Assembly (NCBI GenBank): GCA_943788175.1
Contig: CALSPG010000001.1
Location: 288,001 to 352,000, forward strand
Direction: 5' to 3'
Source: an uncultured bacterium
GTDB taxonomy: Bacteria > Fidelibacterota > Marinisomatia > Marinisomatales > UBA1611
DNA: 64,000 nt
Shown here piece after piece: positions 1-64,000 of this stretch. Positions within the stretch are counted from its first letter, which is position 1. Each line of letters starts with the position of its first letter. The notes beneath the pieces were generated by a model. The model was not told where the DNA came from and searched no databases. It saw nothing but the letters and a program-made list of their open reading frames with translations. The position numbers were made by a program, and so were the translations under genes.

Positions 1-792
1 GTAAATAGAATCGTATGGAATAATTACTAGTTTTTTATTTAAGGTTTTTAATACCCTTATATCTTTTTCAGTAAAAAGAGTGCCAGTTTTCTTTAACCAC
101 CTGTTAAAATAAAATAAAATTACGTCAGAGAGTTCTAATTGATAGTTTTTACTTAAACTATCCATAAACCAAAATGGATTGAAAAAATACCTGTCATTGT
201 GCTCAAGATTATCTTTTAGCAAGCGGGTATCACGCTCAAGCTTAATTTGATGCCTATAAAATAGACTTAAACTATCTTTATCTGGGAATTTTTGACCATT
301 AAATGGACTAATCAATAAATTAGAAATTGAATTAAAAAATTTAATATTATCATAAACAATTAGATTTATATCTGATATGTCAAAGATATATCGGATTTCA
401 TTATTATTTTTTGGTCTTAAACCAATTACCAAAGTATCCTCGGTTAATATTTCCATTAAAAGTAATTCGGGATTAGGACAATATGAACTTTTACCATCTT
501 TTGACATAGGCCAATTGCCCTCATAGAAACCGTACTTATTTAAGTTGTAATAAATATTTGCATTAGAAGTATTAGCAAATTCACCCCAATTGATAATAAG
601 ACTAAGGTCATTACCATTTATATAAATTGTTATTTCACCTCTGACTCGAGATGAGAAGACTCTCTCTTCGTTAGAACTATTTTTTTTTAATGTTAATATC
701 TTATCATCAATGACATTCTTTTTCCAACTAAAGTTCATAGAAAACAAAAATTCTACAAATACAAGAAGTGCTATAAAAAAAATATTATTCAA
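1..792 (-). CDS. Hypothetical, probably exported protein; partial, runs off the window start
   Basis: Hand translation: frame open from TTG at 792 (LNNIFFIALLVFVEFLFSMNFSW...) to position 1 with no stop; hydrophobic N-terminus. Absent from the ORF track, presumably because there is no stop in the window. Confidence 0.6.
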   Translation of the reverse strand, partial: MNNIFFIALLVFVEFLFSMNFSWKKNVIDDKILTLKKNSSNEERVFSSRVRGEITIYINGNDLSLIINWGEFANTSNANIYYNLNKYGFYEGNWPMSKDGKSSYCPNPELLLMEILTEDTLVIGLRPKNNNEIRYIFDISDINLIVYDNIKFFNSISNLLISPFNGQKFPDKDSLSLFYRHQIKLERDTRLLKDNLEHNDRYFFNPFWFMDSLSKNYQLELSDVILFYFNRWLKKTGTLFTEKDIRVLKTLNKKLVIIPYDSIY

Positions 793-800
793 GATATGAT

Positions 801-828
801 AAAAAAAATCCCCGCATAGCAGGGATTT
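801..828 (-). terminator. Intrinsic terminator downstream of 849..1580
   Basis: Minus strand AAATCCCTGC-TAT-GCGGGGATTT followed by a T run. Confidence 0.75.
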
Positions 829-848
829 GATTAGAAAAAATTAAATAT

Positions 849-1580
849 CTATTGCAACGACAAATAGAAGCTAACGCAAGAAGAATCGGTATTAAACCAA
901 GAGCCTTCAAGATTCACATTCCCACTTACATTATCGATAGAATACGTAAATGTTCTTTCGATAGTTGATTTGAAGCTACCATATTCTAGGTTATTGCAAG
1001 CATCAACATCAGTAATGTACGAAGGATTATCAAAAGAGTTGACGCATACAGAATCCATTTTTACAGTAACGGTTGAGTTAGCCTCATTAGAAGTCCAAGT
1101 GCCAGTTATAGCCGCACTTTGGCTGCATTCAGTTGTCTCAATATTATACTGATTATGTTCGTAATAGTTATTGCAGAACTCTATTGGTGTATAATCATAA
1201 TATTCGTAATAAGAGTCACTACAACCTTCGCTATTACTCCATGTGCCATAATAGTCCTCACACTCATATTTTAGGTTTACGCTTTGATCAAAAAACAATT
1301 GCAAGCTCCCATCTGATAATAACCAAAGATTATAGTTATCTATGTATGAATCAGTAAGGACATTTGAAGTGCTATCTTCTGTTTTTACGCAACTAGAAAA
1401 AGAACTAATAGAATCAGCGTACCAATCACCAATAATTGGGTTTTCAGTCTGAGAATCTCCATCAGCATCCCAGAGATCATCAATTTGCTCTTCGCAGCTA
1501 GAAAAGAATACCGCCATGAACACCGCCATAGACGATAATAATAAAGAGCGAATTTTAAATAATTTGGATATTATTTCCAT
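849..1580 (-). CDS. Hypothetical lipoprotein, Cys/Tyr/Ser-rich, lipocalin-like 'IIGDW' start
   Basis: Lipobox-like FFSSC after a hydrophobic stretch; AGGAG SD upstream. Confidence 0.7.
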   Translation of the reverse strand: MEIISKLFKIRSLLLSSMAVFMAVFFSSCEEQIDDLWDADGDSQTENPIIGDWYADSISSFSSCVKTEDSTSNVLTDSYIDNYNLWLLSDGSLQLFFDQSVNLKYECEDYYGTWSNSEGCSDSYYEYYDYTPIEFCNNYYEHNQYNIETTECSQSAAITGTWTSNEANSTVTVKMDSVCVNSFDNPSYITDVDACNNLEYGSFKSTIERTFTYSIDNVSGNVNLEGSWFNTDSSCVSFYLSLQ

Positions 1581-1681
1581 AATATTCTCCTAAAAAGTAA
1601 ATATTTATAATAATTATTCAGATTGTACTATAAATATACCTAAAAAAAATTAATATTAGATATATAAACAAAAAATTAATA

Positions 1682-2365
1682 CTACAATAAGTGTGCGTTC
1701 ATTTCTCGAATGAATTTCTTTTTATCATCATTATCGTTATCAAAAGTTGCGCCTATTATATTTTGGCCGTTTTTTCCTTTAATTAACAAAGCTCCGCTTG
1801 ATATTTTCATTTCTTTCAATATTAACACTCGTTCCTTAGAAAGTCTATCAAAGTCAAAATAGTTTTTACTATAATAATTAGATAACATCATAATATCTAA
1901 TATTAGACTTATGGAGCTTTCTTTATCTAATTCAAAACTTTTCATCCATTTGTAGTATAAAAACAAGAAAACTTCATAATTAAAATATAATTCACTAGAA
2001 TCCTTACGCGTTTTCCAGTATTTCCGATGATCATTATAGAAAACCATTCTATTTGATAACTCTAACTTATTTAAATCGTTTTCTTTCAAAAAAGAATTAC
2101 TACTCAACGCGGTTTTTCTAACACGCGTCTCTAATTCATAAAACTTAGTTATTTGATTTATTTGTGCTTTAGATTTTCTTATAGCATCTTCTGGGGTTAT
2201 CGTAAAGCACTTAACAAGGTTTAGCTGAATCATCCCGAAAAATATCCAATCATTTTTAGTTATAATTTTTTTGTCAATAAAAGATTGAAGTTCGGGGAAA
2301 TACAATCTGAGTTTTAATCTTATTTCCCTAATAATTTCTCTTTCTACTATTCTTGATGTTTTCAT
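1682..2365 (-). CDS. Hypothetical protein
   Basis: 227-aa ORF, no motif recognised. Confidence 0.6.
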   Translation of the reverse strand: MKTSRIVEREIIREIRLKLRLYFPELQSFIDKKIITKNDWIFFGMIQLNLVKCFTITPEDAIRKSKAQINQITKFYELETRVRKTALSSNSFLKENDLNKLELSNRMVFYNDHRKYWKTRKDSSELYFNYEVFLFLYYKWMKSFELDKESSISLILDIMMLSNYYSKNYFDFDRLSKERVLILKEMKISSGALLIKGKNGQNIIGATFDNDNDDKKKFIREMNAHLL

Positions 2366-2366
2366 G

Positions 2367-2525
2367 TTACAACTCTAAGTCAATAGTTTCTAAAGAATCT
2401 GGCTCAGATATAACTCTATTGTAATTTTCATAAAAAGACAAATCTACATTTGTTAAAATAAAAATTATTAAAACGAAAATGATGACGATGAATAAAATAT
2501 ATGTATAGTTACTGTTTTTTTTCAT
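2367..2525 (-). CDS. Small single-TM protein (52 aa)
   Basis: Hand translation MKKNSNYTYILFIVIIFVLIIFILTNVDLSFYENYNRVISEPDSLETIDLEL; fills the gap and its stop abuts the next start. Confidence 0.5.
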   Translation of the reverse strand: MKKNSNYTYILFIVIIFVLIIFILTNVDLSFYENYNRVISEPDSLETIDLEL

Positions 2526-2552
2526 ATAGTCTAATTATTTACGTTTTGATAA

Positions 2553-2759
2553 TCATATTTTAAAAAAAAACTTTCGTAGTAACTTAAAAAGGAATTTTAA
2601 AGTTGATGTTACTATTTCTTGTTTTATATAAGGATTTGAGTAAAAAAACTTTCCTCGCTTGAATATCATACTGAGTTCTTTTCGATTTAAACTTATAAAC
2701 CTATATATATACCAAAACACATAGGCGACTATTACGAAAATGATTATTCTTAAATACAT
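2553..2759 (-). CDS. Small membrane protein
   Basis: 68 aa with N-terminal TM helix. Confidence 0.45.
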   Translation of the reverse strand: MYLRIIIFVIVAYVFWYIYRFISLNRKELSMIFKRGKFFYSNPYIKQEIVTSTLKFLFKLLRKFFFKI

Positions 2760-2799
2760 AGTCTGACACTAAAAGCATTATAAAATATTTCAAGTATAA

Positions 2800-4146
2800 T
2801 CATTTTAGATATATCATTTTGTTTGATAAGAGTGTTTTATCTACGATTAATTGATAAAAATAAACGCCCGAGCTTATTTCTTGGTCAAATTGATTTTTGG
2901 CGTTCCAATTCATTTCATAATAACCACTATGTTTAAAATCACTAATTATATTTTTAATCAAATTTCCTCTTAAATCATATATGGATAAGTCTACATTTGA
3001 ATCGCGATGTAATAGAAAAACAAAATTTGTATACCCGTTAAATGGATTAGGATAATTATTCATTTCAAGTTTATAACTTTCAGGTAAATTAATATCAATA
3101 CCCAGGTAATTGGTTTTTAAAGAATTAATTAATCTTTGTTTACCATCTATAATATCATAACTAAGAGCCCATATCATTAAGCCGCCAATTTGATTATCTT
3201 TCACATAATCACTTTTTCGCGCAATAGAAGTAGAATCTTCTATGGTAATGATTTGGTCTTGTGTCGAATTTCGTAAATATGGTGATTGAGCTGTATTATC
3301 CCAATTATAATCCCAGCCGTTATTAATATAATGCTCATATTGATTATACAGTAGTGATGATACTTCACCTTGAAAAGACTGATTTATGTCTAAAGCATTG
3401 TATTGTTTGCCATAGAAAGCCAAACCGATATTAATCTTACTTCGAGGAATACCTCGGGTATTTGAAAGGTAATTAAAACCAGTGCTTACTGCTCCATCGG
3501 GATCGTTCACGGGAGAAGGATATAATGGTGCATTGTGACCTGCGTGATCGGTCCAAGACCCATGGAAATCATATGTCATTGCATTAAAATAACTAACATT
3601 TTGGATCAATGAATTAAAATCATAATGCTGCCCAGACCAATTGGAAACAGGTACAGCCATAGATATTAACCACTCAGGATATAGTTCATTAAATGCTTGT
3701 CTTAATTCAGCGATAAAATGACTTAAATTATTTTTTTGAGTGACACCGGTTGGATGCTCCCAATCAATGTCAATTCCATCATAATTGTTATTTTCGCAAA
3801 TACTAATGATATTATCAATAAAAATAGAACGCGCTTCTTCGGATTCGACTGATGGTGCAAATCCCCATGAATTTCCCCAACCGCCTAAACTCAGTAAAAT
3901 TTTTGCACCATGGTCATGTACAACGCTAGTAATTGATTGAGAAATCATATCATCATAGTGTAAAATATTACCCTCTTCATCAGGCCATGCGAAAGCATGA
4001 TTTACATGTGTAATTACACTATAGTCTATTTCTGAAGGATGAAGATTTCCTTGAACCCATTGTGGATAATAACCAACAACCCGTTGTGAAAAAGAAATAT
4101 CAAAAACACAGGTACATAATATTATAGTAGCTAGTAATAATTTCAT
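2800..4146 (-). CDS. Secreted GH18 chitinase-like glycoside hydrolase with FlgD/T9SS-A-like CTD
   Basis: RVVGYY, SLGGW, catalytic DGIDIDWE, MTYDFHGSW, GGLMIWAL; C-terminal NYPNPFN...KMIYLK. Confidence 0.9.
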   Translation of the reverse strand: MKLLLATIILCTCVFDISFSQRVVGYYPQWVQGNLHPSEIDYSVITHVNHAFAWPDEEGNILHYDDMISQSITSVVHDHGAKILLSLGGWGNSWGFAPSVESEEARSIFIDNIISICENNNYDGIDIDWEHPTGVTQKNNLSHFIAELRQAFNELYPEWLISMAVPVSNWSGQHYDFNSLIQNVSYFNAMTYDFHGSWTDHAGHNAPLYPSPVNDPDGAVSTGFNYLSNTRGIPRSKINIGLAFYGKQYNALDINQSFQGEVSSLLYNQYEHYINNGWDYNWDNTAQSPYLRNSTQDQIITIEDSTSIARKSDYVKDNQIGGLMIWALSYDIIDGKQRLINSLKTNYLGIDINLPESYKLEMNNYPNPFNGYTNFVFLLHRDSNVDLSIYDLRGNLIKNIISDFKHSGYYEMNWNAKNQFDQEISSGVYFYQLIVDKTLLSNKMIYLK

Positions 4147-4241
4147 TCTTAATTGAAGATTAGCGAATTTAATATTAGATAGCTAATCTAGTTATCAAAA
4201 AAAGTAATAAATAATTAAGGAATATCTTTAAAAAGCTAAAA

Positions 4242-7200
4242 CTACTTTAGTAGTATCATTTTTTTTGAACTATTAAACTCTTTTGTTTGTAGGGATAAAA
4301 TATATACACCTGCGGGTAAAATTGAACCTAAATTATTTTCTCCGCGCCACATAATTTCTTTATATCCTGGTGATTGAACAGAATTAACTAAAGACTTTAC
4401 ATTTTCACCTTTAAGGTTATATATATTTGCATTTACAATTGTTCTTATTGGTAATTCATACTGAATCTTTGTTATAGGGTTAAATGGGTTTGGATAATTC
4501 TGCTTTAACAAGAATAAATGTGGAACAGGATCGATTTCGGTATCTAGCTCTCCATTAAAACAGCTTCCAACTTCATATGTATGTGGTTCCGCGGATGTGT
4601 TCCTCTCTAAACCATTATACGAATATGTGTAATAAAACTGTATCATCTCACCTTCATTTGCATTTATTTGAAATGGAATATTAGGGCTTACATTGTATCC
4701 TGGCGGTGTTCCCCCTGTGCTATAATAAAGAATACAAGTTGGGTTTCCCACATGCCCTTGACTTGGTATAAAAGTAAGCGTTGGGTTATTTATATCGTCA
4801 GAAAATTCATATGTATAGTCGCCATTGCCTGGACCGCCTATGCATGATGGCGCCTCAATTATTTCAATTTCAAATGAGTTTGATTCAGAAGATAAGCCAT
4901 CATCGTCTGTTGCAATAACCTTGATAGTATGATACCCCAATGAAATGTTTTCCCAAAGGTATTCAAATGGTTCTTCAATTATTTCGGTAATAATTATGTC
5001 ATTATCATAAAATTGAATTAATTCAATCTCTCCATCAATATCAGTCGCACTAGCAATAAGCTCTATAGAAGTTCCCTGATAATATGTCTCACTTAAATTG
5101 GATGTATTTAAGGAAACAGAAGGTGATAGGTATTCAGAATCAGAAACAAAAATATTTACGTAATCTTCTGATGAGTGAGAATTATCATCTACAATAAGTT
5201 TAAATTTGTATGTTCCCTCTATTAATCCTGTGATATTTGTTTCTACAGTTAGTGGTGTTACTATACTTACAGTATTAGGGCCAAATATTTGAACCCATTG
5301 AAAATTTAAATTATCTGTATCAATATCTGAACTTAAGCTACCATTAAGAGTTGCAGTTGAATTTGGTAAAATTACTAGTACATCCTCCCCTGCGTTTGAT
5401 AATGGTGGGTTATAATCTAAATTTCTATTAAACGTAAAATTTAACCTACCTAGATTAAATCCACCCTGTATAAAAACAATCCTTAGAACATGTTTTCCTG
5501 TATTTAGTTCAATGTTTTGAGAATTTCCCGTTTGCCAGTTATACCAATCCCCTGTATTAGCAGCATATATATTATCACTAACTATTTCTCCATTTATCTC
5601 AAAATGAAAAGGGCCACCTCCACCCGCAATATCTGAAGCATATCTATAGTCTAAGTCATAGTAGCCAGCGGCAAGAACATTTATCGAGTATTCAACCCAT
5701 TCACCTGGCTCAATCCAGCCCAGAGTTGGTCCTTCGATATTTCCAGAGTATTCGACATCAACGTATTCATCAGTCCTATAGTCTCCTTCATTGTTAAGTG
5801 AATTATCAAAATATGAAATATTTTGGCCTAAGCCTCCTTCAAAAGCATCATATTTACCCGGTTCAATAATACCCGGGATATTGTTTTCAGAATTGTTATA
5901 GGCTAACTGTTCCCCAACAACAATTGTAATAAAATTGGTTAATCCAAATTCAGAACCAGAAAACATTTTACCGTAAATATTATGAGTTCCCAAAGACAGA
6001 TTTTGGGCTGTGAACTCAAATGGTTGTGATGTTACCTCACCAATTAGATCTCCGTTATCATAAAACTCTAATCTTGTAATATTTTGATTTTGGGATTCAA
6101 AGCTAATTAAAGCACTACCATTTATGTATGACTGAACAAAATCTGTTTGTATTGAACCTGCTATAGCTTCTCCTCTATTTGTGCCCATGTCTTTTGGATT
6201 CACGGTTAATTGATATCCATCAGAAAAAGATACTAATAACGGTTCTTCCGTATAATTATGAGCGGCGTATGTAATCTGTCCATTCTTATTAAAACTAGCA
6301 GCAATTGGCCAGTTAGCTGTGATTTCAGACCTATATTGTCCTAATGCATTCATACTATGTAGCCAGTAATATGTCTGAGCATCTGAGATTCCAAACTTTA
6401 AAATTCTATCTGGATTCGAATTGTAAAGTTCAATTGCAGCAGGAGCATCAATATATGAAAGGTATTTCCAAAACACATCATGCCATAAATTTGGATTTAT
6501 CTCATTGTTTAAAATCCCTGTATTGCTAGTGATCTCTGTCCATAGATTAGTAGTATATTCTAAATTATGAGATAAATAAAAAGACCCACCATGAATTGGA
6601 TACATTTCAATACCGTAGGAAGCTGCTATATCATTAGTCCAGAATGTCCCGTTGTCATATGAATTCCCCCAGACCCTTGAGACTAAGCTATATTGTTGAT
6701 TATCACCAAAGTTTCTATTGTACATATCAAACCAGTACTCATCAATAGCTGTTCTTTCTGTGGTATATAAATAAATACCTAGGTCTCTGATCTCATCATT
6801 ACCTGTAACGCTTCCCCAGTGTATTAATGAGGAATTAAACTGCATGCTTTCAGAGGTAGATTCTTGGTCATTTCCTTGAGGGAAAGTAGCAAATCCATTT
6901 GCCCAGCAGTGGCCTGCAAAAGGGCTAAAACTTCTTAAAAATGGGTAATTAGGGTCATCTCTATTAGATGATGCAGCATCTCTCACTAAATGATTTACCA
7001 TCTCACCCCATTCATCTGCCCAACCGGGATCAAATTGTTCGATAAATGATGCAGCATGAATAAAATAACCCCAATGAAAATGATGATCGTTAATATTGTT
7101 ATCTTGACCATGCCCTGAAGGGTAACCAATTAATGTGGACCAAGTAGAATTATAGTAGAAAATAAAAGCAACTTCAGATGAAGAAGCTGTTAACCAATCT

Positions 7201-8390
7201 TCTAACCTATTTTTGACTGTCACAATCATCTGATCTCTTGCTTCTGTATTACCTAATTCATGAGCTATTCTAGCGGTCTGAACTAAGCGGTTCATTACTT
7301 GGCCTTCGTTGTAAGAGTCGGTCCATGTTGCAAGTTGATTATTCTCAATTTGTGAAATTTTATTTTGTAAATCCGCTGGATTATAACTCTCGCTATAATG
7401 GGGCAAATCTGGTAAAGTTGGAAGAATCCCGGAAAATAAATTTTTTGTACTGAAATTATTTCCATTTAACATTTTTAGTTCACCCCTTACGCTATTATAT
7501 GAATATTCATATGGATAGGGTGACTCATCAGATAAATTATTCCATTGGTGAGGAAGTAAACCTTGTAAAATATTTTCGTATGAGCCTTCTTTAATATCTA
7601 CTTCTACTAAAAAGTCAGTATAAACGACTGAGTTGTTATTATCATATGACCATTCAACAGAGGTATTTTGAGGAAAAACGTAGGCATATTTCTGTAGATC
7701 CGCGACAACTGAATTAAGGTTGCTGTAGTCTTGTGGCAGCATAGCAAGTGACCAATAATTTTGACCATTTAAGCTGGAGGTATACTTATTACCAGATTGT
7801 TGCCAAGAACTCCCGGTAGGAGCATAAATAACAAAATCTGCTCCATTTCTGGCATCCTCTATTATCATTTTTTCACTTAAAACAGTGACTTGACCTAAGT
7901 TTACTTCTATTTCAACTTCTGAATTTGTGTCTTTATTAAAATAAATAAAAGGCATGCCTACGCCAGAAGTGGCTTGGAGGGAATTATTTTCATCTGTCCA
8001 GTCTAACGTTACAGTCCAATCAGAAAAATCATATACTTTTGCTTTAGATGAGCTCAATCCAGATAGACCAATAATTATTGGTTCTTGATCATCGTATACC
8101 CCCCATGGTAAATAACTCACAACTAAACCTTTATTTACTGTTTTAAGAGCCATCGGATAGTTAAAGAGATTACTTACATGGTCATTTTTTATAACCGAGG
8201 ACCACCAATCATTAGTTGGTATATGCTTGTTTGAAGCTGGTCCAATTGTTTGTGGTTGTCCTGATGGATAGCTATTTCTTCCGGCCTCATCAGTACCAGG
8301 AAAACTAGTCGTGTAGCTACCAGAACCGACTTGAACAACTTGTGAAAAAACAAAGTTTATTAAAAATAATATTATAGTGTATTTAATCAT
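4242..8390 (-). CDS. Secreted multimodular GH81 endo-beta-1,3-glucanase (GH81, Ig, CBM6-like, PKD, Ig, CBM56-like, sorting CTD)
   Basis: PTNDWWS, NDHHFHWGYF and DQESTSES GH81 motifs; GWIEPGEWVEY...TGDWYNW CBM6-like; NAGED PKD; NYPNPFNP...KMILLK. Confidence 0.88.
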   Translation of the reverse strand: MIKYTIILFLINFVFSQVVQVGSGSYTTSFPGTDEAGRNSYPSGQPQTIGPASNKHIPTNDWWSSVIKNDHVSNLFNYPMALKTVNKGLVVSYLPWGVYDDQEPIIIGLSGLSSSKAKVYDFSDWTVTLDWTDENNSLQATSGVGMPFIYFNKDTNSEVEIEVNLGQVTVLSEKMIIEDARNGADFVIYAPTGSSWQQSGNKYTSSLNGQNYWSLAMLPQDYSNLNSVVADLQKYAYVFPQNTSVEWSYDNNNSVVYTDFLVEVDIKEGSYENILQGLLPHQWNNLSDESPYPYEYSYNSVRGELKMLNGNNFSTKNLFSGILPTLPDLPHYSESYNPADLQNKISQIENNQLATWTDSYNEGQVMNRLVQTARIAHELGNTEARDQMIVTVKNRLEDWLTASSSEVAFIFYYNSTWSTLIGYPSGHGQDNNINDHHFHWGYFIHAASFIEQFDPGWADEWGEMVNHLVRDAASSNRDDPNYPFLRSFSPFAGHCWANGFATFPQGNDQESTSESMQFNSSLIHWGSVTGNDEIRDLGIYLYTTERTAIDEYWFDMYNRNFGDNQQYSLVSRVWGNSYDNGTFWTNDIAASYGIEMYPIHGGSFYLSHNLEYTTNLWTEITSNTGILNNEINPNLWHDVFWKYLSYIDAPAAIELYNSNPDRILKFGISDAQTYYWLHSMNALGQYRSEITANWPIAASFNKNGQITYAAHNYTEEPLLVSFSDGYQLTVNPKDMGTNRGEAIAGSIQTDFVQSYINGSALISFESQNQNITRLEFYDNGDLIGEVTSQPFEFTAQNLSLGTHNIYGKMFSGSEFGLTNFITIVVGEQLAYNNSENNIPGIIEPGKYDAFEGGLGQNISYFDNSLNNEGDYRTDEYVDVEYSGNIEGPTLGWIEPGEWVEYSINVLAAGYYDLDYRYASDIAGGGGPFHFEINGEIVSDNIYAANTGDWYNWQTGNSQNIELNTGKHVLRIVFIQGGFNLGRLNFTFNRNLDYNPPLSNAGEDVLVILPNSTATLNGSLSSDIDTDNLNFQWVQIFGPNTVSIVTPLTVETNITGLIEGTYKFKLIVDDNSHSSEDYVNIFVSDSEYLSPSVSLNTSNLSETYYQGTSIELIASATDIDGEIELIQFYDNDIIITEIIEEPFEYLWENISLGYHTIKVIATDDDGLSSESNSFEIEIIEAPSCIGGPGNGDYTYEFSDDINNPTLTFIPSQGHVGNPTCILYYSTGGTPPGYNVSPNIPFQINANEGEMIQFYYTYSYNGLERNTSAEPHTYEVGSCFNGELDTEIDPVPHLFLLKQNYPNPFNPITKIQYELPIRTIVNANIYNLKGENVKSLVNSVQSPGYKEIMWRGENNLGSILPAGVYILSLQTKEFNSSKKMILLK

Positions 8391-8592
8391 GTTTAATTTT
8401 ACTAAAATAATTAATTATTAATCGAAAACATTTTAAATACTTAACCTTGAATTATACTTTTGCATTTTGTGTTTTCAATTAAAAAAAACAAATCTTCCAT
8501 AATTTTAAATACGTCCTTTAATCGTATACTGGTTTTTGTTAAACTCCCCTCCTAAAAATTTATAAATTTAAAAAAGAGACCTAAAATCAAAT

Positions 8593-10202
8593 ATGATTAC
8601 TACATCTAATATTTCCATGCAATTCGGTTCGAAGCCATTATTTGAAAGTATATCCGTCGCTTTCTCTGATAAAAATAGATATGGCCTCATTGGTGCAAAC
8701 GGTTCTGGAAAATCAACCTTTATGAAAATACTTACGGGTGAATTAGAACCTACCTCTGGAACCGTATCGATTGATAAAAATAAACGAGTTTCAAAACTGA
8801 GTCAAGATCAGTTTGCATATGAAGATATAAAAGTATCTGATTGTGTTATTATGGGGGCACGATTTGCTCTGGAAAATCAAAAATGAGAGAGAAAAAACTT
8901 TATAGTCTGCCTGAAATGACTGATGAGCAAGGAATGAAAGTCGCTGAATTAGAAGTTGAATTTGGGAGAGATGGATGGATATACGGCTGAAGCGAATGCT
9001 GAGGAACTGCTCCTGGGACTTGGAATTCCAATCGAAGACCACGACAAGCCAATGAGTTCTATTGCTCCAGGTTTGAAATTACGAGTACTCTTAGCGCAAG
9101 CTCTATTTGGCGGACCCAGGCATACTACTATTGGATGAGCCGACAAACAATCTTGATATAAATACTATTCGATGGCTTGAAAACACGTGTAAAAAAACAA
9201 AGATTGTGTTGATGATTGTCATCTCTCATGATAGGCGATTTTTAAATAGTGTATGCACAAATATGGCAGATTTAGATTACGGCGAAATAAGGGTTATTAC
9301 AACGGAAACTATGATGACTTTATGATTGCAGCAACCATGGCCAGAGAAACACTTATGAACGAGAACGCAAAAAAACAAGCAAAGATAAAAGAATTACAAT
9401 CATTTGTTAGTCGTTTTTCTGCAAATGCATCTAAAGCCTAAGCAAGCTACATCAAGGGCAAACCAAATAAATAAGATAAAATTAGAAGATATATAATTCT
9501 TCTAGCAGGGTTTACCCATTTATTAGATTTAAGCAAGAACAAAAAAGTTGCATAACAAGGTGGTTGACATCGAAAACATTTCTAAGTCTTATGATGATTT
9601 AAATGTTATTAAAAAATTTAATATGACTATTAATACTGGCGATAGAATCGCTATTGTTGGTGAAAATGGAATCGGTAAAACAACTTTACTTAAATGTATC
9701 ATTGAAAGCAGTTTTTCTGATAACGGTATTATTAAATGGTCTGAAAATGCATCTATTGGCTATTTTGCGCAAAATCACAGCGATGAATTCAAAGGCGATA
9801 TAAGTTTGATTGATTGGATGGCTAAATGGAGTCATAAAGATGATGATCTAGAAACTATAAGAGGCACATTAGGTCGATTATTGTTCAATCAAGATGATAT
9901 TAATAAACCAATTAGTGTATTATCTGGCGGAGAACAACGTCGAATGCTAATTGGAAAAATCATCCTACAAAGGGCAAATGTCATTATATTAGATGAACCG
10001 GACTAATCACTTAGATATGGAATCAATAGAAGCCCTAAATCATGCTCTAAGTATATTTGAAGGAACAATTATTTTTGTTTAGCCATGATAGAGAGTTTAT
10101 CTCTTCTCTTTCAACTAGACTATTAGAAGTTCGAGAAGAAAAGATAGTAGAGCACAGTGGGGGGTTATGAAAGTTATAGGGACAGTATTAATGGAAGCTT
10201 AG
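8593..10202 (+). CDS. ybiT: ABC-F family ATPase (YbiT-like), broken by several frameshifts; end approximate
   Basis: Fragments join to [44 protein letters not shown](T)NHLD, SHDRE. Confidence 0.8.
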
Positions 10203-10211
10203 ATAAAAGTA

Positions 10212-10376
10212 TTAATCATGTCCTCTTTCTGAAGGATCATTTACATCTTTGCTAAAAGCAGATTTTGAACCTGTCTTATTTGTAACTATTTTTTCTTCTA
10301 GCTTTTTAGATTGGCCATCATCTTCAGTTAGACTGGTACTTGAATAGTTGTTTTTATTTTTTTTTGTTAAAGGCAT
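10212..10376 (-). CDS. Small charged hypothetical protein (likely start MPLTKK at 10376)
   Basis: Part of track ORF 10212..10424; this ATG follows the probable cimA stop. Confidence 0.35.
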   Translation of the reverse strand: MPLTKKNKNNYSSTSLTEDDGQSKKLEEKIVTNKTGSKSAFSKDVNDPSERGHD

Positions 10377-10383
10377 ATCTTTA

Positions 10384-11998
10384 TTAAGCTGATTGTAATT
10401 CTTCCACCGCTTTTTTTTCTCCATTTAGATATTTGAGCAAGCCTAAAGTTAAAACTGTCACTTAAAGCTTGCCTACTAGCATCAATAATATTTTTCGAAA
10501 CACCAATTGTTGACCACGACTCATCTCCATATGTGCTTTCAATCAAAACTCTAACCTTTGCGCCAGTGCCTTCTTGTTCATTTAATACGCGAACTTTATA
10601 GTCAGTTAGTCTAACATCTTTTTAAGTGCGGAAAAAAAATCGAGACAAGGCCTTGCGAAGAGCATTATTCAAAGCATCAACAGGACCATCTCCATCAGAA
10701 GCTGTGTGCTCAATATCTCCATCTACCAAGACCTTTAAAGTAGCATCAGATTTTGCGCTATCATTTTCACCATGCGAAATATGTACGTTTGAATCTATAA
10801 CAGTAAAAAAAGGACTATATTCACCAGACAGCTCTCGAATAATAAGCTCTAGAGATGCATCAGCTGCTTCAAATTGATAGCCTTTAAACTCTAACTCTTT
10901 TACTTTAGAAATCAGTTTACCAGTAATTTCTTTGGAGTTTTTAAAGTTTATATTTAATTCATTTGCTTTAAAGCTGATATTACTTTTTCCAGAAAGGTCA
11001 GAAACAAGAACTCTTTGCTTATTTCCAACTATGTCTGGTTTTATATGTTCATACATAGAGCTATTTTTCATAACTGCGCTAACGTGTATTCCACCTTTGT
11101 GGCGCGAATGCAGATTTGCCTATGAATGGAGCTTGAGTGTTAGGAGGCATATTCATAATATCATAGGTAAAACTCACCAAACTGGCAAGGTTCGGTAACT
11201 TTAAGTCAGTCTTTGTAGTTACATTCATTTTTAATACTAAATTTGGTATTACTGTTGCTAAGCTAACATTTCCGCATCTTTCTCCTACGCCATTTATAGT
11301 TCCTTGAACATGTAATGCTCCTCCTGTATACTGCCGTTAGCGTATTTGCGGCAGCTAAGCCACTATCATTATGTGAATGAATACCAATTGGCAAAGAATA
11401 CCGTTCAACAACTTTTCTTGGTGACATCATAAATATTATTTGGGAGAGAGCCACCATTAGTATCACACAATACTAGTGTATCTGCACCGCCATTTACGGC
11501 CGCATCTAACATTTCTAATGCAAATGATTCAGATTGTTGATATCCATCAAAAAAATGCTCTGCATCAAAGAGGACCCGCACTCCGTTTTTTGAAAGAAAA
11601 GCAACAGAACGCTCAATAAGTTTTGCATTATCTAGATCAGATATTCCTAGTCCATGTTTAGAATGTAGTTGCCATGTTTTACCAAATATCGTAATCACTC
11701 CAACCTCAGCTTCTAACAATGATAATAAGTTGTGGTCTCCCTCAACATTACTTAGCTTTCTAGCTGTAGAACCGAAAGCACATATTTCTGATTGTTTTAG
11801 GTTTATGGACTTAATTTTTTTGAAGAAACTTTTATCTCTGGGATTGCTTCCAGGCCAGCCGCCTTCTATAATGTTAATACCAAAATCATCTAATCGCTTA
11901 GCTAGTCTAATTTTATCCTCAACCGATAAATTAACGCCTTCACCTTGCGTTCCGTCCCTTAAGGTTGTGTCAAATAATTCTATTGCTTTATTTTTCAT
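10384..11998 (-). CDS. cimA: Citramalate synthase, frameshifted; end approximate
   Basis: DTTLRDGTQGEG, IEGGWPGSNP, DAEHFFDGY, LCDTNGG, GIHSHND, YEHIKP...GN...VSDLSGKSN, GDGPVDAL. Confidence 0.85.
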
Positions 11999-12011
11999 TT
12001 TCTAAACCTAT

Positions 12012-12650
12012 CTAATTAAATAACCACGGAAATTTATTTTTATAATTATCTTCAAAGTTCTTTATAATGTCAATATTCTCTAAGGTTTGGCCAATTTCAT
12101 CTAGCCCTTTTATAAGGGATTCTTTTTGATAAGGATTTATTTCAAATTTAATTTCATTATAAAAATTATCATTGACGACTTGATTGGTTAAATCAATTGT
12201 CAATTCATAGTTTTCTTTTTCTAGGCAATCATTAAAAAGAGTATTTATGTCTTTTTCACCTAGCTCTATTGGAAGAATGCCATTTTTAAAACAATTATTA
12301 TAAAAAATATCAGCAAAGCTTTTAGCTATGATGGCTTTTATTCCAAAATCTTTAATAGCCCAGGCAGCATGTTCGCGGCTAGAACCACATCCGAAATTTT
12401 CTCCAGTCAATAACACAGAAGCTCTATTATGGGGCTTTTTATTTAATATAAAATTTTTATTTATACGTCTTATAGAATGATCTTGACCGGGTTCACCCAT
12501 ATCTAAATATCTCCACTCATCAAATAGATTCACTCCAAATCCTTCTCTAGATATAGATTTAAGATATTGTTTCGGTATAATAGCATCTGTATCAATATTG
12601 TTTTTATCAAGTGGAGCTACAATTCCTTTGAATTTTCTGTACTTTTCCAT
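12012..12650 (-). CDS. leuD: 3-isopropylmalate dehydratase small subunit
   Basis: NIDTDAIIPKQYL, NFGCGSSREHA, SFADIFYNN. Confidence 0.97.
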   Translation of the reverse strand: MEKYRKFKGIVAPLDKNNIDTDAIIPKQYLKSISREGFGVNLFDEWRYLDMGEPGQDHSIRRINKNFILNKKPHNRASVLLTGENFGCGSSREHAAWAIKDFGIKAIIAKSFADIFYNNCFKNGILPIELGEKDINTLFNDCLEKENYELTIDLTNQVVNDNFYNEIKFEINPYQKESLIKGLDEIGQTLENIDIIKNFEDNYKNKFPWLFN

Positions 12651-14032
12651 TATATGCTTTCAATATCTGTGAAATGACCAGCCACAGCAGCAGCTGCAGC
12701 CATAGCAGGACTTACAAGATGAGTACGCCCACCCTGCCCTTGTCTTCCTTCAAAATTTCGGTTGGAGGTCGATGCACACCTTTCACCTGGATTCAGTCTA
12801 TCTGCATTCATTGCGAGGCACATAGAACAGCCCGGATCTCTCCATTCAAATCCAGCTTCAAGAAATATTTTATCCAATCCTTCTTCTTCTGCTTGTCTTT
12901 TTATTGGACCTGAGCCTGGAACTACCATTGCAAGTTTTATAGAGGTGCTAATTTTTTTATTTTTTACAACTTCTGCCGCTGATCTTAAATCTTCTATTCT
13001 ACTGTTTGTACAAGATCCAATGAAAATTTTATCAAGCTTAATATTTCTGATTTTTGTTCCAGGAGCCAAGTCCATGTACTTAAGAGCTGAGGAATAAGAT
13101 TTTTCTGCTCCAAGAGGAATTTCTCCATTTATATTCGTTACCATCTCTGGGGATGTTCCCCAGGTCACCATAGAACTAACATCTTCTCCATTAATATCTA
13201 TAATTTTGTCAAATGATGCGTTGCTATCAGAGTTAAGTGTCTTCCAGTACTTAACTGCTTCTTCAAATTTATTTTTTGATGGAGCATAATTTTTATTTTG
13301 TAAATAATGAATAGTTTTATCGTCTACTCCAATAAGACCTGCCCTAGCCCCAGCCTCAATAGTCATATTGCATACTGTCATTCTTCCCTCCATAGAAAGC
13401 GACCTAATAACAGAACCGCCAAATTCAATAGAATATCCAGTTCCTCCTGCAGTGCCAATCTTACCTATTATAAATAAAATTAAATCTTTAGCTGTAATCC
13501 CATTTGATAGTTGACCATTAATATTAATTAGCATAGTCTTAGATCTTTTTTGAATTAAACACTGAGTCGCCAATACATGCTCTACTTCAGAAGTACCGAT
13601 TCCAAATGCTAATGTACCAAATGCACCATGTGTTGAGGTGTGTGAATCACCACAAACAATAGTCATTCCAGGTAATGTCAAACCTTGCTCTGGACCAATA
13701 ATATGGACAATACCTTGACTAGGATCATTCATACTGAATTTTTTTACATTAAAGTTTTCGCAGTTTTCTTCAAGAGTCTCAACTTGAATTTTTGAAACGG
13801 GGTCAGTTATTCCTTTATGCCTGTTCTTTGTTGGGATATTATGATCAGGTACAGCAAAATTTGAATTGGTCCTCCAAAGCCTCCTCTTTGCAATCCTCAA
13901 TCCTTCAAAAGCTTGTGGAGATGTGACTTCATGAATATAATGTCTATCTATATAAAGTAAGTCAAAACCGTTTTTATTAGATTTAACACAATGGGAATCC
14001 CAAATTTTATCGTACAGTGTTTTTGGTGTCAT
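12650..14032 (-). CDS. leuC: 3-isopropylmalate dehydratase large subunit
   Basis: [52 protein letters not shown]. Confidence 0.98.
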
Positions 14033-14035
14033 GTT

Positions 14036-15619
14036 CTACACGTTCACAGATTCTTCAATAAATAAAAGATATCTACTGTTTTTATCATTTTCATATTGGT
14101 TTAATGCGTCTAAATAAGCTTTAACACTTGCTTTGATTGTATCGGTTGATGTTCCCTTTGATATATATAAAGAGTCATTAATAAACAGTCTTATTATCAC
14201 TTCTCCGAATGCATCCTTTCCGCTGGTTATCGATCTAACCTTGTAATCATGAAGCTTAATATCATAATCAAGCTTTAAAGCTCTCTTGATAGCTTTAAAA
14301 CAGGCTGCTACAGGCCCATCACCTGTTGCAGATTCTTGTTCAATACTATCTGGTGTCTTTATGCGTACAGTAGCGGTGGGTATAGTATTAGTGCCATTAT
14401 TAACATGAAGGTAGTCCAGTTCGTATGAGTTATTTTTATTCACATTTCTATCGCCCATCAATATTCTAAGGTCATCATCGAATATTTCTTTTTTCTTATC
14501 CGCTAATTCTAAAAACTTAGAATAAACTTTATTCATCTCTTTATTAGTAAGCTCGTATCCTAATTCAGATAACCTAGATTGGATACCATGCCTACCAGAA
14601 TGACGACCAAGTATAATTTTACTTTTATTTAGACCTACAGACTCAGGAGTCATTATTTCATAAGTTTCTCTGTTTTTTAAAAATCCATCTTGATGTATAC
14701 CTGATTCATGAGCAAAAGCATTGTCACCAACAATGGCTTTATTTGCTTGAACAATCATACCAGTATGTTTAGAAACCATTTTACTGGTATTATAAATTTC
14801 TTTTGTGACTATATCTGTATCAAAGTCCCAATAATCATTTCTAACATTCAGACTCATGACTATTTCCTCGAGAGAGGCATTACCAGCGCGTTCACCTATG
14901 CCATTTATGGTACACTCAACCTGTCGCGCCCCTGATGATATCGCAGACAGAGAGTTTGCTACTGCCAACCCTAGATCATTATGACAATGAACACTAATAA
15001 TTGCCTTTCGAATATTTCTAACCTTCTTCTTTATTAATAATATTTTTTCACCAAATTCTAAAGGCATAGTGTATCCAGTCGTATCAGGTACATTAATTAC
15101 TGTCGCGCCAGCATCAATGACAGCCTCTATAATCTCGCACAAATAATTAATATCTGTTCTACCAGCGTCTTCAGGAGAAAACTCAACATCATCTGTTAAT
15201 GTTTTAGCATAGGTGACTGCATCAGCTGCCATTTTAATAACTGTTTCTCTTTTCTCGTTAAGATTTATACCGTATTTCGTATCTGAAAACTTTCCCATGA
15301 TATGAATATCAGAAGTGCCCGCAAATGTATGAATACGATAATTATTTGCATTCTTTAAGGCCTCATACGCTTTCTTTACATCTTTCGGAATTGACCTCGC
15401 TAGAGCGGCTATTATGGGACCATCTGTACTGCCTGATATTCTTTCTACAGCCTCAAACTGAGCTTTTGAAGAAACAGGAAAACCAGCTTCAATTACATCA
15501 ACATTTAATTTTGATAGTTGTTTTGCTATCTCGACTTTTTCTTCAATTTCAAGAGAAGAGCCAGGTGCTTGTTCTCCATCTCTAAGGGTAGTATCAAAAA
15601 TAACTATTTTATCGCTCAT
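14036..15619 (-). CDS. leuA: 2-isopropylmalate synthase
   Basis: DTTLRDGEQ, HCHNDLGLA, GIGERAGN, HESGIHQDG, regulatory domain GDGPV. Confidence 0.97.
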   Translation of the reverse strand: MSDKIVIFDTTLRDGEQAPGSSLEIEEKVEIAKQLSKLNVDVIEAGFPVSSKAQFEAVERISGSTDGPIIAALARSIPKDVKKAYEALKNANNYRIHTFAGTSDIHIMGKFSDTKYGINLNEKRETVIKMAADAVTYAKTLTDDVEFSPEDAGRTDINYLCEIIEAVIDAGATVINVPDTTGYTMPLEFGEKILLIKKKVRNIRKAIISVHCHNDLGLAVANSLSAISSGARQVECTINGIGERAGNASLEEIVMSLNVRNDYWDFDTDIVTKEIYNTSKMVSKHTGMIVQANKAIVGDNAFAHESGIHQDGFLKNRETYEIMTPESVGLNKSKIILGRHSGRHGIQSRLSELGYELTNKEMNKVYSKFLELADKKKEIFDDDLRILMGDRNVNKNNSYELDYLHVNNGTNTIPTATVRIKTPDSIEQESATGDGPVAACFKAIKRALKLDYDIKLHDYKVRSITSGKDAFGEVIIRLFINDSLYISKGTSTDTIKASVKAYLDALNQYENDKNSRYLLFIEESVNV

Positions 15620-15628
15620 TATGGTTCT

Positions 15629-16711
15629 CTAATCTTTGTTAGTTAAAAGTTTTCTATAGTTTTCTATTACCAGTTCTGTGAATTCAACAGTCGATAAATT
15701 TTTATTTTTATCGTTTACAATATCAGGAGTTCCATATCCTGCATCTAATGAATCACTAACCGCTTGATGAAGATTCGATTCTATAGTTTTTTCATTAAAT
15801 GAAATACCCATCATCATTGCAATAGACAGAATAGACGCTATAGGGTTCGCAATATTTTTACCCGCTAGGTCCGGAGCAGAACCATGAACTGGTTCATACA
15901 TAGAAAAATTATCACCAATACTTGCAGATGGTAGCATTCCTAAGCTTCCTGTAATCATAGCAGAGATATCACTCAAAATATCACCAAATAAATTTTGAGT
16001 GACAATTACATCAAACTGCTTAGGGTTATGAATAATCTGCATTGCAGCATTATCCACATACATATCAGATAACATTACGTCTGGATAATTTTTATGAACA
16101 TCATGTATAATATTTTGCCAAAATTGAGAGCTCTCTAATACATTTGATTTATGAACTGAGACTAAGTTTTTTGAACGACTTTGAGCCAGCTTGAATGATA
16201 CATGGGCGATTCGTTCAACTTCTTTTTTTGTATATTCTAATGTATTCCAGCCTCTATCCGCTTCTAAACCCCTAGGACTACCAAAATATATTCCGCCCGT
16301 TAATTCTCTTACAATCATAATATTCGTACCTTCAATTATATTAGGCTTTAAGCTAGATGAATGAACTAAAGCTTTAAAAATATTTGCCGGTCTTAAGTTC
16401 GAGAACAGAGAAAGTGATTTTCTTAATTTTAAGAGTGCTTGTTCAGGTTTCTTATCATGCTCTACATTGTCCCACTTGGGACCACCTACAGCACCCAAAA
16501 AAACAGAATCAGAAGACAGGCAAGCTTCTAGAGTGTCGTTCGTGAGAGGTGTATCATATAAATCAATAGATTTACCCCCAATTTCCTTTTCTATAATAGT
16601 AAATTCTAATTCACTGTGCCTTGAGACTTCTTTTAATACTTCTACAGCGGAAGTAGTTATTTCAGGTCCTATTCCGTCACCAGGAAGCGTTATTATGTTA
16701 TAATTTTTCAT
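15629..16711 (-). CDS. leuB: 3-isopropylmalate dehydrogenase
   Basis: LPGDGIGPE, GAVGGPKW, NLRP, RELTGGIYFG, EPVHGSAPD. Confidence 0.97.
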   Translation of the reverse strand: MKNYNIITLPGDGIGPEITTSAVEVLKEVSRHSELEFTIIEKEIGGKSIDLYDTPLTNDTLEACLSSDSVFLGAVGGPKWDNVEHDKKPEQALLKLRKSLSLFSNLRPANIFKALVHSSSLKPNIIEGTNIMIVRELTGGIYFGSPRGLEADRGWNTLEYTKKEVERIAHVSFKLAQSRSKNLVSVHKSNVLESSQFWQNIIHDVHKNYPDVMLSDMYVDNAAMQIIHNPKQFDVIVTQNLFGDILSDISAMITGSLGMLPSASIGDNFSMYEPVHGSAPDLAGKNIANPIASILSIAMMMGISFNEKTIESNLHQAVSDSLDAGYGTPDIVNDKNKNLSTVEFTELVIENYRKLLTNKD

Positions 16712-16828
16712 ATTAATTAATTCGGTTATTATATTTTAAATCAACACTGATAAATAATCTGCATAATTAAGAAGTTTTGTGGAAGAATGTATTCCCAAGT
16801 ACCGCTCAAACAGAATTATTATTTCTTA

Positions 16829-16966
16829 TTAAGCGGTCAGAAAAGCGCGAATAATAATCAGGGATAAGATAACGTAATTAATAAAGAGGACTAAGACATG
16901 TTTTCTTGGTCCTTCAAACGAAGGTAATTCTAGCAGTTTAGTTCTGATGTGATTTATTGACTTCAT
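16829..16966 (-). promoter_or_regulatory. Putative branched-chain amino acid leader peptide (45 aa) of the leu/cimA operon
   Basis: MKSINHIRTKLLELPSFEGPRKHVLVLFINYVILSLIIIRAFLTA*; hairpin ACCGCTTAA/TTGAGCGGT (16837-16801) overlaps the stop. Confidence 0.55.
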
Positions 16967-17202
16967 TAATAACGTTTACTTAGGAAATTTATTTTAATAA
17001 AATAACTACCGTAAATTAAAAATTAATTTTTTATACGCAAATAAATAATATTTTAAAGTAGCAATACTGTATTACTTCAAAATTTCATTTAAGATTGTTA
17101 AAAAACCATAGTAAACTTGAAGTTGTAATTAAAAATTAATTAGACAAATACTTTAATAAGTACAATTTATTAATTTATTAAAACCAATATAAAGTAAACA
17201 TT

Positions 17203-18792
17203 GTGTGTGGAATATTTACCGTTTATAACACTGACTACCGATGGGATTCTCTAGAAGATTCATTTAATAAAATATCTTACAGAGGTCCAGATTCAAGTAG
17301 CCATTTACATGTTAATAATAAGCTAACAATGGCTTTTCATCGGCTTGCAATAATGGGCTTAAGTGATTCTGGTAACCAGCCAATGAAGCATCCAAATGAT
17401 GATTCTCTAACTCTTATGTGCAATGGAGAGATTTACAATTATAAAGTTCTTGCTCAGAAATACAACTTTAACCTTTCAACAGGATCTGATTGTGAAATTA
17501 TTTTACATTTATTTAAAGAGCTAGGATTGATGAAAACTATAAATCAGCTAGATGGTGTATTTATGTTTACTATATATGACGAAATAAATGATATCTTATA
17601 TGCTGGTCGTGATCCTATGGGTGTTAGACCAGGATTTATTGCAAATACTGAAGATGAAACAATTATATCATCAGAGGCTAAATCTTTAATCAAATTTTCT
17701 AAAAATATTATCCCTTTCCCTCCTGGCACGTGGTGGTCTTCAGATAATCCATCTAAATTTGAAAGATATTTTCACTACGATTCAAATAAGCCTTCATCAG
17801 ATAATGAAAATGTACTTCTAGGAAATGTTAAATCTTTACTAGTTGAAGCAGTCTTAAAGAGACTAATGTCAGAAAGAGAGATAGGTTGTTTGTTATCTGG
17901 TGGACTTGACTCTAGTTTGATTGCAAGCATAGTCTCGAAGAATTACAGTGGGGGAAAGTTAAATACTTTCTCTATTGGTATCGATAGTAGTATAGATCTT
18001 CAATATGCGCAAATAGTTGCAAATTTTATTCAATCAAATCACCATAGTATTCAAATATCTGAAAAAGAATTTTTAGATGCGATAGAAACGGTTATCTATA
18101 ACATAGAATCATATGACACTACTACTGTTCGAGCAAGTGTGGGTAATTACCTAGTTTCAAAATATATAAAAGAAAATACAGACTGTAAGGTCATATTTAA
18201 TGGTGATGGAAGTGATGAAGTGTGTTGCGGCTATTTATACCTTAGAAACGCACCTAATTCCAAAGACTTACAATTGGAAAGCGAGAAACTCGTTAAAGAA
18301 CTTTATTTATTTGACGTTTTAAGATCAGATCGTTGTATCAGTTCGAATGGATTAGAAGCGCGCACGCCATTTTTGGACAAAAAATTTGTAAAATATTATT
18401 TATCTATTCCAGCAGAATTAAAAACATTCAATACAAAAGATAAAATTGAAAAAAATCTGCTAAGAAAAGCATTTGATGATGAGACATTCTTGCCAAAGGA
18501 TGTGTTGTGGAGGCGTAAAGTAGCCTTTTCTGACGGGGTGAGTTCACAAGAAAAATCTTGGCATAAAATCATTCAAGAATACGTAAATAAAAAAATAACA
18601 GATAAAGAATTCTTAAATGCTCAAAGATTAATGCCTCATTGCACTCCGTTATTAAAAGAGAGTTATTACTATAGAAAAATATTTGAAAATTTTTTTCCAG
18701 AAAGTGAAAAGCTCATTCCGCACTTTTGGATGCCAAAGTGGTCAGATGCAACTGACCCTTCAGCAAGAGAATTAAAAAATTATAAGGAATAA
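17203..18792 (+). CDS. asnB: Asparagine synthase (glutamine-hydrolysing)
   Basis: N-terminal MCGI, RGPD, HRLAI, NGEIYN, LSGGLDSS, GDGSDE, EARTPFLD. Confidence 0.95.
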   Translation: MCGIFTVYNTDYRWDSLEDSFNKISYRGPDSSSHLHVNNKLTMAFHRLAIMGLSDSGNQPMKHPNDDSLTLMCNGEIYNYKVLAQKYNFNLSTGSDCEIILHLFKELGLMKTINQLDGVFMFTIYDEINDILYAGRDPMGVRPGFIANTEDETIISSEAKSLIKFSKNIIPFPPGTWWSSDNPSKFERYFHYDSNKPSSDNENVLLGNVKSLLVEAVLKRLMSEREIGCLLSGGLDSSLIASIVSKNYSGGKLNTFSIGIDSSIDLQYAQIVANFIQSNHHSIQISEKEFLDAIETVIYNIESYDTTTVRASVGNYLVSKYIKENTDCKVIFNGDGSDEVCCGYLYLRNAPNSKDLQLESEKLVKELYLFDVLRSDRCISSNGLEARTPFLDKKFVKYYLSIPAELKTFNTKDKIEKNLLRKAFDDETFLPKDVLWRRKVAFSDGVSSQEKSWHKIIQEYVNKKITDKEFLNAQRLMPHCTPLLKESYYYRKIFENFFPESEKLIPHFWMPKWSDATDPSARELKNYKE

Positions 18793-18810
18793 TTCAGCCA
18801 TTTTGTAATT

Positions 18811-20307
18811 TTATTTTAAAAGAACCATTTTCATGGACTGTTGACTTTCATTTGTTGTTAGTCTAAAAAAGTAAAGCCCGGCAGAAACAGCATTTCCATT
18901 TCTATCAAGAGAATTCCACGCAAGAGTCTTGAATCCCGCAGTTTGATGTCTATTTAATAATGTTTTTACCAACTTTCCTTTAGCATCATATATTGAAACC
19001 TTAACAATACCATCAAATGGGAGTTCGTAATTAATTGCCGTAGAAGGATTAAATGGATTTGGATAATTTTGATGCAACATAAACTCTTTTGGTAAATAGT
19101 TGTTACTATGTGCATATAGCGATGAGTTTACTATTAATGTTTCGCTGTAAGGCCCTCTATTTCCTGCATGATCAAAAGCAGAAATTCTATAATAAACAGT
19201 TACACTTTCTAAATATTCTAAGTCTGAATGAAGGTTATTTGTTGTAACAATAGATTCATATTGGTCTGTCTCAAATAATGGGTCAGCAGATTTATCAATT
19301 TCATAATAGTTGAAATCACTATCAGATATGTGGTCCCAACGTAGTTGAACAGAATTTTGATTTAGAGTAAAGTTAAAATTTGCTGGAGTATTTGGTGCAA
19401 GATTATCTATTGAATAACCATATCCAACAATACTCACAGGGTTGATATCAATCTCATAGTTTTGTGCTATTACTCTAAAACCTGTCATTCCGTTGTGTTG
19501 ATCGGAAGAGTCTGATAAAGTCAGAGCTTCATAGTAGTATACCTTTTCCCCTAATCCTCCGAAAGATCCAAGATTTACCCAATTAGGATCATCAAACCGT
19601 TGAATAGTATAGCTATCTATACCATGGGGGTGAGCATCTACATCAATCATAGATCTATTAATTTCTAAATAAACGCGCCCACCTTGATCATCAGATATAT
19701 CTTGTATGCTTATAATATTAGGAGAAACATCTATGGGGCCTGATCTCCAATAAGAGACACCTCCGCCTCCGCCTCCACCATCGCCGTCTCCACCTCCTCC
19801 GGGCCAACCTGTGCCATTACCTGATGTCCAGCTAGTAAAATTAATATCATAGTATTTTTGGTCAGGTATTGAATAAAACGAACCGACCGTTCCAGGTAGA
19901 AATTTAGGAACGTAAATAATGTTAAATACACCGACTGCAAGATATTCACTTACATATGCAAAAGAAGGACGACCTCTCCATAGCGTATTAGACGGTGAAC
20001 CAGATATGTAGCTGTTTTCAGTAATTGGATTATATATAGCTTGGTTGTTTCCCCGCATGAGAGCAACATCATCTGAAATTATGTCCCAATTATCAGAATC
20101 GGTAGGGTCGGCATAATCTTCTTTCTGATAATAAACTGTCCCTTCATTGCAGAATGATATGGGTAATTCGTCACAGCAATTATCTTCGCCATACGCATAT
20201 TCCAACACATCAATACCTTGTCCGTTAATATGATTCTGATACATCTCAAGACACTGAGGATACGATAAAGAATTTATAATAAGTAATATTAGTAAAATTC
20301 TAAGCAT
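18811..20307 (-). CDS. Secreted protein with Gly-run domain, FN3-like domain and FlgD/T9SS-A-like CTD
   Basis: Signal peptide; DNLAPNTPANF...WD FN3-like; NYPNPFNP...KMVLLK. Confidence 0.8.
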   Translation of the reverse strand: MLRILLILLIINSLSYPQCLEMYQNHINGQGIDVLEYAYGEDNCCDELPISFCNEGTVYYQKEDYADPTDSDNWDIISDDVALMRGNNQAIYNPITENSYISGSPSNTLWRGRPSFAYVSEYLAVGVFNIIYVPKFLPGTVGSFYSIPDQKYYDINFTSWTSGNGTGWPGGGGDGDGGGGGGGVSYWRSGPIDVSPNIISIQDISDDQGGRVYLEINRSMIDVDAHPHGIDSYTIQRFDDPNWVNLGSFGGLGEKVYYYEALTLSDSSDQHNGMTGFRVIAQNYEIDINPVSIVGYGYSIDNLAPNTPANFNFTLNQNSVQLRWDHISDSDFNYYEIDKSADPLFETDQYESIVTTNNLHSDLEYLESVTVYYRISAFDHAGNRGPYSETLIVNSSLYAHSNNYLPKEFMLHQNYPNPFNPSTAINYELPFDGIVKVSIYDAKGKLVKTLLNRHQTAGFKTLAWNSLDRNGNAVSAGLYFFRLTTNESQQSMKMVLLK

Positions 20308-20639
20308 AAATGTTTTCTCATTTGAATTATAACGAATAAATATTCGATCAAAATGGACATAAAAGCAAATTACTAATGTAAATGCAATCGGTTCTTAACC
20401 GAGGTTAATAATTAAGCTCATTATAAAATGATAATGAAACCATATAAAGCAAAAATTATTTTTTTAAAAATATTAAGTAATCTTGATGACGCATTGTATT
20501 ATAATCAACATTTTAAGTTTTTAAAACTACGTTTCAATTATTATAATTAGATGTCTATTAGGGTGAGATAAAAAAATGGTTTTCTATAAATAAAAATATT
20601 AATGCTAGAAAATTGTTATTTTTTTTTTTAATTTTAGTT

Positions 20640-20723
20640 ATGTTTTTATTTCAACATATAATCAAATCTTCCTTCGTTTGGTGGCCATCCCGGCCATATA
20701 TATCCTTTAATTACGCTTCGTAG
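20640..20723 (+). promoter_or_regulatory. Putative Trp leader peptide (27 aa, tandem Trp codons)
   Basis: MFLFQHIIKSSFVWWPSRPYISFNYAS*, TGG TGG at 20679-20684, followed by hairpins, ending 74 nt before trpB2. Confidence 0.75.
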
Positions 20724-20797
20724 CGTACTACTCCAGTACATAAATTTTAAAAAACATTCGCATGCGAATTATTTTCGCCTGCTAAATAATAAGGAAT

Positions 20798-22153
20798 ATG
20801 ATGAATATTAAAACAACTTTAACAGAAGACAGTATCCCAGAAAATTACTATAATATAGCAGCAGACTTAAAAGAACCTCTATCTCCAGTTTTACATCCTG
20901 GAACAAAAGATCCAGTTGGGCCAGATGATCTATCTCCAATGTTCCCGATGGAGCTCATTGGGCAAGAAGTAAGTCAGGATAGATACATAACAATACCAGA
21001 TGAAATTCGAGATATATACCGATTATATCGTCCTACGCCTCTATATCGTGCAAGATCGTTAGAGAAGGCATTAGATACACCAGCAAAAATATACTATAAA
21101 TATGAAGGTGTTAGCCCAACTGGTAGCCATAAACCAAATACGGCGATCGCTCAAGCATATTATAATAAAAGAGAGGGTATTGAAAAGTTGACAACAGAAA
21201 CAGGTGCAGGTCAATGGGGATGCTCATTGGCATTTGCTTGCGCAAAGTTTGGAATAGATCTTGATGTTTTCATGGTAAAAGTAAGTTACAATCAAAAACC
21301 CTACAGAAGAGCAATGATGGAGGCTTACGGTGCAAACTGTATAGCCAGTCCCTCTAAGTATTCTGAAGTCGGTAGAGAGATATTAGCGAAAACTCCAGAT
21401 TCAACTGGGAGCTTAGGAATAGCTATTTCTGAAGCAGTTGAAAAATGTGTTACAGATTCAAATACAAAGTATGCTCTTGGTTCTGTTCTGAACCATGTTC
21501 TAACACATCAGACAATCATAGGACAGGAAGCAATGGAACAACTAGCAAGTATCGAAGAATATCCTGATACCATAGTTGGTTGTACTGGAGGTGGAAGTAA
21601 CTTTGCAGGTATTGCTTTTCCTTTCCTTGGTAAATCACTTAGAAATGATGAAAGTATTGAATTAAGGGCAATAGAACCTTCTGCATGTCCTAGTTTAACT
21701 AAAGGTAAGTTTGCTTATGATTTTGGAGATACAGGTGGAATGACTCCTCTAGTAAAGATGCATACACTTGGTTCAAACTTTATACCTTCTGGTTTTCATG
21801 CCGGTGGTTTGAGGTATCATGGAATGGCTCCTATTGTAAGTCATTTAGTTAATAACGGATATGTTAATCCAGAATCATATACGCAGTTAGATGTTTTCAA
21901 AGCCGGACTCTTATTTGCTAAGAATGAAGGTATTATCCCAGCTCCTGAGGCGAACCATGCTGTGAAGGGTGCTATAGAGGCGGCTTTAAGAGCTAAAGAA
22001 AGCGGTGAAAATAAAACGATTCTTTTTAACCTTTGTGGACATGGGAACTTTGATATGCAAGCTTATACAGATTACTTTGAGGGCAAGTTATTTGATCAGG
22101 AATATTCAGATGAAGAGATTGGTATGGCACTATCGGGACTTCCTTCCGTTTAA
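20798..22153 (+). CDS. trpB2: TrpB-like PLP enzyme (tryptophan synthase beta chain type 2)
   Basis: YKYEGVSPTGSHKPNTA, TETGAGQWG, GGGSNF, HAGGLRYHG, PAPE, LCGHG. Confidence 0.95.
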   Translation: MMNIKTTLTEDSIPENYYNIAADLKEPLSPVLHPGTKDPVGPDDLSPMFPMELIGQEVSQDRYITIPDEIRDIYRLYRPTPLYRARSLEKALDTPAKIYYKYEGVSPTGSHKPNTAIAQAYYNKREGIEKLTTETGAGQWGCSLAFACAKFGIDLDVFMVKVSYNQKPYRRAMMEAYGANCIASPSKYSEVGREILAKTPDSTGSLGIAISEAVEKCVTDSNTKYALGSVLNHVLTHQTIIGQEAMEQLASIEEYPDTIVGCTGGGSNFAGIAFPFLGKSLRNDESIELRAIEPSACPSLTKGKFAYDFGDTGGMTPLVKMHTLGSNFIPSGFHAGGLRYHGMAPIVSHLVNNGYVNPESYTQLDVFKAGLLFAKNEGIIPAPEANHAVKGAIEAALRAKESGENKTILFNLCGHGNFDMQAYTDYFEGKLFDQEYSDEEIGMALSGLPSV

Positions 22154-22175
22154 AAGTGATTATGATATAGCTAAT

Positions 22176-22221
22176 GAAGGAGGTAATTGTTTTTAAATAA
22201 AGGGCTTTGCCTCCTTCTTTT
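22176..22221 (+). terminator. Probable terminator after trpB2
   Basis: GAAGGAGGTAA (22176-22186) pairs with TTGCCTCCTTC (22207-22217), then TTTT. Confidence 0.55.
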
Positions 22222-22282
22222 GTAAATCGTCTTGAAACTATATCATTCTTTTAAAAAGAAATAATTGCTTTTTTATGAATTG

Positions 22283-24493
22283 CTATTTTAGCAATATCAT
22301 CTTTCTAGTTTCTCTAAAATCTCCTGCCTGAATCGTATAGATATACATTCCAGCAGCAACAGACTGACCTAAATTGTTGGTTGCATTCCATGTAACATGG
22401 TGATATCCAGCGCGTTGAATTTTTGATGACACTAGTGTACTTACTTTACGACCCATTACATCATAAATTGCTAAATAAACCATACCATCTGTAGGAAGCT
22501 CATATGATATAGACGTATTTGGATTAAAAGGATTAGGATACGCTGGATAAAGCGCAAATTTTCCAGGCAGGGTTTCTAAATTTGGGGTGGTTGACACTGT
22601 TGACACACGTGTCATCTTCCTCTCCATAGTCATATAAAAGCTATTGACGTTTTCCAATCCAGAAAGCATAGGTAATGGCATTGAGTCCGCCACCATTCGT
22701 ACGCAATCATCCATGCTACCATAATAGGCTGAATAATCTTCACATGGATATTCTTTAATACCAAGGATTAATGTATCAGCACTTTGTTGATAAAAATAAG
22801 AATCCCAATCACCTTCCTGGTAGTTGTAATCCTCAAAGTCAATTATATATAAAGAATCTGCGCTGGCATACCAATAAAAGTCTAAGGTATCAATCATTTC
22901 TTGGCCATCAATGTCCTCAAATGTGTTTATTTCATTTCCTGTCGAATCTTCAAAGAAATTCATATATGTAGGTTCTTCATTTTCCATTATATCTTCTAAA
23001 AACATTGAAGGAAGTTTTGTTTCAACACCAGCTAAGAGTTCAACCATTTTAGGGCCAATAGAACCATCTAAAGTAGCAACTACAGACCCGTTTGAATTAT
23101 AAAGGTTAAGGTAGTTAAATGTAACCATGTAATTATTTGTATCTACGCTTACATAATTAGAAAAATTATCCGCGTTCGATGAGAATATATCGGGTTCTTC
23201 ACCGAAAGGCGTAAGACCTTGCGCAAGCACTATTCCTTGATCTACGAAGACGGAAACCATGAAAGGATTATCTACTCCATCAATAGGAAATCCAAATATA
23301 AAAGCAAAAATATCATTAAAGTCAAAATTCATAATGATAAAATCAGGATCATCTGAGTCATCATTACCACTACCAGAACCACCAGCTAAATATTTTGCAG
23401 CGCATTGCCCATCACCATCTTCGCAATCCCAACAGACGCAAGTTTCATCGCCATTTTCAAATCCTATGTTACCATCATTATTAACATAAATTTGGTTCCA
23501 TCCTTCGCCATAAAAAACAAATTCTGATGACAATGCCTGGTATGAATAATCATCATCTTCTACTTCAATCTCATTTGAATACTCTCCTTCAAGATTGGAA
23601 ACAGTATCAGCACTAACAGAGTATTCAGAAAAATCATCATTTGGTATAAATGTTATCTTTTTATAGGCCATATCTAACTCATTTATTCCAGAAAAACCCT
23701 CAATTGGGACTAAAAAAGACTCGCCAGAAGATTCACTGAGATCTACGTTGGTAAATTCCCCATTACCATCTCCAATTCCTATGGCCAAACCGCCAGCAGC
23801 ATCAGCAACATTTGCGCCAGTTAAAAAGAGATCTTGGTAAGTAATTACTATCTTATTCGTACCATAAAAAAGCTGAATTTGAAATGTGTTTAATGCATCT
23901 GAATTATCATATAAAGGAACATCAATGAACGTAATATTTGCAGTTGTATCAGTTTCATCAAAATATATACTGCCACTAGTAGGATCTAAATCAGTTAAAT
24001 AGGCGCCAATTCGAGGTCCATAAGTATAGTCATCTTCATCGATATCGCGATTTTCTTCATCTCCTTCATCCCCTAGATTCATAAGGTCTCCATAAACTAA
24101 ATAAAATAGTTCAGTATCGTATTCACTATTAATAACACTAATACCTCCATTGGCAGTATCCATTCCCATTAAAGAAAGCATATTTGGAATATTTTGATTT
24201 GTTCCTACCGTTACAAATGTGCCAACTTCGGCAGGATCCATTTTCCATTGGCCAACTAAATTGTCCATATCCATAATAAAATTAGAACGCTCGCTTGAAT
24301 TAGATTGCGATCTAAATCTTTTTAAATCCTCAGGTGCATAAATGTTGTATTTATGTTGAAGCTTCTTTAGGTAATTATTTGTTTTATTCTGGAAGCCTTC
24401 GGCAGCAAAACATAATGAAAGAGAAAAAATAAATAAAATTGTTCTTTTCATAATTAAGACTCCTTGTAGTTTTTTAACTAATTGATAAGACAT
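22283..24493 (-). CDS. Acidic secreted protein with nidogen-like segments and FlgD/T9SS-A-like CTD (likely start MKRTIL at 24451)
   Basis: Signal peptide MKRTILFIFSLSLCFA; FVFYG...IYVNNDGNIGF and NTFQIQL motifs; AYPNPFNP...KMILLK. Confidence 0.78.
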   Translation of the reverse strand: MSYQLVKKLQGVLIMKRTILFIFSLSLCFAAEGFQNKTNNYLKKLQHKYNIYAPEDLKRFRSQSNSSERSNFIMDMDNLVGQWKMDPAEVGTFVTVGTNQNIPNMLSLMGMDTANGGISVINSEYDTELFYLVYGDLMNLGDEGDEENRDIDEDDYTYGPRIGAYLTDLDPTSGSIYFDETDTTANITFIDVPLYDNSDALNTFQIQLFYGTNKIVITYQDLFLTGANVADAAGGLAIGIGDGNGEFTNVDLSESSGESFLVPIEGFSGINELDMAYKKITFIPNDDFSEYSVSADTVSNLEGEYSNEIEVEDDDYSYQALSSEFVFYGEGWNQIYVNNDGNIGFENGDETCVCWDCEDGDGQCAAKYLAGGSGSGNDDSDDPDFIIMNFDFNDIFAFIFGFPIDGVDNPFMVSVFVDQGIVLAQGLTPFGEEPDIFSSNADNFSNYVSVDTNNYMVTFNYLNLYNSNGSVVATLDGSIGPKMVELLAGVETKLPSMFLEDIMENEEPTYMNFFEDSTGNEINTFEDIDGQEMIDTLDFYWYASADSLYIIDFEDYNYQEGDWDSYFYQQSADTLILGIKEYPCEDYSAYYGSMDDCVRMVADSMPLPMLSGLENVNSFYMTMERKMTRVSTVSTTPNLETLPGKFALYPAYPNPFNPNTSISYELPTDGMVYLAIYDVMGRKVSTLVSSKIQRAGYHHVTWNATNNLGQSVAAGMYIYTIQAGDFRETRKMILLK

Positions 24494-24655
24494 TTAAAAT
24501 TAGGGATATAGTATAGATTTATTATAATAATTATTGAGTTTATTTTTCGACATATAGAGCTAAAAGAATTACTAATAAACTTTATCAAACGGCTGAGAAA
24601 AGCTAGTGTGGTGCTCATAAAATAAAGTAGAGAACTATAAAAACCAGTATATATA

Positions 24656-24771
24656 AAACTATGAAATTTAGGTATAAAGCAAAAAACCCCACTAAAAGTG
24701 AGGTTTCTCGTCGCGTACCCGGGGCCGGACTCGAACCGGCACGGTATTGCTACCAACGGATTTTAAGTCCG
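24656..24771 (-). repeat. att-like direct repeat copy A: 3' part of tRNA-Leu plus terminator
   Basis: 116 bp matching 26053..26168 with 3 mismatches; identity stops at the 5' arm of the anticodon stem. Confidence 0.92.
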
Positions 24772-24796
24772 CTTACGAGATTGTCGTGAAAGGCAC

Positions 24797-24819
24797 TTTT
24801 TGTACAACACTGTACAACA
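24797..24819. repeat. TGTACAACA box pair (left end)
   Basis: Copies at 24801 and 24811 (10-bp period); 24797-24811 is a perfect 15-bp inverted repeat of 25983-25997. Confidence 0.85.
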
Positions 24820-24908
24820 AATTACGAGGTTAGTTCTCTCATCACCACCTGGCATGAGAAGTGCCATATGAAATTTTCTTAAGCGCAAAATGATTTTTAT
24901 AAATGATA

Positions 24909-25870
24909 TTACCATGATATAACAACTAGTCCGTTGCCTTCTCTACCTGTCATAGTGTACCTCCATCTGGGTCTGGCATAGTATGCGTTTCCTGCTATAC
25001 TCTGATCCGCATTAGATACTCCTCCAACATAACCTGAACCGCCGCCGCCACCGCCACCATCAGCATCCACCAGCCGCCACCACCATAATAGCCACCTCCT
25101 CCTGCGCCACCATCCAGCAGATTACCTCTAGTAGCTGTTTGATTTCCTCCTAGTGCCAAGTGAACCTGCCTTCTTGAATCACAACCGTCACTGTTGCATA
25201 CCAACTGCGCACCACCTGCTGATTGCGTCCCACCACCGCCACCAGTTCCCGATACCATTGCTCCTCCTAGGGTCACCATTACCGCCAGTTAATGCTTCCA
25301 CCTCCATAGCCTCCATGCAATGCATAAGAAATGTATCCAAGCACTTCCACCGCCTCCACCGGAGCTACAATGACTACGATTTGTGAAAGCATTACCTCCA
25401 ACTGGAACGAACATCAGCTTGCGCCTCCACCGGACTTCCAGCATATGCACTCAGTTTTAGTATGATCCTCCACCATTGAATCCTCCGTTAACCATAGTAC
25501 AAGACCATCCAGATGATTTCCTACATCTGATCCGGATGAATCGCCTTGTCCTCCTACATAGACATAGAGAAGGGTTTCTCCTTGATGTTACGTTTAAAGT
25601 CTCCAGTTGCGTATGCCTCCTTTGCCTGCACCCCAACTACGAATAACTAGTTACATTACCTCCTCTGCCCACCCCATAGCCTTAATTGTAATTGTGCTTA
25701 CACCAGACGGTACGGTAAAAGTTTGTTGTGAGCCAGTGTAGCTAAAAGTCTGGGAACCTGATGAGCTAACTGATGTGTGTGGCTTATGTGCGCCATGAAA
25801 TGATGGCAATGCTATTTGAGCATTTATAAAATTTAATAATAGCAATTAGATAAATATAAATTTTCACATA
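24909..25870 (-). pseudogene. Secreted glycine-rich domain protein (TFSYTG...GGGG type), many indels; start approximate
   Basis: Fragments QTFSYTGSQQTFTVPSGVSTITIKA, GGGGGTQSAGG, GAGGGGYYGGGG, C-terminal EGNGLVVISW* (stop 24909-24911). Confidence 0.7.
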
Positions 25871-25982
25871 TGAAATTATAAAAGAATAGTTTCGTAATAC
25901 GATATTAGTTTCAATTTTTGAGCAACGTGCAACAAACAACCAAGTACATGATTCACTTACTAGCATTATTTCAAATAACTAA

Positions 25983-26023
25983 AGTGTTGTACAAAAAAAT
26001 ACATGTACAACATTGTACAACAC
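25983..26023. repeat. TGTACAACA boxes (right end): one inverted, two direct
   Basis: Inverted copy TGTTGTACA at 25985-25993; direct copies at 26004 and 26014. Confidence 0.85.
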
Positions 26024-26052
26024 TTATATTCCATAATATGCCATAATATGCC

Positions 26053-26168
26053 AAACTATGAAATTTAGCTATATAGCAAAAAACCCCACTAAAAGTGAGG
26101 TTTCTCGTCGTGTACCCGGGGCCGGACTCGAACCGGCACGGTATTGCTACCAACGGATTTTAAGTCCG
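26053..26168 (-). repeat. att-like direct repeat copy B (overlaps intact tRNA-Leu and its terminator)
   Basis: Matches 24656..24771; includes the hairpin AAACCTCACT-TTT-AGTGGGGTTT followed by TTT on the minus strand. Confidence 0.92.
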
Positions 26169-26196
26169 TAGTGTCTACCAATTCCACCACCCAGGC
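26113..26196 (-). tRNA. tRNA-Leu(TAA)
   Basis: GCCTGGGTGGTGGAATTGGTAGACAC...CGGACT-TAA-AATCCG...long variable arm...GGTTCGAGTCC...CCCGGGTA. Confidence 0.95.
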
Positions 26197-26219
26197 AATA
26201 AAATTTCAAAAACATAATG

Positions 26220-26293
26220 AGGCGTCGGCCGGATTCGAACCGGCGAATAACGGTTTTGCAAACCGGTCCCTTAAACCACTTGGGTACGACGCC
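26220..26293 (-). tRNA. tRNA-Cys(GCA)
   Basis: GGCGTCGTACCCAAGTGG...GGTTT-GCA-AAACCG...GGTTCGAATCC...GACGCCT, U discriminator; one anticodon-stem mismatch. Confidence 0.9.
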
Positions 26294-26380
26294 ATTGATA
26301 TAATAAAACTTACATAGTTTTTTTAAGACAACAATCTAACTTTTTATAAAATTATGCTCTCATACGCAATAAATTAACAT

Positions 26381-26611
26381 ATGGATTATAAAAGAATAAC
26401 CATGTATAACAGACTAAGAGATTATTTTATACCAGCAGCTGTACTAGATGAAATATTCCAAAGTCATAAAGATATTACAACGCTTGAAAACGCATACGAT
26501 TCTTTGATTCAAGATGGATTCAGTGAAGATGGTGCTGCAGAGAAAATTGCTAAATTAGTATTTGAAGAGACTGGTATTGAGCCAGATTACGGCATAGATG
26601 AGGAAGAATAA
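26381..26611 (+). CDS. Small acidic hypothetical protein
   Basis: 76-aa ORF with protein-like composition. Confidence 0.65.
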   Translation: MDYKRITMYNRLRDYFIPAAVLDEIFQSHKDITTLENAYDSLIQDGFSEDGAAEKIAKLVFEETGIEPDYGIDEEE

Positions 26612-26943
26612 AAATAATTAAACTGATAATTTTTACTTATCGGTTGTTCTATTTGGTATTCTGTGCCTTTATTCACATTTAATACTAAACTATCTAGAAG
26701 TGGATAGTTTTTCTCTACTAATGTTTCAGTATTTATTTTTCCAAGACTATCCAAAACCATATTACAAACTCTAACTGCCCTATTTCTAGTGTATCCCTCT
26801 TTAGTATCTTGCCATATTATTGGATTAATATCCATCTTGCTTTTAAGCAGTAGCATTTGGTGGTAGACAATAGAGTCAATAGCTATTGGTTCTGCCGAGT
26901 TGGAAAGAGAAAAACCAAGCAAAAGGCATAAGAAACTTCTCAT
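26587..26943 (-). CDS. Hypothetical exported protein (likely start MRSFLCLLLG)
   Basis: Signal-peptide-like start overlaps the stop of the upstream ORF (ATGA coupling). Confidence 0.55.
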   Translation of the reverse strand: MRSFLCLLLGFSLSNSAEPIAIDSIVYHQMLLLKSKMDINPIIWQDTKEGYTRNRAVRVCNMVLDSLGKINTETLVEKNYPLLDSLVLNVNKGTEYQIEQPISKNYQFNYFYSSSSMP

Positions 26944-27278
26944 TTTACTACAGTAACTAAACCTACGAAAAAATAAAATATTATTGCTGTGACGCACATA
27001 CCGTAAGTTGAAGTCCAACTTGACATAAACTTTGACTGCTCGAAATCTCTATTGTATTCATTAATTTGAATCTGGTCAATTAGTGTCTCACCGCCTTTTT
27101 CTCTACATAATTTTGAAGCTTTAAAATATCGAGGAAGATCCTTTACAGGTAGGGCTTTAACTCCAAACTTTCTTGCAAAAGTAACAGTTCGGTCGGAGCA
27201 AGGATTATTTACATTAAGATTATCTTGAGAATAAATTATAGAGAAACAAATAATAAAGCTGCGTACTATATATTTCAT
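26940..27278 (-). CDS. Hypothetical protein with signal peptide and C-terminal TM helix
   Basis: 112 aa, ATGA overlaps with both neighbours. Confidence 0.65.
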   Translation of the reverse strand: MKYIVRSFIICFSIIYSQDNLNVNNPCSDRTVTFARKFGVKALPVKDLPRYFKASKLCREKGGETLIDQIQINEYNRDFEQSKFMSSWTSTYGMCVTAIIFYFFVGLVTVVK

Positions 27279-28016
27279 TTTAATGCATAAACAACTTTAA
27301 AAGTAAAAATAGGAATTTCATCAATTTTCATCTCCGGTCCTTTTACAGTTTTCCCCTGAAAACGCCACTTGTTCTTTTTATAGTTATTATTCAAAAAACC
27401 CATTTTAATATCAATTCCAATCCACGGCCTTATGTAGTATCGATATCCGAGCATCCCCGAAAAGCCTAGCCAATCTGTTACCATCGTATTTTCAGAAGCA
27501 ACCTGACTCAATGGGCTCTCATCTCCAAAACTATTTAATAATTCATTCCAATCATCTGTGATTGTGTTAACGCCGCTACCATCTGAACTCGAAGGCTTTG
27601 TTTCAAGAATGAGTCTAGACCGACCCCATATTGGAGTCAATGTAAAATTCAATTCAACTTTTGGTTTAAGTCTGAAGAAAGTTTCCAGCGGAATCATTCT
27701 ATAATTTATGGTACGATAGAAAACAGGCTTACTAGTTGCAAACCCTTCTAATCTTCCAATATCAATTGATTTAAGAACATTATAACCAACCCTAGCATTA
27801 TGAAAGAATTCATAATAAACACTAAAATTAATTAGCAAATTCCTTGTGAGTATATTTCCAGTAGGAAAAGATACTAACTCATTACTGTCAAAACCTTCCA
27901 TGGTAGGTTCATAGAAGCCTGTACCAAAATCAATACTAATTTTTGGCTGACTATATAGTGATACCACTAAAAAGTAGCAATGGAATACTTTTAAACTGTA
28001 AAATTTGACTCTTCAT
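27275..28016 (-). CDS. Putative outer-membrane beta-barrel-like protein (one indel near the start)
   Basis: Alternating aromatic strands (GMLGYRYY, FTFKVVY); ATG at 28016 is out of frame with the track ORF by one base. Confidence 0.55.
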
Positions 28017-28039
28017 TAGACTATCGTAATTTACACCAC

Positions 28040-28860
28040 ATGAAACGATTACTAGAAATATTCTTATTTTTATTCGCAGTGCTTTATGGCGATAGTTTAG
28101 ATACGGATGTAAGTCATGTCATTATTGATCACAAGGGAAACTCTATTATCGCCATTGTTGACTCTATTGATCTTGATAATGTTTATTACAAACTTAAAAG
28201 CAATAATGAACCAGGAAAGATGGATATCAATAAAGTGTATTACATCTATAATGATTTTGATAGGATATTTCATTATGACTGGAGTTACTATGAGAATTTG
28301 AGAAGGATCACAAATAGAACAGGGAAAATAGTCACCTTGAAAAATGATAGTATAGAATTTAAAAATATCGAATTTACTTCGAATAGAATTTATCCAGAGA
28401 TTTTAGTGCATGGAACAAATGATACCTCATTTTATATGAAATCTTTAGATGTTTATAAAATTGAGACTGACTATTCTGTGCTTCATTATGCAGCTAAACG
28501 TGGTTTTTGGTATAGTTTCTCAGCATTTATATTATCTCTGCTGCTATTGATACTCGACTTAAATGGGATGATTCGAGACGATTTTCTCCTCAGGTGTGGG
28601 ATCAATACAATGATTTATTACCATCTGTAAAGTTTATGAACTTAAAACCAACTGGTGTAACGTTTGCTTCAGTATCATATTTAATACCAATGTCTGTTCT
28701 AGCATCGATGTTTTGGGATATTTATAAAGATAAACGTTCTTTTTATTTTCATCCGCTAGAAAAAGAGACACCATATCCGCGAACAATGTATGTATTTTCA
28801 CCTAAGCATCTAATGCAAGCTTTTGTAAAAAAAGTCATTAGTACGAATCGAAAGAAGTAA
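28040..28860 (+). CDS. Hypothetical membrane-associated protein, frameshifted
   Basis: Track ORFs 28040..28630 and 28594..28860 overlap and appear to be one gene. Confidence 0.55.
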
Positions 28861-28917
28861 TATTGGTAATTATATTATTTCAAATATTAGAAAAAGAGTG
28901 AATAAGAAGTAAGAAAC

Positions 28918-30800
28918 ATGTACAGTATAGTTAAGATTTATCGCCATTTTGTTTTTCTTCTAATAATTGTGTTTTTTTCTTGTGTGGATAAAGATCCTAC
29001 ATTAATACAGCTTCCTGATACAACTGCTCCCACTGGGTATATTGTAAGCCCGTTAAATGGTAGTTCGGTTTCTGGTAATACATCGCTTCAAATTATAGCG
29101 ATTGACAATGAAGAGGTCGATACTGTTTTTTTCATGATTAAAGGACAAAACGATAACAGCTACCGTAATATCGATTCTACTACCAATGTCTCAAATGATA
29201 TTTGGCAAGGTAGTTGGGATACAAGGAATGTGCAATGGGTCGAAAATGAAAATTATTTTATAACATTCAAAGCCATAGAATCTAGTTGGCAACTCTTATA
29301 TTGCTTCGCCGATAATCGTAAAACTTGACAATCAAGATGATGAGTCCCCCAACGGATATATTAAGAATCCTATCACAGGTCAAACTGTAAATGGCATTGT
29401 TTCAATTGAAGTTGAAGCAACGGATAATAAAGCGATACAGTATGTAAGTATTTTTGTAAATAATGAAATTAAAATAACCCATTTAACCGAACCTTTTAAT
29501 TATGATTGGAATACTGAGTTAGTCACAGATGATCTTGTTTATTCTATTTACGCAGTGATTGTAGATATCGATAATAACAGAACAACAATACCACCAATTA
29601 GTGTAACCGTTAATAATAACCTTCCTATAGATGTAGCTCCTCCTACTGGTGCATTAACTAGTCCACCAGCAGGTTCTGTAGTTTTTGGTAATACTGCTAT
29701 ACAGGTTACGGCTGCTGATGATCAACTTTTAGATTATATTGAATTTTATATTGATGGAAACCTTAATGGATCCTTTGATTGTAAACGGACCTAATTGCAC
29801 TGCCTCATATGACTGGGACACTTTAATAGAAACCGAAGGAGAACATACTATTCAAGCTATTTTAGTTGATGGCTGGAATAACAAAACAGTTTTAACCCCA
29901 GTAACTGTAATTGTTAATAATATAGATCAGGATGACATACATCCTACCTCGACTATAATCTCTCCTGCATCTGGCGCATTAGTTTCCGGGCAAGTAATAA
30001 TTGAAACTTTAATTAGTGACAACACGGGTATTGATAAAGTTGATTTTTTTATAAATAATGTATTTGTACACGTAGATAGTAGCGGACCAGATTATACATA
30101 TATTTGGGATACAGATACTGTTCCAGATGATGAAGATTATATTTTAGGTATTATAGCATATGATTTAATTGGAAATGAAGGTCCTAGTACGCCAATCACA
30201 GTCCATTTAGATAATGATGATAACGTATTACCAAATGGAACAATAACGTACCCATATGCTGGACAAGTTGTTTCTGGCATTGAGCAAATTTCCGTTTATG
30301 CTGTTGATAATGCAGAAATCGATTCAGTATCTCTTTACATTGATAACGTATTGGTTTTTTCTGATACTAGTGAGCCGTATGAATATGATTGGAATACAAA
30401 TTTTGAGATTGAAGATGTGAACCATATAATAGGATCAATTATTACAGATGCTTCAGGAAATCATTTTGAAGTTCCTTCAATAAGTGTTTTTGTAAATAAT
30501 ATTCCAAATGATTCTAATCCCCCAACAATAATTATTTCTAGCCCTCTTGATGGTCAAACTGTTTCAGGTGTCGTTAATTTTGCCGCACATGTAGATGATG
30601 ATACAGGAATAGCTAGTGTGGAGTTTTTTATTGATGGCTTTTCTGTAAAAACAGATTCTGAAACACCGTACTCTTTTTCTTGGGACACGACTATCAATAT
30701 TGGTGTACATGGCAATGAACACGCACTATCTGCTATCGTTGTTGACTTGGCAGGAAACACAACTTTTTCTCAACCAATTTTAGTTACAGTAGACAATTAA
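28918..30800 (+). CDS. Lipoprotein with six bacterial Ig-like (Big) repeats, frameshifted
   Basis: Lipobox FFSC; six repeats DxxxPxxxIxxPxxGxxVSG...V.F.I....Y.W.T. Confidence 0.8.
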
Positions 30801-30801
30801 A

Positions 30802-33388
30802 ATGATTCTTCGTTTAAAATATTATATAATCATTCTTATTGTACTTTTAAGTTGTGAAGGTCCATTTTTTGAAATTCCTCCTGAACCTGACACAACGGCT
30901 CCTTTAGTTGAAATCACTAATCCCGCTGATCAAGGAGTGCTGTCTGATTCTGTTTTAGTTACTATTTACGCTTCTGATAATGATGCGATTAAAACCGTGC
31001 AATTATATATAAATGATTCCTTAGTCTTGATTCAGCAGAAGCCCCTTATCAGTATTTTTGGAACACCTTAGATTATACTGAAGATCAATTTCATAATCTG
31101 CGTGCAAGGGCAGTTGATTTTGCTAATAATGATAATCAAACTAGTCCAGTCCGAGTAATTGTGGATAATAATGATAATATTAAACCAACTGGATCCCTGC
31201 TCTACCCATTTAGCGGTCAAACGCTTAATGGTGTAATAACTATAATTGCTGATGCTGCTGATAATGATTCATTATCTTCCGTTGTTTTTTTTATAAATGG
31301 TGATTCAGTAGGAGTAAAAACAGCGGCTCCATTTTCTTACGATTGGAATACTTCTCTTGAGTTTGATGACTACTCATATGTCATATCGCTCAAAGTAAAT
31401 GATGCCAGTGGTAATTATATACTCTTGGGCCGATAAGCGTTACGGTTGATAATGAAGAGAATATTCAAGTTGATACTACGCCACCTACAGGTACAATAGT
31501 CTACCCCCCTATGGCGGCAACTGTTTCTGGAACTATAATTATTCAAATAGATGCTTTCGATAATGAAGAAGTGAGTAAAGTAGAGTTAACCATAGATGGA
31601 ACCAATCCGATTATTGATGATAGCTCGCCTTATGAATTTACTTGGAACACCAACGATGCAAGTGAAGATAATAATCATTTCATTGCTGCAACTGCTACAG
31701 ATAGTAGCGGAAATACAACAAATCTAATGCCAGTAACTGTTTTTGTAGATAATGAAGAAAATATAATAGATGATAATATTCCACCATCAGTAGTAATAAC
31801 AAGTCCTGCAGCGAATCAGACTGTCAGCGGTTCAATTCTAGTGACAGCAGCTGCATTTGATAATATTGGAATTTCTAGAGTTGAGTTTTATCGAAACTCA
31901 ACTATTTATGAAAGTGATGCTAACTACCCTTATGAAGTCTCTTGGAATACCCTGTTGGATGACGAGGAAAGTTCGCATACCTGGTTTGCGAAAGCATTCG
32001 ATACAAGCAATTTAATTAGCCAAAGCCCCTCCATTGTCGTAAGTGTGGATAATGAAGATAATATATTACCGAATGGCTTTATTGCTCAGCCTTACGCCGG
32101 GCAGCAAGTTAGTGGAGAAGTAGAAATTTTAATCTCGGCTGCAGATAATGTTTCTGTTAGTTCTGTCGCTATTTATATTAATGGAGAATCTGTAGTATCG
32201 ATTAGTCAATCTCCTTATTCTTATTTATGGAACACTACAGTAGGTGAAGTAAATGAAGATGCTGAATATATTATATTCGCAAGGATTAACGATTCTAATG
32301 ATAACTTCTACAATACACAACCAATCGCCGTTATTGTAAATAATGACACGGAGTTTGTAGATATAATACCACCCGTGATATCAATATTATCTCCCATATC
32401 CGGCGCCACTGTAAGTGATTCAACTCAAATCCGTATTTATGCTGATGATAATACTGCAATACAGAATGTTATAATTACCATTGATGACACACTAGAATTT
32501 ACTTTAGTTGATAGTCCTTATATAGCACTCTGGAACACGTATACGTACCCTAACGGGTCTCAACATACTATTAGCGCGGTGGCAACTGATAGCAGCAATA
32601 ATGAAACAACCAGTCAATCAATTATTGTGAACGTTGATAATTTTTATACTGAAATAATTTCTCTAATTAATCTTGCGCAACAAGTAGGTGCTATTTCACT
32701 ATCTTGGGATTCACCCCTAGGAGCTGATACCTATAATATTTTTAGGGATAACGAATTTATTCTATCTACATCAGAGACGTCTTTCACGGATACAAGTATT
32801 ACGCCTGGAACAATTTACTGTTATCAAATTTCAGCTGTCAATGGTCAGAATATTTCCGGACCTTTATCTGATTCTGAATGTGGAAAAGCATTATTATCAC
32901 CACCAAGTAATTTTAGCGGATCTGCTCTTCAAGACAGTATAACTCTTACTTGGTCAAACAATGAATATGCTGGACAATATAGGCTATATCGAGATGGTAG
33001 TGCTATATATACAGGAACTGACCTAACGTACATTGATAATGAGCTAGAATATAATAATAGTTACAGTTACACAATTTCATGCCTAGATGATATTGGTTTT
33101 GAAGGTCCTCAAACAAATCCAATAATGGTTTCAACCCACATTCAGCTTTTCGCTCCAGAACTATCTTTAGCTGTCGATTCTATTACTTTTGAACTTAATT
33201 GGAGTAGCGTATTTAGTGCTACTTCCTATAAAGTTTACGTTAATAACTCTTTTATAATAGAAACTGATACAACATCATATAGTTATAATGGTTTAAGCGG
33301 AGAAGAAAAATGCTTTAGAGTAAATGCCGTAAATGAATTTGGAACTATAAGTCCCAATTCGAATCAAGAATGCGCTACTCCAGACTAA
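30802..33388 (+). CDS. Lipoprotein with six Ig-like repeats plus three FN3-like domains, frameshifted
   Basis: Lipobox LLSC; same repeat motif; LSWD...YNIFRD...YCYQISAVN FN3-like units. Confidence 0.8.
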
Positions 33389-34194
33389 TTAAATATATCA
33401 TTCCCATTACAAAATTGTAGAGAATGCTGCATAGTTAAATTATCAAACAATGGCGAACTAAAAGATATACTACCTAAATTTGGATTTTTTAGATCCATAT
33501 CAAAATAAATAGGGAAATTATTATTAGTGGGCCTAATTGTGTCTCCATTTACTGTTGTATCTAAAATAGTAGTCTGATAGGTCATCCACCCATTTCCAAT
33601 TAGAGAAATTGAATCTATATTGCAAGCAGAAAACAACATTTTAGAAACGATGGTGTCTCCGATAGCAGAAGTCGAACTATTAGAGTCATCATTGAGCATT
33701 AGCTCATAGCCGTCTGATAAAAAATAACCCTTTTGTTCAAATGAGCCAGAAGATGTGGATATTGTTTGATTATGATCAATACACAGAAAAGTTGAATCGA
33801 AATTCTCCATACTCCAGTTACCACTTACGCTATAGATACGCAATAATAGTGTATCTGAAAGGTCGCTTTCATTACCAATCTTATCAACAGATTGAATAAA
33901 ATAATTATAATATTCTAACCATTCAACATTGCTATCTTTAAAAAAGTTATCTTCAGTTTCAGCAATCTCTTCAACTGCGCTACCACTTTTTGATTTATAA
34001 ATGATATATTTTTGAAAATCATTGTCATTAGAATGTTTCCAAGACAAATTGACTCCAATATTATTTTCATTGATGGTAAACCAGCCCCTGACATTATCTA
34101 CAACTTCAGGTGAATCTTCATCTATGTTGCAGGAAGAAAACAGCGATACAATAATAAGGTATTGAAATAATTTCTGATTATTATTCATCGCCAA
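33385..34194 (-). CDS. Lipoprotein with FN3-like domain
   Basis: LFSSC lipobox; LSWK...YIIYKS...YFIQSVDKIGNES. Confidence 0.7.
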   Translation of the reverse strand: MAMNNNQKLFQYLIIVSLFSSCNIDEDSPEVVDNVRGWFTINENNIGVNLSWKHSNDNDFQKYIIYKSKSGSAVEEIAETEDNFFKDSNVEWLEYYNYFIQSVDKIGNESDLSDTLLLRIYSVSGNWSMENFDSTFLCIDHNQTISTSSGSFEQKGYFLSDGYELMLNDDSNSSTSAIGDTIVSKMLFSACNIDSISLIGNGWMTYQTTILDTTVNGDTIRPTNNNFPIYFDMDLKNPNLGSISFSSPLFDNLTMQHSLQFCNGNDIFN

Positions 34195-34336
34195 CCCAAC
34201 TAATTATAACACTACCAATTAATAGTGTAAATACTAAAACCATCTTTGCAATTGATGAAAAATCTAACTTTAGAGCAATGAACATAGCGATACAACCAAG
34301 TGTAAAGCCTATAAAGTAACCAATTGTAGAGTTCAT
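34181..34336 (-). CDS. Small two-TM protein (51 aa)
   Basis: Hand translation MNSTIGYFIGFTLGCIAMFIALKLDFSSIAKMVLVFTLLIGSVIISWVGDE. Confidence 0.5.
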   Translation of the reverse strand: MNSTIGYFIGFTLGCIAMFIALKLDFSSIAKMVLVFTLLIGSVIISWVGDE

Positions 34337-34406
34337 TTAATTAAATACATTCTTTGATTTTATGAGCGAGTAAAATGTAATTCATATTTTTTATTTTTTC
34401 TTCATA

Positions 34407-35036
34407 CTATTTTCCAAGATCAATTATGTTTTTTCCATGATATTCTTTAGCATTAATCCGAGCATGAACTTCTGAAAAATTTCTATGTGTAATTGAACCT
34501 GCACAAATAATTGATATATCACTTTTTGCGTATTTAATCATATCTAGTAAAACAGCAGAACCAGACAATGCGCTTTTTGAACACCCTGAAGATAAAACAG
34601 AGGAGACTTTTGAATACTTTATTAAGATTCTTAATTGAGATATAATATCATCTGTTTCATCGATTGCTTTATGAAAGGTACAATCAAGACCACTAGCAGA
34701 TTTCACCAAAAGATTGATGACTAGAACGTCTATTAAATTATCTGCATCTAGAGCGCCGAAAACTACCCCAAAAACACCTTGTTTACTAAAATAGCTTATA
34801 TCATCGGACATTTGCCTTATCTCACTGCTATTGTAGCAGAAATCACCATCTCTAGGCCTAATCATTATCTTCATTGGAATCTTTAAAACCTTTAAAAGCC
34901 TAGTAACAAGACTTTTTTGTGGTGTCAAGCCATCTAGGTGTAAATTAGAACATAGCTCAATTCTATCCGCTCCATTCTTTTCTGCAGCGATAGCATCTTC
35001 AAAGGTTTCAACACATGCTTCTCTAATAAAATTCAT
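34407..35036 (-). CDS. cutC: Copper homeostasis protein CutC family
   Basis: EACVE...GADRIELC...GLTP, MIRPRDGDF, TFHKAID. Confidence 0.9.
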   Translation of the reverse strand: MNFIREACVETFEDAIAAEKNGADRIELCSNLHLDGLTPQKSLVTRLLKVLKIPMKIMIRPRDGDFCYNSSEIRQMSDDISYFSKQGVFGVVFGALDADNLIDVLVINLLVKSASGLDCTFHKAIDETDDIISQLRILIKYSKVSSVLSSGCSKSALSGSAVLLDMIKYAKSDISIICAGSITHRNFSEVHARINAKEYHGKNIIDLGK

Positions 35037-35071
35037 TTTTAAAATTTTTTATTAATTTTTATTGTTGAAAA

Positions 35072-36508
35072 TCAACCTTGAAAATTCCAAATATATGTTC
35101 CAACGCTTCCAGCTGTTAGGCTAGAATGAATGCTTTTATCATTTGAATTAATATTGAAATTAATTTCTTTGTCACTATCGTTTAATACAATTACCACTAT
35201 TTTATTTTCTTTTGTGAGGAATGCTACATTAGGTAAATAAGAGATATTAGATGAATTTATACGTTTTGAACCTGGAGGTACAAATTTAGAAACATGCGCT
35301 ATCGCATAATATGCTGTATTTCTTTTTACGTTATTATTAGTAACAGTCACAGCACCTAAACAGTTCCTGCAACCACCTTTTGTATGCGGGTTTTGGTCTT
35401 CATCTGAAGCTAGGTTCCATTCTATTACTGTTTTGCACCAATTCCTAGATGCGCCAATTATTATATTTCTGATATGCCAACGCAAATCACCATACAGATC
35501 GCTAGGAAACCCAACCCACTGTTCAGTAAAATATAAATTTTTATCCGGGTGTGCATCTTTTAGCTCACTTAGGTTATTTATATCTCCACCATATAAATGA
35601 AATGCTGTTCCATCAACAAATTTTCGAGCAACAGCATCATTTAGAATACTAATTGGATAGTTTATATTATCTGCATTATGATCATAAATAATAATTTTCG
35701 TAGAAATATTATTATTTAAAAATGCTGGTCCTAAATGATCTTTTACAAAATTTAATTGTTCTATTGAAGACATGTGCATACTTGGATTATTTCCGTCATG
35801 AAGTGGCTCGTTTTGTACAGTAATGGCATCTATTAGAATATCTTTTTCTGCCATTAGTGTAATATATTTAACAAAGTATTTTGAATACGCTTCGTAAAAC
35901 TCAAGTAGCAGACTCCCACCCTTTGTTTTCATATTACTTTTCATCCATGTTGGAGCAGACCAAGGAGTGGCCATAATTTTTATATTTGGGGAGATAGCTA
36001 AGATTTCTTTTAGTATAGGAATTAAATATCTTTCATCTTGCTTTAAGCTAAACTTTTTCATTTCAATATCAACTTCACCTATTGGAAGATCATTATAAGA
36101 AAAAGGGAACTCGTCAAGATCAGATGCTCCAACACTTATCCGCAAGTAAGACACTCTAATACTTTGATCGTCTTGACCAAAAAGCTCTTCAAGTAAATTT
36201 TTTCTGCTATTAGAGCTCATTTTATAAAGATTTAGTGCACTTCCCCCGTTCAATGAAAAGCCAAACCCATCCATGCTTTGAAAAGGTTGATCAATATTGA
36301 CATCAATATTATTTATAAGACTTATTTTATTTTTCCCAGTATCAACACCTGTACTTTGCTTCGAAAATATTATCGATTTATTTTGATCACTTAACCAGAA
36401 ATCAACTATCGATAACTTTGATTTTTTAGTATAAGGGCTTTTATTGTCCTGCCTACAACCAGTAAACAAAAAAATTGCAGAACTTAAGAGAATAAGTAAA
36501 TAACTCAT
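35072..36508 (-). CDS. GH30 glycoside hydrolase lipoprotein (beta-1,6-glucanase/glucosylceramidase-like)
   Basis: GFGFSL, RISVGASD, TPWSAPTWMK, TVQNEP (acid/base), YFTEQW (nucleophile), EWNLA. Confidence 0.9.
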   Translation of the reverse strand: MSYLLILLSSAIFLFTGCRQDNKSPYTKKSKLSIVDFWLSDQNKSIIFSKQSTGVDTGKNKISLINNIDVNIDQPFQSMDGFGFSLNGGSALNLYKMSSNSRKNLLEELFGQDDQSIRVSYLRISVGASDLDEFPFSYNDLPIGEVDIEMKKFSLKQDERYLIPILKEILAISPNIKIMATPWSAPTWMKSNMKTKGGSLLLEFYEAYSKYFVKYITLMAEKDILIDAITVQNEPLHDGNNPSMHMSSIEQLNFVKDHLGPAFLNNNISTKIIIYDHNADNINYPISILNDAVARKFVDGTAFHLYGGDINNLSELKDAHPDKNLYFTEQWVGFPSDLYGDLRWHIRNIIIGASRNWCKTVIEWNLASDEDQNPHTKGGCRNCLGAVTVTNNNVKRNTAYYAIAHVSKFVPPGSKRINSSNISYLPNVAFLTKENKIVVIVLNDSDKEINFNINSNDKSIHSSLTAGSVGTYIWNFQG

Positions 36509-36519
36509 TAGTCTATTCT

Positions 36520-36933
36520 TTATAAGTTTGGGTCATTAAATTTTGAAAGCGTTTTATCAATCTTCACCCATGAAACATGTGTATCAAAATAATTATCAGA
36601 TGAAGGGAATATATCTTTTGAGTTATCAAGATTAGCTAAGGTAATATGAATTTCTGATGGTACTTTCTTAGATTTATAAAAAATGGAACTTCCGCAACCT
36701 AAGCAGAAACCAAATTCAGAATTTTTTGAACTAGAATACCACTTCAAATTTTCTGATTTATCGTGAATTGTTATTTGATTTTTTTCATACCCTATCCACG
36801 TTACGTAACCAGAGCCGTGGCCTTTTTGACATCGAGTGCAATGACAATTAGAGCACCATTTCATTTCACCTTTTAAAATAAAAAGTAATTCACCACATAA
36901 ACAGCTACCAGATCTGTATTCATTCTGCAACAC
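36520..36933 (-). CDS. GFA/CENP-V family Zn-binding protein
   Basis: GSCLCG, CHCTRCQK, FCLGCGS. Confidence 0.9.
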   Translation of the reverse strand: MLQNEYRSGSCLCGELLFILKGEMKWCSNCHCTRCQKGHGSGYVTWIGYEKNQITIHDKSENLKWYSSSKNSEFGFCLGCGSSIFYKSKKVPSEIHITLANLDNSKDIFPSSDNYFDTHVSWVKIDKTLSKFNDPNL

Positions 36934-36950
36934 AGGTCCTTAATAATATT

Positions 36951-37448
36951 TTAAAATATTTTCGCACCTACAGTATTGAGGCGATATTCAAAAAAATCAT
37001 TTGGGTTTAATATTATTTCAGAAGAATTAAGCGACTGTCCTTTTTCTTCGGCCAAATGCTTTTTCCATTTAAGAGCTTGTTCTTTGTTCAACTCAAGAAT
37101 TGAAAACAATCCCTCAGCTACAATATTTTTACCTTTTGCTGATAATGGGAATACAATGTCACCGTCTGTTACTTTGAGTCTCATTTTTTGTAACCCATCT
37201 GTAGTTTTCAATTCTAACCAACAGCCTCTCATTGGGCATACTTCATTAATTAACCCTTCAACCTTGACAGTATTATTAAGGTGTGTATTTTTATTTTTTA
37301 TAAGGTCGGTTAAATTATAGATAATCTTATTATCGGACAATTTACCGTAATAGCCAGAAGCAAATTTCTTATGAAGTAATTCTTTTTCAGTTGATTTACA
37401 GCTGCTAAAAACAATTAAAATAAAAATAATAAATGTAAAAATTTTCAT
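36951..37448 (-). CDS. DUF4920-like lipoprotein
   Basis: VKVEGLINEVCPMRGCWLEL...DGDIVFP. Confidence 0.75.
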   Translation of the reverse strand: MKIFTFIIFILIVFSSCKSTEKELLHKKFASGYYGKLSDNKIIYNLTDLIKNKNTHLNNTVKVEGLINEVCPMRGCWLELKTTDGLQKMRLKVTDGDIVFPLSAKGKNIVAEGLFSILELNKEQALKWKKHLAEEKGQSLNSSEIILNPNDFFEYRLNTVGAKIF

Positions 37449-37516
37449 ATGTACTAATTTATAAAATCAATTTAAAATATGAAATTGCAACAAAGAAATA
37501 AAATGAACTGATTATT

Positions 37517-37705
37517 TTACTCTTCCTCACTACTGCTATGTTCTTTTTTAATATTTAAATCTTCAAATACAGCATATAAAACAAAACCAAATACACTTGT
37601 TAAAATGACAGCAAGATATTTCCCATCTTGTAACCAGACCAAAAAAAGTACGACAAGTGGAAATAATAAAATATGATTTAAATTTAATTTATCTAGAAAT
37701 TTCAT
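37517..37705 (-). CDS. Small two-TM protein
   Basis: 62 aa, hydrophobic. Confidence 0.5.
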   Translation of the reverse strand: MKFLDKLNLNHILLFPLVVLFLVWLQDGKYLAVILTSVFGFVLYAVFEDLNIKKEHSSSEEE

Positions 37706-37828
37706 TCCTTGGTAAATCTACTATGGTTTTTTGTATGACAAACAAAAAATTTTCAAGGTGTTAAGCTTCCATAAACCTTTGTAGTTTAATCGATATTTAG
37801 TAATTCAAAACGAAACAATATTTTATAA

Positions 37829-38818
37829 ATGATAAAAATGAGTTCAGGTACATTTAATTGGGGAATTATAGGAACAGGCGGAATCGCTAATGCCTTTTGT
37901 GATGATATATCTAGATTAAGCAACCACCGAGTTTCAGCTGTTTTATCTCGAAGTATTGAAAATGCAAAAAAATTTGCAACTGATAGAAAAGACTGTAATC
38001 CTTATGATAATAATATCGCTTTTGTTAATGATGAAAAAATTGATGCTGTGTATGTTGCGACCCCAAATACATTGCATTGCCAACAATCAATTTTAGCTAT
38101 TCAATCTAAAAAACCTGTTTTATGTGAAAAGCCTTTTGCAATGAATTATGATGAAGCGTTTTCTATGATATCCGCATCAAAACAATATTCTACTACTCTT
38201 TTAGACGGCATGTGGATGAGGTATTTACCACATATAAAAACCCTTAAAAGACTTTTATCAGAAGAAAAAATTGGCAATATTGAATCAGTTTACGCTTGTC
38301 ACGGACAAAACCTTCGCTGCTACCCTAACCCAAGGTTATGGACAAAAAATTTAGGTGGTGGATCATTATTAGATTTAGGAATATATGTCATTTCTTTTTC
38401 TCATATGATTTTAGGAAAGCCTGAAAAAATATTTGCTGAATCAGTTTTTACTGAAAAAAATGTAGATGCCAAAACCTCAATGATATTCCAATATGCAAAT
38501 GGTGCTATCGCTAATCTTTCCTGCTCTATGTATGATACTCAACCAAACCGAGCAGTAATTGCTGGTACGAAGGGCTTTATTGAAATAGATCCTACTTTTT
38601 ATGCTCCAACGAGTATGAAACTATGCACAAACGAAGGTGAAATATCAATCTATAAAAATGAATATGAAGGCCATGGACTCAGAGAACAAGCAATCGAGAT
38701 GGAGTACTGCGTAAAAAATAATTTAAACGAATCTTCAAAGATGCTACATCGAGAGTCACTAGAAGTTATTGAGATTATGGATAAAGTAAGAACCGAAATA
38801 GGACTATCGTTCAAATAA
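37829..38818 (+). CDS. Gfo/Idh/MocA family oxidoreductase
   Basis: WGIIGTGGIA, YVATPNTLH, VLCEKP, GGGSLLDLGIY. Confidence 0.92.
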   Translation: MIKMSSGTFNWGIIGTGGIANAFCDDISRLSNHRVSAVLSRSIENAKKFATDRKDCNPYDNNIAFVNDEKIDAVYVATPNTLHCQQSILAIQSKKPVLCEKPFAMNYDEAFSMISASKQYSTTLLDGMWMRYLPHIKTLKRLLSEEKIGNIESVYACHGQNLRCYPNPRLWTKNLGGGSLLDLGIYVISFSHMILGKPEKIFAESVFTEKNVDAKTSMIFQYANGAIANLSCSMYDTQPNRAVIAGTKGFIEIDPTFYAPTSMKLCTNEGEISIYKNEYEGHGLREQAIEMEYCVKNNLNESSKMLHRESLEVIEIMDKVRTEIGLSFK

Positions 38819-38880
38819 TTAAATAATAATTAACTTTAACCAATTAGTATAAACCCAATTATAATATGTACTTATAGTGA

Positions 38881-39924
38881 TTAATATATAAAATCAATTA
38901 ATACTAGAAGGTCAAATATATTTATATTTTGATCTGAATTAAAATCATAAGATGAATTATTTGGAGATTCATCAAACAGATGATTTACGACTTGATCAAT
39001 ATCTTCACTATTATAGATACCATCGTTATTTGTATCTTCTTGATTATAAATAAAATCTGACAGTTCATACTGAAGAGAGTAATCTATTGCTTCTTGTGTG
39101 GAGCTAAACCCATAATTATCACCATAAAAATATATATGCCCACCACCAATTACTTTTATATGTTCAAAATCACTGGAGACCGAATCATTACTATATGTAT
39201 ACCGTATCGAGACATCACTTAATATTGTATCTATCTCCATCAAATCGTACTGATGGTAACTACTCCAAAATTCTATTGATTCTATTATTGTTAAATACTG
39301 GTCGTCCAAAATATCAACACCATTACCGCCAGGATAATATGAGTTTATTGGGTCTTCAGTTCCATGTATATGAAGAATCGGAATATCTCTGCCCTGATCC
39401 GTACAATCATATCCATCGTCATCTAGAAACATATTGCCGATTACTGAGGTAAAGGCTGTAATTCTATGGGAAAGATCACATGACAGCCTATATGCCATAT
39501 AACCACCATTAGAAGAGCCAAGAACGTAGATTCTTTTGTGATTAATATAATCATAATTTATTAACATGTAATCTATAACATCACTAATAAATTGAACGTC
39601 ATCAAATCTGGTACTATCTAAGATAGCATTCCAAAGTTTTACATTACCGGTACCAGAGTTATTCAAGAACGTACCAGATTCAGGCCTTACTGCAACAAAG
39701 CCTTGATTGGCAATGTAAGAAGCTACTCCATACCATGATGCGCTCGTCTCTCCTAATCCATGTAAAATTATCATCATCGGCAAAGAATCAGAACTTTCAC
39801 TTGGGATGTTAACTCTAAATGATCGTTCGGCACCGTCTGAAATTATTTCTACTTCTTGGGCAAATTGAAAACTGGAAAGCAAAAGTGTAACCAATAAAAT
39901 TTTAAAAACTTTTAATATAAGCAT
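38881..39924 (-). CDS. Secreted alpha/beta-hydrolase (PHB depolymerase/LpqC-like esterase) with dockerin-like C-terminus
   Basis: LHGLG, DDVQFI, GSSNGG nucleophile, HIHGTED, GGGH; tail DTNNDGIYNSED...DFNSDQNINIFDL. Confidence 0.82.
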   Translation of the reverse strand: MLILKVFKILLVTLLLSSFQFAQEVEIISDGAERSFRVNIPSESSDSLPMMIILHGLGETSASWYGVASYIANQGFVAVRPESGTFLNNSGTGNVKLWNAILDSTRFDDVQFISDVIDYMLINYDYINHKRIYVLGSSNGGYMAYRLSCDLSHRITAFTSVIGNMFLDDDGYDCTDQGRDIPILHIHGTEDPINSYYPGGNGVDILDDQYLTIIESIEFWSSYHQYDLMEIDTILSDVSIRYTYSNDSVSSDFEHIKVIGGGHIYFYGDNYGFSSTQEAIDYSLQYELSDFIYNQEDTNNDGIYNSEDIDQVVNHLFDESPNNSSYDFNSDQNINIFDLLVLIDFIY

Positions 39925-39959
39925 ATGTAAAGTTATCTTTTTAAATGAAGACTATTGAT

Positions 39960-40421
39960 CTATTTGTATAAAGACGTTAAATGAATTTTCATATCATCAA
40001 AAGAATCAAAAACTTCAGTTGCGCAAGAAAATATCCAAGAGCTTAAATCATCAAGCGGAACGTGATTAACTAAGTATATAGGCTTTTTTAAATAATAAGC
40101 CAAAGTAATTTCACCATGAGTGCCTCCTCCTCTAAATACAGACTTATTCCAGTTTACTATTAAGTAGTCAGACTCCTCTACTACAGCTTTGATATCTATA
40201 TCAATAATCTGACGGATTAGATTTTTATATTTCTTAGGATCAGTTTCTTTCATCTCTCGAAATTGTGTATTGGTAAGATCTGATACTATCTTGCGAGTTT
40301 CTACAACTGGGTTAAACACATCGTGTTCAATTTCATTTTTTAGCCAAGGAGTTATTGAGTCTCTCCAATTAGCACCATCATTTTCGGCATTCTCAATGGG
40401 GCCTGATAAATATGCAATCAT
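39960..40421 (-). CDS. Nucleoside 2-deoxyribosyltransferase-like protein
   Basis: YLSGPI...WR...FNP...D...SD...GTHGEITLAYYLKKP. Confidence 0.7.
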   Translation of the reverse strand: MIAYLSGPIENAENDGANWRDSITPWLKNEIEHDVFNPVVETRKIVSDLTNTQFREMKETDPKKYKNLIRQIIDIDIKAVVEESDYLIVNWNKSVFRGGGTHGEITLAYYLKKPIYLVNHVPLDDLSSWIFSCATEVFDSFDDMKIHLTSLYK

Positions 40422-40461
40422 AAAAGCTTTATATTTTTAAGTTCAGAAATTAATTGGAATG

Positions 40462-41148
40462 CTACCACGGTAAAACCTCACCATGTCTTAAAAATTTGCC
40501 GTTTGGAAAATCATCATCAAGAGCAAACTTCTTAATACTTTCAGCACTCTCTTGGACTGTTAATGCAGCATCATAACCACCCATATCAGTTTTAACCCAA
40601 CCGGGACAAATCGAGTTTACTTTTATTTTTTTTCCCATCAACTCTTGGGATAGAACTATTGTCATAGCATTCAATGCAGTTTTGGATAACCTATATGCTA
40701 ATGAACCAGTACCCATACCTTCCAATTGCCCCATACCGCTTGAAATATTAATAATCCTTGAACCAGGTTGCATAAAAGGAGTTATAGCCTTACAAACCCT
40801 TAAAACTCCAACAGTGTTAATGTTGAAAGTTTCCATAATTGATTCCAGATCTGTATCAATAGCATTAATTTTGTGTTTTAAGCCAGGGATTAAGATTCCT
40901 GCATTGTTTATAAGAATATCAACAGAGCTAATTTTACTTTTTAAATTTTTTACCCCATTTTGAACACTTTCGTTTTCGCCAACATCCATAATGACATAGT
41001 CTGCGTTATCATGTTCGAATGAGTCTACAATCATTCGGCCCTGATTTTTATTTCTAACTGTAAAGATCACATTATGATTTTTGGAAAACTGCTCAACCAG
41101 CCCTTTTCCAATACCCCTATTTCCACCCGTTATGAATATATTTTTCAT
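40462..41148 (-). CDS. SDR family oxidoreductase (carbonyl reductase-like)
   Basis: TGGNRGIG, NNAG, NISS, YRLSK, CPGWVKTDMGG. Confidence 0.93.
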   Translation of the reverse strand: MKNIFITGGNRGIGKGLVEQFSKNHNVIFTVRNKNQGRMIVDSFEHDNADYVIMDVGENESVQNGVKNLKSKISSVDILINNAGILIPGLKHKINAIDTDLESIMETFNINTVGVLRVCKAITPFMQPGSRIINISSGMGQLEGMGTGSLAYRLSKTALNAMTIVLSQELMGKKIKVNSICPGWVKTDMGGYDAALTVQESAESIKKFALDDDFPNGKFLRHGEVLPW

Positions 41149-41284
41149 TAAAGTCCTAATTCGTAAATGTGATAAATAAATAAATAATTACACTAAAACT
41201 TAGTACATAAATCATAATTTATTAAAAATACAAATCACATGAATTAATTTATGATATAATAAAAACTAAATTATAGGAGTTTAA

Positions 41285-41764
41285 ATGAAGCCAATACTAA
41301 ACCTAAGTGAAATAACTGATTTTCAAAGTCATGATCAAGGATCATTTTCAGCAAAATATGCAAATATAAGCACCAAAATTGGAGCTGAAAAACTAGGCTA
41401 TAACATCACAATTGTGCCTCCAGGAAAAAAATCATGGCCATTTCACAATCATCATATTAGTGAAGAAATGTTTATTATTTTAAAAGGAAAGGGAACTTTG
41501 CGCTTTGGGGACAAAAAATTTGCTATTAAAAAGGATGACGTTATCGCATGTCCAGTAGGCAGCAGATCTGTAGCTCATCAATTTATTAACGATAGTAAAA
41601 GTGATCTTAAATACCTAGCACTAGGCACAAAAGAAGAACAAGATATTTGTGAATATCCAGATTCTGATAAGGTCTTATCAAGGTCAAACAATAATGGAGA
41701 ATCCATTCTTTGGAATATGTCAAAAAGTGCTGAATCATATGAATATTTTGAAGGTGAAGAATAG
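41285..41764 (+). CDS. Cupin domain protein
   Basis: VPPGKKSWPFHNH...EE...G.G...AHQFIN, EYPDS. Confidence 0.88.
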   Translation: MKPILNLSEITDFQSHDQGSFSAKYANISTKIGAEKLGYNITIVPPGKKSWPFHNHHISEEMFIILKGKGTLRFGDKKFAIKKDDVIACPVGSRSVAHQFINDSKSDLKYLALGTKEEQDICEYPDSDKVLSRSNNNGESILWNMSKSAESYEYFEGEE

Positions 41765-41881
41765 CTAGAATATATATGTGAAAAATTAAATAATCATCTT
41801 TCCTCCCATTCATATTAATATTATTTTTTTCGCTTTTAAAATATTAATTAATTAGACAATGAGGAATATTAAAAGCCAATT

Positions 41882-42469
41882 ATGATGATTTTAGATAGTT
41901 TATTAGCAGGAACAATTTTATTTACTTCATTTGCAATGAGGACACCAAACATTCAACCAAATCCAGATGATTACGAGTTTAGCTTAGGTTTTAGTAACCA
42001 GTTTTATCATTTAAATCGTCAATGGGAAAGAGAATTAGGAAACAATTATATTGATGATATTTTATGGTTCAAATATGAGTCAAAGTTTTACCTAAAACCT
42101 GAATATCTTGATAAGCAAAGTAAATCCGTTAAATATCTAAAACTGGACTGGAGGAAAACACTCAAATACGTAAATTTTGGTTTTACTACAAGGTCAGATG
42201 ATGACGATCTAAAAAACTATTCTACTTTTTTTTCTGGTCAGGTAAAACGAACTGCTGAAATTAAAAAATGGGTAATTTTGGGGTCTTTTGATGGCTATTT
42301 AGTTCCAAATGATGACGACAATTTTGAGGAGATTTTAGAATATGAAGCTGTATTTGATATAAAATATAAGTTAACTGAAAATATACTTATATATAATCTC
42401 GGGAAGTTTAACAAACTACAAGGACAGAGATATTACAAAGCAAAAATTGGATTAGAATTCAAACTATAG
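41882..42469 (+). CDS. Hypothetical protein, possible small beta-barrel
   Basis: 195 aa; C-terminal KAKIGLEFKL strand. Confidence 0.6.
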   Translation: MMILDSLLAGTILFTSFAMRTPNIQPNPDDYEFSLGFSNQFYHLNRQWERELGNNYIDDILWFKYESKFYLKPEYLDKQSKSVKYLKLDWRKTLKYVNFGFTTRSDDDDLKNYSTFFSGQVKRTAEIKKWVILGSFDGYLVPNDDDNFEEILEYEAVFDIKYKLTENILIYNLGKFNKLQGQRYYKAKIGLEFKL

Positions 42470-42471
42470 AA

Positions 42472-42858
42472 TTACAATTGATCCATAACAGAACTAACTA
42501 GTTTGTCCACTTTTTCACCTACATGATTTAATTCACTATTTTTTAATACTGATAATAAGCTTGATGCTTTTATTGTTGCAACTGTAGTTGAACCATCTTT
42601 GTTGTCCCAAACAACAAAATTACAAGGCAATAAGATACCCACATTTAAATCAATATTAAGTGATTCGTATGCTGATGGAGGGTGACATGAACCCAAGATT
42701 TTATAACTGCGGAAATCAACTCCAAGTTTATCTTCTAACTTTTCTTTTATGTCAATTTCTGTAATAACACCAAAACCATTATTAAGAAGCTTTTCTCTTA
42801 ATAAATTTTCTACATCTACTATCGTTCCATTGATGATTTTTTTATGTCCATAATCCAT
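42472..42858 (-). CDS. DUF302 domain protein
   Basis: GFGVITEID...KLG...YKILGSCHP...GILLPCNFVV. Confidence 0.88.
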   Translation of the reverse strand: MDYGHKKIINGTIVDVENLLREKLLNNGFGVITEIDIKEKLEDKLGVDFRSYKILGSCHPPSAYESLNIDLNVGILLPCNFVVWDNKDGSTTVATIKASSLLSVLKNSELNHVGEKVDKLVSSVMDQL

Positions 42859-43044
42859 ATACTTTATACCTTTTTAATACCTTTTAAAACAAAGACAATA
42901 ATACTAACCTAATCATGTAAGATATATCAAATTGTATATTAATATATTTTCAAATATATCAATTATTTAAAAGCGTATTCCTTGATTATAATTAATCAGG
43001 TCTTTGGTTACCTCTCATATAATAATTAAAAGATAATAAAACAT

Positions 43045-44076
43045 CTAATAAGATATTAATAATGAGCCCAAACCGTTTGTTGCCTCCCAAAAGTTATATA
43101 AACTAGTACCATCATCTTCTAATTTCGAAAACCATTCAGCCGTTTCATCAACCTTTAGCCAATCATCCTCTGAAAGTGAATTATCTGTAATAACAATAGC
43201 TAGAAGATTGAATTTTTTTTGAGACTCAGCATAAGTAGGAAATCGTTGTCCTAGACGTTCAATTAATGTTTCTGAAGTAAAAGTAGTTTTTTGATGTGCT
43301 GTAAAATCAAATGTTGTCTCATTTATCGATAAAGCAGTTATATCAGTAAACATATCAAAATTATTCAAATCTTGAATATCTAACATACCCATTAGATATA
43401 ACTCTAATTCATTATAAGGCACACCATTCCCTCCATTAGCAAAGGGCCCAAAACTATCTACTGTATAAGAATTATTTCCATTGTCTAAGAGAGAGGATTG
43501 TTGAAATCCGCCAAGTTGTCCAGGTGTACTACCTCCTGTGAATCCCCAATGACCTGTATATAAGTAAGAGCTTAGTTCTTCTCCCTGTGAATCAACTGAG
43601 TGTGTGGGTAATGCATAGTTTGCCCAATTATGAGCTAATTCATGCAATGCTGGGCCGTATTTTAGATATTCCAAGCCGGTTAATTGCATTACCGCTTTTA
43701 ATTTTCCATTTGAGCCATAATCTAGAGAATTATCATAGATCTGAAATCCTAAACCTGAAATGCTATTAGATACACCAATAAGTTTGCCATAATAATTTAA
43801 ATTTTCAGGGATAGACGGCTCATCAAGTATTAAAAAAATAAAATCATAACTATCAGGGAAAACCTCATAAATATCGTTTATGACTTTTAGCCTTTCTTCA
43901 GTATTTGTAAAGCCATCGTTTCCAACCCATGATTCATATTCGCCGGAACTCATTTTTAAAGATGCTACACGATTATTTTCATGATATGTATATTTAAAAA
44001 TTGTATCAGTGTTGGACTGTTTATCTTCACAACTATAAAAACAGAAAAGTACGAACACTATAGTATATTTTTTCAC
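43045..44076 (-). CDS. Lipoprotein, putative zinc metallopeptidase
   Basis: FYSC lipobox; LHELAHNW HExxH, downstream HWG and LELYLMG. Confidence 0.7.
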   Translation of the reverse strand: MKKYTIVFVLFCFYSCEDKQSNTDTIFKYTYHENNRVASLKMSSGEYESWVGNDGFTNTEERLKVINDIYEVFPDSYDFIFLILDEPSIPENLNYYGKLIGVSNSISGLGFQIYDNSLDYGSNGKLKAVMQLTGLEYLKYGPALHELAHNWANYALPTHSVDSQGEELSSYLYTGHWGFTGGSTPGQLGGFQQSSLLDNGNNSYTVDSFGPFANGGNGVPYNELELYLMGMLDIQDLNNFDMFTDITALSINETTFDFTAHQKTTFTSETLIERLGQRFPTYAESQKKFNLLAIVITDNSLSEDDWLKVDETAEWFSKLEDDGTSLYNFWEATNGLGSLLISY

Positions 44077-44231
44077 GAATCTGACACCTCATCCTTTTTT
44101 GATATTTTAAAATATTTTTTATCTAATTTAAATTGTAAATCGATTGCTTCTTTTTTAGAAAGTCGTCTGCCACCCACTATCCAGTAAGATTCCCCATTGT
44201 CTACTACTAGTCTACGTTTTTCCTTAGACAT
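44073..44231 (-). CDS. Small basic hypothetical protein (52 aa)
   Basis: Hand translation MSKEKRRLVVDNGESYWIVGGRRLSKKEAIDLQFKLDKKYFKISKKDEVSDS; GTGA overlap with the next gene. Confidence 0.55.
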   Translation of the reverse strand: MSKEKRRLVVDNGESYWIVGGRRLSKKEAIDLQFKLDKKYFKISKKDEVSDS

Positions 44232-44232
44232 A

Positions 44233-45201
44233 TTATTTTGTTACTTTACGAACGTTAATTTTGATTGCTAAATGATCTGAATAACCACCCAGAAGTCTGT
44301 TGCCAGCCCAAAAACGATAAGGGTACCTTTTATATTTTCCTTCTTGCTGCCTGTACTTAGGTAAATCTAGTATATATATAGATTTATTTATTACTTTTAG
44401 GTTTCCGTCCTCATTTAACGCCTTATTTATTATGATTTGATCATAAAAATAATCTTTTCCTCTATATAAATAGGTTCCAGTTTTTGGTATACCAATCATA
44501 GGCTCCATTAAACTAATAAACCCTAAATCATATAAAAGTGTAACATTTTCATCAGTAGGGTCTTCATTAAAGTCACCAAGCAAGATAATTTCTGCATTGT
44601 TTTCATTTTTCTGTATCTCTGAAATCTGTTGCATAATTAATAAGGCTGTAGATTTTCTCTTGGGAATTGCCAGTTCTTTACCACCATAATTTGAGGGCCA
44701 ATGGTTTACAAAAATATGCAAAGCTGAATTTTTATATAGACCTTTTACATATAATATATCCCGAGTTTTATCATCCCTTCCTAAATTATTTTTAATTGGC
44801 TTAGATGTAATAATAGAGAATTTATCCTTATCGTAAAGCAAAGCATTATCAATACCTCTCTCATCAGGCGAATCATAATGGATAATACTATAATTTCGAG
44901 AACGGTAAGAATTGTTTAGATCATTTAATACTTTACGATTTTCGACTTCACACAGGCCAAGAACATCTACGTTCAAATCGTAGAGGACCTCTGCAGAATT
45001 CTTTATTTTTAAATCGTAAATTTCCTTTGTTACTCTTTTTCTACCATTTAATGAAAATTCGTCATCTCTTTTATCTGGATCATTTTCTAAGTCAAATAAG
45101 TTCTCAACATTCCAGAACCCTATAGATAAATCACTGTCATTGCGTTGATTCGAAAAAGAAGTGTATATCAAGCATAGGAAAATTATCCAATTTTTTTTCA
45201 T
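44233..45201 (-). CDS. Endonuclease/exonuclease/phosphatase family protein
   Basis: FWNVENLFD, GLCEVEN, DERGID, VNHWPS, GDFNE, GYSDHL. Confidence 0.9.
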   Translation of the reverse strand: MKKNWIIFLCLIYTSFSNQRNDSDLSIGFWNVENLFDLENDPDKRDDEFSLNGRKRVTKEIYDLKIKNSAEVLYDLNVDVLGLCEVENRKVLNDLNNSYRSRNYSIIHYDSPDERGIDNALLYDKDKFSIITSKPIKNNLGRDDKTRDILYVKGLYKNSALHIFVNHWPSNYGGKELAIPKRKSTALLIMQQISEIQKNENNAEIILLGDFNEDPTDENVTLLYDLGFISLMEPMIGIPKTGTYLYRGKDYFYDQIIINKALNEDGNLKVINKSIYILDLPKYRQQEGKYKRYPYRFWAGNRLLGGYSDHLAIKINVRKVTK

Positions 45202-45227
45202 ATAAATTTTTAACCTGTTTTTTTAGG

Positions 45228-45728
45228 CTAATTAGATTTCTTAGGTCCGATATATATTTTTTTTACAAGTGAAACAGGCAGAAAAAACAAAACTTCAAAC
45301 ATAAAATTCAATCTACACGTTTTACTATCAATTATTTCAATTGGGCTTATACTAAAACCTTTACCATCTTTTGTGTTTTTTGGGCTTACTACAAATTTCA
45401 TTGGGCCAATGGTGCGTAATAGATTCCTTATAGTTTTATAGCCTTTTATTTTTTCGTTTGGCATCAAATTATTATCTTCATTGCTCCTGTTAATGATATC
45501 AATAAGTAGAATAACTTTCTCTTTAAATATGACCTTTTCCCACTTAACAGTGCCTTTTTCATAACTAAAACTAGCATCTTTCGACATTAGTGGGTTCGGA
45601 TGAGATTTCCGTAAAGATTCAATTAGTGATAAAAAATGATTTTTCCCGCCAAATAATTTTGCATGATCAGTAATCTGATTTTTCAATTCTAGCTTTTTAT
45701 CAATATCTAGCGAGTCATAATTATTCAT
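45228..45728 (-). CDS. Hypothetical protein
   Basis: 166-aa ORF. Confidence 0.6.
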   Translation of the reverse strand: MNNYDSLDIDKKLELKNQITDHAKLFGGKNHFLSLIESLRKSHPNPLMSKDASFSYEKGTVKWEKVIFKEKVILLIDIINRSNEDNNLMPNEKIKGYKTIRNLLRTIGPMKFVVSPKNTKDGKGFSISPIEIIDSKTCRLNFMFEVLFFLPVSLVKKIYIGPKKSN

Positions 45729-45768
45729 TTTTTTTAAATTCCTTTTTATACTAATTATAAATAATAAC

Positions 45769-46605
45769 TTATTTTAACATAACCATCTTACGAGTTTGTA
45801 TCATATCTTCAACATATAATGTATATAAATACATACCAGCAGCTACTCTTACATTTTTATCATTTTTTCCGTTCCATATAATCGTTTTATATCCTTCAGA
45901 TTGAAAACGATTTAAAAGAGTCCTGATTTTATTACCGTCAATATCAAAAATAGAAATATTAACAAAACTATTCTTTGATAAGTCATATGCTATGTTAGTT
46001 GTAGGGTTAAAAGGGTTTGGATAATTATTACGTAATGTAAATAATTCAGGTTTCAATTTATTTTCAATCGATAGTGATGTGTTTTTAATTTCTAATATTA
46101 TATTTTTGATATACTGGACATCTTCAAAGCTTGCTGGGTTATAAGGGGTCATGCTAAAAGAAGTATCAATAAATCCTTCATTATTGATAAAGAAAACATC
46201 TCTTTGGTTAGCTCCATATTCCGACCAAACAGGATAATTATCTAAACTATCATCTTGAACCCATGGCAGAATTCGCCCATTTAACATTCCATCTAGAGAA
46301 CTGGAATACTGATCCTTACCAATACCAATAAATTTGACATCTAGTATGTTTTCAGATAGAAGTTCTAGATATAAATCATTTAAAAGCTCGAACCGAGCCC
46401 TGCAGGTACCTCAGTATTCGTGAAAAAAGCCAAGTACTAAAACGTTGTCTGTAAAATATGACGGCCCAATTAATTCGCCAAAGGTATCAGAATCAGGATT
46501 TATATCTTCCAAAGTAAAATCGTTCTGACTAAAGAGATTTGCAGAAAATATAATTAAATAAAAAGAAATTATATATGTTCTTAAAACGTTATGAGCAGAT
46601 AACAT
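45769..46605 (-). CDS. Secreted selenoprotein: thioredoxin-fold (Prx-like/SelP-N-like) UxxC domain plus FlgD/T9SS-A-like CTD; Sec at TGA 46411-46413
   Basis: Track ORFs 46411..46614 and 45769..46287 are in frame, joined by 41 sense codons: ...GFFHEY-U-GTCRARFELLNDLY...; about 278 aa from ATG 46605. Confidence 0.88.
46383..46401 (-). promoter_or_regulatory. Putative bacterial SECIS hairpin
   Basis: mRNA AGGGCUCG-GUU-CGAGCUUU; G-initiated apical loop 16-17 nt 3' of the UGA. Confidence 0.75.
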
Positions 46606-46647
46606 GATTTTCAAAATTCAAATTATTATAAATGGTTAACACTGAGC

Positions 46648-48234
46648 CTATTTTTCTTTCGATAAAATGATTGGTTTATAACCACCCTCTTTTTTAAACC
46701 ACAATATCATAAAAGAAAAACCTAATGCCATGATTATCGGAAGGCAGGCAGCTATTCGAAGTGTTTTTCGCCCTGTTTGAGGTAAAACATTATTGATACT
46801 TGAGATTTCTCTAATTGTAAGTTCTGGTTGTTTTAAAAAAGCATTTGTTTTTATAGATGTATATGGAATGCCAAATAGATTAGCATCATCAATTATCGGT
46901 TTGTTTTCAAATAATCTATTTTCAATTTTTATTTTTCGGACTAATTCAAGATTGACTTCCATTATCCCTTTAGCATTATAGTGATCTTGGACAGCTCCTA
47001 AAAAAGGAAAACCGAAGATACCTACAGTAAGAAGTCCAATAGCAGATACTGTATTTAAAGTAAGTGCGCCCCCTTTTGGAAATCTTTCTGCAACGAATCC
47101 CAATACAGAAGGCCAATAAAATGTTTGGCCAACAGCATAAATAATAAACGCTACCAAAATAACGATTCCACTAGCATAAGAAAGTGCAAAAAGACCTATA
47201 ATTGAAAAAATTGAACTTATGAGCAACAATCCTAGTGGGCCCATATACTTTAAGGGTATTCCAGCAAAAAAGCGAAGCGTCATCATAATAAAGGCAGAAA
47301 AAACAAGTGCCCATCCAGCATATTCACCCATAGTCGGTTTCATAAGATTTTGAATCCAGCCATCTGTTGCAATTTCAGCAGTAGCAAGCGGAATCATAAG
47401 TAAACAAATAAAGAAAAACATCAATTTTCCTTTTGATTTTATTATAAACCCAAATAAAAAGCCGGTAGAAACACCAACTACTAAAGATATAATTAGGCGC
47501 GTATAAGATCCACCAAACCCACCATTAAAAAGATTCAATTGTGAAAAAAATTCATATCCAATGAATGTTATAGCCAAAGCTGCACCGAGGCCACCAAATT
47601 CACGAAACATTTCTGAAATTGGTATGTTATTCTCAACACGTTCATCGACAGGAAATTTCTTACATAGTAAAAACATAATCGCATAGGCAGTAGTTGGAAT
47701 CAACATAAATAACCAGGCTGGCTTTGACTTTAACCACGTTAATGGAACCGTAGAATCTCCCATGAAAAACAATAAAAAAATAGTTCCTCCAAAAACAATC
47801 CCAGCCGGCCATGACGCGTGAAGAATATTCATAGCTTTCGTTTTTTCATCTCTAAAAACGGATATACAAAGAGGGTTTATTACCGCTTCCACAATTCCAT
47901 GACCTACACCGGCAAAAAAGCATGCCCACCACATACCATCATAGCTATTAACGATATATGTTAGGACTACAGAAAGAATTTGAAAGAAAGAAGCAGTAAG
48001 AATGGAACGCTTGTAACCAACTTTATCGACGACAAGACTAAATAGGATCATCATGATTGCAATTGGCCATAAACCAGCACCTAATAATACACCTACTTGA
48101 CCATCAGATATCCCAAATTCTGCTCCCCAAACTGCTGGAACCATAGCTCTAAATACAAAGCCAACTCCAGCAGCCATAAGTGCTAAAAAGCTAGCAGAGA
48201 GAAGTATTAATTTTTCATTTTTTGTGAAAGTCAT
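46648..48234 (-). CDS. MFS transporter (sugar permease-like)
   Basis: About 12 TM helices; DKVGYKR loop motif, EAVINP, LHASWP, ERFPKGG. Confidence 0.88.
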   Translation of the reverse strand: MTFTKNEKLILLSASFLALMAAGVGFVFRAMVPAVWGAEFGISDGQVGVLLGAGLWPIAIMMILFSLVVDKVGYKRSILTASFFQILSVVLTYIVNSYDGMWWACFFAGVGHGIVEAVINPLCISVFRDEKTKAMNILHASWPAGIVFGGTIFLLFFMGDSTVPLTWLKSKPAWLFMLIPTTAYAIMFLLCKKFPVDERVENNIPISEMFREFGGLGAALAITFIGYEFFSQLNLFNGGFGGSYTRLIISLVVGVSTGFLFGFIIKSKGKLMFFFICLLMIPLATAEIATDGWIQNLMKPTMGEYAGWALVFSAFIMMTLRFFAGIPLKYMGPLGLLLISSIFSIIGLFALSYASGIVILVAFIIYAVGQTFYWPSVLGFVAERFPKGGALTLNTVSAIGLLTVGIFGFPFLGAVQDHYNAKGIMEVNLELVRKIKIENRLFENKPIIDDANLFGIPYTSIKTNAFLKQPELTIREISSINNVLPQTGRKTLRIAACLPIIMALGFSFMILWFKKEGGYKPIILSKEK

Positions 48235-48306
48235 TTCTGAATGTACCTATAATTAATCGAAGATATATCAACCGATATAAAAAGGATATATAGAGTACAA
48301 GATTGC

Positions 48307-48618
48307 CTAATTTTTAGCACCAATCTCATCTTCAAAACTAAAATACTTAGAGCAAAACTCTTTGACAGTCTTATTGTCGTTGCTTTTGCAATATACTTGT
48401 AAATATATATTATCAACTAGCCACAATGAAAACTTATCCAAATCACCTTCTTCTCTTTGTACTTTTTTTTGTTTAACGTATTCGTTATTTAATGAAATTT
48501 GATTGAGTTTTGCCCATTCACGAAACACAATCTCAATAAATTCAATCTGACTCCACCCTTCTTCTAAAATTTCTTTAATCCTATTAAGACCAATATCTTT
48601 ATAATTATTTTCATTCAT
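48307..48618 (-). CDS. Hypothetical protein
   Basis: 103-aa ORF downstream of tRNA-Arg. Confidence 0.55.
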   Translation of the reverse strand: MNENNYKDIGLNRIKEILEEGWSQIEFIEIVFREWAKLNQISLNNEYVKQKKVQREEGDLDKFSLWLVDNIYLQVYCKSNDNKTVKEFCSKYFSFEDEIGAKN

Positions 48619-48650
48619 TTTAAAAACTTATAGTATTTATACAGCTGTCG

Positions 48651-48725
48651 TACGCCCGACAGGATTCGAACCTGTGACCTTATGAACCGGAATCATACGC
48701 TCTAATCCAACTGAGCTACGGGCGC
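48651..48725 (-). tRNA. tRNA-Arg(CCG)
   Basis: GCGCCCGTAGCTCAGTTGGATTAGAGCG-TATGA-TT-CCG-GT-TCATA...GGTTCGAATCC...CGGGCGTA. Confidence 0.95.
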
Positions 48726-48801
48726 ATATATATTCAAAATTACTTAAAAACTAATAAAGTAAATTTAGTAAAAAAATATTGGATCAAGTTAAAAGTGATA
48801 A

Positions 48802-49683
48802 CTAAGGTATGTGCTGTTCAGCAGCTTCGATAGTGTTTTCAACTAACATTGCAATAGTCATAGGTCCAACTCCTCCTGGAACGGGAGTTATAAAGGAAAC
48901 TTTATCAATTACAGAATTATAATCAACATCACCAATAATTTTATAACCCTTATCATTTTCGGCTTCCACCCTATTAATACCTACATCAATAATAATAGAA
49001 CCTTTCTTTATCATATCAGCCTTTAAATAATTAGGCTTTCCAATAGCAGAAATCACCACATCCGCATTTCTTGTATACTGTTCTAAATTTTTTGTTCTGG
49101 AATGACAAATAGTACAGGTACCATTTGACCATTCACCGTTTGAGCTAACGAGAACAGACATCGGCCTACCGACAATGTTACTTCTTCCAATTACAACAAT
49201 GTCCTTTCCACTTAATTCAATATTATAATGTTTAAATATTTTCATTATACCTTTAGGTGTACAAGGTATGAATCTGGGCTTCCCAATAGAAAGCCATCCT
49301 ACATTCTCTGGATGAAAACCATCAACGTCTTTAGTTGAATCAATTGAATTAATAATTTCTTGTGAATCAATATGGCTTGGTAAAGGCATTTGAACAAGAA
49401 TACCATGATAATTCGAATCTTGATTAAGACCACTAATAATCTGTATCAACTCATTTTGTGACACATCAATATCGAGATAAATATTTTTTGATCTCAAGCC
49501 GAGTGATTGGAGCTTCTTTGACTTTGTTTTTACGTATATCTGAGATGCTGGATCATCACCCACTAAAATGACACAGAGACCAGGAATGATATCTTTTTTA
49601 GATAAAATATCTAGTCTTTTCTTAAAAGAATCATAAATAGCAACAGCAGTATCCTTACCAGATAGTACTTTAGAGGTGTCCAT
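48802..49683 (-). CDS. folD: Methylenetetrahydrofolate dehydrogenase/cyclohydrolase
   Basis: DPASQIYV, KDVDGFHP, PCTP, GRSNIVG, TPVPGGVGPMT. Confidence 0.97.
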   Translation of the reverse strand: MDTSKVLSGKDTAVAIYDSFKKRLDILSKKDIIPGLCVILVGDDPASQIYVKTKSKKLQSLGLRSKNIYLDIDVSQNELIQIISGLNQDSNYHGILVQMPLPSHIDSQEIINSIDSTKDVDGFHPENVGWLSIGKPRFIPCTPKGIMKIFKHYNIELSGKDIVVIGRSNIVGRPMSVLVSSNGEWSNGTCTICHSRTKNLEQYTRNADVVISAIGKPNYLKADMIKKGSIIIDVGINRVEAENDKGYKIIGDVDYNSVIDKVSFITPVPGGVGPMTIAMLVENTIEAAEQHIP

Positions 49684-49695
49684 TATTAATATCTT

Positions 49696-49986
49696 TTATA
49701 GAGAGTCGTCAATTAGTTCGATAAGTGAAGATATTTTTTCATCAATATCATCATCTTCGGAATCAAATTTTTTCCTAGCGTTAAATAATTCATCAGTTAT
49801 ATTCATCGCAGATAAAATTGCGATTCTATTAGAAGACTGAGTAGAACTAAAGCCAGATTGTACTTCACGCATTTTGCTATCAACATATTCTGCGATTTTT
49901 TTTATGTAAGTTGGGTCAGCCGGAGCTTTTACAGAATATTCTTGACCAAATATTGTTATCTTAATTTGATTATCATCTTCAGACAT
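49696..49986 (-). CDS. zapA: Cell division protein ZapA
   Basis: ITIFGQEY...IAEYVDSKM...AILSAMNITDEL; position after pheT. Confidence 0.9.
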   Translation of the reverse strand: MSEDDNQIKITIFGQEYSVKAPADPTYIKKIAEYVDSKMREVQSGFSSTQSSNRIAILSAMNITDELFNARKKFDSEDDDIDEKISSLIELIDDSL

Positions 49987-49991
49987 AATAT

Positions 49992-50174
49992 TTACTTCTC
50001 CACTTTATCTAAAATCTTAATCATATTATTAACATGTTCTTCTATTTTAGAAAGTTTCTGTGATTCTATTACATTACCACTATTATTTTTATTCTTGTCT
50101 TTTTCTGCTCTCAAAGCAGTAACAAGAGAAACAATTTTTTGTTCAAGCTCATTTAATAAATTGGAATCATTCAT
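49992..50174 (-). CDS. Small coiled-coil protein (ZapB-like position)
   Basis: LLNELEQKIVSLV coiled coil between pheT and zapA. Confidence 0.65.
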   Translation of the reverse strand: MNDSNLLNELEQKIVSLVTALRAEKDKNKNNSGNVIESQKLSKIEEHVNNMIKILDKVEK

Positions 50175-52546
50175 ACTCTTAATTTAGCATTAAAATTCTT
50201 TTGAGCAATATCTATAATTTCATCAATAATAGGGTTTACATCTTTGTCTTCAAGTGTTTTTTCTTTGTGCTGGAATACCATTTCGAATACGACGCTTTTT
50301 TTATTTTCACCTATACTTTCAGCATCTTCAAATATTTCGACAGGGTAATAATCAATAAGGTCCTCACCGGCTTTATCTTTGATGAGATTTAAAACAGGTT
50401 TTATACTATCAGGTTGGTCCATCACTAAATTTATTCTTCTCGCCATTTTCGGAAGCGCATTTATAGGTTCAAATTTCATCACGCTTTTTGAAAAATTTAA
50501 TTTTTCAATGCAAATATCAAATGCAAACATATCTACCTTATCTACCTTAAGCGTTTTAAATATATTTTTAGATAATTTTCCAAAAGATCCAATTAAATCA
50601 TCTTTATAAGATATAGTAAAACCAAATTCGTAAAATGTGTCCTCACTATCTATTATATCTAAGTTTTTATAGACTTTTTCGCCAAGTAAGGATGCTAAGA
50701 TTCCTTTTAAGGAGAAGATATCGAATAATACTTCATCTGAATGGACTGAGGACTTTTGTTCAATACCAAAAACAATTCCAGCTAAACGAATTTCTTCGCT
50801 CATTTGGTTGAGTTTTTGGCCAGACTGTGTGTGAATATTTGCTAACTCATATAATCTAATTGATTTAATAGAATTTTTTATATTTAAATGTGCAGCTTTA
50901 ATTAGGTTAGGAATCAATGAAGTTCTTAGGTACGCCATATCTTTATTAAGCGGATTTAGCATAGCAATAGAATTATCACCAATTATATTCGCAGTCATTT
51001 TATTTTGAAGAGAATTAGAATAGTGTTGAAAAAAGCCTAAACTAGACATGGTCTCTCTAAATTTTTGTAAATATGACTGAGGATCACTATCTTCTACGAC
51101 CATGTCTCCGTATAAGGAATTGTCTGCTGGAATATTATCATAACCATATATACGCGCAATCTCTTCAATTAAATCTATTTCTCTCGAAATATCTGGACGG
51201 TATGATGCTGGAATACACTCTAATTCACTATCATCTAGTGAAGAAACCTCACAACCAACGCCCTTAAGAATATCTACAATTTTTTTAGGCTTAACTTCTA
51301 AACCAATAATTTGTGTCACTTCAGATAAACGTAAACGAATTACTGGCCTAGTAAACTCATTAGAGATTAAATCTAAATACTCCCCCTGAAATTCCCCATC
51401 CGCATACTTTTCAATTAAAGCAACAATTCGCCAAAAAGCATTTGTAGTAGCCTCAGGGTCAGCACCTCTCTCAAATCTCTTTGAGGCCTCGGTACTTAAT
51501 CGTAAAGATTTGGAAGATTTTCGTACAGTTACAGGATCAAAATAAGCGCTTTCGATAAAAACCGTAGTGGTTTTTTCATCTACAGCACTTTCTAGTCCCC
51601 CCATTACGCCTGCAATGGCAATAGGATTTATGCCATCAGATATAACTAAATGTGTTTCATCGAGTTCTAACGAATTTTGATCAAGTGTTTTTATAGTTTC
51701 TTTTTTCTTAGCTCTGCGTACCAATATTTCATTACTTTGAACCTTTTCCCAATCAAATATATGAGTAGGTTGTCCCATTTCCATTAATACATAATTTGAA
51801 ATATCTACTAAGTTATTTATCGGTCTTTGCCCAACGGCTATTAATCTTTCTTGCATCCATTGTGGACTCGGTTTGATAGAAACATTAGATAAAAGACCAC
51901 CAACATATCGAGAACAGTCATTTTGATCATCAATCGTTAAACTAAAACTAGGTTTAAATTCTTTTACTTTTGAAGTAAATGAATGAGAAACTAATTCTCT
52001 GCCTAAAATAACAGATATGTCTCTAGCTACACCATAGTGAGAAAACGCATCAGGTCTATTTGGAGTTATATCTAGCTCAATATTTAAATATCTATAGCCA
52101 TATTCTTTAAAAAATTCACCTCCAATATTACATGTTTCAGGTAGTACTAATATGCCATCATGTTCATCACTAATATTTAATTCTTTAGCAGAGCAAATCA
52201 TTCCACTAGATTCAACACCTCTTAATTTGATTTTTTCTAATTTAAATCCTCCTGGAAGTACAGATCCCACTTTTGCATAAGCAATTATTTGACCTGCTTG
52301 AACATTTGGTGCTCCACAAACAACTTGATAATTATTCTCTCCGTCGTTTACGCTGCAAACATTTAGCCTATCTGCATTGGGATGTCTTTCAACAGAAAGT
52401 ACTTTTCCAATAATAACATTACTTATTTCACTAAAAGAGTCAGTATACTCTGCCTCTAGACCCACAGAAGATAGTATTTCAGATAATTCTTCAGGCGTTT
52501 CTTTTATGTCAACAAAATCTTTTAACCAATCAATTGAAACTATCAT
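50171..52546 (-). CDS. pheT: Phenylalanine-tRNA ligase beta subunit
   Basis: HPNADRL, VCGAPN, TPNRPD, RFERG, DLIEEIARIYGY. Confidence 0.98.
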   Translation of the reverse strand: MIVSIDWLKDFVDIKETPEELSEILSSVGLEAEYTDSFSEISNVIIGKVLSVERHPNADRLNVCSVNDGENNYQVVCGAPNVQAGQIIAYAKVGSVLPGGFKLEKIKLRGVESSGMICSAKELNISDEHDGILVLPETCNIGGEFFKEYGYRYLNIELDITPNRPDAFSHYGVARDISVILGRELVSHSFTSKVKEFKPSFSLTIDDQNDCSRYVGGLLSNVSIKPSPQWMQERLIAVGQRPINNLVDISNYVLMEMGQPTHIFDWEKVQSNEILVRRAKKKETIKTLDQNSLELDETHLVISDGINPIAIAGVMGGLESAVDEKTTTVFIESAYFDPVTVRKSSKSLRLSTEASKRFERGADPEATTNAFWRIVALIEKYADGEFQGEYLDLISNEFTRPVIRLRLSEVTQIIGLEVKPKKIVDILKGVGCEVSSLDDSELECIPASYRPDISREIDLIEEIARIYGYDNIPADNSLYGDMVVEDSDPQSYLQKFRETMSSLGFFQHYSNSLQNKMTANIIGDNSIAMLNPLNKDMAYLRTSLIPNLIKAAHLNIKNSIKSIRLYELANIHTQSGQKLNQMSEEIRLAGIVFGIEQKSSVHSDEVLFDIFSLKGILASLLGEKVYKNLDIIDSEDTFYEFGFTISYKDDLIGSFGKLSKNIFKTLKVDKVDMFAFDICIEKLNFSKSVMKFEPINALPKMARRINLVMDQPDSIKPVLNLIKDKAGEDLIDYYPVEIFEDAESIGENKKSVVFEMVFQHKEKTLEDKDVNPIIDEIIDIAQKNFNAKLRV

Positions 52547-53526
52547 TAGAACTGCCTTAGAAACCTAACATCACCATTATAAAATAAACGAATATCGTCA
52601 ATATCATGCTTTAACATAGCTATTCTCTCAACACCCATTCCAAAAGCATAACCTCTCCAAACATTAGTGTCATAACCGACGCTTTTAAATACTTCAGGGT
52701 CTACCATACCACAGCCTAGAATTTCCATCCACTGATTACGTTGTTCATCCCAAATATCTACTTCAGCGCTTGGTTCAGTGAAAGGGAAATAGCTAGGTCT
52801 CCAACGCATCTTACGATTTGCACCAAACATTTTCTTTGCAAAATACTCTAGGCAGCCTTTAAGCTGAGAAAAACTAACGTTTTTATCAACGAATAAACCT
52901 TCTACTTGATGAAAAAGGCAATAACTTTTGTAACTAATAGCCTCATTTCTGTATACCCGACCAGGAACTATAAATCTTAAGGGAGGATCCTCTTCTTCCA
53001 TTAAATGAATTTGAACATTTGAAGTATGTGTTCTTAATACAATGTCTTTATCAATGAAAAAAGTGTCCTGCATATCACGAGCAGGGTGATGCTCAGGAAC
53101 ATTTAATGCGCTGAAATTATGATAATCATCATCGATTTCAGGACCGTATGCAACATTGAAACCTATCTCGGAAAATATTTTTTTTATATCAAGCATTGTC
53201 TGTTCTAAAATATGTATTGAACCAGCAGAATAAATCTTCTCTGGCATAAAAATATCGATTTTATTAGAATCAGAAACAGAATTGGAATTACTATTTAAGG
53301 AAGCGAGCTTATCATTTAATTCAATTTTTAACTGGTTTAGCAATTGACCGAACAATGGTTTATCTTCTTTAGAGACTTGACCTAATTGTTTAAACAAATT
53401 TGTAACTAAACCATTACGGCTGAGGTATTTTTGTTTTAACATATCTGTACCTGAGGATTCAGATACAGTAGCAAAATCGGTTAAAAAATCGTTTTTAACC
53501 GATTCAATACTATCTTTTAAAGACAT
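52546..53526 (-). CDS. pheS: Phenylalanine-tRNA ligase alpha subunit
   Basis: HPARDMQDTF, LRTHTS, FHQVEG, FPFTEPS, GMGVERIAM. Confidence 0.98.
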   Translation of the reverse strand: MSLKDSIESVKNDFLTDFATVSESSGTDMLKQKYLSRNGLVTNLFKQLGQVSKEDKPLFGQLLNQLKIELNDKLASLNSNSNSVSDSNKIDIFMPEKIYSAGSIHILEQTMLDIKKIFSEIGFNVAYGPEIDDDYHNFSALNVPEHHPARDMQDTFFIDKDIVLRTHTSNVQIHLMEEEDPPLRFIVPGRVYRNEAISYKSYCLFHQVEGLFVDKNVSFSQLKGCLEYFAKKMFGANRKMRWRPSYFPFTEPSAEVDIWDEQRNQWMEILGCGMVDPEVFKSVGYDTNVWRGYAFGMGVERIAMLKHDIDDIRLFYNGDVRFLRQF

Positions 53527-53530
53527 TAAA

Positions 53531-53878
53531 CTAGTTTTTGACAGAATTCACCAAGTCGGTGAATGACTGCGGATCTTGAAGAGCAAGATCTGCAAGAACT
53601 TTTCTATTTAGTTCAATCCCTTTAACATTCAACGCATTGATAAACGCTGAATATGTTATATCATTAAGTCTACAAGCTGCATTAATACGCACGATCCATA
53701 AACGACGAAACTGACGTTTCCTCTGTCTTCTATCTCTATATGCATATAAACCAGCCTTGACAACTGCGTCCTTCGCAGACTTGAATGTTCGGCTCCGGGC
53801 ACCATAGTAGCCCTTGGCCTGTTTTATTATCTTCCGATGCCTACGATGTCTAGGTACGGAACTATTTGCGCGTGGCAT
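53531..53878 (-). CDS. rplT: 50S ribosomal protein L20
   Basis: [30 protein letters not shown]. Confidence 0.98.
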
Positions 53879-53894
53879 ATTTTAATCTCCTAAA

Positions 53895-54089
53895 CTAAAC
53901 ACATAACATACGTCGAACATTCCTACGATCTCCAGCAGCTACAAAGTCGCTTTGCCTCATATTGCGTTTTGCTTTATTGGAACGACGAACAAGCATGTGT
54001 CTATGGTTTGCTTTGTTTCTCTTAAGTTTACCTGATGCTGTTAATTTAAAACGTTTAGCAGCACCACGTCTTGTTTTCATTTTTGGCAT
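53895..54089 (-). CDS. rpmI: 50S ribosomal protein L35
   Basis: MPKMKTRRGAAKRFKLTASGK. Confidence 0.98.
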   Translation of the reverse strand: MPKMKTRRGAAKRFKLTASGKLKRNKANHRHMLVRRSNKAKRNMRQSDFVAAGDRRNVRRMLCV

Positions 54090-54098
54090 AATAATCCT

Positions 54099-54614
54099 TT
54101 ATTGTTTGGCTGACAAAACAACCGACATCCTTCTTCCTTCTAAGGGGATGTCCTTTTCTACTTCCGCAATAGCGGATAATTCTTCTATTACTCTATCCAT
54201 AACATCCTTTCCAAGGTCGATTCTGGATAATTCCCTACCCCTAAAAATTAATGTAATCTTAAGCTTACATCCATCATTTAAAAACTTTTTTCCCATATTC
54301 AATTTTGTCATTAAATCATGCTCTTCAATACGGGGTCTAAGTCTAATTTCTTTTAACTTAATTACATGCTGTTTCTTTTTGTTTATTTGGATTTTTTTCT
54401 TTTCTTCGTATTTAAGTTTTCCAAAATTCACGATCCTACATACTGGAGGAACGGCATTTGGTGAAACTTCCATAAGATCCAAACCATCATCTTGCGCTTT
54501 TTCAAGAGCATCTTCCGTCAAAACAATTCCTAACTGCTCACCATCTACGCTTATTAAACGAACTTCTTTTGCAGTTATTCTTTCATTTAATCGTTGCGTC
54601 TGTTTTTTAGCTAT
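54099..54614 (-). CDS. infC: Translation initiation factor IF-3, non-canonical ATA start
   Basis: AGGAG, 8 nt, then ATA GCT AAA...; extends the track ORF by 31 codons to include RLNERITAKEVRLI. Confidence 0.93.
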   Translation of the reverse strand: MAKKQTQRLNERITAKEVRLISVDGEQLGIVLTEDALEKAQDDGLDLMEVSPNAVPPVCRIVNFGKLKYEEKKKIQINKKKQHVIKLKEIRLRPRIEEHDLMTKLNMGKKFLNDGCKLKITLIFRGRELSRIDLGKDVMDRVIEELSAIAEVEKDIPLEGRRMSVVLSAKQ

Positions 54615-56553
54615 GAGTCAAACTCCTATCTTTTATTTCATTTACTAGGGTGGAAAGTAATATGTCTTGATTGACAGTTCCTAAATCTCCTGAAAACTTT
54701 CTTCGAACCGAAACAGTGTTATTTTCTTGCTCTTTTGGTCCAACTATTAACATAACATTCACTCTGTTAATCTCTGCTTTCCTAATTTTTGCACCTACCT
54801 TATCGGATCTATCATCTAACATAGCGCGAATATCATGATCAATAAGCTTATTTGTAATGCTTCTTGCATAATCATTAACCTTTTCAGAAACTGGTAAAAC
54901 AGCAACCTGCACTGGAGCAAGCCATAGTGGAAAATTTCCACCAAAGTGTTCTATCAAGAAGCCAATGAACCGTTCATGCGTACTTAATGGTGCTCTATGA
55001 ATACAAATCGGAGTCTGCTGATTTCCATTTTTATCTTTATAACTTAAATCAAATCTTTCAGGCACAACAAAATCAACTTGATTAGTAGCAAGCGTAAACT
55101 CTTTTCCAATAGCACTCCAGACTTGGACATCTATTTTAGGTCCATAAAAAGCTGCTTCGCCAGGAACCTCAATGTAGTTAAAGCCGCCTTCATCGAGAGC
55201 CTCTCGAACCCATTGTTCTGTTTCCAACCAAAGCTCAGGTTCATCAACATACTTATCTCCGAGATGCTTTTTGTCGTGCAAGCTTAGACGCATGGTATAT
55301 TTTTTGATATCAAAAAGTTCAAAATATTCTAAATACATTTTACAAACGTTTATGAACTCTTCTTTGAATTGATCAGCGCTGCAATAAATATGGGCATCAT
55401 TCATTTGTAAACTTCGAACTCGCATTAAACCAAAAAGTTGCCCGGATTTTTCATACCTGTAGCAAGTGCCATATTCAGAAAGCCGAACAGGCATATCTCT
55501 ATAACTTCTTGGAATTGCAGAAAATATTTTATGGTGGTGCGGGCAGTTCATAGGCTTAACATAATAATCTGCGCCGTCAATACTCATCTCTGGGTACATA
55601 GAATCTTTATAGTGTTCGAGATGTCCGGACCGTTCATAGATAGTTCCTTTCGTTAAATGAGGCGTCCTCACCTGATCAAATCCAGCTTTTTTCTCCGTCT
55701 GTTTAGCAAGCCTTTCAAGCTCTTCAATCATAACGGTACCGTTTGGTAACCATAGTGGTAAACCAGGACCAACTTCTTCATCAAAAGCAAAAAGGTTAAG
55801 TTCCTTACCAAGCTTACGGTGATCTCGTTTTTTTGCTTCTTCTAAATTGTGTAAGTGTGTTTTTAATGCATCGTTAGTAGAAAAAACTGTACCATATATT
55901 CTTTGAAGCATTTTATTGTTTTCATCACCGCGCCAGTACGCACCCGATGTTGACAGCAACTTAAAATATTTAATTTTAGAAGTATTTGAAACATGTGGTC
56001 CACGACAAAGGTCCGTAAAGCTAGTCTGTGAATATGCTGATATAATATCATTGGGGTCTATTTCTTTAATAATTTCTACTTTGTAGGACTCACCCATGTC
56101 ATCAAACATTTTGACCGCATCTGATGCAGAAATTTCCATTCTTGATATTTCTTGGGAAGATTTTGCTAACTCTTTCATTCTATTTTCAATATTTTGAATA
56201 ACTTCATCGGTGAAAGGAATATCAACATCGAAATCGTAGTAAAAGCCATTTTCAATAGTTGGACCAATTGTAACCTTAGCTTTAGGGAAGAGGTCTTTCA
56301 CAGCCTGAGCCATAAGGTGTGCTGTTGAATGTAAAAGAGTGTCATGGCCCTCAACAGAATCACCTGTAAAAAGCTCGAGACTACAGTCATTTTCTATAGC
56401 AAAGTTTAAGTCTTTCAAAATGCCGTCTATTTTTGCTACAACAACGGCTCGGGCAAGGCCAGGTCCAATACTATCAGCCACTTCTTGAGGAGTAGTACCT
56501 ACTGTCATACTCTTATAAGAATCGTCTGGAAGTTTTATTTTAATCTTTTTCAT
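54607..56553 (-). CDS. thrS: Threonine-tRNA ligase
   Basis: HSTAHLMAQA, DLCRGPH, RDHRKLG, KPMNCP, AFYGPKID. Confidence 0.98.
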   Translation of the reverse strand: MKKIKIKLPDDSYKSMTVGTTPQEVADSIGPGLARAVVVAKIDGILKDLNFAIENDCSLELFTGDSVEGHDTLLHSTAHLMAQAVKDLFPKAKVTIGPTIENGFYYDFDVDIPFTDEVIQNIENRMKELAKSSQEISRMEISASDAVKMFDDMGESYKVEIIKEIDPNDIISAYSQTSFTDLCRGPHVSNTSKIKYFKLLSTSGAYWRGDENNKMLQRIYGTVFSTNDALKTHLHNLEEAKKRDHRKLGKELNLFAFDEEVGPGLPLWLPNGTVMIEELERLAKQTEKKAGFDQVRTPHLTKGTIYERSGHLEHYKDSMYPEMSIDGADYYVKPMNCPHHHKIFSAIPRSYRDMPVRLSEYGTCYRYEKSGQLFGLMRVRSLQMNDAHIYCSADQFKEEFINVCKMYLEYFELFDIKKYTMRLSLHDKKHLGDKYVDEPELWLETEQWVREALDEGGFNYIEVPGEAAFYGPKIDVQVWSAIGKEFTLATNQVDFVVPERFDLSYKDKNGNQQTPICIHRAPLSTHERFIGFLIEHFGGNFPLWLAPVQVAVLPVSEKVNDYARSITNKLIDHDIRAMLDDRSDKVGAKIRKAEINRVNVMLIVGPKEQENNTVSVRRKFSGDLGTVNQDILLSTLVNEIKDRSLTHS

Positions 56554-56562
56554 AAATAAAAG

Positions 56563-56636
56563 TGGGCGATGACGGATTCGAACCGCCGGCCTCTACGATG
56601 TCAACGTAGCGCTCTAACCAACTGAGCTAATCGCCC
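56563..56636 (-). tRNA. tRNA-Val(GAC)
   Basis: GGGCGATTAGCTCAGTTGGTTAGAGCG-CTACG-TT-GAC-AT-CGTAG...GGTTCGAATCC...TCGCCCA. Confidence 0.95.
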
Positions 56637-56662
56637 TTTTCATAATAAAATTACAAAATTTA

Positions 56663-58303
56663 TCACTGAATAAATACATCTCTATAAGTAAAAGGGTCTT
56701 CTAAGATACTTATCGCTTTTGAAATATCATTATCAATTGTTTTTGAAACACTCATCCTACCTTCTTCTCCATCAAAATGCTTCGCAAATTCCATTAGCAT
56801 CCATTCATTGATATCGTTCTTTTCTCTATCAAATTGTGTGATTGCTTTTTCTTCGAAATAAGAATCCAGCAAATCAATTGCTCCGGTTATTGATATATCA
56901 TTGCTATCAAGCAGCATAAGCTTTTCTCTTGCGTCAATATAGTTATTTTCGCCATCGAGCTTGATATCTAGATCTTCTTCATGACTCATTATGTAATTTT
57001 CTATCTTTGATATTAAGACAGGGTCATTTTTAACGCTCTCATAAGAATCATATAAATGTTTATTTTTTTGGACATATGAAAAGAATAGCCCTTTACGAAG
57101 GCTAGCAAAAAGAATTGGCTTCCTTTCATCATTTTCAATTACGTAATCAGGCGTAATTCCTTTTCCACCTTTTACCTCACGCCCACCTACTGTTTCAAAC
57201 AGAGAATCTGCTTTTACAGTGTCTGCTAAAATCTCTTCAGGGAGATACCCATCTCGTTGAATAAGTCTACCACTAGGTATATAATACTTTGCAGTTGTAA
57301 CCTTTAAAGCTTTATTCCTATCTAAATTATATACAGTTTGAACCAAACCTTTCCCAAAAGATTGACGACCTACAACAATACCTCTATCTAAATCTTGCAT
57401 AACTCCAGCGACAATCTCGCTTGCTGAAGCACTGCCACCATTAATTAAAACAGCTATTTGAATATCATCCGATACGATTGGATCGCTTTTGCTGAAATAT
57501 TTTTTATTTGATTGTCTAGCTTTTCCAGAAGTCCAAACTAACAACTCATCTTTTTCAATAAACATATCTAATATTGAAACAGCAGAATTAAGCAAGCCTC
57601 CAGGGTTATCTCTCAAATCTAAAACGATACTAGATAGATCATTGTTTGATAAACTAACAATAGCTTTTTCAACTTCTGCTGCAGAATTCTTGGAAAACCT
57701 ATTTAATCGTATATAACCAATCGTTTCATCTAGCATACCATAATAACTAACATCTTTAACCGGTATATCTTCCCTTGTTAATATAAAATCTAAAGGAGCC
57801 CCCTCACTAAACCTTTCGATAGTAAGTGTAACGTCCGTTCCTTCTTTTCCTCTAATTAACTTAGCAGCATCTTCCATAGACATGGATTTCGTATCATTGC
57901 CATCTATTTTAATTAAAATATCACCAGCCATTATTCCCGCTCTTTTTGCTGGGGAATCTTCTGTTGGAGCTATCACTGTAATAGCATCGTCTCTTTTTCC
58001 AATTTGTATGCCAACACCGCCATATTTACCTTTGGTTAACATGTCTAGATTGCTTTTTTGATCATCAACAAGGTATACCGTATAAGGGTCAAGATCGGAC
58101 AACATATTATCAATACTCATTTTCGTAAACTTTTCAAGGTCTATATCATCAACATAGTGAGTAATTAAATACTTGTATACGCTGTTTATGGTTCTTTGAC
58201 TGTCTTTTATTTTTCTGTATATATCCTGCTTTGTGGCAGCAATCGCAACAAATGAAAAAAAGATTATAAAAATAGTTTTTAATTTTATGTTAAATAATCT
58301 CAT
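56663..58303 (-). CDS. S41 family C-terminal processing peptidase (PDZ)
   Basis: LDPYT, GVGIQI, DLRDNPGG, SASASEI, FGKGLVQ, TTAKYYIPSGR. Confidence 0.95.
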   Translation of the reverse strand: MRLFNIKLKTIFIIFFSFVAIAATKQDIYRKIKDSQRTINSVYKYLITHYVDDIDLEKFTKMSIDNMLSDLDPYTVYLVDDQKSNLDMLTKGKYGGVGIQIGKRDDAITVIAPTEDSPAKRAGIMAGDILIKIDGNDTKSMSMEDAAKLIRGKEGTDVTLTIERFSEGAPLDFILTREDIPVKDVSYYGMLDETIGYIRLNRFSKNSAAEVEKAIVSLSNNDLSSIVLDLRDNPGGLLNSAVSILDMFIEKDELLVWTSGKARQSNKKYFSKSDPIVSDDIQIAVLINGGSASASEIVAGVMQDLDRGIVVGRQSFGKGLVQTVYNLDRNKALKVTTAKYYIPSGRLIQRDGYLPEEILADTVKADSLFETVGGREVKGGKGITPDYVIENDERKPILFASLRKGLFFSYVQKNKHLYDSYESVKNDPVLISKIENYIMSHEEDLDIKLDGENNYIDAREKLMLLDSNDISITGAIDLLDSYFEEKAITQFDREKNDINEWMLMEFAKHFDGEEGRMSVSKTIDNDISKAISILEDPFTYRDVFIQ

Positions 58304-58922
58304 CTAAAGTCCTGTCTCTAGTAACGTTCCATATATAATTGGAAATTTCATCAACGCTTAAATTACCATCAATTATTACGCATCTGTCACCAAAGTTATC
58401 TACAATTTCTAAATACTTCTGCCTGATATCGTTTTGAAAATCTAAACCAGCGCTTTCAATTCTATCAGAGGATAATCCTTTCCTCCTTTGAAATCCCACC
58501 TCAGGTTCGATATCAATATAAAAAGTCAAATTTGGTTCTATTCCATAGGTTGCAAACTGATTTAATTTAATGAGCCAATCTAAATTAAGACCTCGTCCAC
58601 CACCTTGATATGCTAAAGTAGAGTCCGCATACCTATCCGCAATTATCCATTTCCCAGCTTTCAATGCAGGGGAAATAATATCTTTCGTTAATTGCGCTCT
58701 GCTAGCACACATTAATAATGCTTCTGACCTTGATGACATTTCATCTTCTCGGTTATTTAATAATACTGAACGAATTTCTTCAGATATAGAAGTACCACCA
58801 GGTTCTCTAAGGAATAGAGTCTCTATATTTAATGACTGCAGCTTTTCTACCAGTATTTTTGCCTGTGTAGATTTCCCTGACCCATCAATACCTTCGAAGG
58901 TTATAAAGTGGTTTTTAGTCAA
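58290..58922 (-). CDS. tmk: Thymidylate kinase
   Basis: FITFEGIDGSGKSTQ, REPGGT, DRYADSTLAYQG. Confidence 0.97.
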   Translation of the reverse strand: MTKNHFITFEGIDGSGKSTQAKILVEKLQSLNIETLFLREPGGTSISEEIRSVLLNNREDEMSSRSEALLMCASRAQLTKDIISPALKAGKWIIADRYADSTLAYQGGGRGLNLDWLIKLNQFATYGIEPNLTFYIDIEPEVGFQRRKGLSSDRIESAGLDFQNDIRQKYLEIVDNFGDRCVIIDGNLSVDEISNYIWNVTRDRTLDEII

Positions 58923-59616
58923 AATAAATATTTTTGTCGTCTTTACTTACAAGTAAAACGCACTCACCTTTATATGTTTTTGTTTCAAGAATTTCTAAAA
59001 GGCTAGACAAGGTTCCTCTAATTATTTCCTCATAAATCTTTGTAATCTCTCTGCAAATAACTGCCGGTCTATCACCAAGAATTTCGAATAGCTGCTTAAC
59101 AGTTCTTTTAAGCCTATTACTGTTTTCATAAAAAATGATTGTCGCTTCTACATCTTTTAAATTCTCAATAATCTTTTTACGACCTTTTTTTGGCGGCAAG
59201 AAACCTTCAAATATAAACCTATCGGTAGGTAAACCTGAGCTGACTAAGGATGCTAAAACAGCAGAAGCACCTGGAATAGGCTCTATCTTACTACCAATTT
59301 CAATTGCTCTTCGAACTAGCTTGTAAGCAGGATCTGATATAGCTGGGGTACCTGCATCCGTTATAACCGCCACATCATAATTATCTTTTAAAACCTCCTC
59401 AATTCTCAATAATCGTTGGAATTTGTTGTGTTCATAATAACTTATCATTTTTGTTTTTATATTGTATCGAGATAAAAGAATTTTTGATCTTCTAGTGTCT
59501 TCAGCAGCTATAAGATTAACTGTTTTCAGTATATTAACAGCTCTGAATGTAATATCTTCAAGATTTCCTATCGGAGTGGATACCAGGTACAAAGTACCAA
59601 TATTGTCTTTAATCAA
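58915..59616 (-). CDS. rsmI: 16S rRNA C1402 2'-O-methyltransferase
   Basis: LYLVSTPIGNLEDIT, AAEDTR, DAGTPAISDP, FEGFLP. Confidence 0.95.
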   Translation of the reverse strand: MIKDNIGTLYLVSTPIGNLEDITFRAVNILKTVNLIAAEDTRRSKILLSRYNIKTKMISYYEHNKFQRLLRIEEVLKDNYDVAVITDAGTPAISDPAYKLVRRAIEIGSKIEPIPGASAVLASLVSSGLPTDRFIFEGFLPPKKGRKKIIENLKDVEATIIFYENSNRLKRTVKQLFEILGDRPAVICREITKIYEEIIRGTLSSLLEILETKTYKGECVLLVSKDDKNIYFD

Positions 59617-60964
59617 TTTTTAATTTGTTTAAACATTTTTTTATCGCATCCATGCCAATATTTATATCATCTTTAGTAATATTTAAATGCGGTCTAAAAC
59701 GTATAGATTTTTGCCCTGAACCGAGAACAATAACTTTATTTTCCATTAGCATCGATGCTAGTTCATCCCGATGATTTGAGTCTGGAAGATCAAAAGCGCA
59801 AAATAAACCTTTCCCCCTGGCATTGGACACGAGATCTGAATAATCTGCTTGAATATTTTTCAATTGATCTAGCAGATAATTACCATTTTGTTTTGCATTA
59901 TTCACGAGGTTTTCTTGCTCCATAATTTCTAAATATATTGTAAACCTAACCATATCAACTAAATTCCCTCCCCAAGTGGAATTAATACGACTAGACTCTT
60001 GAAACACATTGTTTTCAACCTCGTTAATTCTATTACCAGCAAATATGCCACAGCACTGGGTTTTCTTGCCAAAGCTTATAATATCTGGTTCCATTGGCAT
60101 GCACCTAGTTTTAGAGCCACAATCACAGACTACTTTACATAAGTGTTGGTGAGCCCACATCTCACCAGTAATTCCAGCACCGGTTTGGACCTCATCAAAA
60201 ATCAATAGCATATCATTTTCTAAGCATAACTGTTTTAATTCTATCAAAAATTCGGGTCTAAAATGATTATCACCGCCTTCACCCTGGATAGGCTCAATAA
60301 TAATACAAGCTATATCATGTGGGTTTTTTAAGATAGCATCTTTAATTTGATTTAAAGAAACAGTTTCTCTCGCTATTACATCAGCTATATTTTCCTCGTT
60401 TAAAGGAAAATTGATATTAGGCGTTGATACGCGAGGCCAATTAAATTTTGGAAAATACATCACTTTTCTTGGATCTGGAGAGTCTGTCAAAGACATCGTG
60501 TATCCAGAACGACCGTGAAAACACTTCTCAAAATGCAATACCTGAGAACCAATTTCACCATGACCTTTTTCAATATTTTTTCTAACTTTCCAATCAAATG
60601 CAGCTTTTAATGCATTTTCTACTGCTAATGCGCCACCTGAGACATAAAATGAATGCGGCAAATAATCTGGTTGCGCTACTCTCCCCATAGTATCTACAAA
60701 TTCTGCCATTGCGATAGAATAGATATCCGAATTAGTAGGTTTATTTATCGCACTCGCAAGAAGCCTGTTTTTATTCTCCAAAACATAAGGATGATTGTAT
60801 CCAACAGATAGTGATGCAAACATAGAAAAAAGATCTAAGTACTTATCACCACTAGTACCATCAACTAACCAGCTACCATGGCTTTTTTCTAAATCAATAA
60901 CTGGAGACATTCCGTCAGCGAGCATATGATTACCTATTACTTTATGAACATCAGAATATTTCAT
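59609..60964 (-). CDS. lat: L-lysine 6-transaminase
   Basis: KPTNSDIY, GALAVENALKAAFDWK, FHGRSGYTMSLT, EPIQGEGGD, FGKK, SRINSTWGG. Confidence 0.93.
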   Translation of the reverse strand: MKYSDVHKVIGNHMLADGMSPVIDLEKSHGSWLVDGTSGDKYLDLFSMFASLSVGYNHPYVLENKNRLLASAINKPTNSDIYSIAMAEFVDTMGRVAQPDYLPHSFYVSGGALAVENALKAAFDWKVRKNIEKGHGEIGSQVLHFEKCFHGRSGYTMSLTDSPDPRKVMYFPKFNWPRVSTPNINFPLNEENIADVIARETVSLNQIKDAILKNPHDIACIIIEPIQGEGGDNHFRPEFLIELKQLCLENDMLLIFDEVQTGAGITGEMWAHQHLCKVVCDCGSKTRCMPMEPDIISFGKKTQCCGIFAGNRINEVENNVFQESSRINSTWGGNLVDMVRFTIYLEIMEQENLVNNAKQNGNYLLDQLKNIQADYSDLVSNARGKGLFCAFDLPDSNHRDELASMLMENKVIVLGSGQKSIRFRPHLNITKDDINIGMDAIKKCLNKLKID

Positions 60965-60965
60965 A

Positions 60966-62492
60966 TTAATCTCCTAAATTAAACTCAATACCTTGAGCAA
61001 GGGGTAAATCAGAACCCCAATTAATTGTATTCGTTTGTCGGCGCATATACTGCTTCCAAGAATCAGAACCAGATTCACGACCGCCACCAGTTTCTTTTTC
61101 ACCTCCAAAAGCACCACCAATCTCAGCACCAGAAGTACCAATATTTATATTCGCAATACCACAGTCACTACCTACGGCAGATAGAAAAATTTCTGCATTT
61201 TTAATGTTTAATGTAAACATTGAAGAAGATAACCCTTGAGGCACATCGTTATGCATTGTTATCGCATCCGCTAGGTCATTGTATTTCATAATATAAAGGA
61301 TTGGAGTGAAGGTTTCTTTTTGAACAATACTCCATTCATTATTTGCTTCAATAATTACAGGTTCAACGAATGAACCTTCTTCTGAAATTCGATTTTCGCC
61401 ACATAAAACTTTTCCTCCCATTGATACTGCTTCTTCTATTGCTGCAAAATGATTTGAAACGGCTTTTTCATTTACTACAGGCCCCATTAAAGTGTCTTTT
61501 TTTAAGGGATCTCCAATTTTTACCTGCTTATAAGCAGACATAACTTTATCAATAAGATTATCATAAATATTTTCATGGACAATAACCCTTCGTGTACTCG
61601 TACACCTTTGACCTGCAGTACCAACAGCACCAAATACGATTGCAGGAACAACCATATTCATATCAGCTGATTCATCAACAATAATACAATTATTACCCCC
61701 TAATTCGAGTATTGTCTTTCCGAATCTAGATGAGACTACTTCGCCCACATGTTTTCCGACCTTTGTTGATCCCGTGAACGAAACTAAAGGAACTGTTTTA
61801 TTATTTATCAGGTTTTCGCCAACCGTAGAACCATTTCCAATTACCAAACTGAAGATATCAGGAACATCATTAACCTTTAAAACTTCATTACAAATATTTT
61901 GAACCGCAATTGCACAAAGAGGAGTCTCCTCAGATGGCTTCCAAATGGTTGTATTTCCACAAATAGCGGATAAGAAAGCATTCCAACTCCAAACCGCTAC
62001 TGGAAAGTTAAACGCGCTAATAACACCCACCGGTCCAATTGGATGCCATTGCTCGTACATTCTATGTTGCGGCCTTTCAGAATGCATTGTCTTACCATAA
62101 AGCATTCTTGATTGCCCTACAGCAAAGTCTGCAATATCTATCATTTCCTGAACTTCACCATCACCCTCTTGCTTTATCTTACCCATTTCAAGTGAAACAA
62201 GACTGCCTAACGGGTCTTTATAATCTCTTAAAGCTCCGGCCATCTCTCGAACAAGCTGACCACGAAGTGGCGCAGGCACTTTTCGCCATTCTTTGTAAGC
62301 ATCCTTAGACCTTTTTATAATTTCATTACAGTCATCTATGGTTGATTCATAGACAGAAGCTATAATTTCCCCAGTAGACGGATTTATAGAAGATATTTTT
62401 TTTGAACTACTACCTTTTATCCATCCATTAGGGCCAGAACATGCTCCATAATTATCTTCTTTTATATTAAGTTTTTCTAATATCGTATTCAT
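60966..62492 (-). CDS. amaB: ALDH7-type aminoadipate-semialdehyde / piperideine-6-carboxylate dehydrogenase
   Basis: [53 protein letters not shown]. Confidence 0.9.
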
Positions 62493-62507
62493 TTTATCTT
62501 ACCCTAA

Positions 62508-63839
62508 TTATAGTGATGCAACTACATCTTTGACTGCGTTCGAGAGCAATTCTATTTGTTCACTTTCTATTGTTAATGCAGGAGCTAACCTTACAGTAGT
62601 TCTATGTGTTTCTTTTGCGTAAACACCTCTATCCATTAACCCAACGGAAACTTTGTGGCCATCTAAATTTTTCTCATCAAACATTTCAAAGGCTGTTAGT
62701 AGGCCTTTACCCCTAACCTCTTTTATCTTATCAGGATAGTGGTTCTGGATATCTCTAAGGTTATTCATGAGTTGTGCTCCTCTGACTTCTGCTTTTTCAG
62801 CTAAACTAGCATCAACCATGACTTTAATAGCATACGTACCAACAACAGAAGCAAGCGGATACCCACCAAACGTTGAACCTTCAGATCCAGGCGTCAACAA
62901 GCCAAGAACGTCATCTCTTCCAGCTACAAAAGAGACAGGAAGGATTCCTCCACCTGCAGCTTTACCACAGCCCATTATATCTGGAACGACACCGAATAAT
63001 TGGTGTGCGAAATTTCTACCGGTTCTACCAAAACCAGTTTGAACTTCATCCATCGATAATAAAATATTATGCTTTTTACATAGTTCAGAAACTTTAATAA
63101 AATAATCATCATCAGGTACAATTACGCCGGCTTCACCTTGAATTGGTTCAACCATATATGCGGCAATATACTCCCCTTTTTCTTCGAAGAGTCTTTGCAA
63201 TGCAACAACATCATTATAAGGTACTAATTCTATACCCGGGACAAATGGGCCAAAGTTTTCTTTAGAATCAGGATCATCTGAAAATGAAACTGCCGCTAGA
63301 GATCTACCATGGAAATTTCCAGTCGCGCCAACTATAATCGCTTCATTTGCTGGTATACCTTTTACTTCATAACCCCATCTTCTACAAATTTTAAATGAAA
63401 GTTCCCATGATTCTACTCCTGCAACTTTTGGAATAACTCTATCCATACCCGTAATCGCAGTTGCAGATAGTAAAAATGCGCTCATATATTTATGTCTAAT
63501 TGATCTCGGAACAGTCGGAAGTTTTTCTTCTTCTAAGTGTTTAATGACTGCTTTCACAATTGTCTGATTTAACTGGCCTTGATTTACCGCAGAATAACAA
63601 CATAGGCCATCAAGTATCTCTTCTTCTATATATTTAGTAATATCATCAGGATGTGGTTTTCTAGCAATTAAAGTAGAAGAATCCTTCACTTTAGAGATTA
63701 CAACATTTTCAAGAGGAGAATAATTCTGCCCGCCTTTTTCTTTTTCAATTTTTTCATGCTCATGTGGCGTTAAGTCACCGATTTTTATGCCATCGACACT
63801 CAAGTCGTCGCCATAGCCATTTATTAATACCTCTGCCAT
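62508..63839 (-). CDS. rocD: Ornithine aminotransferase-like class III aminotransferase
   Basis: YSAVNQG, RRWGYEVKG, NFHGR, FGPFVPG, EPIQGEAGV, DEVQTG, GSTFGG, AKETH. Confidence 0.85.
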   Translation of the reverse strand: MAEVLINGYGDDLSVDGIKIGDLTPHEHEKIEKEKGGQNYSPLENVVISKVKDSSTLIARKPHPDDITKYIEEEILDGLCCYSAVNQGQLNQTIVKAVIKHLEEEKLPTVPRSIRHKYMSAFLLSATAITGMDRVIPKVAGVESWELSFKICRRWGYEVKGIPANEAIIVGATGNFHGRSLAAVSFSDDPDSKENFGPFVPGIELVPYNDVVALQRLFEEKGEYIAAYMVEPIQGEAGVIVPDDDYFIKVSELCKKHNILLSMDEVQTGFGRTGRNFAHQLFGVVPDIMGCGKAAGGGILPVSFVAGRDDVLGLLTPGSEGSTFGGYPLASVVGTYAIKVMVDASLAEKAEVRGAQLMNNLRDIQNHYPDKIKEVRGKGLLTAFEMFDEKNLDGHKVSVGLMDRGVYAKETHRTTVRLAPALTIESEQIELLSNAVKDVVASL

Positions 63840-63888
63840 AAAAACTCTCTATTTTTTGTGATTTATAAAAAAAGAATCAATTAAAGGT

Positions 63889-64000
63889 TTATTCCTCTTC
63901 AATCGAGCTGTCGAGATTATCAACAGGTACTACATTACCACTATTCTCTTGACGGTAAGCCGCATAACCAAGGGTACCGACGATAATGAATAAAACCCAA
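63889..64000 (-). CDS. C-terminus of a membrane protein, partial
   Basis: WVLFIIVGTLGYAAYRQENSGNVVPVDNLDSSIEEE*. Confidence 0.45.
   Translation of the reverse strand, partial: WVLFIIVGTLGYAAYRQENSGNVVPVDNLDSSIEEE

Follow-up and report, generated by a model that had tools for sequence, protein, structure and literature searches.

How did a copy of the 3' part of a tRNA-Leu(TAA) gene come to lie 1.4 kb away from the intact gene in a SAR406 genome, with a single protein-coding gene between the two? We examined this in a 64-kb stretch of DNA (64,000 nucleotides), referred to here as the window, and in the corresponding loci of related genomes.

Direct repeats derived from tRNA-Leu(TAA) flank a small insert

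A repeat search across the whole window recovered one direct-repeat family, with a left copy at 24644-24771 and a right copy at 26041-26168 (128 nt, 94% identity, spacing 1397, both read on the minus strand), and this was the sole window repeat of at least 30 nt with more than 80% identity. The repeat core (24656-24771 versus 26053-26168) is identical at 113 of 116 positions, in agreement with the 116-bp repeat with three mismatches reported in an earlier, sequence-only reading of this DNA, and can be extended to the full 128 nt. A 44-nt pattern from the core occurred twice in the window, compared to 0.00 occurrences expected from shuffles.

The right copy completes an intact tRNA-Leu(TAA) gene (26112-26196, minus strand; ARAGORN, Rfam tRNA with 55.3 bits), to which it contributes positions 29-85. 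A tRNA-Cys(GCA) gene (26219-26293, minus strand; ARAGORN and Rfam) lies directly upstream on the same strand and outside the repeat, and an Rfam search of positions 20000-30000 at the gathering threshold returned these two tRNAs only. The left copy consists of an orphan tRNA-Leu 3' fragment and the sequence downstream of it, and ARAGORN calls no tRNA there. The tRNA part of the repeat is identical between the copies at 57 of 57 nt, both in the window and in a relative of about 89% identity described below. Beyond the tRNA 3' end, the repeat continues for about 70 nt (70-85 nt) and includes an intrinsic-terminator hairpin with a U-run, which follows tRNA-Leu at 26077-26107 (minus strand) in the right copy and is found again at 24680-24710 (minus strand) in the left copy, where it is predicted to end the cargo transcript. 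Both copies adopt the same fold (-17.1 kcal/mol; z -4.6 and -4.0), and for neither did any of 200 shuffles fold as well.

The repeat starts at tRNA-Leu position 29, the second base on the 5' side of the anticodon stem, so that the whole anticodon stem-loop lies inside the identity block. This bears out the earlier description of the repeat as the tRNA 3' part from the anticodon stem onward plus a flank with the terminator. Williams is said to have named, in 2002, the anticodon stem as a known integrase sublocation. Passages of PMC1635311 state that integrases insert either in the anticodon loop, in the T loop or at the 3' end of tRNA genes, and that the integrating element brings its target's 3' part, with identity blocks of up to 121 bp. 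At our locus a direct repeat of the tRNA 3' part flanks the insert, the tRNA is rebuilt intact at one end, the displaced 3' part lies at the distal end and the identity block begins at this canonical position in the anticodon stem; the attL/attR-like anatomy proposed earlier is thus what we found.

We consider it probable that the locus is the relic of a CIME-like mini-island at the tRNA-Leu(TAA) gene of this Marinimicrobia (SAR406) genome, att-flanked, integrase-less and non-autonomous, with contents that have been replaced between lineages. Its origin would have been a circular DNA carrying tRNA-Leu positions 29-85 and about 70-85 nt of downstream sequence, which would have joined the chromosome by recombination at the anticodon stem-loop of the tRNA gene, a tyrosine integrase being the most likely agent; that an integrase took part is suggested by the anatomy of the repeat alone. 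The right copy, borne by the element, would have completed the tRNA, while the original 3' end and its terminator, represented by the left copy, would have been displaced by 1.4 kb and would now end the cargo transcript.

One feature sits less easily with this reading. For a further 70-85 nt beyond the tRNA, the identity block covers sequence of host type, as a relative without the insert (L002) has the same terminator, and a site-specific system needs no such extension, which equally suits RecA-mediated Campbell integration. According to an explanation built on this point, no site-specific recombinase was ever involved: a small circular or linear DNA sharing about 130 nt of homology with the tRNA 3' region entered in a RecA-dependent manner, the repeat and the leader of the cargo protein serve as homology arms for allelic replacement under diversifying selection, and the motifs described below are regulatory. 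We regard this as quite improbable, given that the inner edge of the repeat lies exactly at the anticodon stem, an integrase sublocation in the passages of PMC1635311 cited above.

That the duplication is an artefact of assembly is almost certainly wrong. The cargo region and several other window genes, with indels also at 27967-31421 and at 8.5-12 kb, carry frame breaks, indicating that parts of the assembly are of doubtful quality, but the two window copies are distinguished by three mismatches in 116 positions and by their outer flanks. In addition, both copies and the same junction are found in a separately assembled MAG, each copy with its distinct flank, on two contigs (L003 and L001) that overlap by exactly 141 nt inside the cargo gene. 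The concern about an artefact raised in the earlier reading is contradicted by this independent assembly.

The insert contains one gene and five copies of a short motif

The unique insert between the repeat copies measures 1269 nt and contains one minus-strand gene and five copies of TGTTGTACA, which occurs nowhere in the window outside the insert. For the pattern TGTACAACA, all five window copies fell inside the insert, compared to 0.41 expected, and none of 100 shuffles reached five. Two direct copies, phased at 10 nt, are located at 26004-26022 (minus strand), 19 nt inward of the right repeat copy, and a second pair with the same phasing is located at 24801-24819 (minus strand), 29 nt inward of the left copy. 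The remaining copy, the third of the right-hand group, is inverted (25985-25993, plus strand) and overlaps, at the first hexamer (-35), a promoter-like site upstream of the cargo gene.

Each att copy has a phased pair just inside it, the pairs co-vary between the two species compared below, and this layout, together with the inverted copy, suggests that the motifs are candidate arm-type recombinase-binding sites. Alternatively, a regulator might use them as operators, since one copy overlaps the promoter-like -35, and the same overlap would fit RecA-dependent entry with regulatory motifs. However, the pairs are placed symmetrically inside both att copies and are also found downstream of the gene, which is unexpected for a promoter operator and argues against entry by RecA only. 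That the right motif group forms a conserved RNA hairpin was not supported: the window sequence gave a z of -2.8, with 2 of 200 shuffles folding as well, and the relative only -1.0, with 35 of 200.

A related species keeps the same frame around different contents

In the separately assembled MAG, which represents a related species of about 89% identity (about 11% diverged), we found the same insert at the same junction and with the same layout. Overall identity between the window and this relative is 0.891, compared to 0.59 and 0.67 in the two motif regions, and the gene body could not be aligned. The cargo gene of the relative is intact, encodes 288-321 aa and has a body that is a different allele. 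At the same five places and with the same spacing, the relative carries TTAGTACA / TTAGTTACA, all five motifs having changed in concert, and TGTTGTACA is absent from all three comparison loci (L001-L003).

The sequence around these diverged regions is conserved. The backbone joining the left motif pair to the orphan tRNA fragment (24772-24799, minus strand) is the same as in the relative at 28 of 28 positions and falls within an 89-nt perfect run (24715-24803), the longest outside tRNA genes. A short backbone segment past the gene (24829-24850, minus strand) is identical at 19 of 19 aligned bases, and a non-coding region upstream of the cargo gene (25869-25982, minus strand), which contains promoter-like sites, is 89.5% identical, with a perfect run at 25930-25978. 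From 25980 towards the variable gene body, identity declines gradually, as it does near recombination breakpoints, an observation that speaks for the RecA-only explanation. Under the preferred reading of a relic mini-island, the contents of the slot would have been exchanged between lineages through recombination in the conserved flanks, either homologous or site-specific with the integrase supplied in trans, the element being incapable of moving by itself. This reading has to accommodate the fact that the gene body and the two motif regions form three diverged patches with conserved sequence between them: replacement of the whole cassette in one step would presuppose that this intervening sequence is conserved among cassette types, more than a comparison of two sequences can establish.

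Within-genome identity between left and right copies is 113/116 in the window and 107/116 in the relative, and orthologous identities are 112/116 and 109/116. Grouping the copies by side was tried as a way of dating the insertion and was rejected, because all identities are similar and because the left copies come from the host and the right ones from the element anyway.

The more distant relative L002 (72% identity) lacks the insert: its tRNA-Leu gene and terminator are followed by PhoX and asnB, and there is no second att copy. It is not a clean empty site, since its downstream genes differ. The outer flank of the left copy resembles the tRNA-downstream flank of L002 at 118 of 140 ungapped positions, compared to 111 of 140 for the right copy. 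The stretch from tRNA-Leu to asnB carries a different set of genes in each of the three genomes compared.

The earlier suggestion of a swap-in slot stands in part. The same slot with the same junctions holds another gene body and other motifs in a species about 11% diverged, and at least 13 proteins share the leader of the cargo protein, but the arrangement itself is unchanged. Likewise, the fixed arrangement that was expected to speak against such a slot if all relatives had it is present in the one close relative found, but with a different gene body and different motifs. As the sole close relative found keeps the same arrangement, the insertion may be old and the element now an immobile relic; the slot may even be vertically inherited and immobile, which would weaken our preferred reading that its contents were replaced.

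The cargo gene encodes an ALK/LTK-type glycine-rich protein

The cargo gene (24909-25867, minus strand) encodes a predicted secreted protein of about 300 aa with an ALK/LTK-type glycine-rich domain (PF12810). We infer a GTG start at 25867; gene callers applied to the relatives begin the gene at an ATG equivalent to position 25966. In the window, approximately 17 single-base indels (about 14 insertions and three deletions), with no in-frame stop, split the gene into at least five ORF pieces, so that the single bracketed gene of the earlier reading is present but not open here. These frame breaks are more likely due to local error in the assembly consensus than to biological decay. Homopolymer-caused frameshifts were considered and rejected, as none of the 17 indels lies in a homopolymer run.

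A Pfam search with nine ORF pieces of the broken gene gave nothing meaningful, the pieces being too short to score. After frame correction, 264 of 322 residues aligned with the closest intact allele, P0073. The intact alleles of the relative and P0073 match PF12810 well above the gathering score of 24.5 bits (89.2 and 108.8 bits; E 5.4e-25 and 5.8e-31). An AF2 model of a cargo-family protein (pLDDT 90.7) has an N-terminal hydrophobic leader, with a helix at residues 2-18, followed by a disordered linker, and Foldseek relates the fold to the TG domains of LTK and ALK (E 7e-8 to 2e-5); a PDB sequence search with the cargo protein of the relative gave no matches. The LPSFH leader is common to at least 13 full-length proteins (13 among the 120 homologues listed) with divergent bodies, the N-terminal 45 aa of those listed having a median identity of 96%, compared to a median of 62% (minimum 43%) for the body. 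A search of the protein database for spurious ORFs reading through the tRNA fragment into the motif, by which further cassettes might have been sampled, returned no candidate. The signal-peptide-like leader agrees with the surface protein suggested earlier, but there is no T9SS sorting domain: many bacterial PF12810 homologues bear one at the C-terminus (PF18962; P0004, P0008, P0010-P0012), whereas the cassette alleles are listed with PF12810 only. We know of no function for any bacterial PF12810 member.

Like bacterial and phage PF12810 glycine-rich proteins, the cargo protein combines a PF12810 match with a fold resembling both the LTK/ALK TG domain and phage glycine-rich virion proteins. 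The gene might be a tail-fibre-type gene left beside the att site of a temperate phage, the remaining phage having been deleted. In BFVD, the fold resembles that of glycine-rich proteins from marine and other phages (E 1e-8 down to 2e-15, TM up to 0.68), virion structural and short-tail-fibre proteins among them, with weaker PDB matches to the Bxb1 tail tip and a cyanophage Pam3 fibre, and with PHROG families of unknown function (E 1e-28 to 1e-20). We nevertheless find a prophage stump very improbable. The protein has an N-terminal hydrophobic leader in the AF2 model, the gene comes with an upstream region of its own, each of the 13 same-leader relatives listed is a stand-alone protein of 288-325 aa, and no other phage gene is present. 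A tblastn search of P0073 against 50,697 phage records gave no match, although the low-complexity filter may hide glycine-rich matches, and blastn of positions 24600-26200 against phages and plasmids recovered tRNA-Leu genes only and nothing from the insert.

Recombinase genes and the question of present mobility

No integrase, recombinase or transposase family was matched in a Pfam scan of 62 window ORFs (61 of 62 chosen ORFs of at least 70 aa, plus the open-ended ORF at 1-792), and the earlier statement that the 64-kb window holds no recombinase still stands at that scope. The insert itself carries only the glycine-rich gene and no integrase. Among 185,579 species representatives, the 44-nt att core was found in three contigs of two MAGs, none of which has an integrase adjoining it, and blastn-short searches of the window and L001-L003 recovered no degenerate att copy beyond the two and no additional piece of the backbone, indicating that there is no tandem array.

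These searches bear on the possibility that miniature single-gene cassettes are active today, with units of about 1.4 kb excised as circles and reinserted at tRNA-Leu(TAA) by an integrase whose gene lies elsewhere, the arm motifs of each unit being matched to a particular integrase. Neither the att copies nor the motif pairs are damaged, no perfect run outside tRNA genes is longer than that at 24715-24803, the five motif copies change in concert between species together with the gene body, and at least 13 same-leader alleles exist in public data. For seven of the 13 same-leader clusters listed, the longest contig is 1.0-1.5 kb, near the 1269 nt of the unique part, but this argument carries little weight, short contigs being usual in these data sets, as matches to PheS indicate. 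Set against activity are the rarity of the att core and its separation from any integrase in the contigs found, the lack of any integrase, attP junction, excised circle or clean empty site among the sequences compared, as well as the presence of the insert at the same place and with the same junctions in the close relative. We consider present-day activity unlikely. A broader version is about as unlikely in our view: a tRNA-anchored, integron-like slot in SAR406, in which units of about 1.4 kb (att, cassette-specific 10-nt-phased arm motifs and a hypervariable glycine-rich secreted-protein gene) would pass from cell to cell through an integrase whose gene lies outside them, with TGTTGTACA and TTAGTACA marking families with matching recombinase specificity.

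Comparison with known mobile-element remnants

The preferred reading as a relic mini-island can be set beside three known systems. Integron cassettes are single-gene, non-autonomous units of about 1 kb, bounded by recombination sites and exchanged at a fixed slot by an external tyrosine recombinase. The resemblance of the mini-island to them is functional only, since it has no attC-type imperfect palindrome and no nearby attI or intI, its flanks are tRNA-derived direct repeats, it has its own upstream region and its site is a tRNA gene.

The closest likeness is to CIMEs (cis-mobilizable elements), which in passages of PMC5704250 are flanked by attL and attR, lack recombination (integration and transfer) genes, and can persist and be moved only with help. 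The mini-island likewise keeps attL and attR, and no integration or transfer genes were found. It differs in that CIMEs of streptococcal ICE/IME systems are decayed ICEs or IMEs of usually several kb, compared to 1.27 kb and one gene here, in that its host is the free-living marine SAR406, and in that, inside one and the same att frame, its contents differ from species to species. The insert could be traced to no parent ICE or IME, the att core being confined to the three contigs mentioned above.

In marine Prochlorococcus islands, passages of 10.1101/2020.12.28.424599 describe partial tRNAs that mark former integrations by the island-seeding tRNA, together with integrase-less remnants. Similarly, an island-seeding tRNA adjoins the mini-island and a partial tRNA flanks it, and the content between tRNA-Leu and asnB varies. 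The hallmarks given there for tycheposons, a tyrosine (or large serine) recombinase and a replication module, are absent here, and the attachment repeat of about 116-140 nt compares to about 40 nt typical in the same passages. The mini-island also belongs to a different phylum and has one partial tRNA only, with no array.

Implications for SAR406 genome variability

Recognisable mobile elements are few in the abundant, streamlined bacteria of the ocean, SAR406 among them, although the islands of these bacteria are highly variable. If our preferred reading is true, a tiny att slot that keeps its frame while gene and motifs are swapped would be a testable route to the variability of SAR406 islands. 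If the locus is instead a fixed relic, it is the ordinary scar of an old integration that still serves to mark a recombination hotspot and to warn of frame errors in this assembly. Should cassette exchange be true, it would mean rapid turnover of an exposed protein in a streamlined ocean lineage otherwise poor in mobile elements, and the slot would target the bacterial ALK/LTK-type glycine-rich family, which is shared with phage fibres.

A tRNA-Leu-derived direct repeat brackets the insert

Our repeat search of the whole window returned a single family of direct repeats, with copies at 24644-24771 and 26041-26168 (128 nt, 94% identity, spacing 1397 nt); the 64 kb is otherwise free of any long, highly similar repeat. 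Within the 116-nt core described by the sequence-only reading, 113 positions are identical, matching its three mismatches, and the window holds two occurrences of a 44-nt core pattern versus 0.00 expected. Both ARAGORN and Rfam placed tRNA-Leu(TAA) at 26112-26196 and tRNA-Cys(GCA) at 26219-26293, each on the minus strand. The right copy completes tRNA-Leu, and ARAGORN called no tRNA in the left copy, which is an orphan 3' fragment. As had been proposed, the repeat runs from the anticodon stem onward and contains the terminator: it starts at position 29 in numbering from the 5' end of the tRNA, where the 5' strand of the anticodon stem has its second base, and the inner edge of the identity block is occupied by the whole anticodon stem-loop. 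The repeat spans the remaining 57 nt of the tRNA and then about 70 nt downstream. Downstream of the tRNA part, both copies carry this terminator as a hairpin of identical fold (-17.1 kcal/mol), with none of 200 shuffles as good for either.

Williams (2002) reportedly bears on integrase insertion points in tRNA genes. Judged from its sequence, the repeat has the anatomy that Campbell-type integration into a tRNA gene would leave, although the homology extends far beyond the tRNA into host-type sequence, which counts against an origin by integration or replacement. The insertion points named in PMC1635311 are the anticodon and T loops and the 3' end.

The duplication is shared with a related genome

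A scan with the 44-nt core across 185,579 species-representative genomes identified three contigs from two MAGs. Two contigs, L003 and L001, come from a single MAG (the relative; 89.1% identity with the window across 13,047 aligned bases) and overlap exactly for 141 nt within the cargo gene. Together they read tRNA-Cys, tRNA-Leu and terminator, followed by a motif group, a conserved upstream region and the gene, and then by a motif pair, 28 conserved bases, the orphan tRNA fragment and an orthologous T9SS gene. The sequence-only reading had allowed that the duplication might be an assembly artefact; since the relative shows the same structure, with an identical orphan-fragment junction, the duplication is real and common to a second species. 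At the same time, this fixed arrangement in the sole close relative weighs against integration or replacement.

A tandem repeat of the 10-nt unit GGCATATTAT lies between terminator and right motif group, with about 2.5 units in the window (26031-26054) and three in the relative (L003 10112-10141). The left copy of the relative carries one unit as well, at its outer end (L001 about 305-321), and the duplicated block therefore probably measured about 140 nt originally.

Conservation between window and relative is uneven, being complete in the orphan tRNA part (57/57) and adjoining backbone (28/28 and 19/19) and lower in the upstream region (0.895), the leader coding part (0.805) and the motif regions (0.59 and 0.67). 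The gene body (window ~25700 to 24850) could not be aligned, although its flanks could. The longest perfect run outside tRNA genes, 24715-24803 (89 nt), is suggestive only, given an 83-nt run within a coding region. The window allele stops at 24909, about 60 nt ahead of the conserved segment TGGTGATGAGAGAACTAACCTC (gap 24851-24908), whereas the relative's stop codon falls inside TGGTGATGAGAGAACTAACCTC; the alleles therefore meet the shared backbone at separate positions.

In the third contig, L002 (from a MAG ~72% identical), a PhoX gene and then asnB come immediately after tRNA-Cys, tRNA-Leu and the same terminator, and a short-sequence nucleotide search revealed no second att copy (tRNA-derived repeat). 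L002 is not a clean empty site, a further point against integration or replacement. Its tRNA-downstream flank is matched slightly better by the left copy with its outer flank (118/140) than by the right copy (111/140), as would be expected if the left copy is the displaced original.

Five motif copies and a broken gene occupy the insert

The 1269-nt insert has a G+C content of 44.5% compared to ~33% in its surroundings, as expected from its glycine codons. All five window copies of TGTACAACA (TGTTGTACA on the tRNA strand) lie within it, versus 0.41 expected, and none of 100 shuffles reached five. A direct pair, 10 nt apart, is located 19 nt inside the right repeat; a third, inverted copy 10 nt further in overlaps the first hexamer of a promoter-like site; and a second direct pair, also 10 nt apart, is located 29 nt inside the left repeat. 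In the relative, the five copies read TTAGTACA or TTAGTTACA at the same positions and spacing, and TGTTGTACA has no copy in L001, L002 or L003. By analogy, the phased pairs just inside both repeat copies may resemble arm-type sites; the motifs could instead be operators, which likewise counts against integration or replacement.

The insert does hold a single minus-strand gene, as first read, but in the window this cargo gene is split into at least five ORF pieces, which are too short and received no Pfam score. In the relative the gene is unbroken (288 aa from GTG, 321 aa from an upstream ATG). Allowing frameshifts, the window DNA matches P0073, the closest intact database allele, at 264 of 322 residues, with 14 one-base insertions, three one-base deletions and no in-frame stops; two other alleles, P0103 and P0023, gave 14 to 17 insertions, three deletions and no stops. 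None of the cargo frame breaks lies in a homopolymer.

Seven further frame-changing indels against the intact relative occur at 27967, 28539, 28833, 29281, 29786, 31026 and 31421. Here L003 has ORFs of 289, 629 and 862 aa, surface-protein genes with Big_7 Ig-like domains, and the window (27967-33388) has eight pieces (28040-28630, 28594-28860, 28918-29328, 29555-29794, 29739-30800, 30802-31071, 31161-31436 and 31511-33388), the splits being one- or two-base indels at the last six of these positions. Because insertions are many, nonsense changes absent and the distribution patchy, local consensus error seems a likelier source of the window's frame breaks than decay; strain differences, or repeats that confuse assembly, are where errors of this kind are most to be expected. 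Region 8593-11998, adjoining an intact leuA-leuCD-leuB cluster (12012-16711), is also fragmented, comprising an ABC-type ATPase (8593-8886, 9107-9325, 9548-10006) and a second LeuA/HMGL-like gene (10212-10424, 10622-11071, 11405-11998); these are either pseudogenes or products of consensus error like that of the cargo gene.

The cargo belongs to a family of glycine-rich proteins

The relative's protein and P0073 match PF12810, the ALK/LTK glycine-rich domain (Pfam; E 5.4e-25 and 5.8e-31). An AlphaFold model built from 43 sequences (pLDDT 90.7) predicts a helix at N-terminal residues 2-18, read from sequence as a putative signal peptide, then a disordered linker and a compact domain. Foldseek matched TG/GRD structures of LTK and ALK (E 7e-8 to 2e-5, TM about 0.4) and, among predicted viral structures, glycine-rich virion and fibre proteins from phages, marine and other (E to 2e-15, TM to 0.68). 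PHROG families without assigned function were also matched (E 1e-28 to 1e-20).

Of 8000 candidates scored in a family search, 2339 passed; among the 120 matches listed, 30 carry the leader motif and 13 this genus's LPSFH form. The first 45 mature residues of the 13 LPSFH proteins listed have a median identity of 96% and the remainder a median of 62% (minimum 43%), indicating an allele pool with one leader and divergent bodies. The LPSFH alleles are annotated with PF12810 alone, in contrast to many Bacteroidota homologues, which have a T9SS sorting domain in addition.

A variable, integrase-less slot in a SAR406 genome

The window's PheS shares 98% of its residues with a protein named 'Candidatus Marinimicrobia bacterium', T9SS sorting domains occur on many window genes, and by its sequence the host is a Marinimicrobia (SAR406) bacterium. 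Glycan-degrading genes at 2800-8390 and 35072-36508 (GH18, GH81-CBM6 and GH30; T9SS-type C-terminal domains on the first two) suggest a polysaccharide-degrading lifestyle of this lineage.

Between tRNA-Leu and asnB, the window encodes two T9SS-sorted proteins and a TrpB-like PALP enzyme (18811-24493); in L001 the T9SS gene is followed by an adenylate/guanylate cyclase-TPR protein (2747-4270), and L002 has a TAT-signal PhoX phosphatase alone (10149-11456). Gene content of this interval differs in all three genomes, and thus the tRNA borders a variable island, on sequence comparison one seeded at tRNA-Leu.

The reported lack of a recombinase held: a Pfam scan of 62 ORFs (61 of the 62 chosen ORFs of at least 70 aa, plus the open-ended ORF 1-792) detected no integrase, recombinase or transposase families, and without such a gene the element would be unable to move by itself. 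The insert shares both traits with CIMEs, defined in PMC5704250 as lacking a recombinase gene and hence self-movement, and shares integrase absence and a partial tRNA with marine-island remnants described in 10.1101/2020.12.28.424599. Integrase-less inserts flanked by tRNA are thus an already known kind. Our narrow search of the literature on tycheposons, cis-mobilizable elements and Marinimicrobia islands returned no description of this locus, which is no proof that it is unpublished. What appears unusual is the single-gene size, the host lineage and the apparent swapping of gene body and internal motifs within a conserved att frame. The diverged patches are separated by conserved stretches, which argues against replacement. 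Nevertheless, because the five motif copies and the gene body change in concert, the simplest explanation for the differences is that recombination in the conserved flanks, by either a homologous or a site-specific route, exchanged the contents of the slot for a related cassette.

Follow-up and report, generated by a model that had tools for sequence, protein, structure and literature searches.

The window analysed here is a stretch of 64,000 nucleotides, and on its minus strand positions 45769..46605 hold a predicted selenoprotein gene that conventional translation splits. Under translation table 11, the region yields a 67-aa ORF (46411-46614) and a 172-aa ORF (45769-46287), both on the minus strand. 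When TGA is translated as selenocysteine (Sec, U), 45769-46614 forms a single unbroken frame, in which the lone odd codon is the TGA at 46411-46413. The first-pass annotation had proposed that the two ORFs are one frame broken by this TGA alone; the translation agrees, and the peptide strings quoted there are all found in the translated frame. Counted from the ATG at 46605, the gene comprises 278 codons including the Sec codon and ends with the TAA stop at 45769-45771, and Sec is residue 65. The frame translation also offers an alternative TTG start at 46614 (minus strand), from which Sec is numbered U68. A near-identical homologue, the twin L037, starts at the same Met as ATG 46605. Neighbouring genes encode an MFS transporter and a protein of the endonuclease/exonuclease/phosphatase family, and there is also an unknown 166-aa ORF. 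The 166-aa ORF lies directly downstream of the selenoprotein gene (45228-45728, minus strand) and has no Pfam match at E<=0.001, nor has a 343-aa ORF further on (43045-44076, minus strand).

The TGA has been recovered in independent samples. It is kept in a 94% identical contig of a metagenome-assembled genome (MAG; L040), and the stretch is present in runs of 13 studies. Three RNA-library runs, belonging to two studies, also yielded contigs over the UGA, none of them with a listed difference at that place: X15 (1289 nt) and X16 (550 nt) bridge it, and X17 stops 21 nt past it. The raw DNA reads of run X23 do not reach it. These RNA-library contigs show presence and not transcription. An assembly error at the TGA is ruled out by L040 together with the RNA-library contigs.

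Both ends of the protein carry features of exported proteins. The predicted signal peptide (residues 1-26, 46528..46605, minus strand) was read by eye as one Arg and a hydrophobic run, followed by Gln27. A Gln stands straight after the equivalent hydrophobic N-terminus in 25 of the 36 family proteins of alignment A3. Such an N-terminal Gln habit has been described for secreted proteins of Bacteroidetes, and the Gln of this family resembles it. At the other end, residues 195-275 (45781..46023, minus strand) form a predicted T9SS type A C-terminal sorting domain, which matches TIGR04183 with 32.8 bits (cut-off 23) and confirms the FlgD_ig/T9SS sorting domain that had been recognized by eye. The Pfam model of the T9SS tail (PF18962) scores 26.4, just under its cut-off of 27. 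The genome contains PorU (583.6 bits, cut-off 420) and SprA (586.9 bits, cut-off 200), and 81 tail matches were found in it, the selenoprotein's among them. The protein shares with type A cargo of the type IX secretion system a tail over the TIGR04183 cut-off and a genome that encodes PorU and SprA, and its N-terminus looks like the signal peptide of such cargo; here a selenoprotein would be the cargo. In the literature, no connection between selenoproteins and T9SS or type IX secretion was found; the few papers containing both terms use each of them once and appear unrelated. The SprA match lies outside the window (G000:C7:328244-334275) and is composed of four pieces, one of which (328662-329009, 108.2 bits) has an in-frame TGA, for which a frameshift, a break in the assembly or a further recoding site may be responsible.

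The architecture varies among relatives. A sorting tail is present in 21 of 36, five of these 36 sequences being truncated at the 3' end. In many relatives with a length of about 510 aa, a right-handed beta-helix separates redox domain and tail, and others bear a lamin-tail domain, dockerin repeats or the look of a lipoprotein. Six (L021, L038, L120, L121, L135 and L138) are lipoprotein-like without any tail. These six bring up the possibility of a real selenoprotein that stays in the periplasm like ResA, TlpA or DsbE, its C-terminal domain being a FlgD-type Ig-like module. FlgD_ig matches the domain in Pfam as well as the T9SS tail does (27.4, with a cut-off of 27, vs 26.4), and the nearest solved folds are extracytoplasmic, membrane-anchored reductases. 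An enzyme beyond the outer membrane has no obvious reductant, which counts against sorting to the surface, and a periplasmic site would solve that problem. Such a location is nevertheless improbable: the tail exceeds the TIGR04183 cut-off, about 80 further tails of this PorU- and SprA-encoding genome end in the same pattern, and among relatives the tail often follows the beta-helix, the lamin-tail domain or other modules of extracellular type. Secretion of the selenoprotein by the type IX system is accordingly the reading kept below.

The redox domain (residues 28-172, 46090..46524, minus strand) belongs to a family for which a curated NCBIfam model exists, NF053656, 'TUGYCR motif thioredoxin fold (seleno)protein'. 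The match reaches 115.5 bits (E 1.8e-33, cut-off 100) over 144 of the 146 profile positions, which correspond to residues 31-175 in TTG numbering, and a six-frame search of the genome places it identically with 109.4 bits. The thioredoxin-fold U-x-x-C domain claimed at first sight is therefore borne out. The local motif is Y-U-G-T-C-R, as compared with T-U-G-Y-C-R in the family name, and both have U/C-x-x-C-R where the first helix begins; C-x-Y-C is the usual form among Cys relatives in the databases. Within the motif Sec65-Gly-Thr-Cys68, the partner Cys68 is encoded by the TGC at 46402..46404 (minus strand), and its column shows no variation in either of two sets of homologues (37 and 36). 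No paper using the NCBIfam name TUGYCR was found.

A thioredoxin fold can be assigned to the window's protein through family membership, the available AlphaFold model being that of a Cys homologue's domain (pLDDT 91.9, built on 37 sequences). In this model, helix 1 spans residues 40-58, and the first Cys, residue 39, immediately precedes it. Foldseek comparison of the model retrieved ResA as the best match (1su9, E 2e-8, TM 0.69-0.75), followed by DsbE/TlpA-like proteins, Sco, AhpC/Bcp and GPx, and a profile search of solved chains likewise placed ResA first (E 4.1e-5). Proteins of the ResA/TlpA/DsbE group are also exported, with a redox pair spaced by two residues at a helix start. The likeness is one of fold only: sequence identity to ResA is 18-21%, Sec stands here in place of the first Cys, and the ResA NCBIfam model matches 2 of 36 relatives at E<=0.001. 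In ResA a Pro-containing loop precedes a strand, which we take to be its cis-proline; at this position the selenoprotein family has an invariant Arg instead.

Peroxiredoxins show a similar layout, in which a proline-tryptophan-acidic stretch is followed by an invariant Arg that opens a strand, and the invariant Arg of the family presumably sits where peroxiredoxins have their catalytic Arg. The Thr found in peroxiredoxins three residues before the reactive residue is absent here. A canonical peroxiredoxin was rejected as an identity for the protein, which scores 16.7 bits against AhpC/TSA (PF00578), under the cut-off of 26; the genome's true Sec-peroxiredoxin scores 110.9 bits.

A resemblance to the N-terminal domain of animal selenoprotein P had been suggested in the first-pass annotation. 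That domain is likewise a secreted thioredoxin-fold UxxC domain. The SECIS of selenoprotein P is a 3'-UTR element; an in-frame bacterial SECIS-like hairpin is predicted here. The Sec-rich or His-rich tail of the animal protein is absent, with one U in the frame. In Pfam, the window's protein gives weak matches to Thioredoxin_8 and AhpC-TSA and none to SelP_N (PF04592) at E<=1. Among 37 relatives at E<=0.1, all matches being weak, Thioredoxin_8 is matched by 31, AhpC-TSA by 28 and SelP_N by 5, the best SelP_N E-value being 2.5e-4. The likeness is present, but it is weak and unspecific, and no better than that to AhpC/TSA or Thioredoxin_8. A specific bacterial relative of the selenoprotein P N-domain, as distinct from a generic thioredoxin-fold protein, is very unlikely on these grounds. 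The five matching members speak for it, as does L122, which covers SelP_N profile positions 24-122; its 17.9 bits, the single SelP_N score seen, fall under the 23.2-bit cut-off, and the two other models are matched by more members with better E-values. The ocean (GOS) selenoproteome paper notes the same low similarity for its family 'Prx-like 2' (PMC2398784). A member of a bacterial thioredoxin-fold family remains the preferred identity of the domain.

The in-frame UGA is retained in nearly all of the best family matches in the phylum. A search of the genome with NF053656 returned two genes with one TGA each, the one described here and a paralogue on contig C8. Among 40 relatives, 31 of 33 matches carry one TGA, and the two without it are weak matches (33.5 and 23 bits). 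The family was found in 76 of 301 genomes of the phylum; a hand count of the best 100 phylum matches (E<=1.4e-13) gave 86 with one TGA, 13 with two and one with none. Family genes were extracted from 39 of the 43 loci scanned, the remaining four (L123, L124, L125 and L128) having not fitted the search pattern. TGA occupies the same column in all of these genes, so that U is read in 39/39, three residues ahead of the invariant Cys. Alignments A2 and A3 were made without the window's own protein and its twin, and some alignments exclude L032 and L034, which contain withheld bases. A whole-protein query for related loci was swamped by T9SS tails: of 80 loci, six were read, and the redox domain was present in L040 only, the other five giving tail matches only, including L051 and L101, which match over most of the query.

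Homologues with Cys or TGA at this column were anticipated, and both were found. The sole TGA-free match among the best 100, L146, is a natural C-G-T-C form. Among 244 database relatives, 67 have C at the Sec column and 96 have W; 73 are fragments without a residue there, and 8 have other residues. Three clusters holding Cys forms bear the names of Planctomycetota or Verrucomicrobiota.

The paralogue lies outside the window (G000:C8:48185-48553; L020:1441-2211) and encodes 257 aa with the motif T-U-G-T-C. It has the architecture of the gene itself, with signal peptide, redox domain and T9SS tail, and its score of 88-95 bits is just under the NF053656 cut-off of 100. A sister subfamily with two TGA codons, which would encode U-[A/G]-G-U, was observed in L148, L149, L150 and L151 (genomes G278, G283, G046 and G308). 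In these proteins, of about 220 aa in all, dockerin-like repeats follow, and the subfamily accounts for the 13 two-TGA sequences among the best 100 phylum matches. A diselenide motif is possible for U-[A/G]-G-U.

Public records split the gene and its paralogue at the UGA, and give the larger piece no name beyond 'T9SS type A sorting domain-containing protein'. The cluster of the paralogue holds ORFs of 56-57 aa and 172 aa on contigs of up to 89,960 nt, and its public members are named Marinimicrobia or Neomarinimicrobiota, the group to which the host probably belongs. Taken at face value, these records would make the locus a pseudogene, or two small genes parted by an ordinary stop. That has almost no chance of being correct and is already contradicted by the evidence. 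The TGA is retained in 99 of the best 100 family matches across the phylum, the homologue alignment shows the protein sequence conserved on both flanks of the Sec column, the downstream ORF alone would lack signal peptide and active site, and a hairpin that follows the UGA covaries. One continuous gene with a recoded UGA is the interpretation that fits these observations.

The hairpin (46383..46401, minus strand) begins 9 nt after the UGA and has a predicted 8-bp stem with the loop GUU. Folded without comparison, the 86 nt around the UGA do no better than shuffles (z 0.15). Comparison of 39 homologues is more telling: 6 of 8 pairs have changed on both sides, 86.9% of cells pair, and the covariation score is 0.446 vs 0.226 in shuffles, of which 0/500 reach the observed value, with slid-partner controls at <=0.196. 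The putative hairpin is thus convincing through comparison across homologues and not from a single fold. This gene's own stem has a compensatory U-A pair where the common stem has C-G, at the price of two substitutions in the protein (Ala for Ser, Glu for Gly). A G-GUU-C apex is common to the hairpins after the UGA of this gene, of the genome's selD and of its Sec-peroxiredoxin. Of the 39 sequences, 7 leave pair 19-25 open and 20 leave pair 13-31 open, and in the paralogue type the stem register appears by eye to be shifted by one. The hairpin overlaps codons of a conserved R-x-R-F-G motif, so selection on the protein accounts for some of its conservation. The hairpin is best described as a putative conserved element that matches a bacterial SECIS in position and form.

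The genome, of 2.27 Mb in 12 contigs and 92% complete, encodes the corresponding machinery. The first-pass annotation had pointed to selA, selB, selC and selD as the genes to look for, and profile searches returned all of them over their cut-offs: selA (467.4 bits), selB directly downstream of it (316.5 bits), selD (396.1 bits), which itself has one in-frame TGA, and one tRNA-Sec with anticodon tca (57.3 bits). The SelA/SelB/SelD/tRNA-Sec system very probably decodes the UGA at 46411-46413 as selenocysteine. Outside Sec sites, TGA is a normal stop in this genome. It terminates 172 of the 970 stop-to-stop frames of at least 300 codons, RF2 (prfB) is present (509.9 bits, cut-off 370), and among the genome's tRNAs the anticodon tca belongs to tRNA-Sec only, tRNA-Trp having cca; the absence of a global recoding, as had been argued from ordinary TGA stops nearby, is upheld. 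These facts leave practically no room for TGA being read as Trp or another standard residue, genome-wide or locally, since the W forms in the databases sit on short contigs, split ORFs from long contigs fall into the same 90% clusters, and one W form (P0011) is 95% identical to the genome's paralogue, whose DNA reads TGA. W at the Sec column is the product of gene calls that take TGA as Trp. The redox domain is invisible in most catalogues because records split at the UGA or read it as Trp, and the practical point is one of annotation.

The family itself is already known, as indicated by the curated NCBIfam model and by its fit to 'Prx-like 2', reported by Zhang and Gladyshev in their 2008 study of the GOS selenoproteome (PMC2398784). 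In that paper, 'Prx-like 2' is assigned to pfam04592 with E>0.001, is said to have 'low similarity to pfam04592', and has a UxxC motif with 99 Sec and 100 Cys sequences. UxxU variants, a marine bias and domain fusions are also described there, along with the lack of a strong homologue in the genomes sequenced by then. All of these traits recur here: UxxC, weak SelP_N likeness, UxxU sisters, marine origin, fusions, and both Sec and Cys forms. The family is very probably 'Prx-like 2', matched by description and not by sequence comparison. A 2022 review lists a 'Prx-like thiol:disulfide oxidoreductase' with UxxC/UxxU (PMC9312934). On this match, the family was recovered from the first ocean metagenomes and was then hostless; it is now placed in a Marinimicrobia-like phylum, in which it almost always has Sec and mostly bears a tail for type IX secretion. 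Both the tail and the placement in a phylum usefully extend what was known of this marine selenoprotein family.

Taken together, the comparisons of sequence indicate that the two ORFs are very likely one gene for an exported selenoprotein, in which a redox domain with Sec65 stands between a predicted signal peptide and a T9SS tail. The pre-protein would cross the inner membrane by the Sec translocon and fold in the periplasm, from where the SprA/PorU type IX system could pass it to the cell surface or the medium. The selenol would then be the attacking nucleophile and form a selenenylsulfide with Cys68. The enzyme may act as a selenol/thiol oxidoreductase that reduces or shuffles disulfides, or may reduce peroxides in the manner of peroxiredoxins. 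From these features, we infer an extracellular selenol/thiol oxidoreductase or peroxidase. The organism is known from metagenomes only.

A broader interpretation, with a chance a little short of even, is that the Marinimicrobia-like phylum uses selenium-based redox catalysts outside the cell. It would combine a family that nearly always has Sec and owes its sorting to T9SS tails or dockerins, two-Sec sister proteins (U-x-G-U) that could form a diselenide, and the resistance of Sec to irreversible over-oxidation. Such resistance would be needed in oxygenated seawater, where the enzyme has no thioredoxin system to rely on, and might explain the choice of Sec. If this holds, part of the selenium demand of marine bacteria goes to exported enzymes. 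With this family, selenium chemistry at or outside the outer membrane of bacteria becomes a testable proposition, a point that is modest but real.

Beyond this gene there are further selenoprotein candidates. A crude scan of the genome for genes with a UGA followed by a hairpin gave 3 hits, selD being missed by design. They are the gene described here, the Sec-peroxiredoxin, and an AT-rich hairpin with an in-frame TGA at G000:C5:471563, which may be due to chance. The Sec-peroxiredoxin is of the Bcp type and is encoded outside the window (G000:C5:278829-279338; L152:130-639). Beyond its AhpC-TSA match of 110.9 bits, it has U at the peroxidatic position, a hydrophobic N-terminus, and its G-GUU-C hairpin 16 nt after the UGA. 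In L150, an open frame with the motif W-U-P-A-C (plus strand, frame 2) adjoins the UxxU gene and represents a thioredoxin-like candidate selenoprotein.
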